DNA of 64,000 nucleotides from the human T2T-CHM13v2.0 reference genome, Homo sapiens, in assembly GCA_009914755.4 (NCBI GenBank), contig CP068257.2, forward strand, positions 8,832,001-8,896,000, given 5' to 3'. The notes beneath the pieces are model-generated. The model was not told where the DNA came from, did no database searches, and saw nothing but the letters and a program-made list of their open reading frames with translations. How positions within the stretch are numbered: position 1 is the first letter of the stretch; every line of letters starts with the position of its first letter. The position numbers were made by a program, and so were the translations under genes. Below, one piece after another: positions 1 through 64,000 of the stretch.

Positions 1-287
1 CCTAGGTTTTCCTCCAGGGTTTTCATGGTTTGAGGTCTAACGTTTAAGTCTTTAATCTGTCTTGAATTAATTTTTGTATAAGCTGTAAGAAAGGGATCCA
101 ATTTCAGCTTTCTACATGTGTCTAACCATTTTTCCCAGTACCATTTATTAAATAGGAAATCCTGTCCCCATTGCTTGTTTTTCTCAGGTTTGTAGAAGAT
201 CAGATAGTTGTAGACACGTGGCATTATTTCTGAGGGCTCTGTTCTGTTCCATTGACTATATCTCTGTTTTGGTAGCAGTACCATGCT
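1..287 (-). mobile_element. 5'-truncated LINE-1 fragment (ORF2 region, antisense on + strand); continues past the left window edge
   Basis: 1-287 aligns collinearly (about 90% identity by eye) to 40395-40690 of the full-length L1 in this same window, starting 'cctaggttttc.tc.agggttttt.atggttt.aggtctaac.tttaagtctttaatc'. The junction into alpha satellite lies at about 283-288 with 'atgct' microhomology (L1 'accatgctgtt' / alpha 'aatgcttctgt'). Same orientation as the downstream full-length L1. Confidence 0.8.
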
Positions 288-3200
288 TCTGTATAGTTTT
301 TATGTGAAGTTAATACCTTTTCCAACTTAGGCTGAGAACAGCTCCAAATATCCACTTGCAGATGCTACAAAGAGAGAGTTTCAAAACTGCTCTATCAAAA
401 TATAGGTTCAACTCTGTAAGTTGAATGCACACATCACAAAGAAGTTTCTCAGAATGCTTCTCTGTAGTTTTTATGTGAAGATATTTCCTTTACAACAATA
501 GGCCTAAAAGTGCTCCAAATATCCACTTGCAGATTCTACAAAAAGAGTGTTTCCAAACTGCTCAATCAAAAGAGAGGTTGAACTCTGTGAGATGAATGCA
601 CACATCACTAAGAAGTTTCTCAGAATGCTTCTGTGTAGTTTTTCTGTGAAGATATTCCTTTTTCCACCATAGACTTCAAAGGGCTCCAAATATCCACTTG
701 GAGATTCTACAAAAAGAGAGTTTCAAAACTGCTCTATCAAAAGATAGTTTCAACTCTGTGAGTTGAATGCACACATCACAAAGTAGATTCTCAGAATGCT
801 TCTGGGTAGTTTTTATGTGAAGATATTTCCTTTTCCACGATACGCCTCAAAGTGCTCCAAATATCCACTTGCAGATTCTACAAGAAGAGTGTTTCCAAAC
901 TGGTCAATGCAAAGAAAGGTTCAAGTCTGTGACAGGAATGCACACATCACAAAGAAGTTTCTCAGAATGCTTCTGTGTAGTTTTTCTGTGAAGATATTCC
1001 TTTTTCCACCATAGGCTTCAAAGGGCTCCAAATATCCACTTGGAGATTCTACAAAAAGAGAGTTTCAAAACTGCTCTATCAAAAGATAGTTTCAACTCTG
1101 TGAGTTGAATGCACACATCACAAAGTAGATTCTCAGAATGCTTCTGGGTAGTTTTTATGTGAAGATATTTCCTTTTCCACGATACGCCTCAAAGTGCTCC
1201 AAATATCCACTTGCAGATTCTACAAGAAGAGTGTTTCCAAACTGGTCAATGCAAAGAAAGGTTCAAGTATGTGACAGGAATGCACACATCACAAAGAAGT
1301 TTCTTAGAATGTTTCTGTGTAGTTTTTATGTGAAGATATTTCCTTTTCAACAATAAGCCTAAAAGCGCTCCAAATATCCACGTGCAGATTCTGCAAAGAG
1401 TGTTTCCAAACTGCTCAATCAAAAGAGAGGTTGAACTCTGTGAGATAAATGTAAACATCACTAAAAAGTTTCTCAGAATGCTTCTGTGTAATTTTTCTGT
1501 GTAGATATTCCTTTTTCCACCATAGGTTTCAAAGGACTCCAAATATCCACTTGCAGATTCTAGAAAAAGAGAATTTCAAAGCTGCTCTCTCAAAAGGTAG
1601 GTTCAACTATGTGATTTAAATGCACACATCACAAAGTAGATTCTCAGAATGCTTCTGGGTAGTTTTTATGTGAAGATATTTCATTTTCCACCATACGCCT
1701 CAAAGCGCTCCAAATATCCACTTGCAGATTCTGCAAAAAGAGTGTTTCCAAACTGTTCAATCAAAAGAAGGGTTCAACTCTGAGATAAATGCACAGATCA
1801 CAAAGAATTTTCTGAGAGTGCTTCTGTGTAGATTTTATGTGAAGATATTTCCTTTCCACAATAGACCACAAAGCGCTCCAAATATGCACTTACATTTAAT
1901 ACAAAAAGACTGTTTCAAAACAGCTCAATCAAAAGAAAGGTTCAACTCCGTGAGATGAATGCACACATCACAAAGAAGGTTCTCGGAATAATTCTGTGTA
2001 GTTTTTATGGAAAGATATTTCCTTTTCCACCATCGGCCACAAAGGGCTCAAATTTCCACTTGTAGAGTCTACAAAAAGAGAGTTTCAAAACTGCTCATTC
2101 AAAAGATAGGTTCAACTCTGTGAGTTGAATGAACACAACACAAAGAAGTTTTTCAGAATTCTTCTGTGTGGTTTTTATGTGATCATATTTCCTTTTCCAA
2201 GATAGGCATAAAATCTCTCCAAATATCCCCTTGCAATTTCTACAAAAAGAGTGCTTCCATACTGCTCAACCAAAAGACAGGTTCAACTATGTGAGATGAA
2301 TGCACACATGAAAAGGAAGTTTCTCAGAATGATACTGTGTAGTTTTTATGTTAAGATATTTCCTCTTGCAACATAGGCCACAAAGGGCTCCAAATATCCG
2401 CTTGCATATACTAGAAAAAGAGTTTTTACAAACTGCTCAATAAAAAGAAAGCTTCATATCTGTGAGATGAATGCACACATCACAAAGAAGTTTCTCAGAA
2501 TGCTTCTGTGTAGTTTTTATGTGAAGATATTTCCTTTCCATGCAGGCCCAAAGTGCTCCAAATATCCATTGGAAGATTCTACAAAAAGTGTTTCAAAACT
2601 GCTCAATCAAAATAAATGTTCAACTCTGTGAGATAAAAGCAAGCATCACAAAGAAGTTTCTAAGAATGCTTCTGTGTAGTTTTTATGTGAAGATATTTCC
2701 TTTTCCATCATAGGCCTCAAAGTGCTGCAAATATCCACTTGCCGATTCTACAAAAAGAGTGTTTCCAAACTACTCAATCAAAAGAAAAGTTCAACTCTGT
2801 GAGATGAATGCACACATTGCAAAGGTGGTTCCCAGAATGCTTCTGAGTAGTTTTTCTTGGAAGATATTTCGTTTTCCACCATAGGCCACAAAGGGTTCCA
2901 AACATCCACTTGTACATTCTACAAAAAGAGAGTTTAAAATCTGATCTATCAAAAGATAAGTTCAACTCTGTGAGTTGAATGCACACATCACAAAGAAGTT
3001 TCTCAGAATGCTTCTTTGTAGTTTTTATGTGAAGATATTTCCTTTTCCACATAGGCCTCAAAGAGCTCCAAATACACAGTTGTAGATCCTATGGAAGGAT
3101 TGTTTCAAAACTGCAGAATCAAAAGAAAGGTTCAACTCTGTGAGATGAATGCACACGTTAGAAAGAAGTTTCTCAGAATGATTCTGTGTAGTTTTTATGT

Positions 3201-6200
3201 GAAGATATTTCCTTTTCCACAATAGGCCTCAAAGCACTCCAAATATCCACTTGCAGTTTCTACAAAATTGTGTTTCCAAACTGCTCAATCAGAGAAAGGT
3301 TCAACTCTGTGAGATGAATGAACATATCACAAAGAAGTTTCTCAGAATGCTTCTGTTTAGTTTTTATTGGAAGATATTTCCTTTTCCACCATAGGAGGCA
3401 AAGGGCTGCAAATATCCACTTGCAGATTCTACAAATATAGAGTTTCAAAACTGCTCTATTAAAAGATAAGGTCAACTCTGTGAGTTGAATGCACACATCA
3501 AAAAGTACTTTCTCAGAATGCTTCTGTGTAGTTTTTATGTGAACATATTTCCTTTTCCACCAAAGTCCTCAAAGGGCTCAAAATACTCACTTGCAGATTC
3601 TACAAATAGAGAGTTTTGAAACTGCTCAATCAAAATATAGGTTCAACTCTGTGAGTTGAATGCACACATCACAAAGTTGTCTCTCAGAAGGCTTCTGTGT
3701 AGTTTTTATGTGAAGATATTTCGTTTTCCGCAATAGGCCTGAAAGCACTCCAAATATCCACTTGCAGATTCCACAAAAAGTGTGTTTCCAAAGTGCTCAA
3801 TCAAAAGAACGGTTCAACTCTGTGAGATGAAACCACACATCGCAAAGAAGTTTCTCCGAGTGTTTCTGTGTAGTTTCTATGGGAAAATATTTCCTTTTCT
3901 GCCATCTGCCTCAAAGGGCCCCAAATATCCACTGGCAAATTCTACAAAAAGAGTGTTTTGAAACTGCTAAATCAAAGGAACGGTTCAACTCCGTGAGATG
4001 AATGCACACATCACAAAGAAGTCTCTCAGAATGCTTCTGTGTAGTTTTTATATGTAGATATTTACTTTTTCACAATAGGCCTCAAAGCGCTCCAAATATG
4101 CACTTGCAGATTTTACAAAAAGAGTTTTTAAACACTGCTTAATCAAAAGAAAGCTTCAACTCTGTGAGATGAATGCACACATCACAAAGAAGTTTCTCAG
4201 AATGTTTCTTTCTAGTTTTTATTGGAAGATATTTCCTTTTCCAACATAGGCCACAAAGGGCTTCAAATATCCAGTTGCAGATTCTACAAAAAGAGAGTTT
4301 GCAAACTGCTGAATCAAAACAAAAGTTCAACTCTGTGCAATGAATGCACTCATCACAAAGAAGTTTCTGAGAATGCTTCTGTGTAGTTTTTATGTGAAGA
4401 TATTTCCTTTTCCACAATAGGTGTCAGAGCACTCCAATTATGCACTTGCAGATTCTACAAAAAAAGTGTTTCAAAACTGTCCCATCAAATTGAAGGTTCA
4501 ACTCTGTGAGACGAATGTACACATCACAAAGTAGTTTCTCAGAATGCTTCTGTGTAGCTTTTATGTGAAGATATTTCCTTTTCCACCATAGGCTGCAAAG
4601 GGCTCCACATATCCACTTGCAGATTCTACAAGAAGAGGGTTTTAAAACTGGTCTATCAAAAGATAGGTTCAACTCCGTGAGTAGCATGCAAACATCACAA
4701 ATAAGTTTCTCAGAATGCTTCTGTGTAGTTTTTATGTGGAGATATTTCCTTATCCACAATAGGCTGCAACGGGCTCCAAATATCCACTTGCAGATTCTAC
4801 AAAAGGAGTGTTTCCAAACTGCTCAATCAAAATTAAGTTTCAACTCTGTGAGATGAAAGCACACATCACAAATAAGTTTCTCAAAATGCTTCTGTGTAAT
4901 TTCTTTGGGAAGATGTTTCCTTTTCCACCATCTGCCACAAAGGGTTCCAAATATCCAATTGCAGATTCTAAAAAACGGGAGCTTCAAAACAGTTCTATAG
5001 AAACATAGGTTGAACTCAGTGTGTTGAATACGCACTTCACAAAGAAGTTTCTCTGAATGCTTCTGTGTAGTTTCTATGTAAAGATATTTCCTTTGCCACC
5101 ATAGGCCTCAAAGCACTCCAAATATCCACTTGCAGATTCTAAAAAGAAAGTGTTTCGAAACTGCTCAATCAAAAGAAAGGTTCAACTCTGTGAGATAAAT
5201 CCGCACATCACAAAGAATTTTCTCAGAATGCTTCTGTGTAGTTTTTATGTGAAGATATTTCCTTTTCCACCATAGATCACAAAGCACTCAAAATATCCAC
5301 TTGCAGATTCTACAAAAATGGTGTTTCCAAACCGCTCAATGAAAAGAAAGGTTCAACTCTGTGAGATGAAAGCACACATCACAAAAAAGTTTCTGAAAAT
5401 GCTTCTGTGTAGTTTTTATGTGAAGATATTTCCTTTTCCACAATAGGTCTCAAATAGCTTCCAATATCCACTTGCAGATCCTATAAAAAGAGGGTTTCAA
5501 AACTGCTCAATCAAAAGAAAGGTTCAACTCTGTGAGCTGAATGCAGACATCACAAAGAAGTTTCTCCGAATGCTTCTGTGTAGTATTTAGGTGAAGATAT
5601 TTCCTTTTCCACCATAGGCCTCAAACAGCTCAAAATATCCACTTGACGACAGTATAAAAAGATTGTTTCCAAACTGTTCAATCAAAAGAGAGTTTCACCT
5701 CTGTGAGATGAATGCACATATCACAAAGAAGTTTCTCAGGATGATTCTGTGTAGTTTTTATGTGAAGATATTTCCTATTCCACCCATAGGCCTCAAAGTG
5801 CTCCAAATATCCACTTGCAGATTCTACAAATAGAGTGTTTCCAAACTGCTCCATCAGAAGAAAGGTTTAACTCTGTGAGATGAATGCGCACATCACAGAG
5901 ATATTTCTCAGAATGCTTCTGTGTAGTTGTTATATGAATATATGTCCTTTTCCTACACAGACCTCAAATCTCTCCAAATATCTACTTGCAGATCCTACAA
6001 AAAGAGTGTTTCCAAACTGCTTAATCAAAAAAAATGTTCAAATCTGTCAGATGAATGCACACATCATAAGGAAGTTTCTCAGATTGCTTCTGTGTCGTTT
6101 TCATGTGAAGATATTTCCTTTTCCAACAAAGGCTTCAAAGGGCTTCCAATATCCACTTGCAGATTCTACAAAAACAATGTTTGCAAACTGCTCAATTAAA

Positions 6201-8330
6201 AGAAATTTTGAACTCTGTGGCATGAATGCGCACATCACAAAGAAGTTTCTCAGAATGCTTCTGTGTAGTTTTTATGTGAAGATATTTCCTTTCCCAGCAT
6301 AGGCCTCAAAGCGCTCCAAATATCCACTTGCAGATTCTTCCAAAAGATTGTTTCCATACTGCTCAATCAAAGAAAGATTCAACTATGTGAGAGGAATGCA
6401 TACATCACAAAGAAGTTTCTCAGAATGCTTCCGTGTAGTTTCCCTTTCCAAAATAGGGTGGAAAGGTTTACAAATATCCACTTGCAGATTGTACAAAAAG
6501 AGAGATTCAAAACTACTCAATCAAAAGATAGGTTCAACTCTGTGAGATGAATGCACACATCACAAAGAAGTTTCTGAGAATGCTTCTGTGTAGTTTTTAT
6601 GTGAAGATATTCTTTTTCCAAAATAGGCCACAAATCGCTCCAAATATCCACTTGCAGATTGCACAAAAAGAGTGTTCCCAAACTGCTCAATCAAAAGAAA
6701 TGTTCAACTGTGAGTTGAATGCACACATCATAAAGAAGTTTCTGAGAATGCTTCTATCTGGATTTTCTGTGAAGATATTTAATTTTCCACCATAGACCTC
6801 AAAGCTGTCCAAATGTCCACTTGCAGATTGTACAAAAAGAGTGTTTCAAAACTGCTCTATCAAAAGAAAGGTTCAACTCTGTGAGTTGAATGCACACATC
6901 ACAAAGAAGTTTCTCAGAATGCTTCTGTGTACCTTTTATGTGAAGATATTTACTTTTCTACAATAGTCCTCAAAGCGTTCCAAATATCCACTTGCAGATT
7001 CTACAAAAAGAGTGCTTCCAAACTGCTCAATCAAACGAAATGGTTCAACTCTGTGAGTTGAATGCACTCATCACAAAGAAGTTTCTCAGAATACCTCTGT
7101 GTAATTTTTATGTGAAGATATTTACTTTTCCACAGTAGGCCTCAAAGCACTCCAAATATCCAATTTCAGATTCTACAAAAAGAATGTTTCCAAGCTGCAT
7201 GATCAAAAGAGAGGTTCAGCACTGTGAGATGAATGCACCCATCACAAAGGAGTTGCTGAGAATGCTTCTGTGTAGTTTTTATATGAAAATATTTCCTTTT
7301 AAAAATAGGCTGGAAAGGGCTCCCAATATCCACTTGCAGATTCTACAAAAAGAGACATGGAAAACTGCACAATTGAAAAATAGGTTCAACTCTGTGAGTG
7401 GAATGCAAACATCACAGAGAAGTTCCTCAGAATTCTTCGGTGTAGTTTTTATGTGAAGATATTTCCTTTTCCACCATAGGCCTCAAAGCGCTCTTATATC
7501 CCCTGGCAGATTCAACAAAAAGAGTGTTTCAAAACCGTTCTATCAAAAGATAGGTTCAACTCTGAGTTGAAAGCACACATTCACAATGAAGTTTCTCAGA
7601 ATGCTTCTGTGTAGTTTTTATGTGAAGATTTTTCCTTTTCCACCATAGGCCCCAAATCACTCCAAATATCCACTTGCAGATTCTACAAAAAGAGAGTTTC
7701 AAAATTGCTCTATAAAAAGATTGGTTCAGCCTGGAGAGGTGAAGGCACACATCACAAAGAAGTTTCTCAGAATGCTTCTGTGTATTTTTTATGGGAAGAT
7801 ATATCCTTTTCCACAATAGGCCTCAAAGCGCTCCAAATATCCACTTGCAGATTCTACAAAAAGAGTGTTTTAAAACTGCTCAATCAAAAGAAAGGTTCAA
7901 CTCTGTGAGACGAATGCAAACAAAACAAAGAATTTTCTGAGAATGCTTCTGTGTAGTTATGTGAATATATTTCCTTTTCCACAGTAGGCCTCTAAGCATT
8001 CCATATATCCACTTGCAGATTCTACAGAAACAGTGTTTCAAAACTGCTCAATCAAATGAAAGATTCAACTCTGTGAGATGAATGCACACATAACAAAGAA
8101 GTTGTTCAGAATTCTTCTGTGTAGTTTTTATGGGAAGACATTTCCCTTACCACCATCAGACATAAAGGGCTCCAAATAACCACTTGCAGATTGTAGAAAA
8201 AGAGAGTTTCAAAACTGCTCTCAAAAGATAGGTTCAAAATTTTGAGTTGAATGCGCACATCACAGAGCAGTTTCTCAGAATGCTTCTGTGTAGTTTTTAT
8301 GTGAAGATATTTCCTTTTCCACCATAGGCA
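288..8330 (-). repeat. Alpha satellite, divergent A-type monomers (~47 x 171 bp), reverse of the consensus orientation
   Basis: 171-bp periodicity of 'ccaaatatccacttgcagattctacaaaaagag...tgaatgcacacatcacaaagaagtttctcagaatgcttctgtgtagtttttatgtgaagatatttccttttccaccataggcc'. No 'cccgttt' CENP-B motif anywhere in the block. Monomers differ by roughly 10-25%, so there is no HOR. Confidence 0.95.
600..1342 (-). repeat. Local tandem duplication of a ~342-bp alpha dimer (two near-identical copies)
   Basis: About 600-941 and 942-1283(+) are near-identical. The ORF-track entries 796..1014 and 1138..1356 encode the same 72-aa string except for a few C-terminal residues and lie 342 bp apart. The surrounding monomers are much more divergent. 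Confidence 0.85.
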
Positions 8331-11300
8331 CCATTGGAGCGCTTTGCGGCCAGTGGTAGAAAAACAAATATCTTCATATAAAATCTAGGCAGAAACAATC
8401 TGGGAAACTTCTTTGTGATGTGTGCTTTCATCTCACAGAGTTAAACCTTTGTTTTGATTGAGCAGTTTTGAAACTCTCTTTTCATCTCACAGAGTTAAAC
8501 CTTTCTTTTGATTGAGCAGTTCTGAAACTCCCTTTTTGTAGAATCTGCCAGTGGACATTTGGAGTGCTTTGAGATCTATGTTGGAAAAGGAAATATCTTT
8601 ACATAAAAACTAGACAGAAGAATTCTGAGAGACTTCTTTGTGATGTGTGCATTCATCTCACACAGTTTAACATTTCTTTTGATTGAGCAGTTTGGAAATA
8701 CTCTTTTTGTAGAATCTGCAAGTGGACATTTGGAGCGCTTTGTGGCCTATGGTAGAAAAGGAAATATCTTCACATAAAATCTAGACAGAAGCAATCTGAG
8801 AAACTTCTTTGTGACGTGTGCATTCTTCTCACAGAGTTAAACCTTTTTTTTTGATTGAGGAGTTTTGAAACTCTTTTTTTGTAGAATCTGCAAATGGATA
8901 TTTGGAGCGCTTTGAGGCCTATGGTGGAAAAGGGAATGTCTTCACATAAAAACTGGACTGAAGAATTGTGAGAAACTTCGTCGTGATGGGTGGGTTCATG
9001 TCATGGAGTTGAACCTTTTTTTTTTTTTTGATTGAGCAGTTTGGAAACACTCTTTTTATAGAATCTGCAAGTGGAAATTTGGAGCGCTTTGGGGCCTGTG
9101 GTAGTAAAGGAAATATTTTCACATAATATGTAGACAGAAGCAATCAAAGAAGCTTCTTTGTGATGTGTGCATTCATCTCACAGAGTTAAACCTTTATTTT
9201 GAGAGAGCAGTTTTGAAACTCTCTTTTCGTAGTATCTGTAAGTGGACATTTGGAGTGCTTTGAGGCCTATGGTGGAAAAGGTAATATCTTCACATATAAA
9301 CTAGACAGAAGAATTCTGAGATACTTCTTTGTGATATGTACGTTCATCTCACAGAGTTGAGCCTTTCTTTTGATTGAGCAGTTTGTAAACACTCTTTTTG
9401 TAGAATCTGCAATAGACATTTGGAGTGCTTTGCGGCCTATGGTAGAAAAGGAAATATCTCCACCAAAAATCAAGACGGAAGCAATCCGAGAGACTTCTTT
9501 GTGATGTGTGCATTCATCTCACAGATTTAAACCTTTCTTTTGTTTGAGCAGTTTGGAAAGTCTCTTTCTGTAGAATCTGCAAGTGGAGACTAGGAGGGCT
9601 TTGAGGCCTATGGTGGAAAAGGAAATATCTTCATATAAAAACTAGACAGAAGAATTCTGAGAAACTTGTCTGTAATGTGTGCATTCATCTCACAGAGCTG
9701 AACTTTTCTTTGGATTGAGCAGTTTGGAAACACTCTTTTTTTAAAATCTGCAAGTGGACATTTGGAGCGCTTTGCGGCCTAAGGTACAACAGGAAATAAC
9801 TTCACATAATATCTAGAGAGAAGCAATCTGAGAAGCTTCTTTGTGATGTGTGCATTCATCTCACAGAGTTAAAACTTTGTTTTGATAGAGCAGTTTTGAA
9901 ACTCTTTTTGTAGAATTTGCTAGTGGACGTTTGGAGCGCATTGAGGCCTATGGTGGAAAAGGTAATATCTTCACATATAAAGTAGACAGAGGAATTCTGA
10001 GAATCTTCTTTGTGATGTGTGCGTTCGTCTCAAAGAGTTGAAACTTTCTTTTGTTTGAGCACTTTGGAAAGACTCTTTGTAGAATCTGCAAGTGGAAATT
10101 TGGAGCGATTTGTGGCAAATGGTAGAAAAGGAAATATCTTCATATAAAATCTAGGCAGAAGCAATCTGGGAAACTTCTTTGTGATGTGTGCTTTCATCTC
10201 ACAGAGATAAACCTTTGTTTTGATTGAGCAGTTTTTAAACTCTCTTTTCGTAGCTTCTGCAAGTGGATATTTGGAGCGCTTTGGGGCCTATGGTGGAAAA
10301 GGAAATATCTTAAAATAAAAACTAGACAGAAGAATTCTGAGAAACTTCTCTGTGATGTGTGCGTTCATCTCATGGAGTTGAAACTTTCTTTTGATAGAGA
10401 AGTTTGAAAACACACTTTTCGTAGAATCTGCTAGTGGACATTTGGAGCGCTTTGTGGCCTAAGATAGAAAAGTAAATATCTTCACATAAAATCAAGACAG
10501 CAGCAATCTAAGAAGCTTCTTTGTGATGTGTGCATTCATATCACCGAGTTAACCCTTTCTTTTGATTGAGCAGTTTTTAAACTCTCTTTTTGTAAAATCT
10601 GCAAGTGGAAGTTTGGAGCTCATTGAGGTCTATGGTGGAAAAGGAAATATCTTCACATAAAAACTAGACAGAAGAATTCTGAGAAACTTCTTTGTGATGT
10701 GTGCATTCATCTCACAGAGTTGAAACTTTCTTTTGATTGAGCAGTTTGGAAACACTCCTTTTTAAGAATCTGCCAGTGGACATTTCGAGCGGTTTGCGGG
10801 CCACTGTAGAAAAGGAAATATCTTCACATAAAATCTAGACAGAAGCAATCTGAGAAACTTCTTTGTGATGTGTGCATTCATCTCACAGAGTTAAACCTTT
10901 CTTTTGGTTGAGGAGTTTTGAAAATCTCTTTTTGCAGAATCTGCAAGTGTATATTTGGAGTGCTTTGAGGCCTATGGTGAAAAGGAAATACCTTCACATA
11001 AAAACTGGACTGAAGAATTGTGAGAAACTTCCTGGTGATGAGTGGGTTCATCTCATAGAGTTGAACCTTTTTTCTGATTGAGCAGTTTGGAAACACTCTT
11101 TTTGTAGAATCTGAAAGTGGACATTTGTAGCTCTTAGCGGCCTATGGTAGAAAACGAACTGCCTTCACATAAAATCTAGACAGAAGCAATCTGATAAACT
11201 TCTTTGTCATGTATGCATTCATCTCACAGAGTTAAACCTTTCTTTCGATTGAGGGTTTTTGAAACTCTCTTTTTGTAGAATCTTCAAGTGGATATTTGGA

Positions 11301-12195
11301 GCGCTTTGAGGCCTCTAGTGGAAAAGGTAATATCTTCACATAAAAACTGGACTGAAGAGTTGTGAGAAATTTCGTGGTGATGGGTGGGTTCATCTCATGG
11401 AGTTGAACCTTTTTTCTGATTGAGCAGTTTGGAAACACTCTTTTTGTAGAATCTGCAAGTGGACATTTCTCACGCTTTGCAGCCTATGGAAGAAAACTTA
11501 ATACCTTCACATAAAATCTAGACAGAAGCAATCTGAGAAACTTCTTTGTATTCTGTACATTCACCTCACAGTGTTAAACCATTCTTTTGATTGAGCAGTT
11601 TTGAAAGTATCTTTTGTAGAAACTGCAAGTGGACATTTGGAGTGCTTGGTGGCCTATGGTGGAAACGATAATATCTTCACATAAGAACTAGACAGGAGAA
11701 TGATGAGAAACTACTTTGTGAGGTGTGCGTTCATCTCACAGAGTTGAAACTTTCTTTTGATTGAGCAGTTTGGAACCACTCTTTTTGTCAAATCTGCAAG
11801 TGGACATTTGGAGCACTTAGCGGCCAATGGAAGAAAAGGCAATATCGTCACATAAAATCTAGACAGAAGCAATCTGAGAAACTTCTTTGTGATGTGTGCA
11901 TTCATCTCACAGAGTTAAACCTTTGTTTTGGTTGAGCAGTTTTGAAACTGTCTTTTAGTAGAATCTCCAAGTGGACATTTGGAGGGCTTTGAGGCCTACG
12001 GTGGAAAAGTAGATATCTTCACATAAAAAAATAGAGAGAAGAATTATGAGAAACTTCTTTGTGACGTTTGCGTTCATCTCACAGAGTTGAACCTTTCTTT
12101 TGATTGAGGAGTTCGGAAACACTCTTTTTGTAGAATCTGCAGGTGGACATTTTGAATACTTTGTGGCCTATGGTAGAAATGGAAATATCTTCATA
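8331..12195 (+). repeat. Alpha satellite block in consensus orientation, dimeric subfamily ('agaagaattctgagaaac' alternating with 'agaagcaatctgagaaac')
   Basis: The orientation flips at 8330/8331 within 'ccaccataggc|accattggagcgctttgcggcc'. The plus strand now reads 'cagttttgaaacactctttttgtagaatctgcaagtggacatttggagcgctttgaggcctatggtggaaaaggaaatatcttcacataaaa'. Two monomer types alternate (GAATTC-containing versus 'gcaatctg'). Confidence 0.9.
8430..8537 (+). repeat. 54-bp intra-monomer tandem duplication producing a ~225-bp monomer
   Basis: 'atctcacagagttaaacctttgttttgattgagcagttttgaaactctcttttc' (8430-8483) is followed directly by a near-identical copy at 8484-8537. The spacing between flanking 'cttctttgtgatgtgtgc' anchors is about 219-225 bp instead of 171. 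Confidence 0.7.
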
Positions 12196-15100
12196 TCACA
12201 AAGAGAGTGTTTCAAAACTGCTCAATCAAAAGAAAGGTTCAACTCTGTGTGATGAATGCACTCATCACAAAGAAGTTTCTCTGAATGCTTCTGTGTAGTA
12301 TTAATTTGAAGATGTTTCCGTTTCCACCATAGGGCACAAAGGGATCCAAATGTCCACTTCCACATTCTACAAAAACAGAGATTCTAAACAGCTCAATCAA
12401 AAGATAGGCTCAAATCTGTGAGTTGAATGCACACATCACAAAGAAGTTTCTCAGAATGCTTCTGTGTAGTTTTTATGTGAGGAAATTTGCTTTTCCACGG
12501 TAGGCTTCAAAGCACTCCAAATATCCAATTGCAGATTCTACAAAAACAGTGTTTCCAAAGTGCTCAATAAAGGAAAGGATCAATTCTGTGAAATGAATGA
12601 ACACATCACAAAGAAGTTTCTCAGAATGCTTCTGTGTATTTTTTGTTTGAAGATATTTCCTTTTCCACCTTAGGCCACAAAGGGCTCCAAATATCCACTT
12701 GCAGATTCTTCAAAAAGAGAGATTCAAAACTGCTCAATCAAAAGATAGGTTCAACTCTGTGAGTTGAATGCACACATCACAAAGAAGTTTCTCAGAATGC
12801 TTCTGTGTAGTATTTACGTGAAGATATTTCTTTTTCACAGTAGTACTCAAAATGTTCCAAATATCCACTTGCAGATTCTATAAAAAGAGTGCTTCAAAAC
12901 TGCTCAATCATAAGATACGTTCAACCCTGTGAGATGAATGCACACATCACAGAGAAGTTTCACAGAATGCTTCTGTGTAGTTTTTATTTGAAGATATTTC
13001 CTTTTCCACCATAGGCCGCAAAGTGCTCCAAATATCCACTTGCAGATTCTACAAAAAGAGAGGTTCAAAGGTGCTCAATCAAAAGATCGGTTCAACTTTT
13101 TGAATTGACTGCAAACATCACAAAGAAGTTTCTCAGAATGCGTCTGTGTAGTTTTTATGTGAAGATATTTCTTTTTCCACAATAGGCCACAAAGCTCTCC
13201 AAATATCAATATGTAGATTCTCCAAAAAGAGAGATTCCAAACTGCTCAATCAAAAGATAGCTTCAACTCTGTGATTTGAATGCACACCTCATGAAGAAGT
13301 TTCTCAGAATGCCTCTGTGTAGTCTTTATGTGAAGATATATGCTTTTCCACAGTACCCCTCAAAGCGCTCCAAATATCCATTTGCAGATTCTGCAAAAAG
13401 AGAGATTTGAAAGTGCTCAGTTCAAAGATAGGTGCAACTCTGTGAGTTGAATGCACAGATAACAACGACATTTCCCAGAATGCTTCTGTGTAGTTTTTAT
13501 GTGAAGATATTTCCTTTTCCAAAAGAGTCCTCAAAGCTCTCCAAATATCCACTTCCAGATTCTACAAAAAGATTTTTTCAAAACTACTCAATCAAAAGAA
13601 ATTGTCAACACTGTGTGATGAATGCACTCAACACAAAGAAGTTTCCCAGAATGCTTCTGTATAGTTTTTATTTGAAGATATTTCCTTTTCTACCATATGG
13701 CACAAAGGACTCCAAATATCCAGTTGCAGATTCTACAAAAAGAGAGATTCAAAACTGCTGAATCCAAAGATAGTTTCAACTGTGTGAGTTGAATGCACAC
13801 ATAACAAAGGAGTTTCTCAGAATGCTTCTGTGTAGTTTTTAGGTGAAGATATTTGATTTTTCACAGTACGCCTCAGAGAGCTCCAAATATCCACTTGCAG
13901 ATTCTGAAAAAAGAGAGATTCAAAACTGTTCAATCAAAAGATAGGTAAAACTCTGTGAGTTGATTGCACACATCACCAGGAAGTTTCTCTGAATAGTTCT
14001 GTGTAGTTTTTATGTGAAGATATTTTCTTTTCCAAAATATACCTCAAAGCCCTCCAAATATCCACTTCCAAATTCTACCAAAAGAGTGTTTCAAAACTTC
14101 TCAATCAATAGAAAGTTCAACTCTCTGTGATGAATACACTCATCACAAAGAAGTTTCTCTGCATGCTTCTGAGTAGTTTTATTTGAAGATATTTCCTTTT
14201 CCTCCATAAGGCACTAAGGGCTCCAAATATCCACGTGCAGATTCTAACAAAAGATAAATTCAAAACTGCTCAATCAAAATATAGGTTCAACTCTGTGAGT
14301 TGAATGCACATATCACAAAGAAGTTTCTCAGAATGCTTCTGTGTAGTTTTTATTTTGAGATATTTCCTTTTCCACAATAGACCTCAAATCTCTCCAAACA
14401 TCCACTTGCAGATTCTGCAAAAAGAGAGATTCAAGACTGCTCAATGAAAAGATAACCTCGACTCTGTCATTTGAATGCACACCTCACATAGTAGTTTCTC
14501 AGAATTCTTCTGTGTAGTTTTTATGTGAAGATATTTGCTTTTCCAAAGTAGGCCTCAAAGGGCTCAAAATCTCCCCTTGCAGATTCTGCAAAAAGAGAGA
14601 TTCCAAACTGCTCAATCAAAAGATAGGTTCACCTCTGTGTGACGAATGCACTCATCACAAAGAAGTTTCCCAGAATGCTTCTGTGTAGTTTTTATGTGAA
14701 GATATATCCTTTTCCACCCTAGGGCACATAGGGCTCCGGATATCCACTTGCAGATTCTACCAAAAGGGAGATTCAAAACTGCTGAGTCAAAAGATAGGTT
14801 CAATTCTGTGAGTTGAATGCACACATAACAAAGAAGTTTCGCAGAATGCTTCTGTGTAGTATTTATGTGAAGATATTTCCTTTTGCACAATAAGACTCAA
14901 ATCTCTCCTAATATCCACTTGCAGGTTCTACAAAAAGAGTGTTTCCAAACTGCTCAATCAAAAGAAAGCTTAAACTCTGTGAGATGAATGCACACATCAC
15001 AAAGAAGTTTCTCAGAATGCTTCTGTGTAGTTTTTATATGAAGATAATTGCTTTTCCTCAGTAGGCATCAAAGCACTCAAAACATCCAATTGCAGATTCT

Positions 15101-18100
15101 ACAAAAACAGTTTCAAAACTGCTCAATCAACAGAAGGGATCAACTCTGTGAGATGAGTGCACACATCATGAAGAAGTTTCTCATATTTCCTTTTCCACAA
15201 TAGGCCTCAAAGCACTCCAAATATCCACTTGCAGATTCTACAAAGAAGTGTTTCAAAACTTCTCAATCATAAGATAGGTTCAACCCTGTGAGATGAATGC
15301 ACACATCACAAAAAGTTTCTCAGAATGCTTCTGTGTAGTTTTTACGTGAAGACATTTCCTTTTCCATAATTGACCTGAAATCGCTCCAAATATCCTCTTG
15401 CAGATCCTACAAAAAGAGTGTTTCAAAACTGCTCAATCAAAAGAAAGGTTCAACTCTGTGAGGTGAATGCACACATCACAAAGAAGTTTTTCAGAATGCT
15501 TCTGTATAGTTTTTAGGTGGAAATATCTGCTTTTCCACAGTAGGCCTCAAAGGGCTCTATGTGTCCACTTGCAAATTAAACAAAAAGAGTTTTTCAAAAC
15601 TGCTCAATCATAATATAGGTTCAACCATGTGAGATGAATGCACACATGACAAAGAAGTTCCTCAAAATGCTTTTCTGTAGTTTTCATTTGAAGATATTTC
15701 CTTTTCCACCATAGGCCAGAAAGGGCTCCAAATATCCACTTGCAGATTCTACAAAAAGAGAGATTCAAAACTGCTCAATCAAAATATAGGTTCAACTCTG
15801 TGAGTTGAATGCACACATCACAAAGAAGCTTCTCAGAATGCTTCTGTGTAGTTTTTATTTGAAGATATTTCCTTTTCCACAATAGGCCTCAAATCGCTTC
15901 AAATATCCAATTGCAGATTGTACAAAAAGAGTGTTTCGAAACTACTAAATCAAAAGAAAGTTTCAACTCTATGAGATGAATGCACACATAGCAAATAAGT
16001 CTCTCAGAATGCTTCTGTGCAGTTTTCATGTGAAGATATTTGCTTTTCCACAGTAGGCCTCCAAGCGCTCCAAATATCCACTTGCAGATTCTACAAAAAG
16101 AAAGATTCAAAACTGCTCAATCAAAAGATCGGTTCAACTCTGTGAGTTGAATGCACACATCACAAAGAAGTTTCTCAGAATGCTTCTGTGTATTTTTTAT
16201 GTGAAGATATTTCCTTTTCCACAATAGGCCTCAAAGCTCTCCAAAGGTCCACTTGCAGATTCTGCAAAAAAAGAGATTCAAAACTGCTCAATCAAAGTAT
16301 AGGTTTGACTGTGTGAGTTGAATGCACACCTCAGAAAGAAGTTTCTCAGAATGCATCTGCATAGTTTTTATTTGAAGATATGTGCTTTTGCATTGTAGGC
16401 CTCAAAGCGCTACAGATATCCACTTTCAGATCTGCAAAACGAGAGATTCAAAACTGCTGAATCAAAAGAAACGTTCAACTGTTTCTGATGAATGCACTCA
16501 TCACAAAGAAGTTTCTTTGAATGCTTCTGTGTAGTTTTTATTTGAAGATATTTTCTTTTCAATCATAGGGCAAAAAGGGCTACAAGTATCCACTTGCGGA
16601 TTATTCAAAAAAAGAGATTGAAAACTGCTCAGTCATAAGATAGGTTCAATCCTGTGTGATGAATGCACACATCACAAAGAAGTTTTTCAGAATGCTTCTG
16701 TGTAGTTTTTAGGTGAAGATACTTCCTTTTCCACAATAGGCCTGAAATCGCTCCAAATATCCACTTGTAGATTCTACAAAAAGTGTGTTTCAAAACTGCT
16801 CAATCAAAAGAAAGGTTCAACTCTGTGAGTTGAATGCACACATCACAGAGAGGTTTCTCAGAATGCTTCTGTGAAGTTTTTATATGAAGATATTTGATTT
16901 TCCACAGTTGGCCTCACAGTGCTCCAAATATCCACTTTTAGTTTCTGCAAAATGAGAGATTCAAAACTGCTCAATAAAAAGAAACGTTCAACTCTGTGTG
17001 ATGAATGCACTCATCACAAACAAGTTTCTCTGAATGCTTCTGTGTTGTTTGTATTTGAAGATATTTCCTTTTCCACCATAGGGCGCAAATGGCTCCAAAT
17101 ATCCACTTGCAGATTCTACAGAAAGAGAGATTCAAAACTGCTCAATGAAAAGATAAGTTCAACTCTGTGAGTTGTATGCACATATCACAAAGAAGTTTCT
17201 CAGAATGCTTCTGTGTAGTTTTTATGTGAAGACATTTTCTTTTCCACCATAGGCCACAAAGGGCTCCAATTATCCACTTACAAAAAGAGTGTTTCAAAAC
17301 TGCTCAATCAAAAGAAAGGTTCAACTCTGTGAGATGAATGCACACATTACAAACAAGTTTCTCAGAATGCTACTGTGTAGTTTTATATGAATATATTTGC
17401 TTTTCCATGGTAGGCCTCAAAGCGCTCCAAATATTCATTTTCAGATTCTACAAAAAGAGTGTTTCAAAACTGCTCAATCATAAGATAGGTTTAACCCTGT
17501 GTGATGAATGCACATATCACAAAGATGTTTCTCAGAATGCTTCTGTGTAGTTTTTATGTGGAGATATTTCCTTATCCACAATAGGCTGCAACGGGCTCCA
17601 AATATCCACTTGCAGATTCTACAAAAGCAGAGATTCAAAACTGCTCAATCAAAAGATAGGTTCCAATCTGTGAGTTAAATGCACACATCACTAAGAAGTT
17701 TCCCAGAATGCTTCTGTGTATTTTTTATTGGAAGATATATCCTTTTCCACAACAGGCTTCAAACTCTCCAAATATCCACTTGCAGATTCTGCAAAAAGAC
17801 TGTTTCAAAACTGCTCAATAAAAAGAAATGTTCAACTATGTGTGATCAACGCACTCATCACAAATTACTTTCTCTGAGTGCTTCTGTGTAGTTTTTATTT
17901 GAAGATATTTCCTTTTTCACCACAGGGGGCAAAGGGCTCCAAATATCCACTTGCAGATTCTATAAAAAGAGAGATTCAAAACTGCTCAATAGAAAGATAG
18001 GTTCAACTCTGTGAGTTGAATGTACACATCACAAAGAAGTTTCTCAGAATGCTTTTGTGTAGTTTTTATGTGAAGATATTTCCTATACCACAATAGGCCT

Positions 18101-21083
18101 CAAATCGCTCCAAATATTCACTTGCTGATTCTACAAAAAGAATGTTTCAAAACTGCTCAATCAAAAGAAAGGTTCACCCTTGTGAGATGAAGGCACACAT
18201 CACAAAGAAGTTTCTCAGAATGCTTCTGTGTATTTTTTATGGGAAGATATTTCCTTTCCCAAACTAGGCCTCAAATAGCTCCAAATATCCACGTGCAGAT
18301 TCTACAAAAAGAGTGTTTCAAAACTGCTCTATCAAAAGAAAGGTTCAACTCTGTGAGATGAATGCAAACAAAACAAAGAAGTTTCTGAGAATTCTTCTGT
18401 GTAGTTATATGAAGATATATCCTTTTCCACAATAGGCCTCAAAGCATTCCACATATCCACTTACAGATTCTACAAAAAGAGTGTTTCAAACTGCTCAATC
18501 CAATGAAAGGTTCAACTCTGTGAGATAAATGCACACATAACAAAGAAATTTCTCAGAATTCTTCTGTGTAGTTTCTATGGGAAGATATTACCCTTACCAC
18601 CATCGGCCACAAAGAGCTCCAAATAACCACTTGCAGCTTGTACAAAAAGAGAGTTTCAAAACTGCTCCCAAGAGATAGGTTCAAATCTGCGAGTTGAATG
18701 CACACATCACAGAGAAGTTTCTCAGAATGCTTCTGTGTAGTTTTTATTTGAAGATATTTCCTTTTCCACCATAGGCTGCAAAGGGCTCCAGATATCCACT
18801 TTCAGATTCTACAAAAGGAGAGTCTTAAAACTGCCCTATCAAAAGAGTGGTAAAACTCTATGAGATGAAGGCACACATTACAAAGAAGTTTCTCAGAATG
18901 CTTCTGTGTAGTTTTTATGTAAAGATTTTTCCTTTTCCACTATAGGCCTCAAAACATTCCAAATATCCACTTGCAGATTCTACAAAAAGTGTGTTTCAAA
19001 ACTGCTCTATCAAAAGAAAGTTTCAACTCTGTGAGATGAATGCACACATCAGAAAGAATTTTCTCAGAATGCTTCTGTCTAGTTTTTATGTAAAGATATT
19101 TCCTTTTCCACCATAGGCCTGAAAGGGCTCCAAATATCCACTTGCAGATTCTACAAAAAGAGAGTTTAAAAACTGCTCTATCAAATGAAGGGTTCAGCTC
19201 TGTGAGATGAATGCACACATCACAAAATAGTTTCTCAGAATGCTTCTGTGTAGTTTTTATGGGAAGATATTTCCTTTTCCACCTTTGGCCACAAAGGTCT
19301 CCAAATAAACACTTGCAGATTCAACAAAAAGAGTGTTTCAAAACCTCTCTATCAAAAGATAGATTCAACTCAGTGAGTTGAAGGCACACATTCACAATGA
19401 AGTTTCTCAGAATGCTTCTGTGTAGGTTTTATGTGATGATTTTTCCTTTTCCACCATAGGCCCCAAATCACTTCAAATATCCACTTGCAGATTCTACAAA
19501 AAGAGAGTTTCGAAACTGCTCTATAAAAATATTGGTTCAGCCTGTTGAGATGAAGGCACACATCACAAAGAAGTTTCTCAGAATGCTTCTGTATGCTTTT
19601 TATGTGAAGACGTTTCCTTTCCCTCCATAGGTCTCAAAGCCCTCCAAATATCTAATTGCAGATTCTACAAAAAGAATGTTTCCAAACTGCTGTATCAAAA
19701 TAAAGACTCAAGTCTGTGAGATGAATGCACACATCAAAAAGAAGTTTCTCAGAATGCTTCTGTGTAGTTTTTATGTGAAGACATTTACTTTTCCACAATA
19801 GGCCTCAAACGGCTCCAAATATCCCCTTGTAGATTATACAAAGAGAGTGGTTCCAAACTGCTGATTCAATGGAAACGTTCAACTCTGCGACATGAATGCA
19901 CACATCCCAAAGAAGTTTCTGAGAATGCTTCTGTGCAGATTTTATGTGAAGGTATTTCATTTTCCAGAACAGGGCTCAAAGTGCTACAAATATCCACTTG
20001 CAGATTCTACAAAAAGAGTGTTTCAAAACTACTCAATCAAAGTAAGTTTCAACTCTGTGAGATGAATGCACACATCACAAAGAAGTTTGTCAAAATGCTT
20101 CGACCTAGTTTTTATGTGAAGATATTTCCTTTTCCACCTTAGGCCTGCACAATGAAAAGTGCACAATGAAAAGTAAGTTTCAACTCTGTGAGATGAAAGC
20201 ACACATCACGAAAAAGTTTGTCAGAATGCTTCTGTCTACTTTTTGTTTGAAGATATTTCCTTTTCCACCTTAGGCCTAAAAGTGCTCCAAATGTCCACTT
20301 GCAGATTCTACAAAAAGAGAGTTTCAAAGCTGCTCAATGAAAAGAAAGTTTCTACTCTCTGAGATGAATGCACACATCACAAAAAAGTTTGTCAGAATGC
20401 ATCTGTCTAGTTTTTATGTAAAGATACTTCCTTTTCCACCACAGCCCCCAAAGCGCTCCAAATATCCACTTGCAGATTCTACAGAAAGAGTGTTTGAAAA
20501 CTGATCAATGAAAAGTAAGGTTCAACTCTGTACGATGAATGCACACATCACAAAGAAGTTTGTCAGAATGCTTTGGTCTAGTTTTTATATGAAGATATTT
20601 CCTTTTCCACCATAGGCCTCAAAGTGTGAAAAATGTCCATTCCAGATTCTACAGAAAGAGTGTTTCCAATCTGTTCAATGAAATGGAGGGTTCAACTCTG
20701 TGAGATGAATGCACACATCAAAAAGAAGTTTGTCAGAATGCTTCTGTCCCATTATTACATGAAAATATTTCGTTGTCCACCATAGGCCTCAAAGCGCTCC
20801 AAATGTCAACTTGCAGATTCTACAAAAAGCGTGTTTCAAAGCTGCTCAATCAAAAGGAAGTTTTAACTCTGTGAGATGATTGCACATGTCACAAAGAAGT
20901 TTGTCAGAACGCTTCTGTTTAGTTTTTATGTGAAGATATTTCCTTTTCCACCATAGTCCTCAAAGCGCTCCAAATGTCCACTTGTAGATTCTACAAAAAG
21001 AGTGTTTTAAAACTGCTCCATGAAAAGAAATGTTCAACACAGTAAGATGGAGGCATATATCGCAAAGAAGTTTGTCAGAATGT
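12196..21083 (-). repeat. Alpha satellite, divergent A-type monomers (~52), same orientation and subfamily look as 288-8330
   Basis: The orientation switches back at about 12196 ('ggaaatatcttcatat|cacaaagagagtgtttcaaaactgctc'). The motif 'ctcagaatgcttctgtgtagtttttatgtgaagatatttcc' recurs at 171-bp periodicity. Confidence 0.9.
20000..21083 (-). repeat. Sub-block of alpha monomers carrying 'gtttgtcagaatgcttctgtctag' (same subfamily as 21084-25600 but opposite strand)
   Basis: 'aagtttgtcagaatgc' replaces 'aagtttctcagaatgc' in consecutive monomers at about 20090, 20215, 20390, 20560, 20730, 20900 and 21070. It is the reverse complement of the 'gcattctgacaaacttc' signature seen across the 21084 junction. 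Confidence 0.75.
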
Positions 21084-24000
21084 TTTGAAACACCGTTTTT
21101 GTAGAATCTGCAAGTGGATATTTGGAGCACTATGAGGCCTATCGCGGAAAAGGAAATGTCTTCACATGAAAACTAGACAGAAGCATTCTGACAAACTTCT
21201 TTGTGATGTGTGCATTCATCTCACAGTGCTGAAACTTGCTTTCAATTGAGCAGTTTTGAAACACTCTTTTTGAAGTATCTGCAAGTGGACATTTGGAGCG
21301 CTTTGAGGCCCATAGTGGGAAAGGAAATATCTTCACATAAAAACCAGACAGATGCATTCTGACAATTTTCTTTGTGATATGTGCATTGATCTCACAGAGT
21401 TGAATCTTACTTTTCATTGAGCAGTTTTGAACCACTCTTTTTGTAGAATCTGCAATTGGATATTTAGAGCACTTTGAGGCCTATGATGGAAAAGGAAATA
21501 TCTTCACATAAAAACGAGACAGAAGCATTCTGACAAACTTCTTTTGATATGTGCATTCATCTCACAGAGATGAAACTTTCTTTTGATTGAGCAGCTTTTA
21601 AACATTCTTTTTGTAGAATCTGCAAGTGGACAATTTGAGCGCTTTGAGGCCTATGGTGGAAATGGAAATATCTTCATATAAAAACTAGACATAAGCATTC
21701 AGAAAAAGTTTTCTGTGATGTGTGCATTCACCTCAAAGTGCTGAACCTTACTTTCAATGGAGCAGCTTTGAAACACTCTTTTTGTAGAATTTGCAAGTGG
21801 ACATTGGAGAGCTTTGAGGCCTATGGGTGGACAAAGAAATATCTTCATATAATAACTAGACGGAAGCATTATGAGAAACTTCTTTGTGATGTGTGCATTC
21901 ATCTCACACAGAGTTGAACCTTTCTTTGGAATGAGCAGCTTTGAAACACTCTTTTTGTAGAATCTGCAAGTGGACATGTGGAGCACTTTGAGGCCCATTG
22001 TGGAAAAGGAAATATCTTCATATAAAACTAGACAGAAGCTTTCTGACAAACTTCTTTGTGATGTGTGCATTCAGCTCACAAAGTTGAACATTTCTTTTCA
22101 TTGAACAGCTTTGAAACATTCTTTTTGTTGAATCTGCAAGTGGACATTTGGAGCGATTTGTAGCCTATTGTGGAAAAGGACATATCATCAAATAAAAACT
22201 AGACATACACATTCTGACAAACTTCTTTGTGATGTGTGCATTCATCTCACAGAGTTGAATCTTTCTTTTCATTGAACAGCTTTGAAACACTCTTTTTGTA
22301 GAATCTGCAAGTGGACATTTGCTGCGCTTTGGGGCCAAAGTTGGAAAAGGAAGTATCTTCACTTAAAAACTAGACAGAAGCCTTCTGACAAACTTCTTTG
22401 TGATGTGGGCATTCACCTCACAGATTTGAACCTTGCTTTTCATTGAGCAGCTTTGAAACACTCTTTTTGTAGAATCTGCAAATGGACATTTGGAGCGATT
22501 TGCGGCCAGTGCTGGAAAGCGAAATATTTTCACAAAAAACCTGACAGAAGCATTGACAAACTTCTTTGTTATGTGTGCATTCATCTCACAGGGTTGAACT
22601 TTTCTTTTGATTGAGCAGCTTTGAAACACTCTTTTTGTAGAATCTGTAAGTGGACATTCGGTGCGCTTTGAGGTCTATGGTTGAAAAAGAAACATCTTCA
22701 CATAAAAACTAGACAGCAGCATTCTGACAAAAAACATTGTGATGTGTGCATTCATCTCACAGAGTAGAAACTTACTTTCATTGAGCAGTTTTTAAACACT
22801 CTTTTTCTAGAATCTGCAAGTGGACTTTTGGAGCCCTTTGAGGCCTATATTGGAAAAGAAAATATCTTCACATAAACACTAGACAGAAGCATTCTGACAA
22901 ACTACTTTGTGATGTGTGCATTCATCTAACACAGTTGAACTTTCTTCTGACCGAGCAGCTTTGAAACACTCTTTTTGTAGAATCTGCAAGTGGACATTTT
23001 GAGCGCTGGAGTCCAATCGTGGAAAAGGAAATATCGTCATATAAAAAGTAGACAGAATCATTCTGACAATCTTCTGTGTGAAGTCTGCATTCATCTCACA
23101 GAATAGAACCTTTCTTTTGATTGAGCAGCTTTGAAACACTCTTTATGTACAATCTGTAAGTGGACATTTGGAGCTCTTTGAGGCCTATGATGGAAAAGGA
23201 AATATCTTCACATAAAAACTAGGCAGACGTATTCTGACCAACATCTTTGTGATATGTGCATTCTTCTCACAGAGTTGAACCTTACTTTTGATTGAGCAGT
23301 TTTGACACACTCTTTTAGTAGAATCTGCAAGTGGATATTTTGAGTGCTTTGAGAGCCAATGGTGGAAAAGGAAACATCTTCACATAAAACCTACACAGAA
23401 ACATTCTGACAAAGTACTTTGTGATGTGTGCATTCATCTCACAAAGTTAAACATTTCTTTTGATTGAGCAGCTTTGAAACACTCTTTTTGTAGAATCTGC
23501 AAGGGGACATTTGGAGCGCTTTGAAGCCAATGTTGTAAAAGAAAATATCTACACATAAAAGCTAGACAGAAGCTTTCTGAAAAACTTCTTTTTGATGTGT
23601 GCATTCATCTCACAGAGTTGAACCTCTCTTTTGATTGAGGAGCTTTGAAACACTCTTTTTGTACAATCTGCAAGGACCATTTGGAGCACTTTGACGGCTA
23701 TGGTGGAAAAGGACTATCTTCACTTAAAAACTAGACAGAAGCATTATGACAAACTTCTTTTTGATACGTGCATTCATATCACAGAGTTGAACTTTCTTTT
23801 AATTGAGCAGTTTTCAAACACTCCTTGTGTAGAATCTGCAAGTGGACATTTGGAGCCCTTTGGGGCCTATGGTGGAAAAGGAAATATTTTCACATAAAAA
23901 CTAGACAGAGGCATTCTAATAAACTTCTTTTTGATGTGTGCATTCATATCACAGAGTTGAACATTACTTTTGATTGAGCAGTTTGGAAAATTTCTTTTTG

Positions 24001-25600
24001 TAGAATCTGCAAGTGGACATTTGGAGCACTTTGAGCCCTATGATAGAAAAGGAAATATGTTCACATAACTAGACAGAAGCATTCTGACAACCTTCTTTGT
24101 GATGTGTGCATTCATCTAACAGAGATGAACCTTACTTTTCATTGAGAAGTTTTGAGACACACTTTTTGTAAAATCTGCAAGTGGACATTGGGAGCATTTT
24201 GCGACCAATGGTGGAAAAGGAAAATCTTCACATAAAAACTAGACAGAAGCATTCTGTTAAACTTCTTTGTGATGTGTGCATTCGCCTCCCAGAGTGGAAC
24301 CTTACTTTTCACTGAGCAGTTTTCGAACACTCTTTTTGTGGAATCTGCATACGGATATTTAGTGCTCTTTGAGGCCTATGATGAAAAAGGAAATATCTTC
24401 ACATAAAAACCGGACAGAAGCATTCTGACACACTTCTTGGTGATGGGTGCATTCAGCTCACAGGGTTGAACCTTTCTTTTGATTGAGCAGCTTTGAAACA
24501 CTTTTTTTTTTTTTAGAATCGGCAAGTGGATATTTGGAGCGGTTTGAGGCCTATGGTGGAAAAGGAAATATCTTCACATAAAAACTGGACAGAAGCATTC
24601 TCACAAACTGCTTTGTGATGTGTGCATTCATCTCACAAAGTTGAAACTTTCTTTTGATTGAGCAGCTTTGAAACACTCTTTGTAGAGTCTGCAAGTGGAC
24701 ATTTGGAGCACTTTGAGGCCTACAGTGGAAAAGGAAATACCTTCACATAAAAATTAGACAGAAGGATTCTGAGAAACTTCTTTGTGATGTGTGCATTCAT
24801 CTCACAGAGTTGAACCTTACTTTTCATTGAGCAGTTTTGAAACACTCTTTTTGTAGAATCTGCAAGTGGACATTTGGAGAACTTTGAGGCCTGTGGTGTA
24901 AAAGGAAATATCTTCACATAAAAACTAGACAGAAGCATTCTGACAAACGTCTTTGTGATGTGTGCTTTCATCTCACAGAGTTGAACATTTCTTTTGATTT
25001 AGCAGCTTTGAAACACTCTTTTTGTAGAATCTGCTGTTGGACATTTGCGGCACTTCAAGCCAATGGTAGAAAAGGAAATACCTTCACATAGAAAGTAGAT
25101 AGAGCCAGTCTTACAAACTTCTTTGTGATGTGTGCATTCATCTCACAGTATTGAACCTTTCTTTTGATTGAGCAGCTTTGAAACCCTCTTTTTGCAGAAT
25201 CTGCAAGTGGACATTTGGAGCGCCTTGTGGACTATTGTAGAATAAGGAATATCTTCACATAAAAACTAGACAGGAGCATTCTGACAAACTTCTTAGTGAT
25301 ATGTGCATTCATCTTGCATCATTGAACCTCCCCTTTGATGGAGTAGTTCTGAAACTGTCTTTTTGTAGAATCTGCATGTGGAGATTTTGAGAGCTTTTAG
25401 GCCTATGTTGCAAAAGGAAATATCTTCATATAGAAACTAGACAGAAGCATTCTGACAACCTTCTTTCTGACATGTGCATTCATCTCACAGAGTTGAACTT
25501 TCCTTTTTATGGACCAGTTTTGAAATACTCTTTTTGTAGAATGTGTAAGTGGACATTTAGAGCATCTCGAGGCCTATGGTGGAAAATGAAATATCTTCAC
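21084..25600 (+). repeat. Alpha satellite, consensus orientation, 'agaagcattctgacaaacttctttgtgatgtgtgcattcatctcacag' subfamily
   Basis: The strand switch lies at about 21083/21084 ('aagtttgtcagaatg|ttttgaaacaccgtttttgtagaatctgcaagtgg'). 'cattctgacaaac' recurs every ~171 bp up to about 25440. Confidence 0.85.
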
Positions 25601-28600
25601 ATAAAACTAGACAGAAGAATTCTGAGTGAGAAACTTCTTTGTGATGTGTGCGTTCATCTCACAGAGTTGAACCTTTCTTTTGATTGAGCAGTTTGCAAAC
25701 ACAATTTTTGTAGATTCTGCAAGTGGACATTTGGAGTGCTTTGCGGCCTATGGTAGAAAAGGAAATATCCTCACATAAAACCTAGACAGAAGCAATGTGA
25801 GAAACTTCTTTTTGATTTGTGCATTCATCTCACAGAGTTAAACATTTCTTTTGATTGAGCAGTTTTGAAACACTCCTTTTGTGGAATCTGCAAGTGGACA
25901 TTTGGAGGGCTTTGAGGCCTATGGTAGAAAAGGAAATATCTTCACATAAAATCTAGACAGAAGCAATCTGAGAAACATCTTTGTGATGTATGCATTCATC
26001 TCACAGAGTTAAACCCTTCTTTGTTTGAGCAGTTTTGAAAATCTTTTTTTATAGAATCTGCAAGAGGACATTTTGAGGGCTTTGAGGCCTTTGGTGAAAA
26101 AGGAAATATCTTCACATAAAACTAGACAGAAGAATTCTGAGAAACTTCTTTGTGATGTGTGCATTCATCTCACAGAGTTGAACCTTTCTTTTGATTGAGC
26201 AGTTTGGAAACACAATTTTTATAGATTCTGCAAGTGGACATTTGGAGCACTTTGCGGCCTATGGTAGAAAAGGAAATATCTTCACATAAAACCTAAACAG
26301 AAGCAATGTGAGAAACTTCTTTGTGATGTGTGTATTCATCTCACAGAGGTAACCCTTTCTTTCAATAGAGCAGTTTAGAAATGCTCTTTTTGTAGGATCT
26401 GCAAGTGGACATTTGGAGCGCATTTAGTCCTGTGGTGGAAAAGAAAATATCTTCACATAAGTACTAGACAGAAGAATTCTGAGAAACTTATTTGTGATGT
26501 GTGCATTCATCTCACAGAGCTGAACCTTTCTTTTGATTGAGCAGTTTGGAAACACTCTTTTTGTGGAATCTGCAAGTGGTCATTTGGAGCGCTTTGCGGC
26601 CTAAGATAGAAAAGCAATAACTTCACATAAAATCTAGACAGAAGCAATCTGAGAAACTTCTTTGTGATGTGTCCATTCATACCACAGAGTTAAAACTTTC
26701 TTTTGATTGAGGAGTTTTGAAACTCCCTTTTTGTAGAATCTGCTCATGGACACTTGGAGGGCTTTGAGGCCTATTGTGGAAAAGGAAATATCTTCACATA
26801 AAAACTAGACAGAAGAATTCTGAGAAACTTCTTTTTGATATGTACGTTCTTCTCACAGAGTTGAATCTTTCTTTTGATTGAGCAGTTTTGAAACTCTCTT
26901 TTTGTAGAATCTGCAAGTGGACATTTGGAGCGCTTTGAGGCCTATGGTGGAAAAGGAAATATCTTCACGTAAAAACTAGATAGAAGCATTCTGAGAAACT
27001 GCTTTGTGATGCGTGCATTCATCTCCCAGAGTTGAACGTTTCTTTTGATGGACCAGTTTTGAAATACTCTTTTTGTATAATCTGCAAGTGGACATTTCGA
27101 GCGCTTTGTCTCCTATTGTGAAAAAGGAAATATCTTCACTTAAAATCTAGACAGAAGCAATCTGAGAAACTTCTTTTTGATGTGTGCGTTCATCTCACAG
27201 AGTTAAAACTTTCTTTTGATTGAACAGTTTTGAAAATCTCTTTTTGTAGTATCTGTAAGTGGACATTTGGAGTGCTTTGAGGCCAATGGTAGAAAAGGAA
27301 ATCACTTCACATAAAAACTAGACAGAAGAATTCTGAGAAACTTATTTGTGATGTGTCCATTCATCTCACAGAGTTGAACCTTTCTTTTGTTTGAGCAGTA
27401 TGGAAACACCCTTTTGGTAGAATCTGCAGGTTGACATTTGACGTCCTTTGAGGCCTTGGTTGAAAAGGAAATATCCTCACATAAAATCCAGACAGAAGCA
27501 ATCTGGGAACCTTCTTTGTGATGTGTGCATTCATCTCCCAGAGTTAAACCTTTCTTCTGATTGAGCAGTTTTGAAACTGTCTTTTTGTAGAATCTTCAAG
27601 TGAACATTTGGAGTGCATTTAGTCCTGTGGTGGAAAAGAAAATATCTTCACATAAAAACTAGACAGAAGAATTCTGGGAAACTTCTTTTATAAGCGTGCA
27701 TTCATCTCACAGAGTTGAAGCTTTCTTTTGATTGAGCAGTTTGGAAACACTCTTTTTGTAGTATCTGCAAGTGGACATTTGGAGTGCTTTGCGGCCTGCG
27801 ATAGAAAAGGAAATATCTTCACATAAAATCTGGAGAGAAGCAATCTGAAAAACTTCTTTGTGATGTGTGCCTTCATCTCAAAGAATTAAACCTTTCTTTT
27901 GATTGAGTAGTTTTGAAACACACTTTTTGTGGAGTCTGCTAATGGACATTTGGAAGGCTTTGAGGCCTATGGTGGAAAAGGAAATATCTTCACATAAAAA
28001 GTAGACAGAAGAATTCTGAGAAACTTCTTTGTTACATGTGCGTTCATTTCACAGAGTTGTACCTTTCTTTTGATTGAGCAGTTTGGAAACACTCTATTTG
28101 TAGAATCTGCAAGTGGACATTTGGAGCGCTTTATGGTAGAAAAGGTAATATCTTTACATAAAATCTAGACAAAAGCAAACTGAGAAACTACTTTCTGATG
28201 TGTGCATTCATCTCACAGTGTTAAACCTTTCTTTTGATTGAGGAGTTTTGTAGCTCTCTTTTTGTAGAATCTGCAAGTGGACATTTGGAGAGCTTTGGGG
28301 CCTATCGTGGAGAAGAAAATATCTTCACATAAAAACTAGACAGAAGAATTTTGAGAACCTTCTTTGTGATGCGTGGGTTCATCTCACAGAGGTCTATGGT
28401 AGAAAAGGAAATATCTTCACTTAAAATCTAGACAGAAGCAATTGGAGAAACTTCTTTGTGATGCGTGCATTCATCTCACAGAGTTAAACCTTTCTTTTAA
28501 TTGAGCAGTTTTTAAACTCTCTTTTTGTAGAATGTGCAAGTGGACATTTGAGGCGCTTTGTGGCCTATGGTAGAAAAGAAAATATCTTCACATATCTAGA

Positions 28601-29000
28601 CAGAAGCAATCTGAGAAACTTCTTTGTAATCTGTGCATTCTTCTCACAGAGTTAAGCCTTTCTTTTGATTGAGGAGTTTTGTAACTCTCTTTTTGTAGAA
28701 TGTGCAAGTGGACATTTGTGCCACTTTGAGGCCTATGGTGGAAAAGGAAATATCTCCACATAAAAACTAGACAGAAGAATTCTGAGAAACTTCTATCCAA
28801 TGTGTGCATTCATCTCACAGAGTTGAACATTTCTTTTGATAGAGCAGTTTTGAAACACTCTTTTTGTAGAATCTGCAAGTGGATATTTGGAGCCCTCTGA
28901 GTCCTATTGTGGAAAAGGAAATATCTTCACATAAAAACTAGAGAGAAGCATTCTTAGAAACTACTTTGTGATGTGTCCATTCATCTCATGGAGTTGAAAC
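25600..29000 (+). repeat. Alpha satellite, dimeric 'gaattctgagaaac/gcaatctgagaaac' subfamily (same family and orientation as 8331-12195)
   Basis: 'agaagaattctgagaaac' alternates with 'agaagcaatctgagaaac' (25610, 25790, 25960, 26130 and onward). The type-specific downstream motifs match those in 8331-12195 ('gagttaaacctttc...ttgaggagttttgaaactctc' versus 'gagttgaac...cagtttggaaacactc'). Confidence 0.8.
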
Positions 29001-30449
29001 TTTCTTTTGATTAAGCAGTTTGGTAACAGTATTTTTGTAGCATCTGCAAAGGTATAATTGTGATTCCTTTATGGCCTATGGTTAAATAGGAAATATCTTC
29101 ACATAAAAACTAAACAGTAGCTTTCTGAGAAACTTCTCTGTGGTGTGTGATTTCATCTCACAGAGTTGAACAATTCCTTCAATTGAGAAGGTTGGAAATA
29201 GTCTTTTTGTACAACCTGCAAATGGATATTTGCTGCTCTTTGAGGCCAATGGTGAAAAAGGAAATATCTTCACATAAAAATTAGACGGAAGCATTCTGAA
29301 AAACTTCTTTGTGACGTTTGCATTCATCTCACACAGTTGAACATTTCTTTGATCGGAGATTTGGAAACAGTCTTTTTGTAAACTCTACAAAGGGATAATT
29401 GTGAACCCTTTTAGGCCTATGGTGAAGTAGGAAATATCTTCATATAAAAACTACACAGAAACATTCTGAGAAAGTTTTTTGTGATGGGTGCATTCATCTC
29501 ACAGAGTTGAAGCTTTCTTTTGCTAGAGCAGTTTGGAAACAGTCCTTTGTAGAATCCCCAAAGGGATAATTCTGAGCCTATTGAGGCCTTTGGTGATGTA
29601 GGAAATATCTTCACATAAAAGCTAGACAGAAGCTTTCTGAGAAACTTCTTTTAAATGAGTGCTTTCATCTCAAAGAGTTGAGCATTTCTTTTGACTGAGA
29701 AGTTTGGAAACACACTCTTTTCAGAATCTGCAAATGGATAATTGGAGCACATTGAGGCCTATAGTGAAAAAGCAAATATCTTCACATAAAAACTAAACAG
29801 AAGCTTTCTGAGAAACTACTTTGTAATGCGTGCATTCATCTTACAGAGTTTAACCTTTCTTTTGATTGAGCAGTTTTGAAACTCTCTTTTTGTGGAATCT
29901 GCAAGTGGACACTTGGAGTGCTTTGACTTCTATGGTGGAAAGGGAAATATCTTCACATAAAAACGAGAGAGAAGCATTCTGAGAAACTTCTTTTTGATGT
30001 GTGCATTCAGCTCACAGAGTTATATCTTTCTTTTGGTTGAACAGTTTTGAAACTCTGTTTTTGTAGAGTCTGCAGGTGGACATTTTGAGCGTTTTGAGGT
30101 CTATGTTGGAAAAGGAAATATCTTCACATAAAAACTAGACAGAAGCACTCTGAGAAACTTCTTTGTGATGTGTGCATTCATCTCACAGAGTTGAACCTCA
30201 CTTTTGATTGAGCAGTTTGGAAACACTCTTTTTCTTGAATCTGCAAGTGGACATTTGGCACGCATTGTGAACAATGGCAGAAATGGAAATATCTTCACTT
30301 AAAATCTAGACAGAAGCAATCAGAGAAACTTCTTTGTGATGTGTGCATTCATCTCACAGAGTTAAAAGTTTCTTTTGATTAAGCAGTTTTGAAACTGCCT
30401 TTTTGTAGAATCTGCAAGTGGATATTTGGAGCGCTTTGAGGTCTGTGTT

Positions 30450-33400
30450 GGAAAAGGAAATATCTTCACGTAAAAACTAGACACAAGCATTCTCAGAAAC
30501 TTTTCTGTGACGTGTGCATTAAACTCACAGAGTTCAACATTTCTTTTGATAGAGCAGTTTTGAAACACTCAATTTGAAGAATCTGCAAGTGGACATTTTG
30601 AGCGCTTTGAGGCCTATGGTGAAAAAGGAAATATCTTCACATAAAAATTAGACAGAAGCATTCTCAGAAACTTCTTTGTGATATTTGCATTCAACTCACA
30701 GAGTTGAACATTCCCTTACATAGAGAAGTTTTGAAACAGTCTTTTTGTAGAATCTGCAAATGTATATGTGGAGCTCTTTGAGGCCTTCGGTGGAAACGGG
30801 AAATTCTTCACATAAGAGCAAGACAAGCACTCTCAGAAACTTTTTTGTGATGTGGTACATTCAACTCACAGAGTTGAACCTTCCTTTTAATAGAGCAGTT
30901 TTGAAACACTCTATTTGTGGAATCTGCAAGTGAACAATTGGAGCACTTTGAGGCCTGTGGTGGAAAAGGAAATATCTTCACATTAAAACTAGACAGAAGC
31001 ATTCTCAGAAACTTCTTTGTGATGTGTGCATTCAATTCAGAGAGTTAAACCAACCTTTTGATAGAGCAGTTTTGAAACACTGCTTTTGTAGAATCTGCAA
31101 CTGGATATATGGAGCCCTTTGAGGCCTATGGTAGAAAAGGAAATGTCTTCATATAAAAACTAGACAGAAGCATTCTCAGAAATTTCTTTGTGATGTGGCA
31201 TTCAAGTCACAGAGTTGGACCATCCTCTTCATAGAGCAGTTTTGAAACAGTCTTTTTGTAGAATCTGCAAGTGGATATTTGGAGCGTTTGGAGGCCTATG
31301 GTGGAAAAGGAAATATCTTCACATAAAGAGTAGAAAGAAGCATTCTCAGAAACTCCTTTGCTATGTGTCCATTAAACTCAGAGTGCTGAACCTTCCTTTT
31401 GATAGAGCAGTTTTGAAACACTCTTTTTGTAGAATCTGCAAGTGGACATTTGGAGCGCTTTGAGGTATATGGTAGAAAAGGAAATATCTTCATATAAAAA
31501 CTAGACAGAAGCATTCTCAGAAACTAATTTATGATGTGTGCATTCAACTCAGACGGTTGAAACATTCTTTTGATAGAGCAGTTTTGAAAAGCTCTTTTTG
31601 TAGACTCTGCAAGTGGATAGTTGGAGTGCTTTGAGGCCTAAGCTGGAAACGGGAATATCTTCACATAAAAACTAGACAGAAGCATACTTAGAAACTTCTT
31701 TGTGATGTTTGCATTCAACTCAGAGAGTTGAACTTTCCTTTTGATGGAACAGTTTTGAAATACTCTTTTTGTAGAATCTGCAATTGGATATTTGGAGCGA
31801 TTTGAGTCCTATGGTAGAAAACGAAATATCTTCATATAAAAACTAGACACAGGTATTCTCAGAAACTGCATTGTGATGTTTGAATACAACTCACAGAGTT
31901 GAAAATTTCTTTTGATAGAGCAGTTTTGAAACACACTTTTTGTAGAATCTGCAAGTGGATATGTGGAGCTCTTTCAGGCCTATGGTAGAAGGGGAATACC
32001 TTCACATAAAAAAGAGACAGAAGCATTCTCTGAAACTTCTTTGTGATGTGTCCATTCAACTCAGAGAGTTGAACCTTACTTTTGATAGAGTAGTTTTGAA
32101 ACACTCTTTTTGTAGAATCTGCATGGGAATATTTGGAGTGCTTTTAAGTCTGAGGTAGAAAAAAATATCTTCATATAAAATCTACACAAAAGCATTCTCA
32201 GAAACTTCTTTGTGATGTGTGCACTCAAGTCACAGTGTTGAACATCTCTTTTGATAGAGTAGCTTTGAAACACTCTTTTTGTACAATCTGAATGTGGACA
32301 TTTGGGGAGCTTTGAGGCCTGTGGTAGAAAAGGAAATATCTTCACATAAAAACAACACAGAAGTATTCTGAGGAACTGCTTTTTGATGTGTGCATTCAAC
32401 TCACAGAGTTGAACCTTTCTTTGATAGAGCAGTTTTGAAACACTCTTTTTGTAGAATCTGCAAGTGGACATTTGGAGCGCTTTAAGGTCTGTGTCGGAAA
32501 ACGCAATATATTCACATAAAAACTAGACAGAAACATTCTCAGAAACTTCTTGGTGACGTGTGCATTCAACTCACAGAGTTGAACCTTTCTTTTGATAGAG
32601 CAGTTTTGGAGCACGCTTTTTGTAGAATCTGCAAGTGGACATTTGGAGTGCTTTGAGGCCTGTGGTGGAAAAGGAAATATCTTCACATAAAAACTAGGCA
32701 GAAGCATTCTCAGAAACTTCTTTGTGATGTGTCCATTCAACTCACAGAGTTGAAACTTTTATTTGATAGAGCAGTTTTTAAAAACTCTTATTGAAGAATC
32801 CGCAAGTGGATATTTGGAGCGCTATGAGGCCTATGATGGAAAAAAAATTATCCTCACATGAAAACCAGACAGAAGCATTCTCAGAAACTTTTTTGTGTTG
32901 TGTGTATTCAACTCACACAGTTAAACATTTCTTTTGGTAGAAGAGGTTTGAAACACTCTTTTTGTAGAAGGTGGAAGTGGATATTAGGAGCGCTTTGAGG
33001 ACTATATTGGAAAAGGAAATATCTTCACAAAAAACCAGACAGAAGCATTCTCAGAAACCTCTTTGTGATGTGTGTATACAACTCACAGAGTTGAACCTTT
33101 CTTTTCATTGAGCAGTTTTCAAATACTCTTTTTGTAGAAACTGCAAGTGGATATTTGGATAGTTTGAAGCCTATGGTGGAAAAGGAAATATCCTCACAAA
33201 AAAAAACAGACAGAAGGATTCTCAGAAAATTCCTTGTGTTGTTTGTATTCAACCCACAGAGTTTAAACTTTTCTTTGATTGGGCAGTTTTGAAACACTCT
33301 TTTTCTAGAATCTGTAGGTGGATATTTGGAGTGCTTCGATGACTACGGGAGAAGAGGAAATGTCTTCACATAAAAACTAGACAGAAGCATTCTCAGAAAC

Positions 33401-36400
33401 TTCCTTGTGACGTGTGCATTAAATAACAGTGTTGAACCATTGTTTAGAAGAGCATTTTGGAAACACTTCTTTTTTTTAGAAAATGCAAGTGGATATTTGG
33501 AGCGCTTTGTGGCCTATGGTGGAAAAGAAAATATCTTCACATAAAAACTAGACAGAAGTATTCTCAGCAACTTCTTTGTGATGAGTTCATTCAATTCAGA
33601 TAGTTGAACATTTCTTTTGATAGAGCAGTTTTGAAACAAACTTTCTGTAGAATCTGCAAGTGGCTATTTGGAACACACTGAAGCCTATGGTGGAAAAGGA
33701 AATATCTTCACATAAAAGCTAGACAGAAGCATTCTCAGAAACTTCTATATGATGTATGCATTCAACTCACAGAGTTGAACCTTTCTTTGATATAGCAGTT
33801 TTGAAACACTATTTTTGTAGAATCTGCAATTGGATATTTGGAGCGCTTTGATGCCTATGGTGGAAAAGGAAATATCCACACATAAAATCTAGACAGCAGC
33901 ATTCTCAGAAACTTGTTTGTGTTGTGTGCATTCAACTCACAGAATTGAAACTTTTCTTTGATTGAGCAGTTTTGAAAAAGTCTTTTTGTAGAATCTGCAA
34001 GTTGATATTTGGAGCAGTTTGAGGCCTATGGTGTAAAAGGAAATATCTTCACATAAAAACTAGACAGAAGCATTCTCAGAAACTTCTTTGTCATGTGTGA
34101 ATTCAACTCACAGAGTTGAACCTTTCTTTCGTGGAGCAGTTTTGAAACACTCTTCTTGTAGAATCTGCAGGTAGATATTTGGAGCGCTTTGAGGCTTATG
34201 GTGGAAAAGGAAATATCTTCACATAAAAACTAGACAGAAGCATTCTCAGAAACTTCTTTGTGATAAGTGCATTCAACTCACAGAGTTGAACCTTTCTGTT
34301 GATAGAGCAGTTTTAAAACACTCTTTTTCTGGATTGGGAAAGTGGATATTTGGAGCACTTTGAGGCCTATAGTGGAAAAGGAAACACCTTCACAAAATAA
34401 CTAGAGCAGAAGCATTCTCAGAAAATTCTTTGTGATTTGTGCATTCAACTCAGAGTTAAACCTTTCTTTGATAGAGCAGTTTTGAAACACTCTTTTTGTA
34501 GAATCTGCAATTGGATATTTAGAGCTCTTTGATGCCTATGGTGGGAAAGGAAATATCCGCATATAAAAAGTAGACAGCAGCATTCTCAGAACCTTGTTTG
34601 TGTTGTGTGCATTCAACTCACAGAGTTGAACTTTTCCTTTGATTGAGCAGTTTTGAAAAAGTCTTTTTGTAGAATCTACAAGTGGATATTTGGAGCAGTT
34701 TGAGGTCTATGGTGTAAAAGGAAATATCTTCACATGAAAACTAGACAGAAGCATTCTCAGAAACTTCTTTGTGATGAGTTCATTCAATTCACATAGTTGA
34801 ACATTTCTTTTGATAGAGCAGTTTTGAAACACTCTTTCTGTAGAATCTACAAGTGGATATTTGGAGCACATTGAAGCCTATGATGGAAAAGGAAATATCT
34901 TCACATACAAGCTAGACAGAAGCATTCTCAGAAACTTCTTTGTGTTGTGTGCATTCAACTCACAAAGTTGAACTTTTCCTATGATTGAGCAGTTTTGAAA
35001 CACTCTTTCTGAAGAATCTGCAAGTGGATATTTGGAGTGCTTTGAGGTCTATGGTGGAAAAGCAAACACCTTCACAAAAAAAACTAGAGCAGAAGCATTC
35101 TCAGAAACTTCTTTGTGATGTGTGCATTCAACTCACAGAGTTGAACCTTTCTTTGATAGAGCAGTTTTGAAACACTCTTTTTGTAGAATCTGCAATTGGA
35201 TATTTGGAGCTCTTTGATGCCTATGGTGGAAAAGGAAATATCCGCACATAAAAACTAGACAGCAGCATTCTCAGAAACTTGTTTGTGTTGTGTGCATTCA
35301 TCTCACAGAGTTGAAACTTTCCTTTGATTGAGCAGTTTTGAAAAAGTCCTTTTGCAGAATCTGCAAGTGGATATTTGGAGGCTTTGAGGCCTATGGTGTA
35401 AAAGGAAATATCTTCACATAGAAACTAGACAGAAGCATTCTCTGAAACTTCTTTGTGATGTGTGCATTCAACTCACAGAGTTGAACCTTTCTTTTGTAGA
35501 GCAGTTTTGAAACACTCTTTTTGTAGAATCTGCAATTGGATATTTGGAGCTCTTTGATGCCTATGGTGGGAAAGGAAATATCCGCACATAAAAAGTAGAT
35601 AGCAGCATTCTCAGAAACTTGTTTGTGTTGTGTGCATTCAACTCACAGAGTTGAACCTTTCCTTTGATTGAGCAGTTTTGAAAAAGTCTTTTTGTAGAAT
35701 CTACAAGTGGATATTTGAAGCACATTGAAGCCTATGATGGAAAAGGAAATATCTTCACATACAAACTAGACAGAAGCATTCTCAGAAACTTCTTTGTGAT
35801 AAGTGCATTCAACTCACAGAGATAAACCTTTCTGTTGATAGAGCAGTTTTAAAACACTCTTTTTCTGGAATCGGAAAGTGGATATTTGGAGTGCTTTGAG
35901 GCCTATAGTGGAAAAGGAAACACCTTCACAAAATAACAAGAGCAGAAGCATTCTCAGAAACTTCTTTGTGATTTGTGCATTCAACTCACAGAGTTGAACC
36001 TTTCTTTGATAGAGCAGTTTTGAAACACTCTTTTTGTAGAATCTGCAATTGGATATTTGGAGCTCTTTGATGCCTATGGTGGGAAAGGAAATATCCGCAC
36101 ATAAAAAGTAGATAGCAGCATTCTCAGAAACTTGTTTGTGTTGTGTGCATTCAACTCACAGAGTTGAACCTTTCCTTTGATTGAGCAGTTTTGAAAAAGT
36201 CTTTTTGTAGAATCTACAAGTGGATATTTGAAGCACATTGAAGCCTATGATGGAAAAGGAAATATCTTCACATACAAACTAGACAGAAGCATTCTCAGAA
36301 ACTTCTTTGTGATGAGTGCATTCAACTCACAGAGTTGGACCTTTCTGTTGATAGAGCAGTTTTAAAACACTCTGTTTCTGGAATCCGAAAGTGGATATTT

Positions 36401-39279
36401 GGAGTGCTTTGAGGCCTATGTTGGAAAAGGAAATATCTTCACATAAAAACTAGACAGAAGCATTCTCAGAAACTTCTTTGTGCTAGGTGCATTCAACTCA
36501 CATAGTTGAACCTTTCTATTGATAGAGCAGTTTTGAAACACTCTTTTTGTAGTATCTGCCAGTGATTATTTGGAGTGCTTTGAGGCCTACGGTGGAAATG
36601 GAAATATCTTCAAATAAAAACTAGGCAGAAGCATTGTCAGAAACTTATTTGTGTTGTGTGCATTCAACTCACAGAGTTGTACTTTTCCTTTGATTTAGCA
36701 GTTTTGAAAAAGTCTTTTTGTAGTATCTGCAAGTGGATATTTGGAGCACTTTGAGGCCTATGGTGGAAAGGAAAAACCTTCACAAAAAAAACTGGAGCAG
36801 CAGCATTCTTAGAAACTCCTTTGTGATGTGTGCATTCAACTCACACTATTGAAACTTTCTTTAGATAGATCAGTTTTGAAACACACTTTTTGTTGAATCT
36901 GCAATTGGATATTTGCAGCGCTTTGAGGCCTATGGTTGAAAAGCAAATATCCTCACGTAAAAACTAGACAGAAGCATTCTCAGAGACTTGTTTGTGTTGT
37001 GTGAATTCAACGCACAGAGTTGAACCATTCCTTTGATTGAGCAGTTTTGAAACACTCTTTTTGAACAATCTGCCAGTGGATATTTGATGCGCTTTGATGT
37101 CTATGGTGTAATAGGAACTATCTTTACATAAAAACTAGACAGATGCATTCTCAGAATCTTTCTTGTCATATGTGCATTCAACTCGCAGTGTTGAACCTTT
37201 GTTTTGAAGAGCAGTTTTGAAACACTTTTTTTTTAGGATCTGCAGGTGGATATTTGGAGTGCTTTGTGGCCTATGGAGGAAAACAAAATATCTTCACATA
37301 AAAAGTCGACAGAAACATTCTCAGAAACTACTTTGTGATGAGTGCATTCTATTCAAAGAGTTGAACGTTTCTTTTTATAGAGCAATTTTGAAACACTCTT
37401 TTCGTAGATTCTGCAAATGGATTCTGGAGCGATTTGAGGCCTATGTTGGAAAAGTAAATATCTTCACATAAAAACTTGACTGAAGCATTCTCAGAAACAT
37501 CTTTGTGTTGTGTGCATTCAACTCACCGAGTTGAATATTTCCTTTGATTGAGTAGTTTTGAAACACTCTTTTTGTAGAATCTGTAAGTGGATATTTGGAG
37601 CGATTTGAGGCCTATGGTGGAAAAGATAATATCTTGACATAAAAACTAGACAGGAGCATTGTCAGAAACTTCTTTTTGATGTGAGCATTCACATCACAGA
37701 GTTGAAGATTTTTTTTTTGGATAGAGTAGTTTTGACACACTCTTTTTCTAGAATCTGAATGTGGATATTTGGAGCGTTTTGAGGCCTATGGTGAAAAAGG
37801 CAATATCTTCACATAAAAATTAGGAGCATTCTCAGAAACTTCTTTGTGATCTGTGCATTCAACTCACAGAGCTGGTACTTTCTGTTCATAGATCAGTTTT
37901 GAAACACTCTTTTTGTAGAATCTGCAAGTGGATATTTGGTGGGTTTGAGGCCTTTGGCGGAAAAGGAAATATCTTCACATAAAAACTGGACAGATGCATT
38001 CTCAGAAACTTCTTGGTGATGAGTCCATTCAACTCAGAGAGTTGAACCTTCCTTTTGATAGAGCAGTTTTGAAACACTCTTTTTTTAGAATCTGCAAGTG
38101 CATATTTGGAGCGCTTTGAGGCCTACGGTGGTAAAGGAAATATCTTCACATAAAAACTAGAGAGAAGCATTCTCCGAAACTTCTTTGTGATGAGTGAATT
38201 CAACGCACAGAGCTGAACCTTTCTTTTGATAGAGCAGTTTTGAAACACTCTTTTTGTAGGATCTGCAAGTAGATATTTGGAGTGCTCTGAGGCCTATGGT
38301 GGAAAAGGAAATATCATCATATAAAAACCAGACAGAAGAATTCTCAGAAACTTCTTTGTGTTGTGTGTATTCAACTCACAGAGTTGAAATTTTCCTTTGA
38401 TTGAGCAGTTTTGAAACACTCTTTTTGTAGAATCTGCAAGTGGATATTTGGAGTGCTTTGAGGCCTATGGTGGAAAAGGAAACACCTTCCCATAAAAAGT
38501 AGAGCAGAAACATTCTTAGAAACTTCTTTCTGATGTGTTCATTCATCTCACAAAGATGAACCTTTGTTTTGTTAGAGCAGTTTTGAAACACTCTTTTTGT
38601 GGAATCTGCAAGTGGATATTTGGAGCGCTTTGAGGCCTATGGTGGGAAAGGAAATATCCTCACATAAAAATTAGACAGAAGCATTCTCAGAAACTTGTTT
38701 GTGTTGTGTGCATTCAGCTTACAGAGTTGAACCTTTCCTTTGATTGAGCAATTTTGAAACAGTCTTTTTGTAGTATCTACAAGTGAATATTTGGAGCACT
38801 TTGAGGCCTATGGTGGAAAAGGAAATATCTTCACATAAAAACTAGACAGAAGCATACCCAGAAACTTCTTCTGATGAGTGCGTTCTACTCACAGTGTTGA
38901 ACCTTTCTTTGAAAGATGAGTTTTGAAACACTCTTTCTGTGGAAACTGCAAGTGGATATTTTTAGCGTTTTGAGGCCTATGGTGGAAAAGGAAATATCCT
39001 CACATAAAAACTAGACCGAAGTATTGTCAGAAACTTCTTTGTGATATGTGCATTCAACTCACAGTGTTGAACATTTTTTTGATAGAGCAGTTTTGAAACA
39101 CTCTTTTTCTAGAAACTGAATGTGGATATTTGGAGTGCTTTGAGGCCTATGGTGGAAAAGGAAATATCCTCACATAAAAACTAGACAGAAGCATTCTCAG
39201 AAACTTTTTGGTAGTGTGCGCATTCAACTCACAGAGTTGAAATTTTCTGTTGATAGAGTAGTTTTGAAACACTCTTTTT
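30450..39279 (+). repeat. Alpha satellite, consensus-like 'gcattctcagaaacttctttgtgatgtgtgcattcaactcacagagttgaac' subfamily, with internal segmental duplications
   Basis: This is very close to the classical alpha monomer consensus. A 'gcaattggatatttggagc.ctttgatgcctatggtgg' marker monomer recurs at 31790, 33826, 34506, 35192, 35532, 36045 and 36901 with irregular spacing (680, 686, 340, 513, 856 bp). The block ends at about 39279 ('aaacactcttttt|cc'), where the L1 poly-T starts. Confidence 0.85.
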
Positions 39280-39511
39280 CCTTTTTTTATTTTCATTTAT
39301 TTATTATTATTGTACTTCAAGTTTTAGGGTACATGTGAACAATGTGCAGGTTAGTTACATATGTATACATGTGACATGCTGGTGCGCTGCAACCACTAAC
39401 TCGTCATCTAACATTAGTTATATCTCGCAATGCTATCCCTCCCCCCTCCCCCCACCCAAACAGGCCCTAGTGTGTGATGTTCCCCTTCCTGTGTCCATGT
39501 GTTCTCATTGT

Positions 39512-43370
<3,859 letters not shown>

Positions 43371-43483
43371 TTAGTTGATGCAGTTTCTTCCTAGTCTCGA
43401 TGGTCTTTACATTTTGGCATGATTTTGCAGCAGCTGGTACTGGTTGTTCCTTTCCATGTTTAGCGTTTCATTCAGGAGCTCTT

Positions 43484-44426
43484 TTAGGGCAGGCCTGGTG
43501 TGACAAAATCTCTCAGCTTTTGCTTGTATGTAAAGTATTTTATTTCTCCTTCACTTATGAAGCTTAGTTTGGCTGGATATGAAATTCTGGGTTGAAAATT
43601 CTTTTCTTTAAGAAAGTTGAATATTGGCCCCCACTCTCTTCTGGTTTCTAGGGTTTCTGACAAGATATCCGCTGTTAGTCTGATGGACTTCCCTTTGAGG
43701 GTAACCCGACCTTTCTTTCTGGCTGCCCTTAACATTTTTTCCTTCATTTCCACTTTGGTGAATCTGACAATTATGTGTCTTGGAGTTGCTCTTCTCGAGG
43801 TGTATCTTTGTGGCGTTCTCTGTATTTCCTGAATCTGAACTTTGGCCTGCCTTGTTAGATTGGGGAAGTTCTCCTGGATAATATCCTGCAGAGTGTTTTC
43901 CAACTTGATTCCATTCTCCCCGTCACTTTCAGGTACACCAATCAGACGTAGATTTGGTCTTTTCACATAGTCCCATATTTATTGGAGGCTTTGCTCATTT
44001 CTTTTTATTCTTTTTTTCTCTAAACTTCCCTTCTCTCTTCATTTCATTCATTTCATCTTCCATTGCTGATACCGTTTCTTCCAGTTGATCGCATCAGCTC
44101 CTGAGGCTTCTGCATTCTTCACGTAGTTCTCGAGCCTTGGTTTTCAGCTCCATCAGCTCCTTTAAGCACTTCTCTTTATTGGTTATTCTAGTTATACATT
44201 CTTCTAAATTTTTTTCAATGTTTTCAACTTCTTTGCCTTTGGTTTGAATGTCCTCCCATAGCTCAGAGTAATTTGATCGTCTGAAGCCTTCTTCTCTCAG
44301 CTCGTCAAAGTCGTTCTCCGTCCAGCTTTGTTCCATTGCTGGTGAGGAACTGCGTTCCTCTGGAGGAGGAGAGGCGCTCTGCTTTTTAGAGTTTCCAGTT
44401 TTTCTGTTCTGTTTTTTCCCCATCAT
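43484..44426 (-). pseudogene. L1 ORF1 (RNA-binding protein ORF1p), disrupted
   Basis: The N-terminal 110 aa (44094-44426, 'MMGKKQNRKTGNSKKQSASPPPEERSSSP...ELREECRSLRS*') stop prematurely. The C-terminal part resumes in another frame at 43484-43966 ('MKRPNLRLIGVPESDGENG...') and ends early ('...RDFVTPGLP*'). Confidence 0.95.
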
Positions 44427-45323
44427 TATGGTTTTATCTACTTTTGGTCTTTGACGATGGTGATGTACAGATGGGTTTTTGGTGTGGATGTCCTTTCTGT
44501 TTGTTAGTTTTCCTTCTAACAGACAGGACCCTCAGCTGCAGGACTGTTGGAGTACCCTGCCGTGTGAGGTGTCAGTGTGCCCCTGCTGGGGGGTGCCTCC
44601 CAGTTAGGCTGCTCGGGGGTCAGGGCTCAGGGACCCACTTGAGGAGGTAGTCTGCCCATTCTCAGATCTCCAGCTGTGTACTGGGAGAACCACTGCTCTC
44701 TTCAAAGCTGTCAGACAGGGACATATGAGTCTGCAGAGGTTACTGCTGTCTTTTTGTTTGTCTGTGCCCTGCCCCCAGAGGTGGAGCCTACAGAGGCAGG
44801 CAGGCCTCCTTGAGCTGTGGTGGGCTCCACCCAGTTCGAGCTTCCCGGCTGCTTTGTTTACCTAAGCAAGCCTGGGCAATGGCGGGCGCCCCTCCCCCAG
44901 CCTCGCTGCCACCTTGCAGTTTGATCTCAGACTGCTGTGCTAGCAATCAGTGAGACTCCGTGGGCGTAGGACCCTCCAAACCAGCTGCGGGATATAATCT
45001 CGTGGTGCGCCATTTTTTAAGTCCATCGGAAAAGTGCAGTATTCGGGTGGAAGTGACCCGATTTTCCAGGTGCCGTCCGTCACCCCTATCTTTGACTAGG
45101 AAAGGGAATTTCCTGACCCCTTGTGCTTTCCGAGTGAGGCAATGCCTCACCCTGCTTCGGCTCACGCATGGTGCGTGCACCCACTGACCTGCGCCCACTG
45201 TCTGGCATTCCCTAGTGAGATGAACCTGGTACCTCAGATGGAAATGCAGAAATCCCCCGTCTTCTGTGTCACTCATGCTGGGAGCTGTAGACAGGAGCTG
45301 TTACTATTCGGCCATCTTGGCTC
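44427..45323 (-). promoter_or_regulatory. L1 5'UTR (internal sense promoter and antisense promoter region)
   Basis: Collinear with the L1PA/L1HS 5'UTR, with 'gggagctgtagacaggagctgttactattcggccatcttggctc' at the terminus. Only about 7 nt of the consensus start (GGGGGAG) are missing. Confidence 0.85.
44879..44953 (+). pseudogene. L1 antisense ORF0 remnant, truncated at codon 25 by CGA>TGA
   Basis: Plus-strand 'atggcgggcgcccctcccccagcctcgctgccaccttgcagtttgatctcagactgctgtgctagcaatcagTGA' encodes MAGAPPPASLPPCSLISDCCASNQ*. This matches the start of the primate-specific 71-aa ORF0 in the L1 5'UTR antisense strand. The in-frame CGA (Arg) of L1HS is TGA here. Confidence 0.7.
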
Positions 45324-45349
45324 TCTGTCTAGTTTTTATGTGAAGATAT

Positions 45350-45366
45350 TCCCGTTTAAAACGAAG
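45350..45366 (-). promoter_or_regulatory. CENP-B box (matches the minimal nTTCGnnnnAnnCGGGn, read on the minus strand)
   Basis: Plus strand 't cccg tt t aaaa cgaa g' fits nCCCGnnTnnnnCGAAn, in the first monomer after the L1. Confidence 0.55.
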
Positions 45367-46369
45367 GCCTCAAAGCAGTCCAAATATCCACTTGCAGATT
45401 CTATGAAAAGAAAGTTTCAAAACTGCTCTATGAAAAGGTGTGTTCAACTCTGTGAGTTGAATGCAAGTATCAGAAAGTTTCTGAGAATGCTTCTGTCTAA
45501 TGTTTATGTGAAGACATTTACTTCCACCATAGGCCTCAAATCTCTCCAAATGACCACTTGTAGCTTCTGCAAAATGAGTGTGTCAAAACTGATCTATCAA
45601 AAGAAAGGTTCAACTCTCTGAGTTGAATACACACATCACAAAGAAGTTTCTGAGAATGCTTCGGTCTAGTTTTTATGTGAACATATTCCCGTTTACAACA
45701 AAGGCCTCAAAGCAGTCCAAATATCCACTTGCAAATTCTACGAAAACAGTATTTCAAAACTACTCTATGAAAAGGTATCTTCATCTCTGTGAGTTGAATG
45801 CAAACAACACGTAGAAGTTTCTGAGAATGCTTCTGTCAAGTTTTTTTCTGAAGATATTTCAGTTTCCACCATAGGCCTCAAAATGTTCCCAATGTCCACT
45901 TGCAGATTCTACAAAAAGAATTTTTCAAAGCTGCTGAATCAAGAGAAAGGTTCAACTCTATGTGTTGAATGCACACATCACAAAGAAGTTTCTGAGAATG
46001 TTTCTGTCTAGTTTTTATGTGAAGATATTCCCGTTTCCAATGAAGGCCTCAAAGTAGTCCAAATATCCACTTGTAGTATTAAGAAAAGAGTGTTTAAAAA
46101 CTGGTCTATGAAAAGGTATGTTAAATTCTGTGAGTTGAATACAAACATCACAAAGAAGTTTCTGAGAACGTTTCTGCCTGGATTTTATGTGAAGATATTC
46201 CCTTTTCTACCATAGGCCTCGAAGCTCTCCAAATGTCCACTTGCAGATTCTACAAAAAGAATGTTTCAAAACAGCTGTATCAAAAGAAAGTTTCAATTCT
46301 GTGAGTTGAATGCACACATCACAAAGAACTTTCTGATAATGCTTCTGTCTAGTGTTTATGTGAAGATAA

Positions 46370-46386
46370 TCCCGTTTCCAACGAAG
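46370..46386 (-). promoter_or_regulatory. CENP-B box (intact core)
   Basis: Plus strand 'tcccgtttccaacgaag'. Confidence 0.7.
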
Positions 46387-47048
46387 GCCTCAAAGCAATC
46401 TAACTGTCCACACGCAGATTCTACAAAAAGAGTGTTTCAAAACTGCTCTATGAAAAGGTATGTTCAAATCTGTGAGTTTAATGCACACATCACAAAGAAG
46501 TTTCTGAGAATTCTTCTGTCTAATTTTTGTGTGAAGATATTCCCGTTTCCAATGAAGGCCTCAAAGCAGTCCAAATATCCACTTGCAGATACTAAGTAAA
46601 TAGTGTTTCAAAACTGCTCTATGAAAAGGTATGTTCAAATCCGTGAGTTGAATGCAAACATCACAAAGAAGTTTCTGAGAATGCTTCTGTGTTGTTTTTC
46701 TGTGAATATATTTCCTTTCCCACCATAGGCCTCAAAGCTCTCTAAGTGTTCACTTGCAGATTCTACGAAAAGAGTGTTTCAAAAATGCTCTATGAAAAAA
46801 TATATTCAACTCTGTGAGGTAAATGCAAACATCACAAAGAAGTTTCTGAGAATGCTTCTATTTTTTATCTGAAGATATTTCATTTTCTACCATAGGCCTC
46901 AAAGCTCTCCAAATGTCCACTTGCGGATTCTACAAAAACAGTGTTTCAAATCTGCTCTATGAAGAGAAAGGTTAAACTCTGTGAGTTGAATGCACACGTC
47001 ACAAAGAAGTTTCTGAGAATCCTTCTGTTTAGTTTGTATGTGTTGGTA

Positions 47049-47065
47049 TTCCCGTTTTCAACGAA
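47049..47065 (-). promoter_or_regulatory. CENP-B box (intact core)
   Basis: Plus strand 'tcccgttttcaacgaag'. Confidence 0.65.
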
Positions 47066-50000
47066 GGCCCCAAAGCAGTCCAAATATCCATTTGCACAAT
47101 CAACGTAAAGAGTGTTTCAAAACTGCTCTATGAAAAGGGATCTTCAACTCTGGGAGTTGAATGAAAACATCACAAAGCAGTTTCTTAGTATGCTACTGTG
47201 TGGTTTTTATGTGAAGATATTTCCTTTTTCACCATAGGCCTCAAAGTTTCCAAATGTCCACTTGTAGATACTACAAAAAGAGTGCTTCTGATCTGCTCTA
47301 TCAAAAGAAAGGTTCAATTCTGTTAGTTGAGTGCACACATCACAAAGAAGTTTCTGAGAATCCTTCTGTCTAGTTTTTACTTGAAGATATTCCCGTTTCC
47401 AGCGATGGCCTCAAAACAGTCCAAATATACACTTGCAGATTCATGTAAAAAAGTGTTTCAAAACAGCTCTAAGAAAAGGTATGTTCAAATATGAGAGTTG
47501 AATGCAAACACAACAAAGAAGTTTCTGAGAATGCTTCTGTCTAATTTTTAGGTGAAGATATTTCCTTTCCACCATTGGCCTCTGCGCTCTCCTAATGTCC
47601 ACTTGTAGATACTGCAAAGTGAGTGTTTCAAAACTGCTTTATCAAAAAAAAGTTTGACTCTGTGAGTTGAATGCACACATCACAAAGAAGTTTCTGAGAA
47701 TGCTTCTTTCTATTTTTTATGTGTAGATATTGATGTTTCCAACGAAGGCCTCAAAGCAGTACAAATATCCACTTGCAGATTCTATGAAAAGAGTTTTTCA
47801 AAAGTGCTATATGAAAAGGTATGTTCAACTCTGTGAGTTGAAAGCAAACATCACAAAGAAGTTTCTGAGAATGCTTCTGTCTAGTTCATATGAGAAGATA
47901 TTTCCTTTTCCATCATAGGCCTTAAAGGTCTCCAAATTTCCACTTTCAGATTCTACGAAAATAGTGTTTCAAAACTGCTCTATGAAAAGCTACGTTCAAC
48001 TATGTGATTTGAATGCACACATGACAAAGAAGTTTCTGAGAATGCTTCTGTCTAGTTTTTATGTGAAGTTACTCCTGTTTCCAAAGAAGGCCTCAAAGCA
48101 CTCCAAATATCCACATGCACAAACTACGAAAAGAGTGCTTCAAAACTGCTCAAAGAAAACATGTGTTCAAATCGGTGAGTTGAATGAAAACATCACAAAG
48201 AAGTTTCTCAGTATTCTTCTGTCTAATTTTTTTGTGAAGATATTTCCTTTCCACCATAGGCCTCAATTCTCTCCAAATGTCCACTTGTAGATCCTGGAAA
48301 ATGAGTGTTTCAAAACTACTCTATCAAAAGAAAGGTTCAACTCTGTGAGTTGAATGCACACATCACAAAGCAGTTTCTGAGAATGCTTCTGTCTAGTTTT
48401 TCTGTGAAGATATTCCCGTTTTGCCTCACAGCAGTCCAAATATCCACTTGCAGATACTACGAAAAAAGTGTTTCAAAACTGCTCTATGAAAAGGTATGTT
48501 CAACTCTGTGAGTTGAATGCAAACATCAAAAAAATTTCTGAGAATGCTTCGGTCTACTTTTTATGTGAAGATATTTCATTTTGACCACAGGCCTCAAATC
48601 TCTCCAAATGTGCACTTACAGATTCTACAAATTGAGTGTTTCAAAACTGCTCTATCAAAGGAAAGGTTCAACTCTGTGAATTGAATGCACACATCACAAA
48701 GAAGTTTCTGAGCATGCTTCTGTGTAGTTTTTATGTGAAGATATTCCTGTTTCCAACAAAGGTTTCAAAGCAGTCCAAATATCCACTTGCAGATTCTGCT
48801 ATACGAGTGTTTCAAAACTGCTCTATGAGAAGGTATGTTCAAATCTGTGAGTTGAATGCAAACACCACAAAGAAGTTTCTGAGAATGCTTCTGTCTAGTT
48901 TTTATGTGAAGATATTGCCGTTTCCAATGAAGGCCTCAAATCAGTCCAAATATCCACTTGCAGAATCTACGTAGGGAGTGTTTCCAAAATGCTCTATGAA
49001 AAGGTATGTTCAACTCTGTGAGCTTAATGCAATCATCACAAACATGTTTCTGAGAATTCTTCTGTATGGTTTTTATGTGAAGATATTTCCTTTTCCATCA
49101 TAGGCCTCAAAGATCTCCAAATGTCCACTTGCAGATTCCACAAGAAGAGTGTTTTAAAACTGATGTATCTGAAGAAATTTTCAACTCTGTGAGTTGAATG
49201 CAGACATCACAAAGTAGTTTCTGAGAATCCTTGTGTCTAGTTTTTATATGAAAATATTTACTTTTCTAACATAGGTCCCAAATTTCTCCAAATATCCACT
49301 TGCAGATTCTACAAACAGAGTGTTTCAAAAATGCTCTATGAAAAGGAAGATTCAACTCTGTGAGTTGAATGGACACATCACAAAGTAGTTTCTGAGAATG
49401 CTTCTGTCTGGATTTTATTTATAGGTATTCCTGTTTCCAACAAAGGCCTCAAATCAGACAAAATAACAACTTGCAGAATCTACGAAAAGAGTGTTTCAAA
49501 ACTCCTCTAGGTAAAGGTATGTTCAACGCTGTGTGTTGAATGGAAACAGCACAAAGAAATTCCTGAGAATGCTTCTGTCTAGTTTTTATGTGAAGATATT
49601 CCCTTTTCCACCATAGGCTTCAAAGCTCTCCAAATGTCCACTTGCAGATTCCACAAAAACAGTGTTTCAAAACTGCTCTATCAAAAGAAAGGTTCAAATC
49701 TGTAAGTTGAATGCAGACATAACAAAGAAGTTGCAGAGAATGCTTCTGTCTAGTTTTTATGTGTAGATATTCCCCTTTCCAACGAAGGCCTCAAAGCAGT
49801 CCAAATATCCACTTGCAGATCCTACGAAAAGAGTGTTTCAAAACTGCTCTATGAAAACTTATGTTCAACACTGTGAGGTGAATGCAAACAACTCAAAGAA
49901 GTTTCTGAGACTGCTTCTGTCTGGTTTTTATGTGAAGGTATTTCCTTTTCCACCGTAGGCCTCAAAGCTTTCAAAGTGTTCACTTGCAGATTTTACAAAG

Positions 50001-52440
50001 AGTGTCTAAAACTGCTCTATCAAAAGAAAGGTTCAACTCTTTGAGTAGAATGCACACATCACAAAGAAGTTTCTCAGAATGCCTCTGTCTAGTTTTCATG
50101 TGAAAATATTCCCAATTCCTATGAAGGCCTCTAAGCTTTCCAAATATCCACTTGCGGATTCTACCAAAAGAGCATTTCAAAACTTCTCTATGAAAAGGTA
50201 TGTCAAACTCTATTAGTTGAATGCAGACATCACAAAGAAGTTTCTGAGAATGCTTCTGTCTAGTTTTTATGTGAAGATATTTCCTTCTCCACCATAGGCC
50301 TCAAAGATCTCCAAGTGTCCACGTGCAGATTCTACGAAAATAGTGTTTCAAAACTGCTCTATGGAAAGTTATTTTCAACTCTGTGAGTTGAATGCAAATA
50401 TCACAAAGATGTTTTTGAGAATGCTTCTGTCCAGTTTTTATGTGAAGATATTTCCTTTTCCACTGTAGGCCTCAAAGCTCTCTTGGCTTTGCACTTGCAG
50501 ATTCTACAAAAAGAATGTTTCAAACTGCTCCTTCAAAAGAGTGGTTCAGCTCTGTGAGTTGAATGGCCTCATCACAAAGAAGTTTCTGAGAATGCTTCTG
50601 TCTAATTTTTATGTTAAGATATTTCTGTTTCCACTGAAGGCCTCAAAGCAGTCCAAATATCCCCTTGCAGATACTACGAAAAGAGTTTTTCAAAACTGCG
50701 CTATGAAAAGGTATTTCATCTCTGTGAGTTGAATGCAAACATCACAAAGAAGTTTCTGAAAATGCTTCTGTCTTCTTTTTATGTGAAGGTATATCATTTT
50801 CCACCATAGGCATCAAAGCTTCCCAAATGTCCACTTGCAGATTCTACAAAAAGTCTGTTTCAAAACTGCTCTATCAAAACAAAAGTTCAACTCTCTGAGT
50901 TGAATGCACATATCACAAAGAAGTTTCTGAGAGTTCTTCGTTCTAGATTTTATGTGAAGGTATTCCCGTTTCCAACAAAGGCCTCAAATCAGTCCAAATA
51001 TCCACTTGTGGATTCTACGAAAAGAGTGTTTCAAAACTGCTCTATGAAAAGGTATGTTCAACTCTGTGAGTTGAATGCAAACATCACAGAGGAGATTCTG
51101 AGAATGCTTCTGTCCAGTTTTTATGTGGAGATATTTCCTTTTCCACCATAGGCCTCAAAGCTCTCCAAATGACCACTTGCAGATGCTACAAAAACAGTGT
51201 TTCAAAACTGTTCTATGAAAATAAAGGTTAACACTATGAGTTGAATGCAAACATCGCAAAGAAGTTTCTGAAAATGCATCTGTCTGGTTTTTATGTGAAG
51301 GTATATCATTTTCCACCATAGGCTTCAAAGCTACCCAAATGTCCACTTGCAGATTCTGCAAAAAGTCTGTTTCAAAACTGCTCTATCAAAAGAAAAGTTC
51401 AACTCTCTGAGTTGAATGCACACATCACAAAGAAGTTTCTGAGAATTCTTCTTTCTAGTTTTTATATGAAGATATTCCCGTGTCCAACAAAGGCCTCCAA
51501 TCAGTCCAAATATCCACTGGCAGATTCTACGAAGAGTGTTTCAAAACTGCTCTATGAAAAGGGACGTTCAACTCTGTGAGTTCAATGCAAACATCACAGC
51601 GGAGATTCTGAAAATGCTTCTGTCCTGTTTTTATGTGAAGATATTTCTTTTTCCACCATAGGCCTCAAAGCTCTCCAAATGACCACTTGCAGATGCTACA
51701 AAAACAGTGTTTCAAAACTGCCCTATCAAAATAAAGGTTAACACAGTGAGTTGAATGCAATCATCACAAAGTAGTTGCTGAGAATGCTTCTGTCTCGTTT
51801 TCATGTGAAGATATTGTCGTTTACAATGAAGGCCTCAAAGCATTCCAAATATACACTTGCAGATTCTACGAAAAGAGTGCTTCAAAACTGCTCTATGAAA
51901 AGGTGTGTTCAACTCTGTGAGTTGAATGCAAACGTCACAAAGAAGTTTCTGAGAATCTTTGTGTCTGGTTTTTATGTGAAGATATTTCCTTTTCCACCAT
52001 AGGCCTCAAAGCTCTCCAAATGTCCACTGGCAGATTCTACAAAAACGGTTTTTCAAAACTGCTCTATCAATAGAAAGCTTCAACTCTGAGAGTTGAATTC
52101 ACACATCACAAAGAAGTTTCTGAGAATGCTTCCGTCTAGTTTTTATGTGAAGATATTCCTCTTTCCAACGAAGGCCTCAAAGCAGTCCAAATATCCATTT
52201 GCAGATCCTACGAAAAGAGTGTTTCAAAACTGCTCTATGAAAAGGTATGTTCAACTCTGTGAGTTGAATGCAAACGTCACAAACAAGTTTCTGAGAATGC
52301 TTCTGTCTAGTTTTTATGTGAAGATATTTCCTTCTCCACCACAGGCCTCGAAGCTCTGAAAATTTCCACATGCAGATTCTAAAAAAACAGTGCTTCAAAA
52401 CAGCTCTATCAAAAGAAAGGTTCAGCTCTGTGAGTTGAAT

Positions 52441-53293
52441 GCACACATCACAAAGAAGGCTCTGAGAATGCTTCTCTCTAGTTTTTATGTGAAGATATTC
52501 CCGTTTACAAAGAAGGCCTCAAAGCACTCAATATATCCACTTGCAGATTCTAAAAAAACAGTGCTTCAAACACCTCTATCAAAAGAAAGGTTCAGCTCTG
52601 TGAGTTGAATGCACACATCACAAAGAAGGCTCTGAGAATGCTTCTCTCTAGTTTTTATGTGAAGATATTCCCGTTTACAAAGAAGGCCTCAAAGCACTCA
52701 ATATATTCACTTGCAGATTCTAAAAAAACAGTGCTTCAAAACAGCTCTATCAAAAGAAAGGTTCAGCTCTGTGAGTTGAATGCACACATCACAAAGAAGG
52801 CTCTGAGAATGCTTCTCTCTAGTTTTTATGTGAAGATATTCCCGTTTACAAAGAAGGCCTCAAAGCACTCAATATATCCACTTGCAGATTCTAAAAAAAC
52901 AGTGCTTCAAACACCTCTATCAAAAGAAAGGTTCAGCTCTGTGAGTTGAATGCACACATCACAAAGAAGGCTCTGAGAATGCTTCTCTCTAGTTTTTATG
53001 TGAAGATATTCCCGTTTACAAAGAAGGCCTCAAAGCACTCAATATATTCACTTGCAGATTCTAAAAAAACAGTGCTTCAAAACAGCTCTATCAAAAGAAA
53101 GGTTCAGCTCTGTGAGTTGAATGCACACATCACAAAGAAGGCTCTGAGAATGCTTCTCTCTAGTTTTTATGTGAAGATATTCCCGTTTACAAAGAAGGCC
53201 TCAAACCACTCCGTATATCCACTTGCAGATTCTACAAAAAGAGTGTTTCAAAACTGCTCTGTGAAAAGGTATGTTCAACTCTGTGGGTTGAAT
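52441..53293 (-). repeat. 5x tandem amplification of a single HOR monomer (alternating a/b sub-variants) inside HOR copy 1
   Basis: Five consecutive ~170-bp monomers share 'gcacacatcacaaagaaggctctgagaatgcttctctctagtttttatgtgaagatattcccgtttacaaagaaggcctcaaagcactcaatatat'. Two sub-variants alternate: 'atatatcc...caaacacctc' and 'atatattc...caaaacagctc'. Confidence 0.85.
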
Positions 53294-53522
53294 GCAAACA
53301 ATACAAAGAAGTTTCTGAGAATGCTTCCATCTGGTTTTTATGTGAAGGTATTTCCTTTTCCACCACAGGCCTCAAAGCTTGCCAAATGTCCACTTGCAGA
53401 TTCTACAAAAAGAGTGTTTAAAAACTGCTCTATCAAAAGGAAGATTCAACTCTTTGTGTTGAATGTGCAGATCACAAAGAAGTTTCTGAGAATGCTTCTG
53501 TCTAGTTTTTATGTGGAGATAT

Positions 53523-53539
53523 TCCCGTTTCCAACGAAG
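53523..53539 (-). promoter_or_regulatory. CENP-B box, HOR copy 1
   Basis: Plus strand 'tcccgtttccaacgaag'. Confidence 0.75.
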
Positions 53540-53694
53540 GCCTCTAAGCAGTACAAATATCCACTCTGCAGATTTTGCGAAAAGAGTGTTTCCAAACTGC
53601 TCTATCAACAGAAAGGTTCAACTCTGTGAGTTGAATGCACACATCACAAAGAAATTTCCCAGAATTCTTCTGTCCAGTTCTTATGTGAAGATAT

Positions 53695-53711
53695 TCCCGT
53701 TTCCAACGAAG
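53695..53711 (-). promoter_or_regulatory. CENP-B box, HOR copy 1
   Basis: Plus strand 'tcccgtttccaacgaag'. Confidence 0.75.
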
Positions 53712-56700
53712 GCCTCAAAGCAGTCCAAATATCCACTTGCAGATTCTACGAAACGAGTGTTTCAAAACTGCTCTATGACAAGGTATGTTCAAATCTGTGA
53801 GTTGAATGCACACATCACAAGGAAGTTTCTGAGAATACATCTGTCTAGTGTTTATGTAAAGATATTCCTGTTTCCAAAGAAAACCTAAAAGCAGTCCAAA
53901 TATCCACTTGCAGATTCTACGAAAAGAGTGTTTCAACACTCCTCTATGAAAAGGTATTTTCAACTTTGTGAGTTGAATGCAAACAGCACAAAGAAGTTTC
54001 TCAGAATGCTTCTGTCTGGCTTTTATGTGAAGATATTTTCTTTCTCACCAGAGGCCTCAAAGCTCTCCAAATGTCCACTTGCAGATTCTTCAAAAAGAGT
54101 GTTTCAAGACTGCTCTATGAAAAGAAAGGTTCAAGTCTGTGAGTTGAATGCCCACATCACAAAGAAGTTTCTGAGAATGCTTTTGTCTAGTTTTTATTTG
54201 AAGATATTCACATTTCCAACGAAGGCCTGAAAGCGTTCCAATTATCCATTTGCATATTCCACCAAAAGAGTTTTCCAAAACTGCTCTATGAAAAGGTATG
54301 TCCATCTCTGTGAGTTGAATGCAAACATAACAAAGTAGGTACTGAGAATGTTTCTGTCTAGTTTTCATGGGAAGGTATTTCCATTTCCACCATATGCTTC
54401 AAAAGTCTCCAAATGTCCACTTGCAGATTCTATAAAAACAGTGTTTCAAAACTGCTCTATCAAAAGAAAGGTTCAACTCTCTGAGTTGAATGCCCCCATC
54501 ACAAAGGTGTTTCTGAGAATGCTTCTGTCTAGTTTTTATGTGAAGATATTTCCGTTTCCAACGAGGTCCTTAAAGCAGTCCAAATATCCTCTTGCAGATT
54601 CTACAAAAAGAGTGTTTCAAAACTGCTCTACGAAAAGTTATTTTCAACTCTGTGAGTTGAATGTAAATATCACAAAGATGTTTTTGAGAATGCTTCTGTC
54701 CAGTTTTTATGTGAAGATATTTCCTTTTCCACTGTAGGCCTCAAAGCTCTCTTGGCTTTGCACTTGCAGATTCTACAAAAAGAATGTTTCAAACTGCTCC
54801 TTCAAAAGAGTGGTTCAGCTCTGTGAGTTGAATGGCCTCATCACAAAGAAGTTTCTGAGAATGCTTCTGTCTAATTTTTATGTTAAGATATTTCTGTTTC
54901 CACTGAAGGCCTCAAAGCAGTCCAAATATCCCCTTGCAGATACTACGAAAAGAGTTTTTCAAAACTGCGCTATGAAAAGGTATTTCATCTCTGTGAGTTG
55001 AATGCAAACATCACAAAGAAGTTTCTGAAAATGCTTCTGTCTTCTTTTTATGTGAAGGTATATCATTTTCCACCATAGGCCTCAAAGCTTCCCAAATGTC
55101 CACTTGCAGATTCTACAAAAGTCTGTTTCAAAACTGCTCTATCAAAAGAAAAGTTCAACTCTCTGAGTTGAATGCACATATCACAAAGAAGTTTCTGAGA
55201 ATTCTTCTTTCTAGATTTTATGTGAAGGTATTCCCGTTTCCAACAAAGGCCTCAAATCAGTCCAAATATCCACTTGTGGATTCTACGAAAAGAGTGTTTC
55301 AAAACTGCTCTATGAAAAGGTATGTTCAACTCTGTGAGTTGAATGCAAACATCACAGAGGAGATTCTGAGAATGCTTCTGTCCAGTTTTTATGTGGAGAT
55401 ATTTCCTTTTCCACCATAGGCCTCAAAGCTCTCCAAATGACCACTTGCAGATGCTACAAAAACAGTGTTTCAAAACTGTTCTATGAAAATAAAGGTTAAC
55501 ACTGTGAGTTGAATGCAAACATCGCAAAGAAGTTTCTGAAAATGCTTCTGTCTGGTTTTTATGTGAAGGTATATCATTTTCCACCATAGGCCTCAAAGCT
55601 TCCCAAATGTCCACTTGCAGATTCTGCAAAAAGTCTGTTTCAAAACTGCTCTATCAAAAGAAAAGTTCAACTCTCTGAGTTGAATGCACACATCACAAAG
55701 AAGTTTCTGAGAATTCTTCTTTCTAGTTTTTATATGAAGATATTCCCGTGTCCAACAAAGGCCTCCAATCAGTCCAAATATCCACTGGCAGATTCTACGA
55801 AGAGTGTTTCAAAACTGCTCTATGAAAAGGGACGTTCAACTCTGTGAGTTCAATGCAAACATCACAGCGGAGATTCTGAAAATGCTTCTGTCCTGTTTTT
55901 ATGTGAAGATATTTCCTTTTCCACCATAGGCCTCAAAGCTCTCCAAAGGACCACTTGCAGATGCTACAAAAACAGTGTTTCCAAACTGCCCTATCAAAAT
56001 AAAGGTTAACACAGTGAGTTGAATGCAATCATCACAAAGTAGTTGCTGAGAATGCTTCTGTCTCGTTTTCATGTGAAGATATTGTCGTTTACAATGAAGG
56101 CCTCAAAGCATTCCAAATATACACTTGCAGATTCTACGAAAAGAGTGCTTCAAAACTGCTCTATGAAAAGGTGTGTTCAACTCTGTGAGTTGAATGCAAA
56201 CGTCACAAAGAAGTTTCTGAGAATCTTTGTGTCTGGTTTTTATGTGAAGATATTTCCTTTTCCACCGTAGGCCTCAAAGCTCTCCAAATGTCCACTGGCA
56301 GATTCTACAAAAACGGTTTTTCAAAACTGCTCTATCAATAGAAAGCTTCAACTCTGAGAGTTGAATTCACACATCACAAAGAAGTTTCTGAGAATGCTTC
56401 CGTCTAGTTTTTATGTGAAGATATTCCTCTTTCCAACGAAGGCCTCAAAGCAGTCCAAATATCCATTTGCAGATCCTACGAAAAGAGTGTTTCAAAATTG
56501 CTCTATGAAAAGGTATGTTCAACTCTGTGAGTTGAATGCAAACGTCACAAACAAGTTTCTGAGAATGCTTCTGTCTAGTTTTTATGTGAAGATATTTCCT
56601 TCTCCACCACAGGCCTCGAAGCTCTGAAAATTTCCACATGCAGATTCTAAAAAAACAGTGCTTCAAAACAGCTCTATCAAAAGAAAGGTTCAGCTCTGTG

Positions 56701-57279
56701 AGTTGAATGCACACATCACAAAGAAGGCTCTGAGAATGCTTCTCTCTAGTTTTTATGTGAAGATATTCCCGTTTACAAAGAAGGCCTCAAAGCACTCCAT
56801 ATATCCACTTGCAGATTCTACAAAAAGAGTGTTTCAAAACTGCTCTGTGAAAAGGTATGTTCAACTCTGTGGGTTGAATGCAAACAATACAAAGAAGTTT
56901 CTGAGAATGCTTCCATCTGGTTTTTATGTGAAGGTATTTCCTTTTCCACCACAGGCCTCAAAGCTTGCCAAATGTCCACTTGCAGATTCTACAAAAAGAG
57001 TGTTTAAAAACTGCTCTGTGAAAAGGTATGTTCAACTCTGTGGGTTGAATGCAAACAATACAAAGAAGTTTCTGAGAATGCTTCCATCTGGTTTTTATGT
57101 GAAGGTATTTCCTTTTCCACCACAGGCCTCAAAGCTTTCCAAATGTCCACTTGCAGATTCTACAAAAAGAGTGTTTAAATACTGCTCTATCAAAAGGAAG
57201 ATTCTACTCTTTGTGTTGAATGTGCAGATCACAAAGAAGTTTCTGAGAATGCTTCTGTCTAGTTTTTATGTGAAGATAT

Positions 57280-57296
57280 TCCCGTTTCCAACGAAG
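57280..57296 (-). promoter_or_regulatory. CENP-B box, HOR copy 2
   Basis: Plus strand 'tcccgtttccaacgaag'. Confidence 0.75.
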
Positions 57297-57451
57297 GCCT
57301 CTAAGCAGTACAAATATCCACTCTGCAGATTTTGCGAAAAGAGTGTTTCCAAACTCCTCTATCAACAGAAAGGTTCAACTCTGTGTGTTGAATGCACACA
57401 TCACAAAGAAATTTCCCAGAATTCTTCTGTCTAGTTCTTATGTGAAGATAT

Positions 57452-57468
57452 TCCCGTTTCCGACGAAG
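57452..57468 (-). promoter_or_regulatory. CENP-B box, HOR copy 2
   Basis: Plus strand 'tcccgtttccgacgaag' (core CCCG..T....CGAA intact). Confidence 0.7.
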
Positions 57469-58506
57469 GCCTCAAAGCAGTCCAAATATCCACTTGCAGA
57501 TTCTACGAAACGAGTGTTTCAAAACTGCTCTATGACAAGGTATGTTCAAATCTGTGAGTTGAATGCACACATCACAAAGAACTTTCTGAGAATGCATCTG
57601 TCTAGTTTTTATGTAAAGATATTCCTGTTTCCAAAGAAAACCTAAAAGCAGTCCAAATATCCACTTGCAGATTCTACGAAAAGAGTGTTTCAAAACTCCT
57701 CTATGAAAAGGTATTTTCAACTTTGTGAGTTGAATGCAAACAGCACAAAGAAGTTTCTCAGAATGCTTCTGTCTGACTTTTATGTGAAGATATTTTCTTT
57801 CTCACCATAGGCCTCAAAGCTCTCCAAATGTCCACTTGCCGATTCTTCAAAAAGAGTGTTTCAAGACTGGTCTATGAAAAGAAAGGTTCAAGTCTGTGAG
57901 TTGAATGCCCACATCACAAAGAAGTTGCTGAGAATGCTTTTGTCTAGTTTTTATTTGAAAATATTCACATTTCCAAAGAAGGCCTGAGAGCGTTCCAATT
58001 ATCCATTTGCATATTCTACCAAAAGAGTTTTCCAAAACTGCTCTATGAAAAGGTATGTCCATCTCTGTGAGTTGAATGCAAACATAACAAAGTAGGTACT
58101 GAGAATGTTTCTGTCTAGTTTTCATGGGAAGGTATTTCCATTTCCACCATATGCTTCAAAAGTCTCCAAATGTCCACTTGCAGATCCTATAAAAACAGTG
58201 TTTCAAAACTGCTCTATCAAAAGAAAGGTTCAACTCTCTGAGTTGAATGCCCCCATCACAAAGGTGTTTCTGAGAATGCTTCTGTCTAGTTTTTATGTGA
58301 AGATATTCCCGTTTCCAACGAGGTCCTTAAAGCAGTCCAAATATCCTCTTGCAGATTCTACAAAAAGAGTGTTTCAAAACTGCTCTATGAAAAGTTATTT
58401 TCAACTCTGTGAGTTGAATGCAAATATCACAAAGATGTTTTTGAGAATGCTTCTGTCCAGTTTTTATGTGAAGATATTTCCTTTTCCACTGTAGGCCTCA
58501 AAGCTC

Positions 58507-61500
58507 TCTTGGCTTTGCACTTGCAGATTCTACAAAAAGAATGTTTCAAACTGCTCCTTCAAAAGAGTGGTTCAGCTCTGTGAGTTGAATGGCCTCATCA
58601 CAAAGAAGTTTCTGAGGATGCTTCTGTCTAATTTTTATGTTAAGATATTTCTGTTTCCACTGAAGGCCTCAAAGCAGTCCAAATATCCCCTTGCAGATAC
58701 TACGAAAAGAGTTTTTCAAAACTGCGCTATGAAAAGGTATTTCATCTCTGTGAGTTGAATGCAAACATCACAAAGAAGTTTCTGAAAATGCTTCTGTCTT
58801 CTTTTTATGTGAAGGTATATCATTTTCCACCATAGGCCTCAAAGCTTCCCAAATGTCCACTTGCAGATTCTACAAAAAGTCTGTTTCAAAACTGCTCTAT
58901 CAAAAGAAAAGTTCAACTCTCTGAGTTGAATGCACATATCACAAAGAAGTTTCTGAGAATTCTTCTTTCTAGATTTTATGTGAAGGTATTCCCGTTTCCA
59001 ACAAAGGCCTCAAATCAGTCCAAATAACCACTTGTGGATTCTACGAAAAGAGTGTTTCAAAACTGCTCTATGAAAAGGTATGTTCAACTCTGTGAGTTGA
59101 ATGCAAACATCACAGAGGAGATTCTGAGAATGCTTCTGTCCAGTTTTTATGTGGAGATATTTCCTTTTCCACCATAGGCCTCAAAGCTCTCCAAATGACC
59201 ACTTGCAGATGCTACAAAAACAGTGTTTCAAAACTGTTCTATGAAAATAAAGGTTAACACTGTGAGTTGAATGCAAACATCGCAAAGAAGTTTCTGAAAA
59301 TGCTTCTGTCTGGTTTATATGTGAAGGTATATCATTTTCCACCATAGGCCTCAAAGCTCTCCAAAAGAACACTTGCAGATGCTACCAAAACAGTGTTTAC
59401 AAACTGCCCTATCAAAATAAAGGTTAACACAGTGAGTTGAATGCAATCATCACAAAGTAGTTGCTGAGAATGCTTCTGTCTCGTTTTTATGTGAAGATAT
59501 TCTCGTTTACAATGAAGGCCTCAAAGCATTCCAAATATACACTTGCAGATTCTACGAAAAGACTGCTTCAAAACTGCTCTATGAAAAGGTGTGTTCAACT
59601 CTGTGAGTTGAGTGCAAGCGTCACAAAGAAGTTTCTGAGAATCTTTGTGTCTGGTTTTTATGTGAAGATATTTCCTTTTCCACCGTAGGCCTCCAAGCTC
59701 TCCAAATGTCCACTGGCAGATTCTACAAAAAACGGTTTTTCAAAACTGCTCTATCAATAGAAAGCTTCAACTCTGTGAGTTGAATTCACACATCACAAAG
59801 AAGTTTCTGAGAATGCTTCCGTCTAGTTTTTATGTGAAGATATTCCTCTTTCCAACGAAGGCCTCAAAGCAGTCCAAATATCCATTTGCAGATCCTACGA
59901 AAAGAGTGTTTCAAAACTGCTCTATGAAAAGGTATGTTCAACTCTGTGAGTTGAATGCAAACGTCACAAACAAGTTTCTGAGAATGCTTCTGTCTAGTTT
60001 TTATGTGAAGATATTTCCTTCTCCACCACAGGCCTCGAAGCTCTGAAAATTTCCACATGCAGATTCTAAAAAAACAGTGCTTCAAAACAGCTCTATCAAA
60101 AGAAAGGTTCAGCTCTGTGAGTTGAATGCACACATCACAAAGAAGGCTCTGAGAATGCTTCTCTCTAGTTTTTATGTGAAGATATTCCCGTTTACAAAGA
60201 AGGCCTCAAAGCACTCAATATATCCACTTGCAGATTCTAAAAAAACAGTGCTTCAAAACAGCTCTATCAAAAGAAAGGTTCAGCTCTGTGAGTTGAATGC
60301 ACACATCACAAAGAAGGCTCTGAGAATGCTTCTCTCTAGTTTTTATGTGAAGATATTCCCGTTTACAAAGAAGGCCTCAAAGCACTCCATATATCCACTT
60401 GCAGATTCTACAAAAAGAGTGTTTCAAAACTGCTCTGTGAAAAGGTATGTTCAACTCTGTGGGTTGAATGCAAACAATACAAAGAAGTTTCTGAGAATGC
60501 TTCCATCTGGTTTTTATGTGAAGGTATTTCCTTTTCCACCACAGGCCTCAAAGCTTTCCAAATGTCCACTTGCAGATTCTACAAAAAGAGTGTTTAAAAA
60601 CTGCTCTATCAAAAGGAAGATTCAACTCTTTGTGTTGAATGTGCAGATCACAAAGAAGTTTCTGAGAATGCTTCTGTCTAGTTTTTATGTGGAGATATTC
60701 CCGTTTCCAACGAAGGCCTCTAAGCAGTACAAATATCCGCTTTGCAGATTTTGCGAAAAGAGTGTTTCCAAACTGCTCTATCAACAGAAAGGTTCAACTC
60801 TGTGAGTTGAATGCACACATCACAAAGAAATTTCCCAGAATTCTTCTGTCTAGTTCTTATGTGAAGATATTCCCGTTTCCGATGAAGGCCTCAAAGCAGT
60901 CCAAATATCCACTTGCAGATTCTACGAAACGAGTGTTTCAAAACTGCTCTATGACAAGGTATGTTCAAATCTGTGAGTTGAATGCACACATCACAAAGAA
61001 CTTTCTGAGAATGCATCTGTCTAGTTTTTATGTAAAGATATTCCTGTTTCCAAAGAAAACCTAAAAGCAGTCCAAATATCCACTTGCAGATTCTACGAAA
61101 AGAGTGTTTCAAAACTCCTCTATGAAAAGGTATTTTCAACTTTGTGAGTTGAATGCAAACAGCACAAAGAAGTTTCTCAGAATGCTTCTGTCTGGTTTTT
61201 ATGTGAAGATATTTTCTTTCTCACCATAGGCCTCAAAGCTCTCCAAATGTCCACTTGCAGATTCTTCAAAAAGAGTGTTTCAAGACTGGTCTATGAAAAG
61301 AAAGGTTCAAGTCTGTGAGTTGAATGCCCACATCACAAAGAAGTTTCTGAGAATGCTTTTGTCTAGTTTTTATTTGAAGATATTCACATTTCCAACGAAG
61401 GCCTGAAAGCGTTCCAATTATCCATTTGCATATTCTACCAAAAGAGTTTTCCAAAACTGCTCTATGAAAAGGTATGTCCGTCTCTGTGAGTTGAATGCAA

Positions 61501-61925
61501 ACATAACAAAGTAGGTACTGAGAATGTTTCTGTCTAGTTTTCATGGGAAGGTATTTCCATTTCCACCATATGCTTCAAAAGTCTCCAAATGTCCACTTGC
61601 AGATTCTATAAAAACAGTGTTTCAAAACTGCTCTATCAAAAGAAAGGTTCAACTCTCTGAGTTGAATGCCCACATCACAAAGGTGTTTCTGAGAATGCTT
61701 CTGTCTAGTTTTTATGTGAAGATATTCCCGTTTCCAACGAGGTCCTTAAAGCAGTCCAAATATCCTCTTGCAGATTCTACAAAAAGAGTGTTTCAAAACT
61801 GCTCTATGAAAAGTTATTTTCAACTCTGTGAGTTGAATGCAAATATCACAAAGATGTTTTTGAGAATGCTTCTGTCCAGTTTTTATGTGAAGATATTTCC
61901 TTTTCCACTGTAGGCCTCAAAGCTC
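58507..61925 (-). repeat. HOR copy 3, 3419 bp (about 20 monomers)
   Basis: Monomer X appears twice (60140, 60310) and Y once. It also lacks 2 monomers present in copies 1 and 2 between the two 'ccaaatgaccacttgcagatgctacaaaaacagtg' monomers, which are spaced 170 bp apart here versus 510 bp in copy 1. Confidence 0.9.
60699..60715 (-). promoter_or_regulatory. CENP-B box, HOR copy 3 (the only intact one in this copy)
   Basis: Plus strand 'tcccgtttccaacgaag'. The paralogous second box at about 60871 reads 'cccgtttccgatgaagg' (CGAA>TGAA), so it is broken. Confidence 0.75.
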
Positions 61926-64000
61926 TCTTGGCTTTGCACTTGCAGATTCTACAAAAAGAATGTTTCAAACTGCTCCTTCAAAAGAGTGGTTCACCTCTGT
62001 GAGTTGAATGGCCTCATCACAAAGAAGTTTCTGAGAATGCTTCTGTCTAATTTTTATGTTAAGATATTTCTGTTTCCACTGAAGGCCTCAAAGCAGTCCA
62101 AATATCCCCTTGCAGATACTACGGAAAGAGTTTTTCAAAACTGCGCTATGAAAAGGTATTTCATCTCTGTGAGTTGAATGCAAACATCACAAAGAAGTTT
62201 CTGAAAATGCTTCTGTCTTCTTTTTATGTGAAGGTATATCATTTTCCACCATAGGCCTCAAAGCTTCCCAAATGTCCACTTGCAGATTCTACAAAAAGTC
62301 TGTTTCAAAACTGCTCTATCAAAAGAAAAGTTCAACTCTCTGAGTTGAATGCACATATCACAAAGAAGTTTCTGAGAATTCTTCTTTCTAGATTTTATGT
62401 GAAGGTATTCCCGTTTCCAACAAAGGCCTCAAATCAGTCCAAATAACCACTTGTGGATTCTACGAAAAGAGTGTTTCAAAACTGCTCTATGAAAAGGTAT
62501 GTTCAACTCTGTGAGTTGAATGCAAACATCACAGAGGAGATTCTGAGAATGCTTCTGTCCAGTTTTTATGTGGAGATATTTCCTTTTCCACCATAGGCCT
62601 CAAAGCTCTCCAAATGACCACTTGCAGATGCTACAAAAACAGTGTTTCAAAACTGTTCTATGAAAATAAAGGTTAACACTGTGAGTTGAATGCAAACATC
62701 GCAAAGAAGTTTCTGAAAATGCTTCTGTCTGGTTTATATGTGAAGGTATATCATTTTCCACCATAGGCCTCAAAGCTCTCCAAATGAACACTTGCAGATG
62801 CTACCAAAACAGTGTTTCAAAACTGCCCTATCAAAATAAAGGTTAACACAGTGAGTTGAATGCAATCATCACAAAGTAGTTGCTGAGAATGCTTCTGTCT
62901 CGTTTTTATGTGAAGATATTCTCGTTTACAATGAAGGCCTCAAAGCATTCCAAATATACACTTGCAGATTCTACGAAAAGAGTGCTTCAAAACTGCTCTA
63001 TGAAAAGGTGTGTTCAACTCTGTGAGTTGAGTGCAAGCGTCACAAAGAAGTTTCTGAGAATCTTTGTGTCTGGTTTTTATGTGAAGATATTTCCTTTTCC
63101 ACCGTAGGCCTCCAAGCTCTCCAAATGTCCACTGGCAGATTCTACAAAAACGGTTTTTCAAAACTGCTCTATCAATAGAAAGCTTCAACTCTGTGAATTG
63201 AATTCACACATCACAAAGAAGTTTCTGAGAATGCTTCCGTCTAGTTTTTATGTGAAGATATTCCTCTTTCCAACGAAGGCCTCAAAGCAGTCCAAATATC
63301 CATTTGCAGATCCTACGAAAAGAGTGTTTCAAAATTGCTCTATGAAAAGGTATGTTCAACTCTGTGAGTTGAATGCAAACGTCACAAACAAGTTTCTGAG
63401 AATGCTTCTGTCTAGTTTTTATGTGAAGATATTTCCTTCTCCACCACAGGCCTCGAAGCTCTGAAAATTTCCACATGCAGATTCTAAAAAAACAGTGCTT
63501 CAAAACAGCTCTATCAAAAGAAAGGTTCAGCTCTGTGAGTTGAATGCACACATCACAAAGAAGGCTCTGAGAATGCTTCTCTCTAGTTTTTATGTGAAGA
63601 TATTCCCGTTTACAAAGAAGGCCTCAAAGCACTCAATATATCCACTTGCAGATTCTAAAAAAACAGTGCTTCAAAACAGCTCTATCAAAAGAAAGGTTCA
63701 GCTCTGTGAGTTGAATGCACACATCACAAAGAAGGCTCTGAGAATGCTTCTCTCTAGTTTTTATGTGAAGATATTCCCGTTTACAAAGAAGGCCTCAAAG
63801 CACTCAATATATCCACTTGCAGATTCCACAAAAAGAGTGTTTCAAAACTGCTCTGTGAAAAGGTATGTTCAACTCTGTGGGTTGAATGCAAACAATACAA
63901 AGAAGTTTCTGAGAATGCTTCCATCTGGTTTTTATGTGAAGGTATTTCCTTTTCCACCACAGGCCTCAAAGCTTTCCAAATGTCCACTTGCAGATTCTAC
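61926..64000 (-). repeat. HOR copy 4 (partial, truncated by the window end), same structural type as copy 3
   Basis: It has the same 170-bp spacing of the 'atgaccacttgcagatgctac' / 'atgaacacttgcagatgctacc' monomers (62610, 62780) and two X monomers (63550, 63720) followed by Y (63800). Confidence 0.85.

What the first reader, a model, noticed from the sequence alone, without database searches (positions are those of the whole stretch)
19990..25600. Inversion junction inside a single alpha subfamily (inverted-repeat arms around 21083/21084)
Left-arm monomers (20000-21083) carry 'aagtttgtcagaatgcttctgtctag'. That is the exact reverse complement of the 'agaagcattctgacaaacttc' signature of the right arm (21084-25600). 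The same subfamily therefore abuts itself in opposite orientations, with no spacer. The arms meet out of register: the left arm ends after 'cagaatg' and the right arm begins at 'ttttgaaacac', about 80 bp apart in monomer phase. It is therefore an inversion breakpoint, not a perfect palindrome. Such a structure could form hairpins and is a classic breakpoint signature in pericentromeres.
Basis: seen in the sequence. Interest (0 to 1): 0.5.

Follow-up and report, generated by a model that had tools for sequence, protein, structure and literature searches.

The report
Strand switch inside monomeric alpha satellite
Two runs of the same variant of primate centromeric alpha-satellite repeat really do meet head-to-head here, but this is an ordinary old inversion scar of a kind already catalogued in large numbers next to human centromeres.

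Summary
The window is divergent monomeric alpha satellite (171-bp monomers, about 80% pairwise identity). Its orientation blocks run -, +, -, +, [L1], -. It is joined, with no spacer and at most 1 nt of microhomology, to a plus-strand monomer starting at position 69.

Both sides belong to one monomer class. The marker G9>C (CTGACAAA) is present in 6/6 left monomers (19928-21082) and 20/26 right monomers (21083-25617), and in 0/299 elsewhere. Cross-arm identity (82.6%) equals within-arm identity and exceeds identity to other monomers (79.5%).

The arms are not mirror copies. Every monomer register gives 83-85%, and the classes further out differ between the two arms. An independent metagenome contig (99.3% identical, 19 substitutions) spans the junction, so it is not an assembly artefact.

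The best reading is an old, neutral scar of non-homologous rejoining, formed after this class had amplified. Its partner breakpoint may lie at about 12200. A fold-back origin cannot be excluded.

Strand switches in divergent alpha satellite are well documented, so novelty is nil and interest low.

The parts
19928..21082 (-). Left arm of class c: 7 alpha monomers on the minus strand. One (20097-20228) carries an internal deletion. The outermost (19928-20096) is an a/c hybrid.
   Evidence: Position 9 = C in 6/6 full monomers; TTTGTCAG 6 times; nhmmer strand '-'.
21082..21083 (.). Head-to-head junction. Minus-strand monomer position 1 is joined to plus-strand monomer position 69. There is no filler, and at most 1 nt (G21082) could belong to either side.
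   Evidence: Sequence read; nhmmer hit ends; the 30-mer across the junction is unique in the window; identical over +-36 nt in independent contig L001.
21083..25617 (+). Right arm of class c: one partial monomer (21083-21183, positions 69-171) plus 26 full monomers on the plus strand.
   Evidence: Position 9 = C in 20/26 and position 71 = C in about 60%; CTGACAAA 10 times.
12197..19927 (-). Class a monomers (position 164 = C) that continue the minus-strand block outward from the left arm. They are the same class as block A (286-8329).
12196..12205 (.). Next strand switch to the left (b+ | a-), the candidate partner breakpoint of the junction. The plus monomer ends at positions 155-164 and the minus monomer starts at positions 83-92, with about 10 nt of ambiguous overlap.
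   Evidence: A clean reciprocal inversion predicts phases 171 and 68. The observed phases are off by 7-16 and 15-24 nt, a fit about as good as chance would give 5% of the time (my own estimate).
25628..30486 (+). Class b (dimeric; position 1 deleted, position 107 = C) following class c on the right arm. It is the same class and orientation as block B (8330-12196).
19928..20228 (-). In-register a/c class boundary. It comprises a hybrid monomer (position 9 = C with position 164 = C) and the neighbouring monomer, which has an internal deletion and a 14-bp tandem duplication.
   Evidence: The boundary is also present in independent contig L001.

Best explanation
This is a genuine, germline, old strand switch (inversion junction) inside one monomer class of divergent monomeric alpha satellite, most likely in a human pericentromere. 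Shown: two class-c monomers are joined head-to-head, position 1 to position 69, with no filler and at most 1 nt of microhomology. Class c carries a derived marker on both sides. The arms are no more alike in mirror register than in any other register. An independent assembly has the same junction. Inferred: class c first amplified as a co-oriented tandem array. Later a double-strand-break rearrangement rejoined ends non-homologously (NHEJ-like, not recombination between inverted repeats). The junction has since persisted as a neutral scar with no function. The most economical specific history is a two-break inversion of 12197-21082. Undoing it makes 8330-39278 co-oriented, with class order b-c-a-c-b-d, which would bring the two c flanks together. 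I give that specific partner assignment only about 0.4. The confidence given here is for the general statement (a real, old, non-homologous strand-switch scar).
For: Strand change and absence of a spacer: with the GC-skew flip. Same class on both sides. No mirror register. By contrast, duplications of 91-95% identity are readily detected elsewhere in the window (7546-8329 ~ 17993-18776), so a duplication across the junction of that age or younger would have been seen. Independent contig OUNP010001738.1 spans 18859-21575 at 99.3% with 19 substitutions and no indels. The junction is one of four strand switches in 58 kb of alpha satellite. This matches published statements that diverged alpha satellites contain many inversions (10.1101/2021.07.12.452052, citing Rudd and Willard 2004) and that about 89.6% of alpha-satellite strand switches lie in monomeric regions (10.64898/2026.07.22.740206). 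Mirror-symmetric layers of monomer classes are an established pattern (PMC2729386). That makes the c-a-c arrangement required by the two-break model plausible.
Against: The two-break model puts both breakpoints exactly on class borders (b|c and a|c) at one-monomer resolution, which random breaks would rarely do. Monomer phases at 12196-12205 fit the reciprocal prediction only approximately. Identity does not decay with distance within these arrays, so former neighbours cannot be recognised. The a/c hybrid monomer shows that homologous recombination later remodelled the left arm and may have deleted informative sequence. The species and chromosome were not determined. The independent contig is a short-read metagenome contig of unknown provenance.
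Confidence: 0.82

Rival explanations
1. Relic of a fold-back (inverted) duplication. A break in the class-c array was repaired by the end folding back or switching template and copying its own array in reverse. This gave mirror arms with a 68-95 nt loop. The arms later diverged, and the left arm was truncated to 1.15 kb by in-register recombination with the class-a array.
For: A fold-back directly predicts the same class on both sides of a head-to-head junction. The a/c hybrid monomer shows a later in-register recombination that could have truncated the left arm. The four closest registers (spacers 68-443 nt) score marginally higher (84.7-85.0%) than more distant ones (83-84%). A second junction in the window (8329|8330) is almost in phase, as fold-backs are.
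Against: No mirror register stands out. Cross-arm identity equals identity between any two class-c monomers, so the duplication would have to be about as old as the class itself. Going outward, the arms differ in class order (c then a on the left, c then b on the right). At least two further events are needed to reach the present layout.
Confidence: 0.25
2. Complex event. An 8.9-kb segment (a- c-) from elsewhere in the pericentromere was inserted or copied in reverse orientation next to the resident class-c array, for example by multi-step template switching or by repair with a captured fragment.
For: Both ends of the minus block 12197-21082 coincide with class borders. Segments of class a have been duplicated within the window. 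Four strand switches and two L1 junctions without normal insertion hallmarks point to repeated complex rearrangement here.
Against: It requires the coincidence that the inserted segment ended in class c exactly where the resident class-c array began. No donor copy of higher identity is seen in the window.
Confidence: 0.12
3. Assembly artefact: a mis-join of two alpha-satellite reads or contigs in opposite orientation.
For: Satellite arrays are prone to mis-assembly. One contaminant contig (L008) ends 3 nt past the junction.
Against: An independently assembled contig from a different haplotype (19 substitutions) crosses the junction, with 2.2 kb on one side and 0.5 kb on the other, and is identical over +-36 nt around it.
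Confidence: 0.02

Closest known systems
Strand switches (inversion breakpoints) in divergent or monomeric alpha satellite, as quantified in T2T-CHM13 and in pangenome centromere surveys
   Same: Adjacent 171-bp monomers change strand with no spacer. The setting is about 80%-identity monomeric alpha satellite with L1 insertions, and there are several switches within tens of kb. The literature describes exactly this (10.1101/2021.07.12.452052; 10.64898/2026.07.22.740206).
   Different: Nothing substantive. The only particular feature is that this switch lies inside one monomer class, whereas two other switches in the window (8329|8330 and 12196-12205) coincide with class borders.
Mirror-symmetric layers of old alpha-satellite classes around a centromere core (Shepelev et al. 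2009, PMC2729386; layered expansion model)
   Same: After undoing the inversion of 12197-21082, the class order is b-c-a-c-b, with all blocks co-oriented.
   Different: Published layers span tens to hundreds of kb on opposite chromosome arms. Here the pattern spans 30 kb, depends on my own class definitions, and requires inversion breakpoints exactly on class borders.
Fold-back inversions / inverted duplications with a short spacer (breakage-fusion-bridge or template-switch products)
   Same: Head-to-head junction of like sequence, with an apparent 68-95 nt loop between the arms.
   Different: Arms are only about 85% identical, with no privileged register. Outward class order differs between the arms.

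Membership tests
Primate alpha satellite | Tandem monomers of about 171 bp matching the alpha consensus | tested here: met
   343 nhmmer hits to a 171-bp consensus, modal length 171. TRF gives period 171 and 81% matches in 45324-64000. The consensus was written from memory, but the window's own consensus agrees with it.
Monomeric / divergent alpha satellite (not a homogeneous HOR array) | Neighbouring monomers about 70-85% identical, with no high-identity higher-order period | tested here: met
   Mean pairwise identity is 0.78-0.83 in all blocks. Identity in block D1 is flat across lags 1-15. Only block E shows a decayed 20-22-monomer period, at 0.865.
Monomeric / divergent alpha satellite | Assignment to a named suprachromosomal family or monomer class (SF4-SF18 HMMs) | not testable with these tools
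   No SF HMM library or human reference is available. A text search for the class-c signature in papers and in supplements found nothing.
Inversion breakpoint (strand switch) in a satellite array | Adjacent repeat units on opposite strands, directly abutting | tested here: met
Inversion breakpoint (strand switch) in a satellite array | Junction reproducible in an independent assembly | tested here: met
   L001 = OUNP010001738.1, 99.3% identity over 2717 bp across the junction.
Two-break reciprocal inversion | A partner breakpoint whose two sides are complementary in phase and content to this one | tested here: inconclusive
   The candidate at 12196-12205 has phases 155-164 and 83-92, against predicted 171 and 68. 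Adjacency cannot be tested by similarity because identity shows no distance decay.
Palindrome / recent inverted duplication | Arms that are mirror copies with higher identity in one register than the background between monomers | tested here: not met
   Diagonal means are flat. All registers give 83-85%. Cross-arm identity equals within-arm identity.
NAHR-mediated inversion | Breakpoints inside a pair of inverted high-identity repeats, giving in-register hybrid repeats | tested here: not met
   The junction is 68 nt out of register with at most 1 nt of microhomology. There are no inverted repeats of at least 90% identity and more than 350 bp in 1-39300.

The most novel reading that the evidence does not exclude
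The 30-kb stretch 8330-39278 may preserve, in miniature, a mirror-symmetric set of alpha-satellite layers (d-b-c-a-c-b-d') around a small defunct core of class a, later scrambled by two nested inversions whose breakpoints all fall on layer borders. Alternatively, the c|c and d|L1|d' junctions may be relics of ancient fold-back events in an ancestral centromere. Either reading would imply that layer borders, or fold-backs, are preferred sites of breakage in decaying centromeric arrays.
Probability: 0.12. Interest if true: 0.35.

Novelty: already known. Interest (0 to 1): 0.12.

Why it matters
It matters little on its own. It is a well-resolved example of a strand switch in monomeric alpha satellite, with base-pair breakpoint anatomy (position 1 joined to position 69, blunt) and class context. 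Such junctions are useful as unique markers for mapping reads in satellite DNA, and as cladistic characters for dating pericentromeric rearrangements across apes. If many such junctions proved to lie on or within class borders non-randomly, that would bear on how dead centromere layers decay. One junction cannot show that.

Tried and rejected
1. Mirror-register test for an inverted duplication. The monomer-by-monomer matrix and diagonal means and BLAST registers show no privileged register. One 252-bp, 90% inverted hit (20776-21027 against 21410-21660) is within what many comparisons would produce by chance.
2. Average-linkage clustering of monomers only peeled off outliers. It was replaced by diagnostic columns and by PCA with k-means.
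3. Former neighbours cannot be inferred from similarity, because identity does not decay with distance within blocks.
4. An outer inversion of 8330-39278 (or 8330-45323) was checked by monomer phase at 8329|8330 and at 39278/45324. The phases do not fit, so it gets no support.
5. Scans of genome contigs: the 24-mer found nothing. The 19-mer gave 6 hits in bacterial MAGs with no alpha monomers, about the number expected by chance.
6. Exact-protein look-ups of spurious ORFs near the junction, used to fish out more contaminant contigs. Four found nothing. One found two short contigs that do not cross the junction.
7. Naming the monomer class from the literature: no paper or supplement contains the signature.
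8. Block B as a recent copy of D2: the best hits are not colinear and are at most 90% identical, so it shares the class only.
Full report
**What the window is.** A scan with a 171-bp alpha-satellite consensus finds 343 monomers covering all of the window except 1-285 and 39279-45323. The monomers are 78-83% identical to one another. This is therefore divergent, monomeric primate alpha satellite, not a homogeneous higher-order array. The orientation blocks are:

| Block | Coordinates | Strand |
|---|---|---|
| A | 286-8329 | - |
| B | 8330-12196 | + |
| C | 12197-21082 | - |
| D | 21083-39278 | + |
| L1 | 39279-45323 | - |
| E | 45324-64000 | - |

The L1 is full-length (6045 bp) and has Pfam hits for the ORF1 RBD, endonuclease and reverse transcriptase domains. 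GC skew changes sign at the same places. The junction in the finding is thus one of four strand switches in about 58 kb of alpha satellite.

**Checking the observation.**
- Read directly, the left arm ends '...gtttgtcagaatg' at 21082 and the right arm begins 'ttttgaaacaccg...' at 21083.
- In consensus numbering, the minus-strand monomer 20912-21082 ends at position 1 and the plus-strand partial monomer 21083-21183 starts at position 69.
- There is no filler, and only G21082 could belong to either side.
Copies with 1-3 mismatches occur there every 171 bp, and every copy with at most 1 mismatch, on either strand, lies within 20214-25462.

**Same subfamily?** Yes. I aligned 331 full monomers in a common orientation and found block-specific columns.
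- Class c is defined by G9>C (CTGACAAA), with T71>C as a second, partial marker.
- Position 9 = C occurs in 6/6 monomers of 19928-21082, in 20/26 of 21083-25617, and in 0/299 others.
- Mean identity is 0.826 left to right, 0.822 left to left, 0.826 right to right and 0.795 left to other.
- The left arm is closer to the right arm than to any of 248 other contiguous 26-monomer blocks (maximum 0.809). This remains true without the marker column.
- PCA of variable columns puts the two arms together.

**Other classes.**
- Class a (position 164 = C) comprises block A and 12197-19927.
- Class b (dimeric, position 1 deleted, position 107 = C) comprises block B and 25628-30486.
- Class d (position 7 = C, 36 = A, 64 = A) comprises 30488-39278 and one of the two alternating monomer types of E.

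The layout is therefore a- b+ a- c- | c+ b+ d+ [L1] d'-.

**Not a palindrome and not a recent inverted duplication.**
- The monomer-by-monomer matrix across the junction has no elevated anti-diagonal.
- The reverse-complemented right arm aligns to 20160-21082 at 83-85% in every monomer register.
- Duplications of 91-95% identity are readily seen elsewhere in the window (7546-8329 ~ 17993-18776 and 7506-7781 ~ 19315-19592). A duplication across the junction of comparable or younger age would have been detected.
- Going outward, the arms also differ: c then a on the left, c then b on the right.
- The left c-to-a transition is in register, inside a hybrid monomer (19928-20096: position 9 = C with position 164 = C). 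Next to it is a monomer with an internal deletion. Homologous recombination has therefore remodelled that arm since it formed.

**Is the junction real?** An exact 24-mer across the junction found one metagenome contig, OUNP010001738.1. Over its whole 2717 bp it matches window 18859-21575 at 99.3%, with 19 substitutions and no indels. It is identical for 36 nt on either side of the junction, and it also contains the a/c boundary. The substitutions show that it comes from another haplotype, so the junction is not an artefact of the source assembly. Two further contaminant contigs (99.7-99.8%) cover the right arm only. This level of identity to contaminants in metagenomes suggests that the window is human. 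I could not test that.

**Hairpin potential.** As single-stranded DNA, 300 nt centred on the junction fold to -69.7 kcal/mol (z = -10 against shuffles). A control 300 nt from the same array gives -27.4 (z = +0.6). With 85% arms and a 68-95 nt loop I do not expect cruciform extrusion in duplex DNA (inference).

**How it arose.** What is shown:
- the join is blunt and out of register;
- the marker of class c is on both sides, so class c amplified before the event;
- the arms carry no trace of mirror copying.

An out-of-register join with at most 1 nt of microhomology indicates non-homologous end joining, not recombination between inverted repeats (established knowledge). A uniformly oriented array has no inverted repeats to recombine.

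A two-break inversion puts like next to like only if the class lay on both sides of the inverted segment. Undoing an inversion of 12197-21082 gives b+ c+ a+ c+ b+ d+, co-oriented and mirror-symmetric in class. That is the pattern expected from layered expansion (PMC2729386; 10.1101/2021.07.12.452052). This is the most economical history for 8330-39278, needing one event. There are three weaknesses:
- It places both breaks exactly on class borders.
- Phases at 12196-12205 (155-164 and 83-92) match the prediction (171 and 68) only to within 7-24 nt, which chance would allow about 5% of the time.
- Similarity cannot reveal former neighbours, because identity does not decay with distance.

A fold-back duplication, later truncated at the a/c hybrid monomer, remains possible. 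It would have to be as old as class c itself and needs more subsequent events. I rate a two-break inversion with its partner at about 12200 at about 0.4, a fold-back relic at about 0.25, another complex event at about 0.12, and an artefact at about 0.02. The remainder goes to a two-break inversion with a different, unidentified partner. In every reading the junction is a neutral scar.

[quoted passage not shown] A 2026 survey of thousands of centromeres reports that about 89.6% of alpha-satellite strand switches lie in monomeric regions (10.64898/2026.07.22.740206). This finding is an instance of that known kind. I could not name the suprachromosomal family of class c, because no HMM library or human reference was available and literature searches were empty.

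**Verdict.** The feature is already known and of low interest. The only mildly unusual point is that the switch lies within a monomer class, unlike the 8329|8330 and 12196-12205 switches, which sit on class borders. Comparative ape and pangenome alignments would settle the mechanism and the age.

Noticed in passing
window 8329-8330 (context 8280-8520): A second strand switch, a(-)|b(+), that is almost in phase: the minus arm ends near position 124 and the plus arm restarts near position 105. It gives the strongest hairpin potential in the window (300 nt, -82.9 kcal/mol, z = -15). It is followed by a roughly 40-55 nt partial-monomer duplication (8427-8470 and 8482-8520).
   Followed up: partly
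window 12196-12205: A third strand switch, b(+)|a(-), with about 10 nt that align to either arm. It is the candidate partner breakpoint of the junction in the finding.
   Followed up: partly
window 39279-45323: A full-length 6045-bp L1 on the minus strand (ORF1 RBD, endonuclease and RT domains; ORF2 broken into pieces; L1PA-type 5' end GAGCCAAGATGGCCG). It sits exactly on a fourth strand switch: the left flank is alpha (+) ending at position 87 and the right flank is alpha (-) starting at about position 170. There is no target-site duplication. The 3' (poly-A) junction looks like normal insertion, so the anomalous join is at the L1 5' end.
   Followed up: partly
window 1-285: Non-alpha sequence that reads like a fragment from near the 3' end of L1 ORF2 (recognised from memory, not tested). 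It joins alpha (-) at 285/286 with no poly(A) and possibly about 5 nt of microhomology (ATGCT), which would make it another rearrangement junction.
   Followed up: no
window 45324-64000: Block E is a dimeric alpha array (two alternating monomer types, one of them like the monomers of 30488-39278). It has a decayed higher-order period of 20-22 monomers: a 3395-bp self-alignment at 87%, and lag-20 identity of 0.865 against a background of about 0.817. This suggests a divergent HOR.
   Followed up: partly
window 8622-12205 and 25965-28777: Class b is strictly dimeric (A/T alternation at position 3; lag-2 identity 0.84 against lag-1 0.795). It occurs twice in the same orientation, once embedded in the minus-strand class-a array and once to the right of class c.
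   Followed up: partly
window 7506-8329 vs 17993-18776 and 19315-19592: Direct paralogy of 91-95% between the right end of block A, which runs right up to the 8329|8330 junction, and two places near the right end of the class-a part of block C. This indicates a later segmental duplication within class a.
   Followed up: no
window 19928-20228: An a/c hybrid monomer (position 9 = C with position 164 = C), followed by a monomer lacking about 40-60 nt and carrying a 14-bp tandem duplication (gcacaatgaaaagt twice). It marks an in-register recombinant class border 1 kb from the junction and is also present in the independent contig L001.
   Followed up: partly
L001 (OUNP010001738.1), L008 (JGI 3300014625 Ga0134321_101364), L009 (ERZ772770 NODE_52822): Metagenome assemblies contain contigs 99.3-99.8% identical to this alpha-satellite window, presumably host (human) contamination. 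L008 stops 3 nt beyond the junction.
   Followed up: partly
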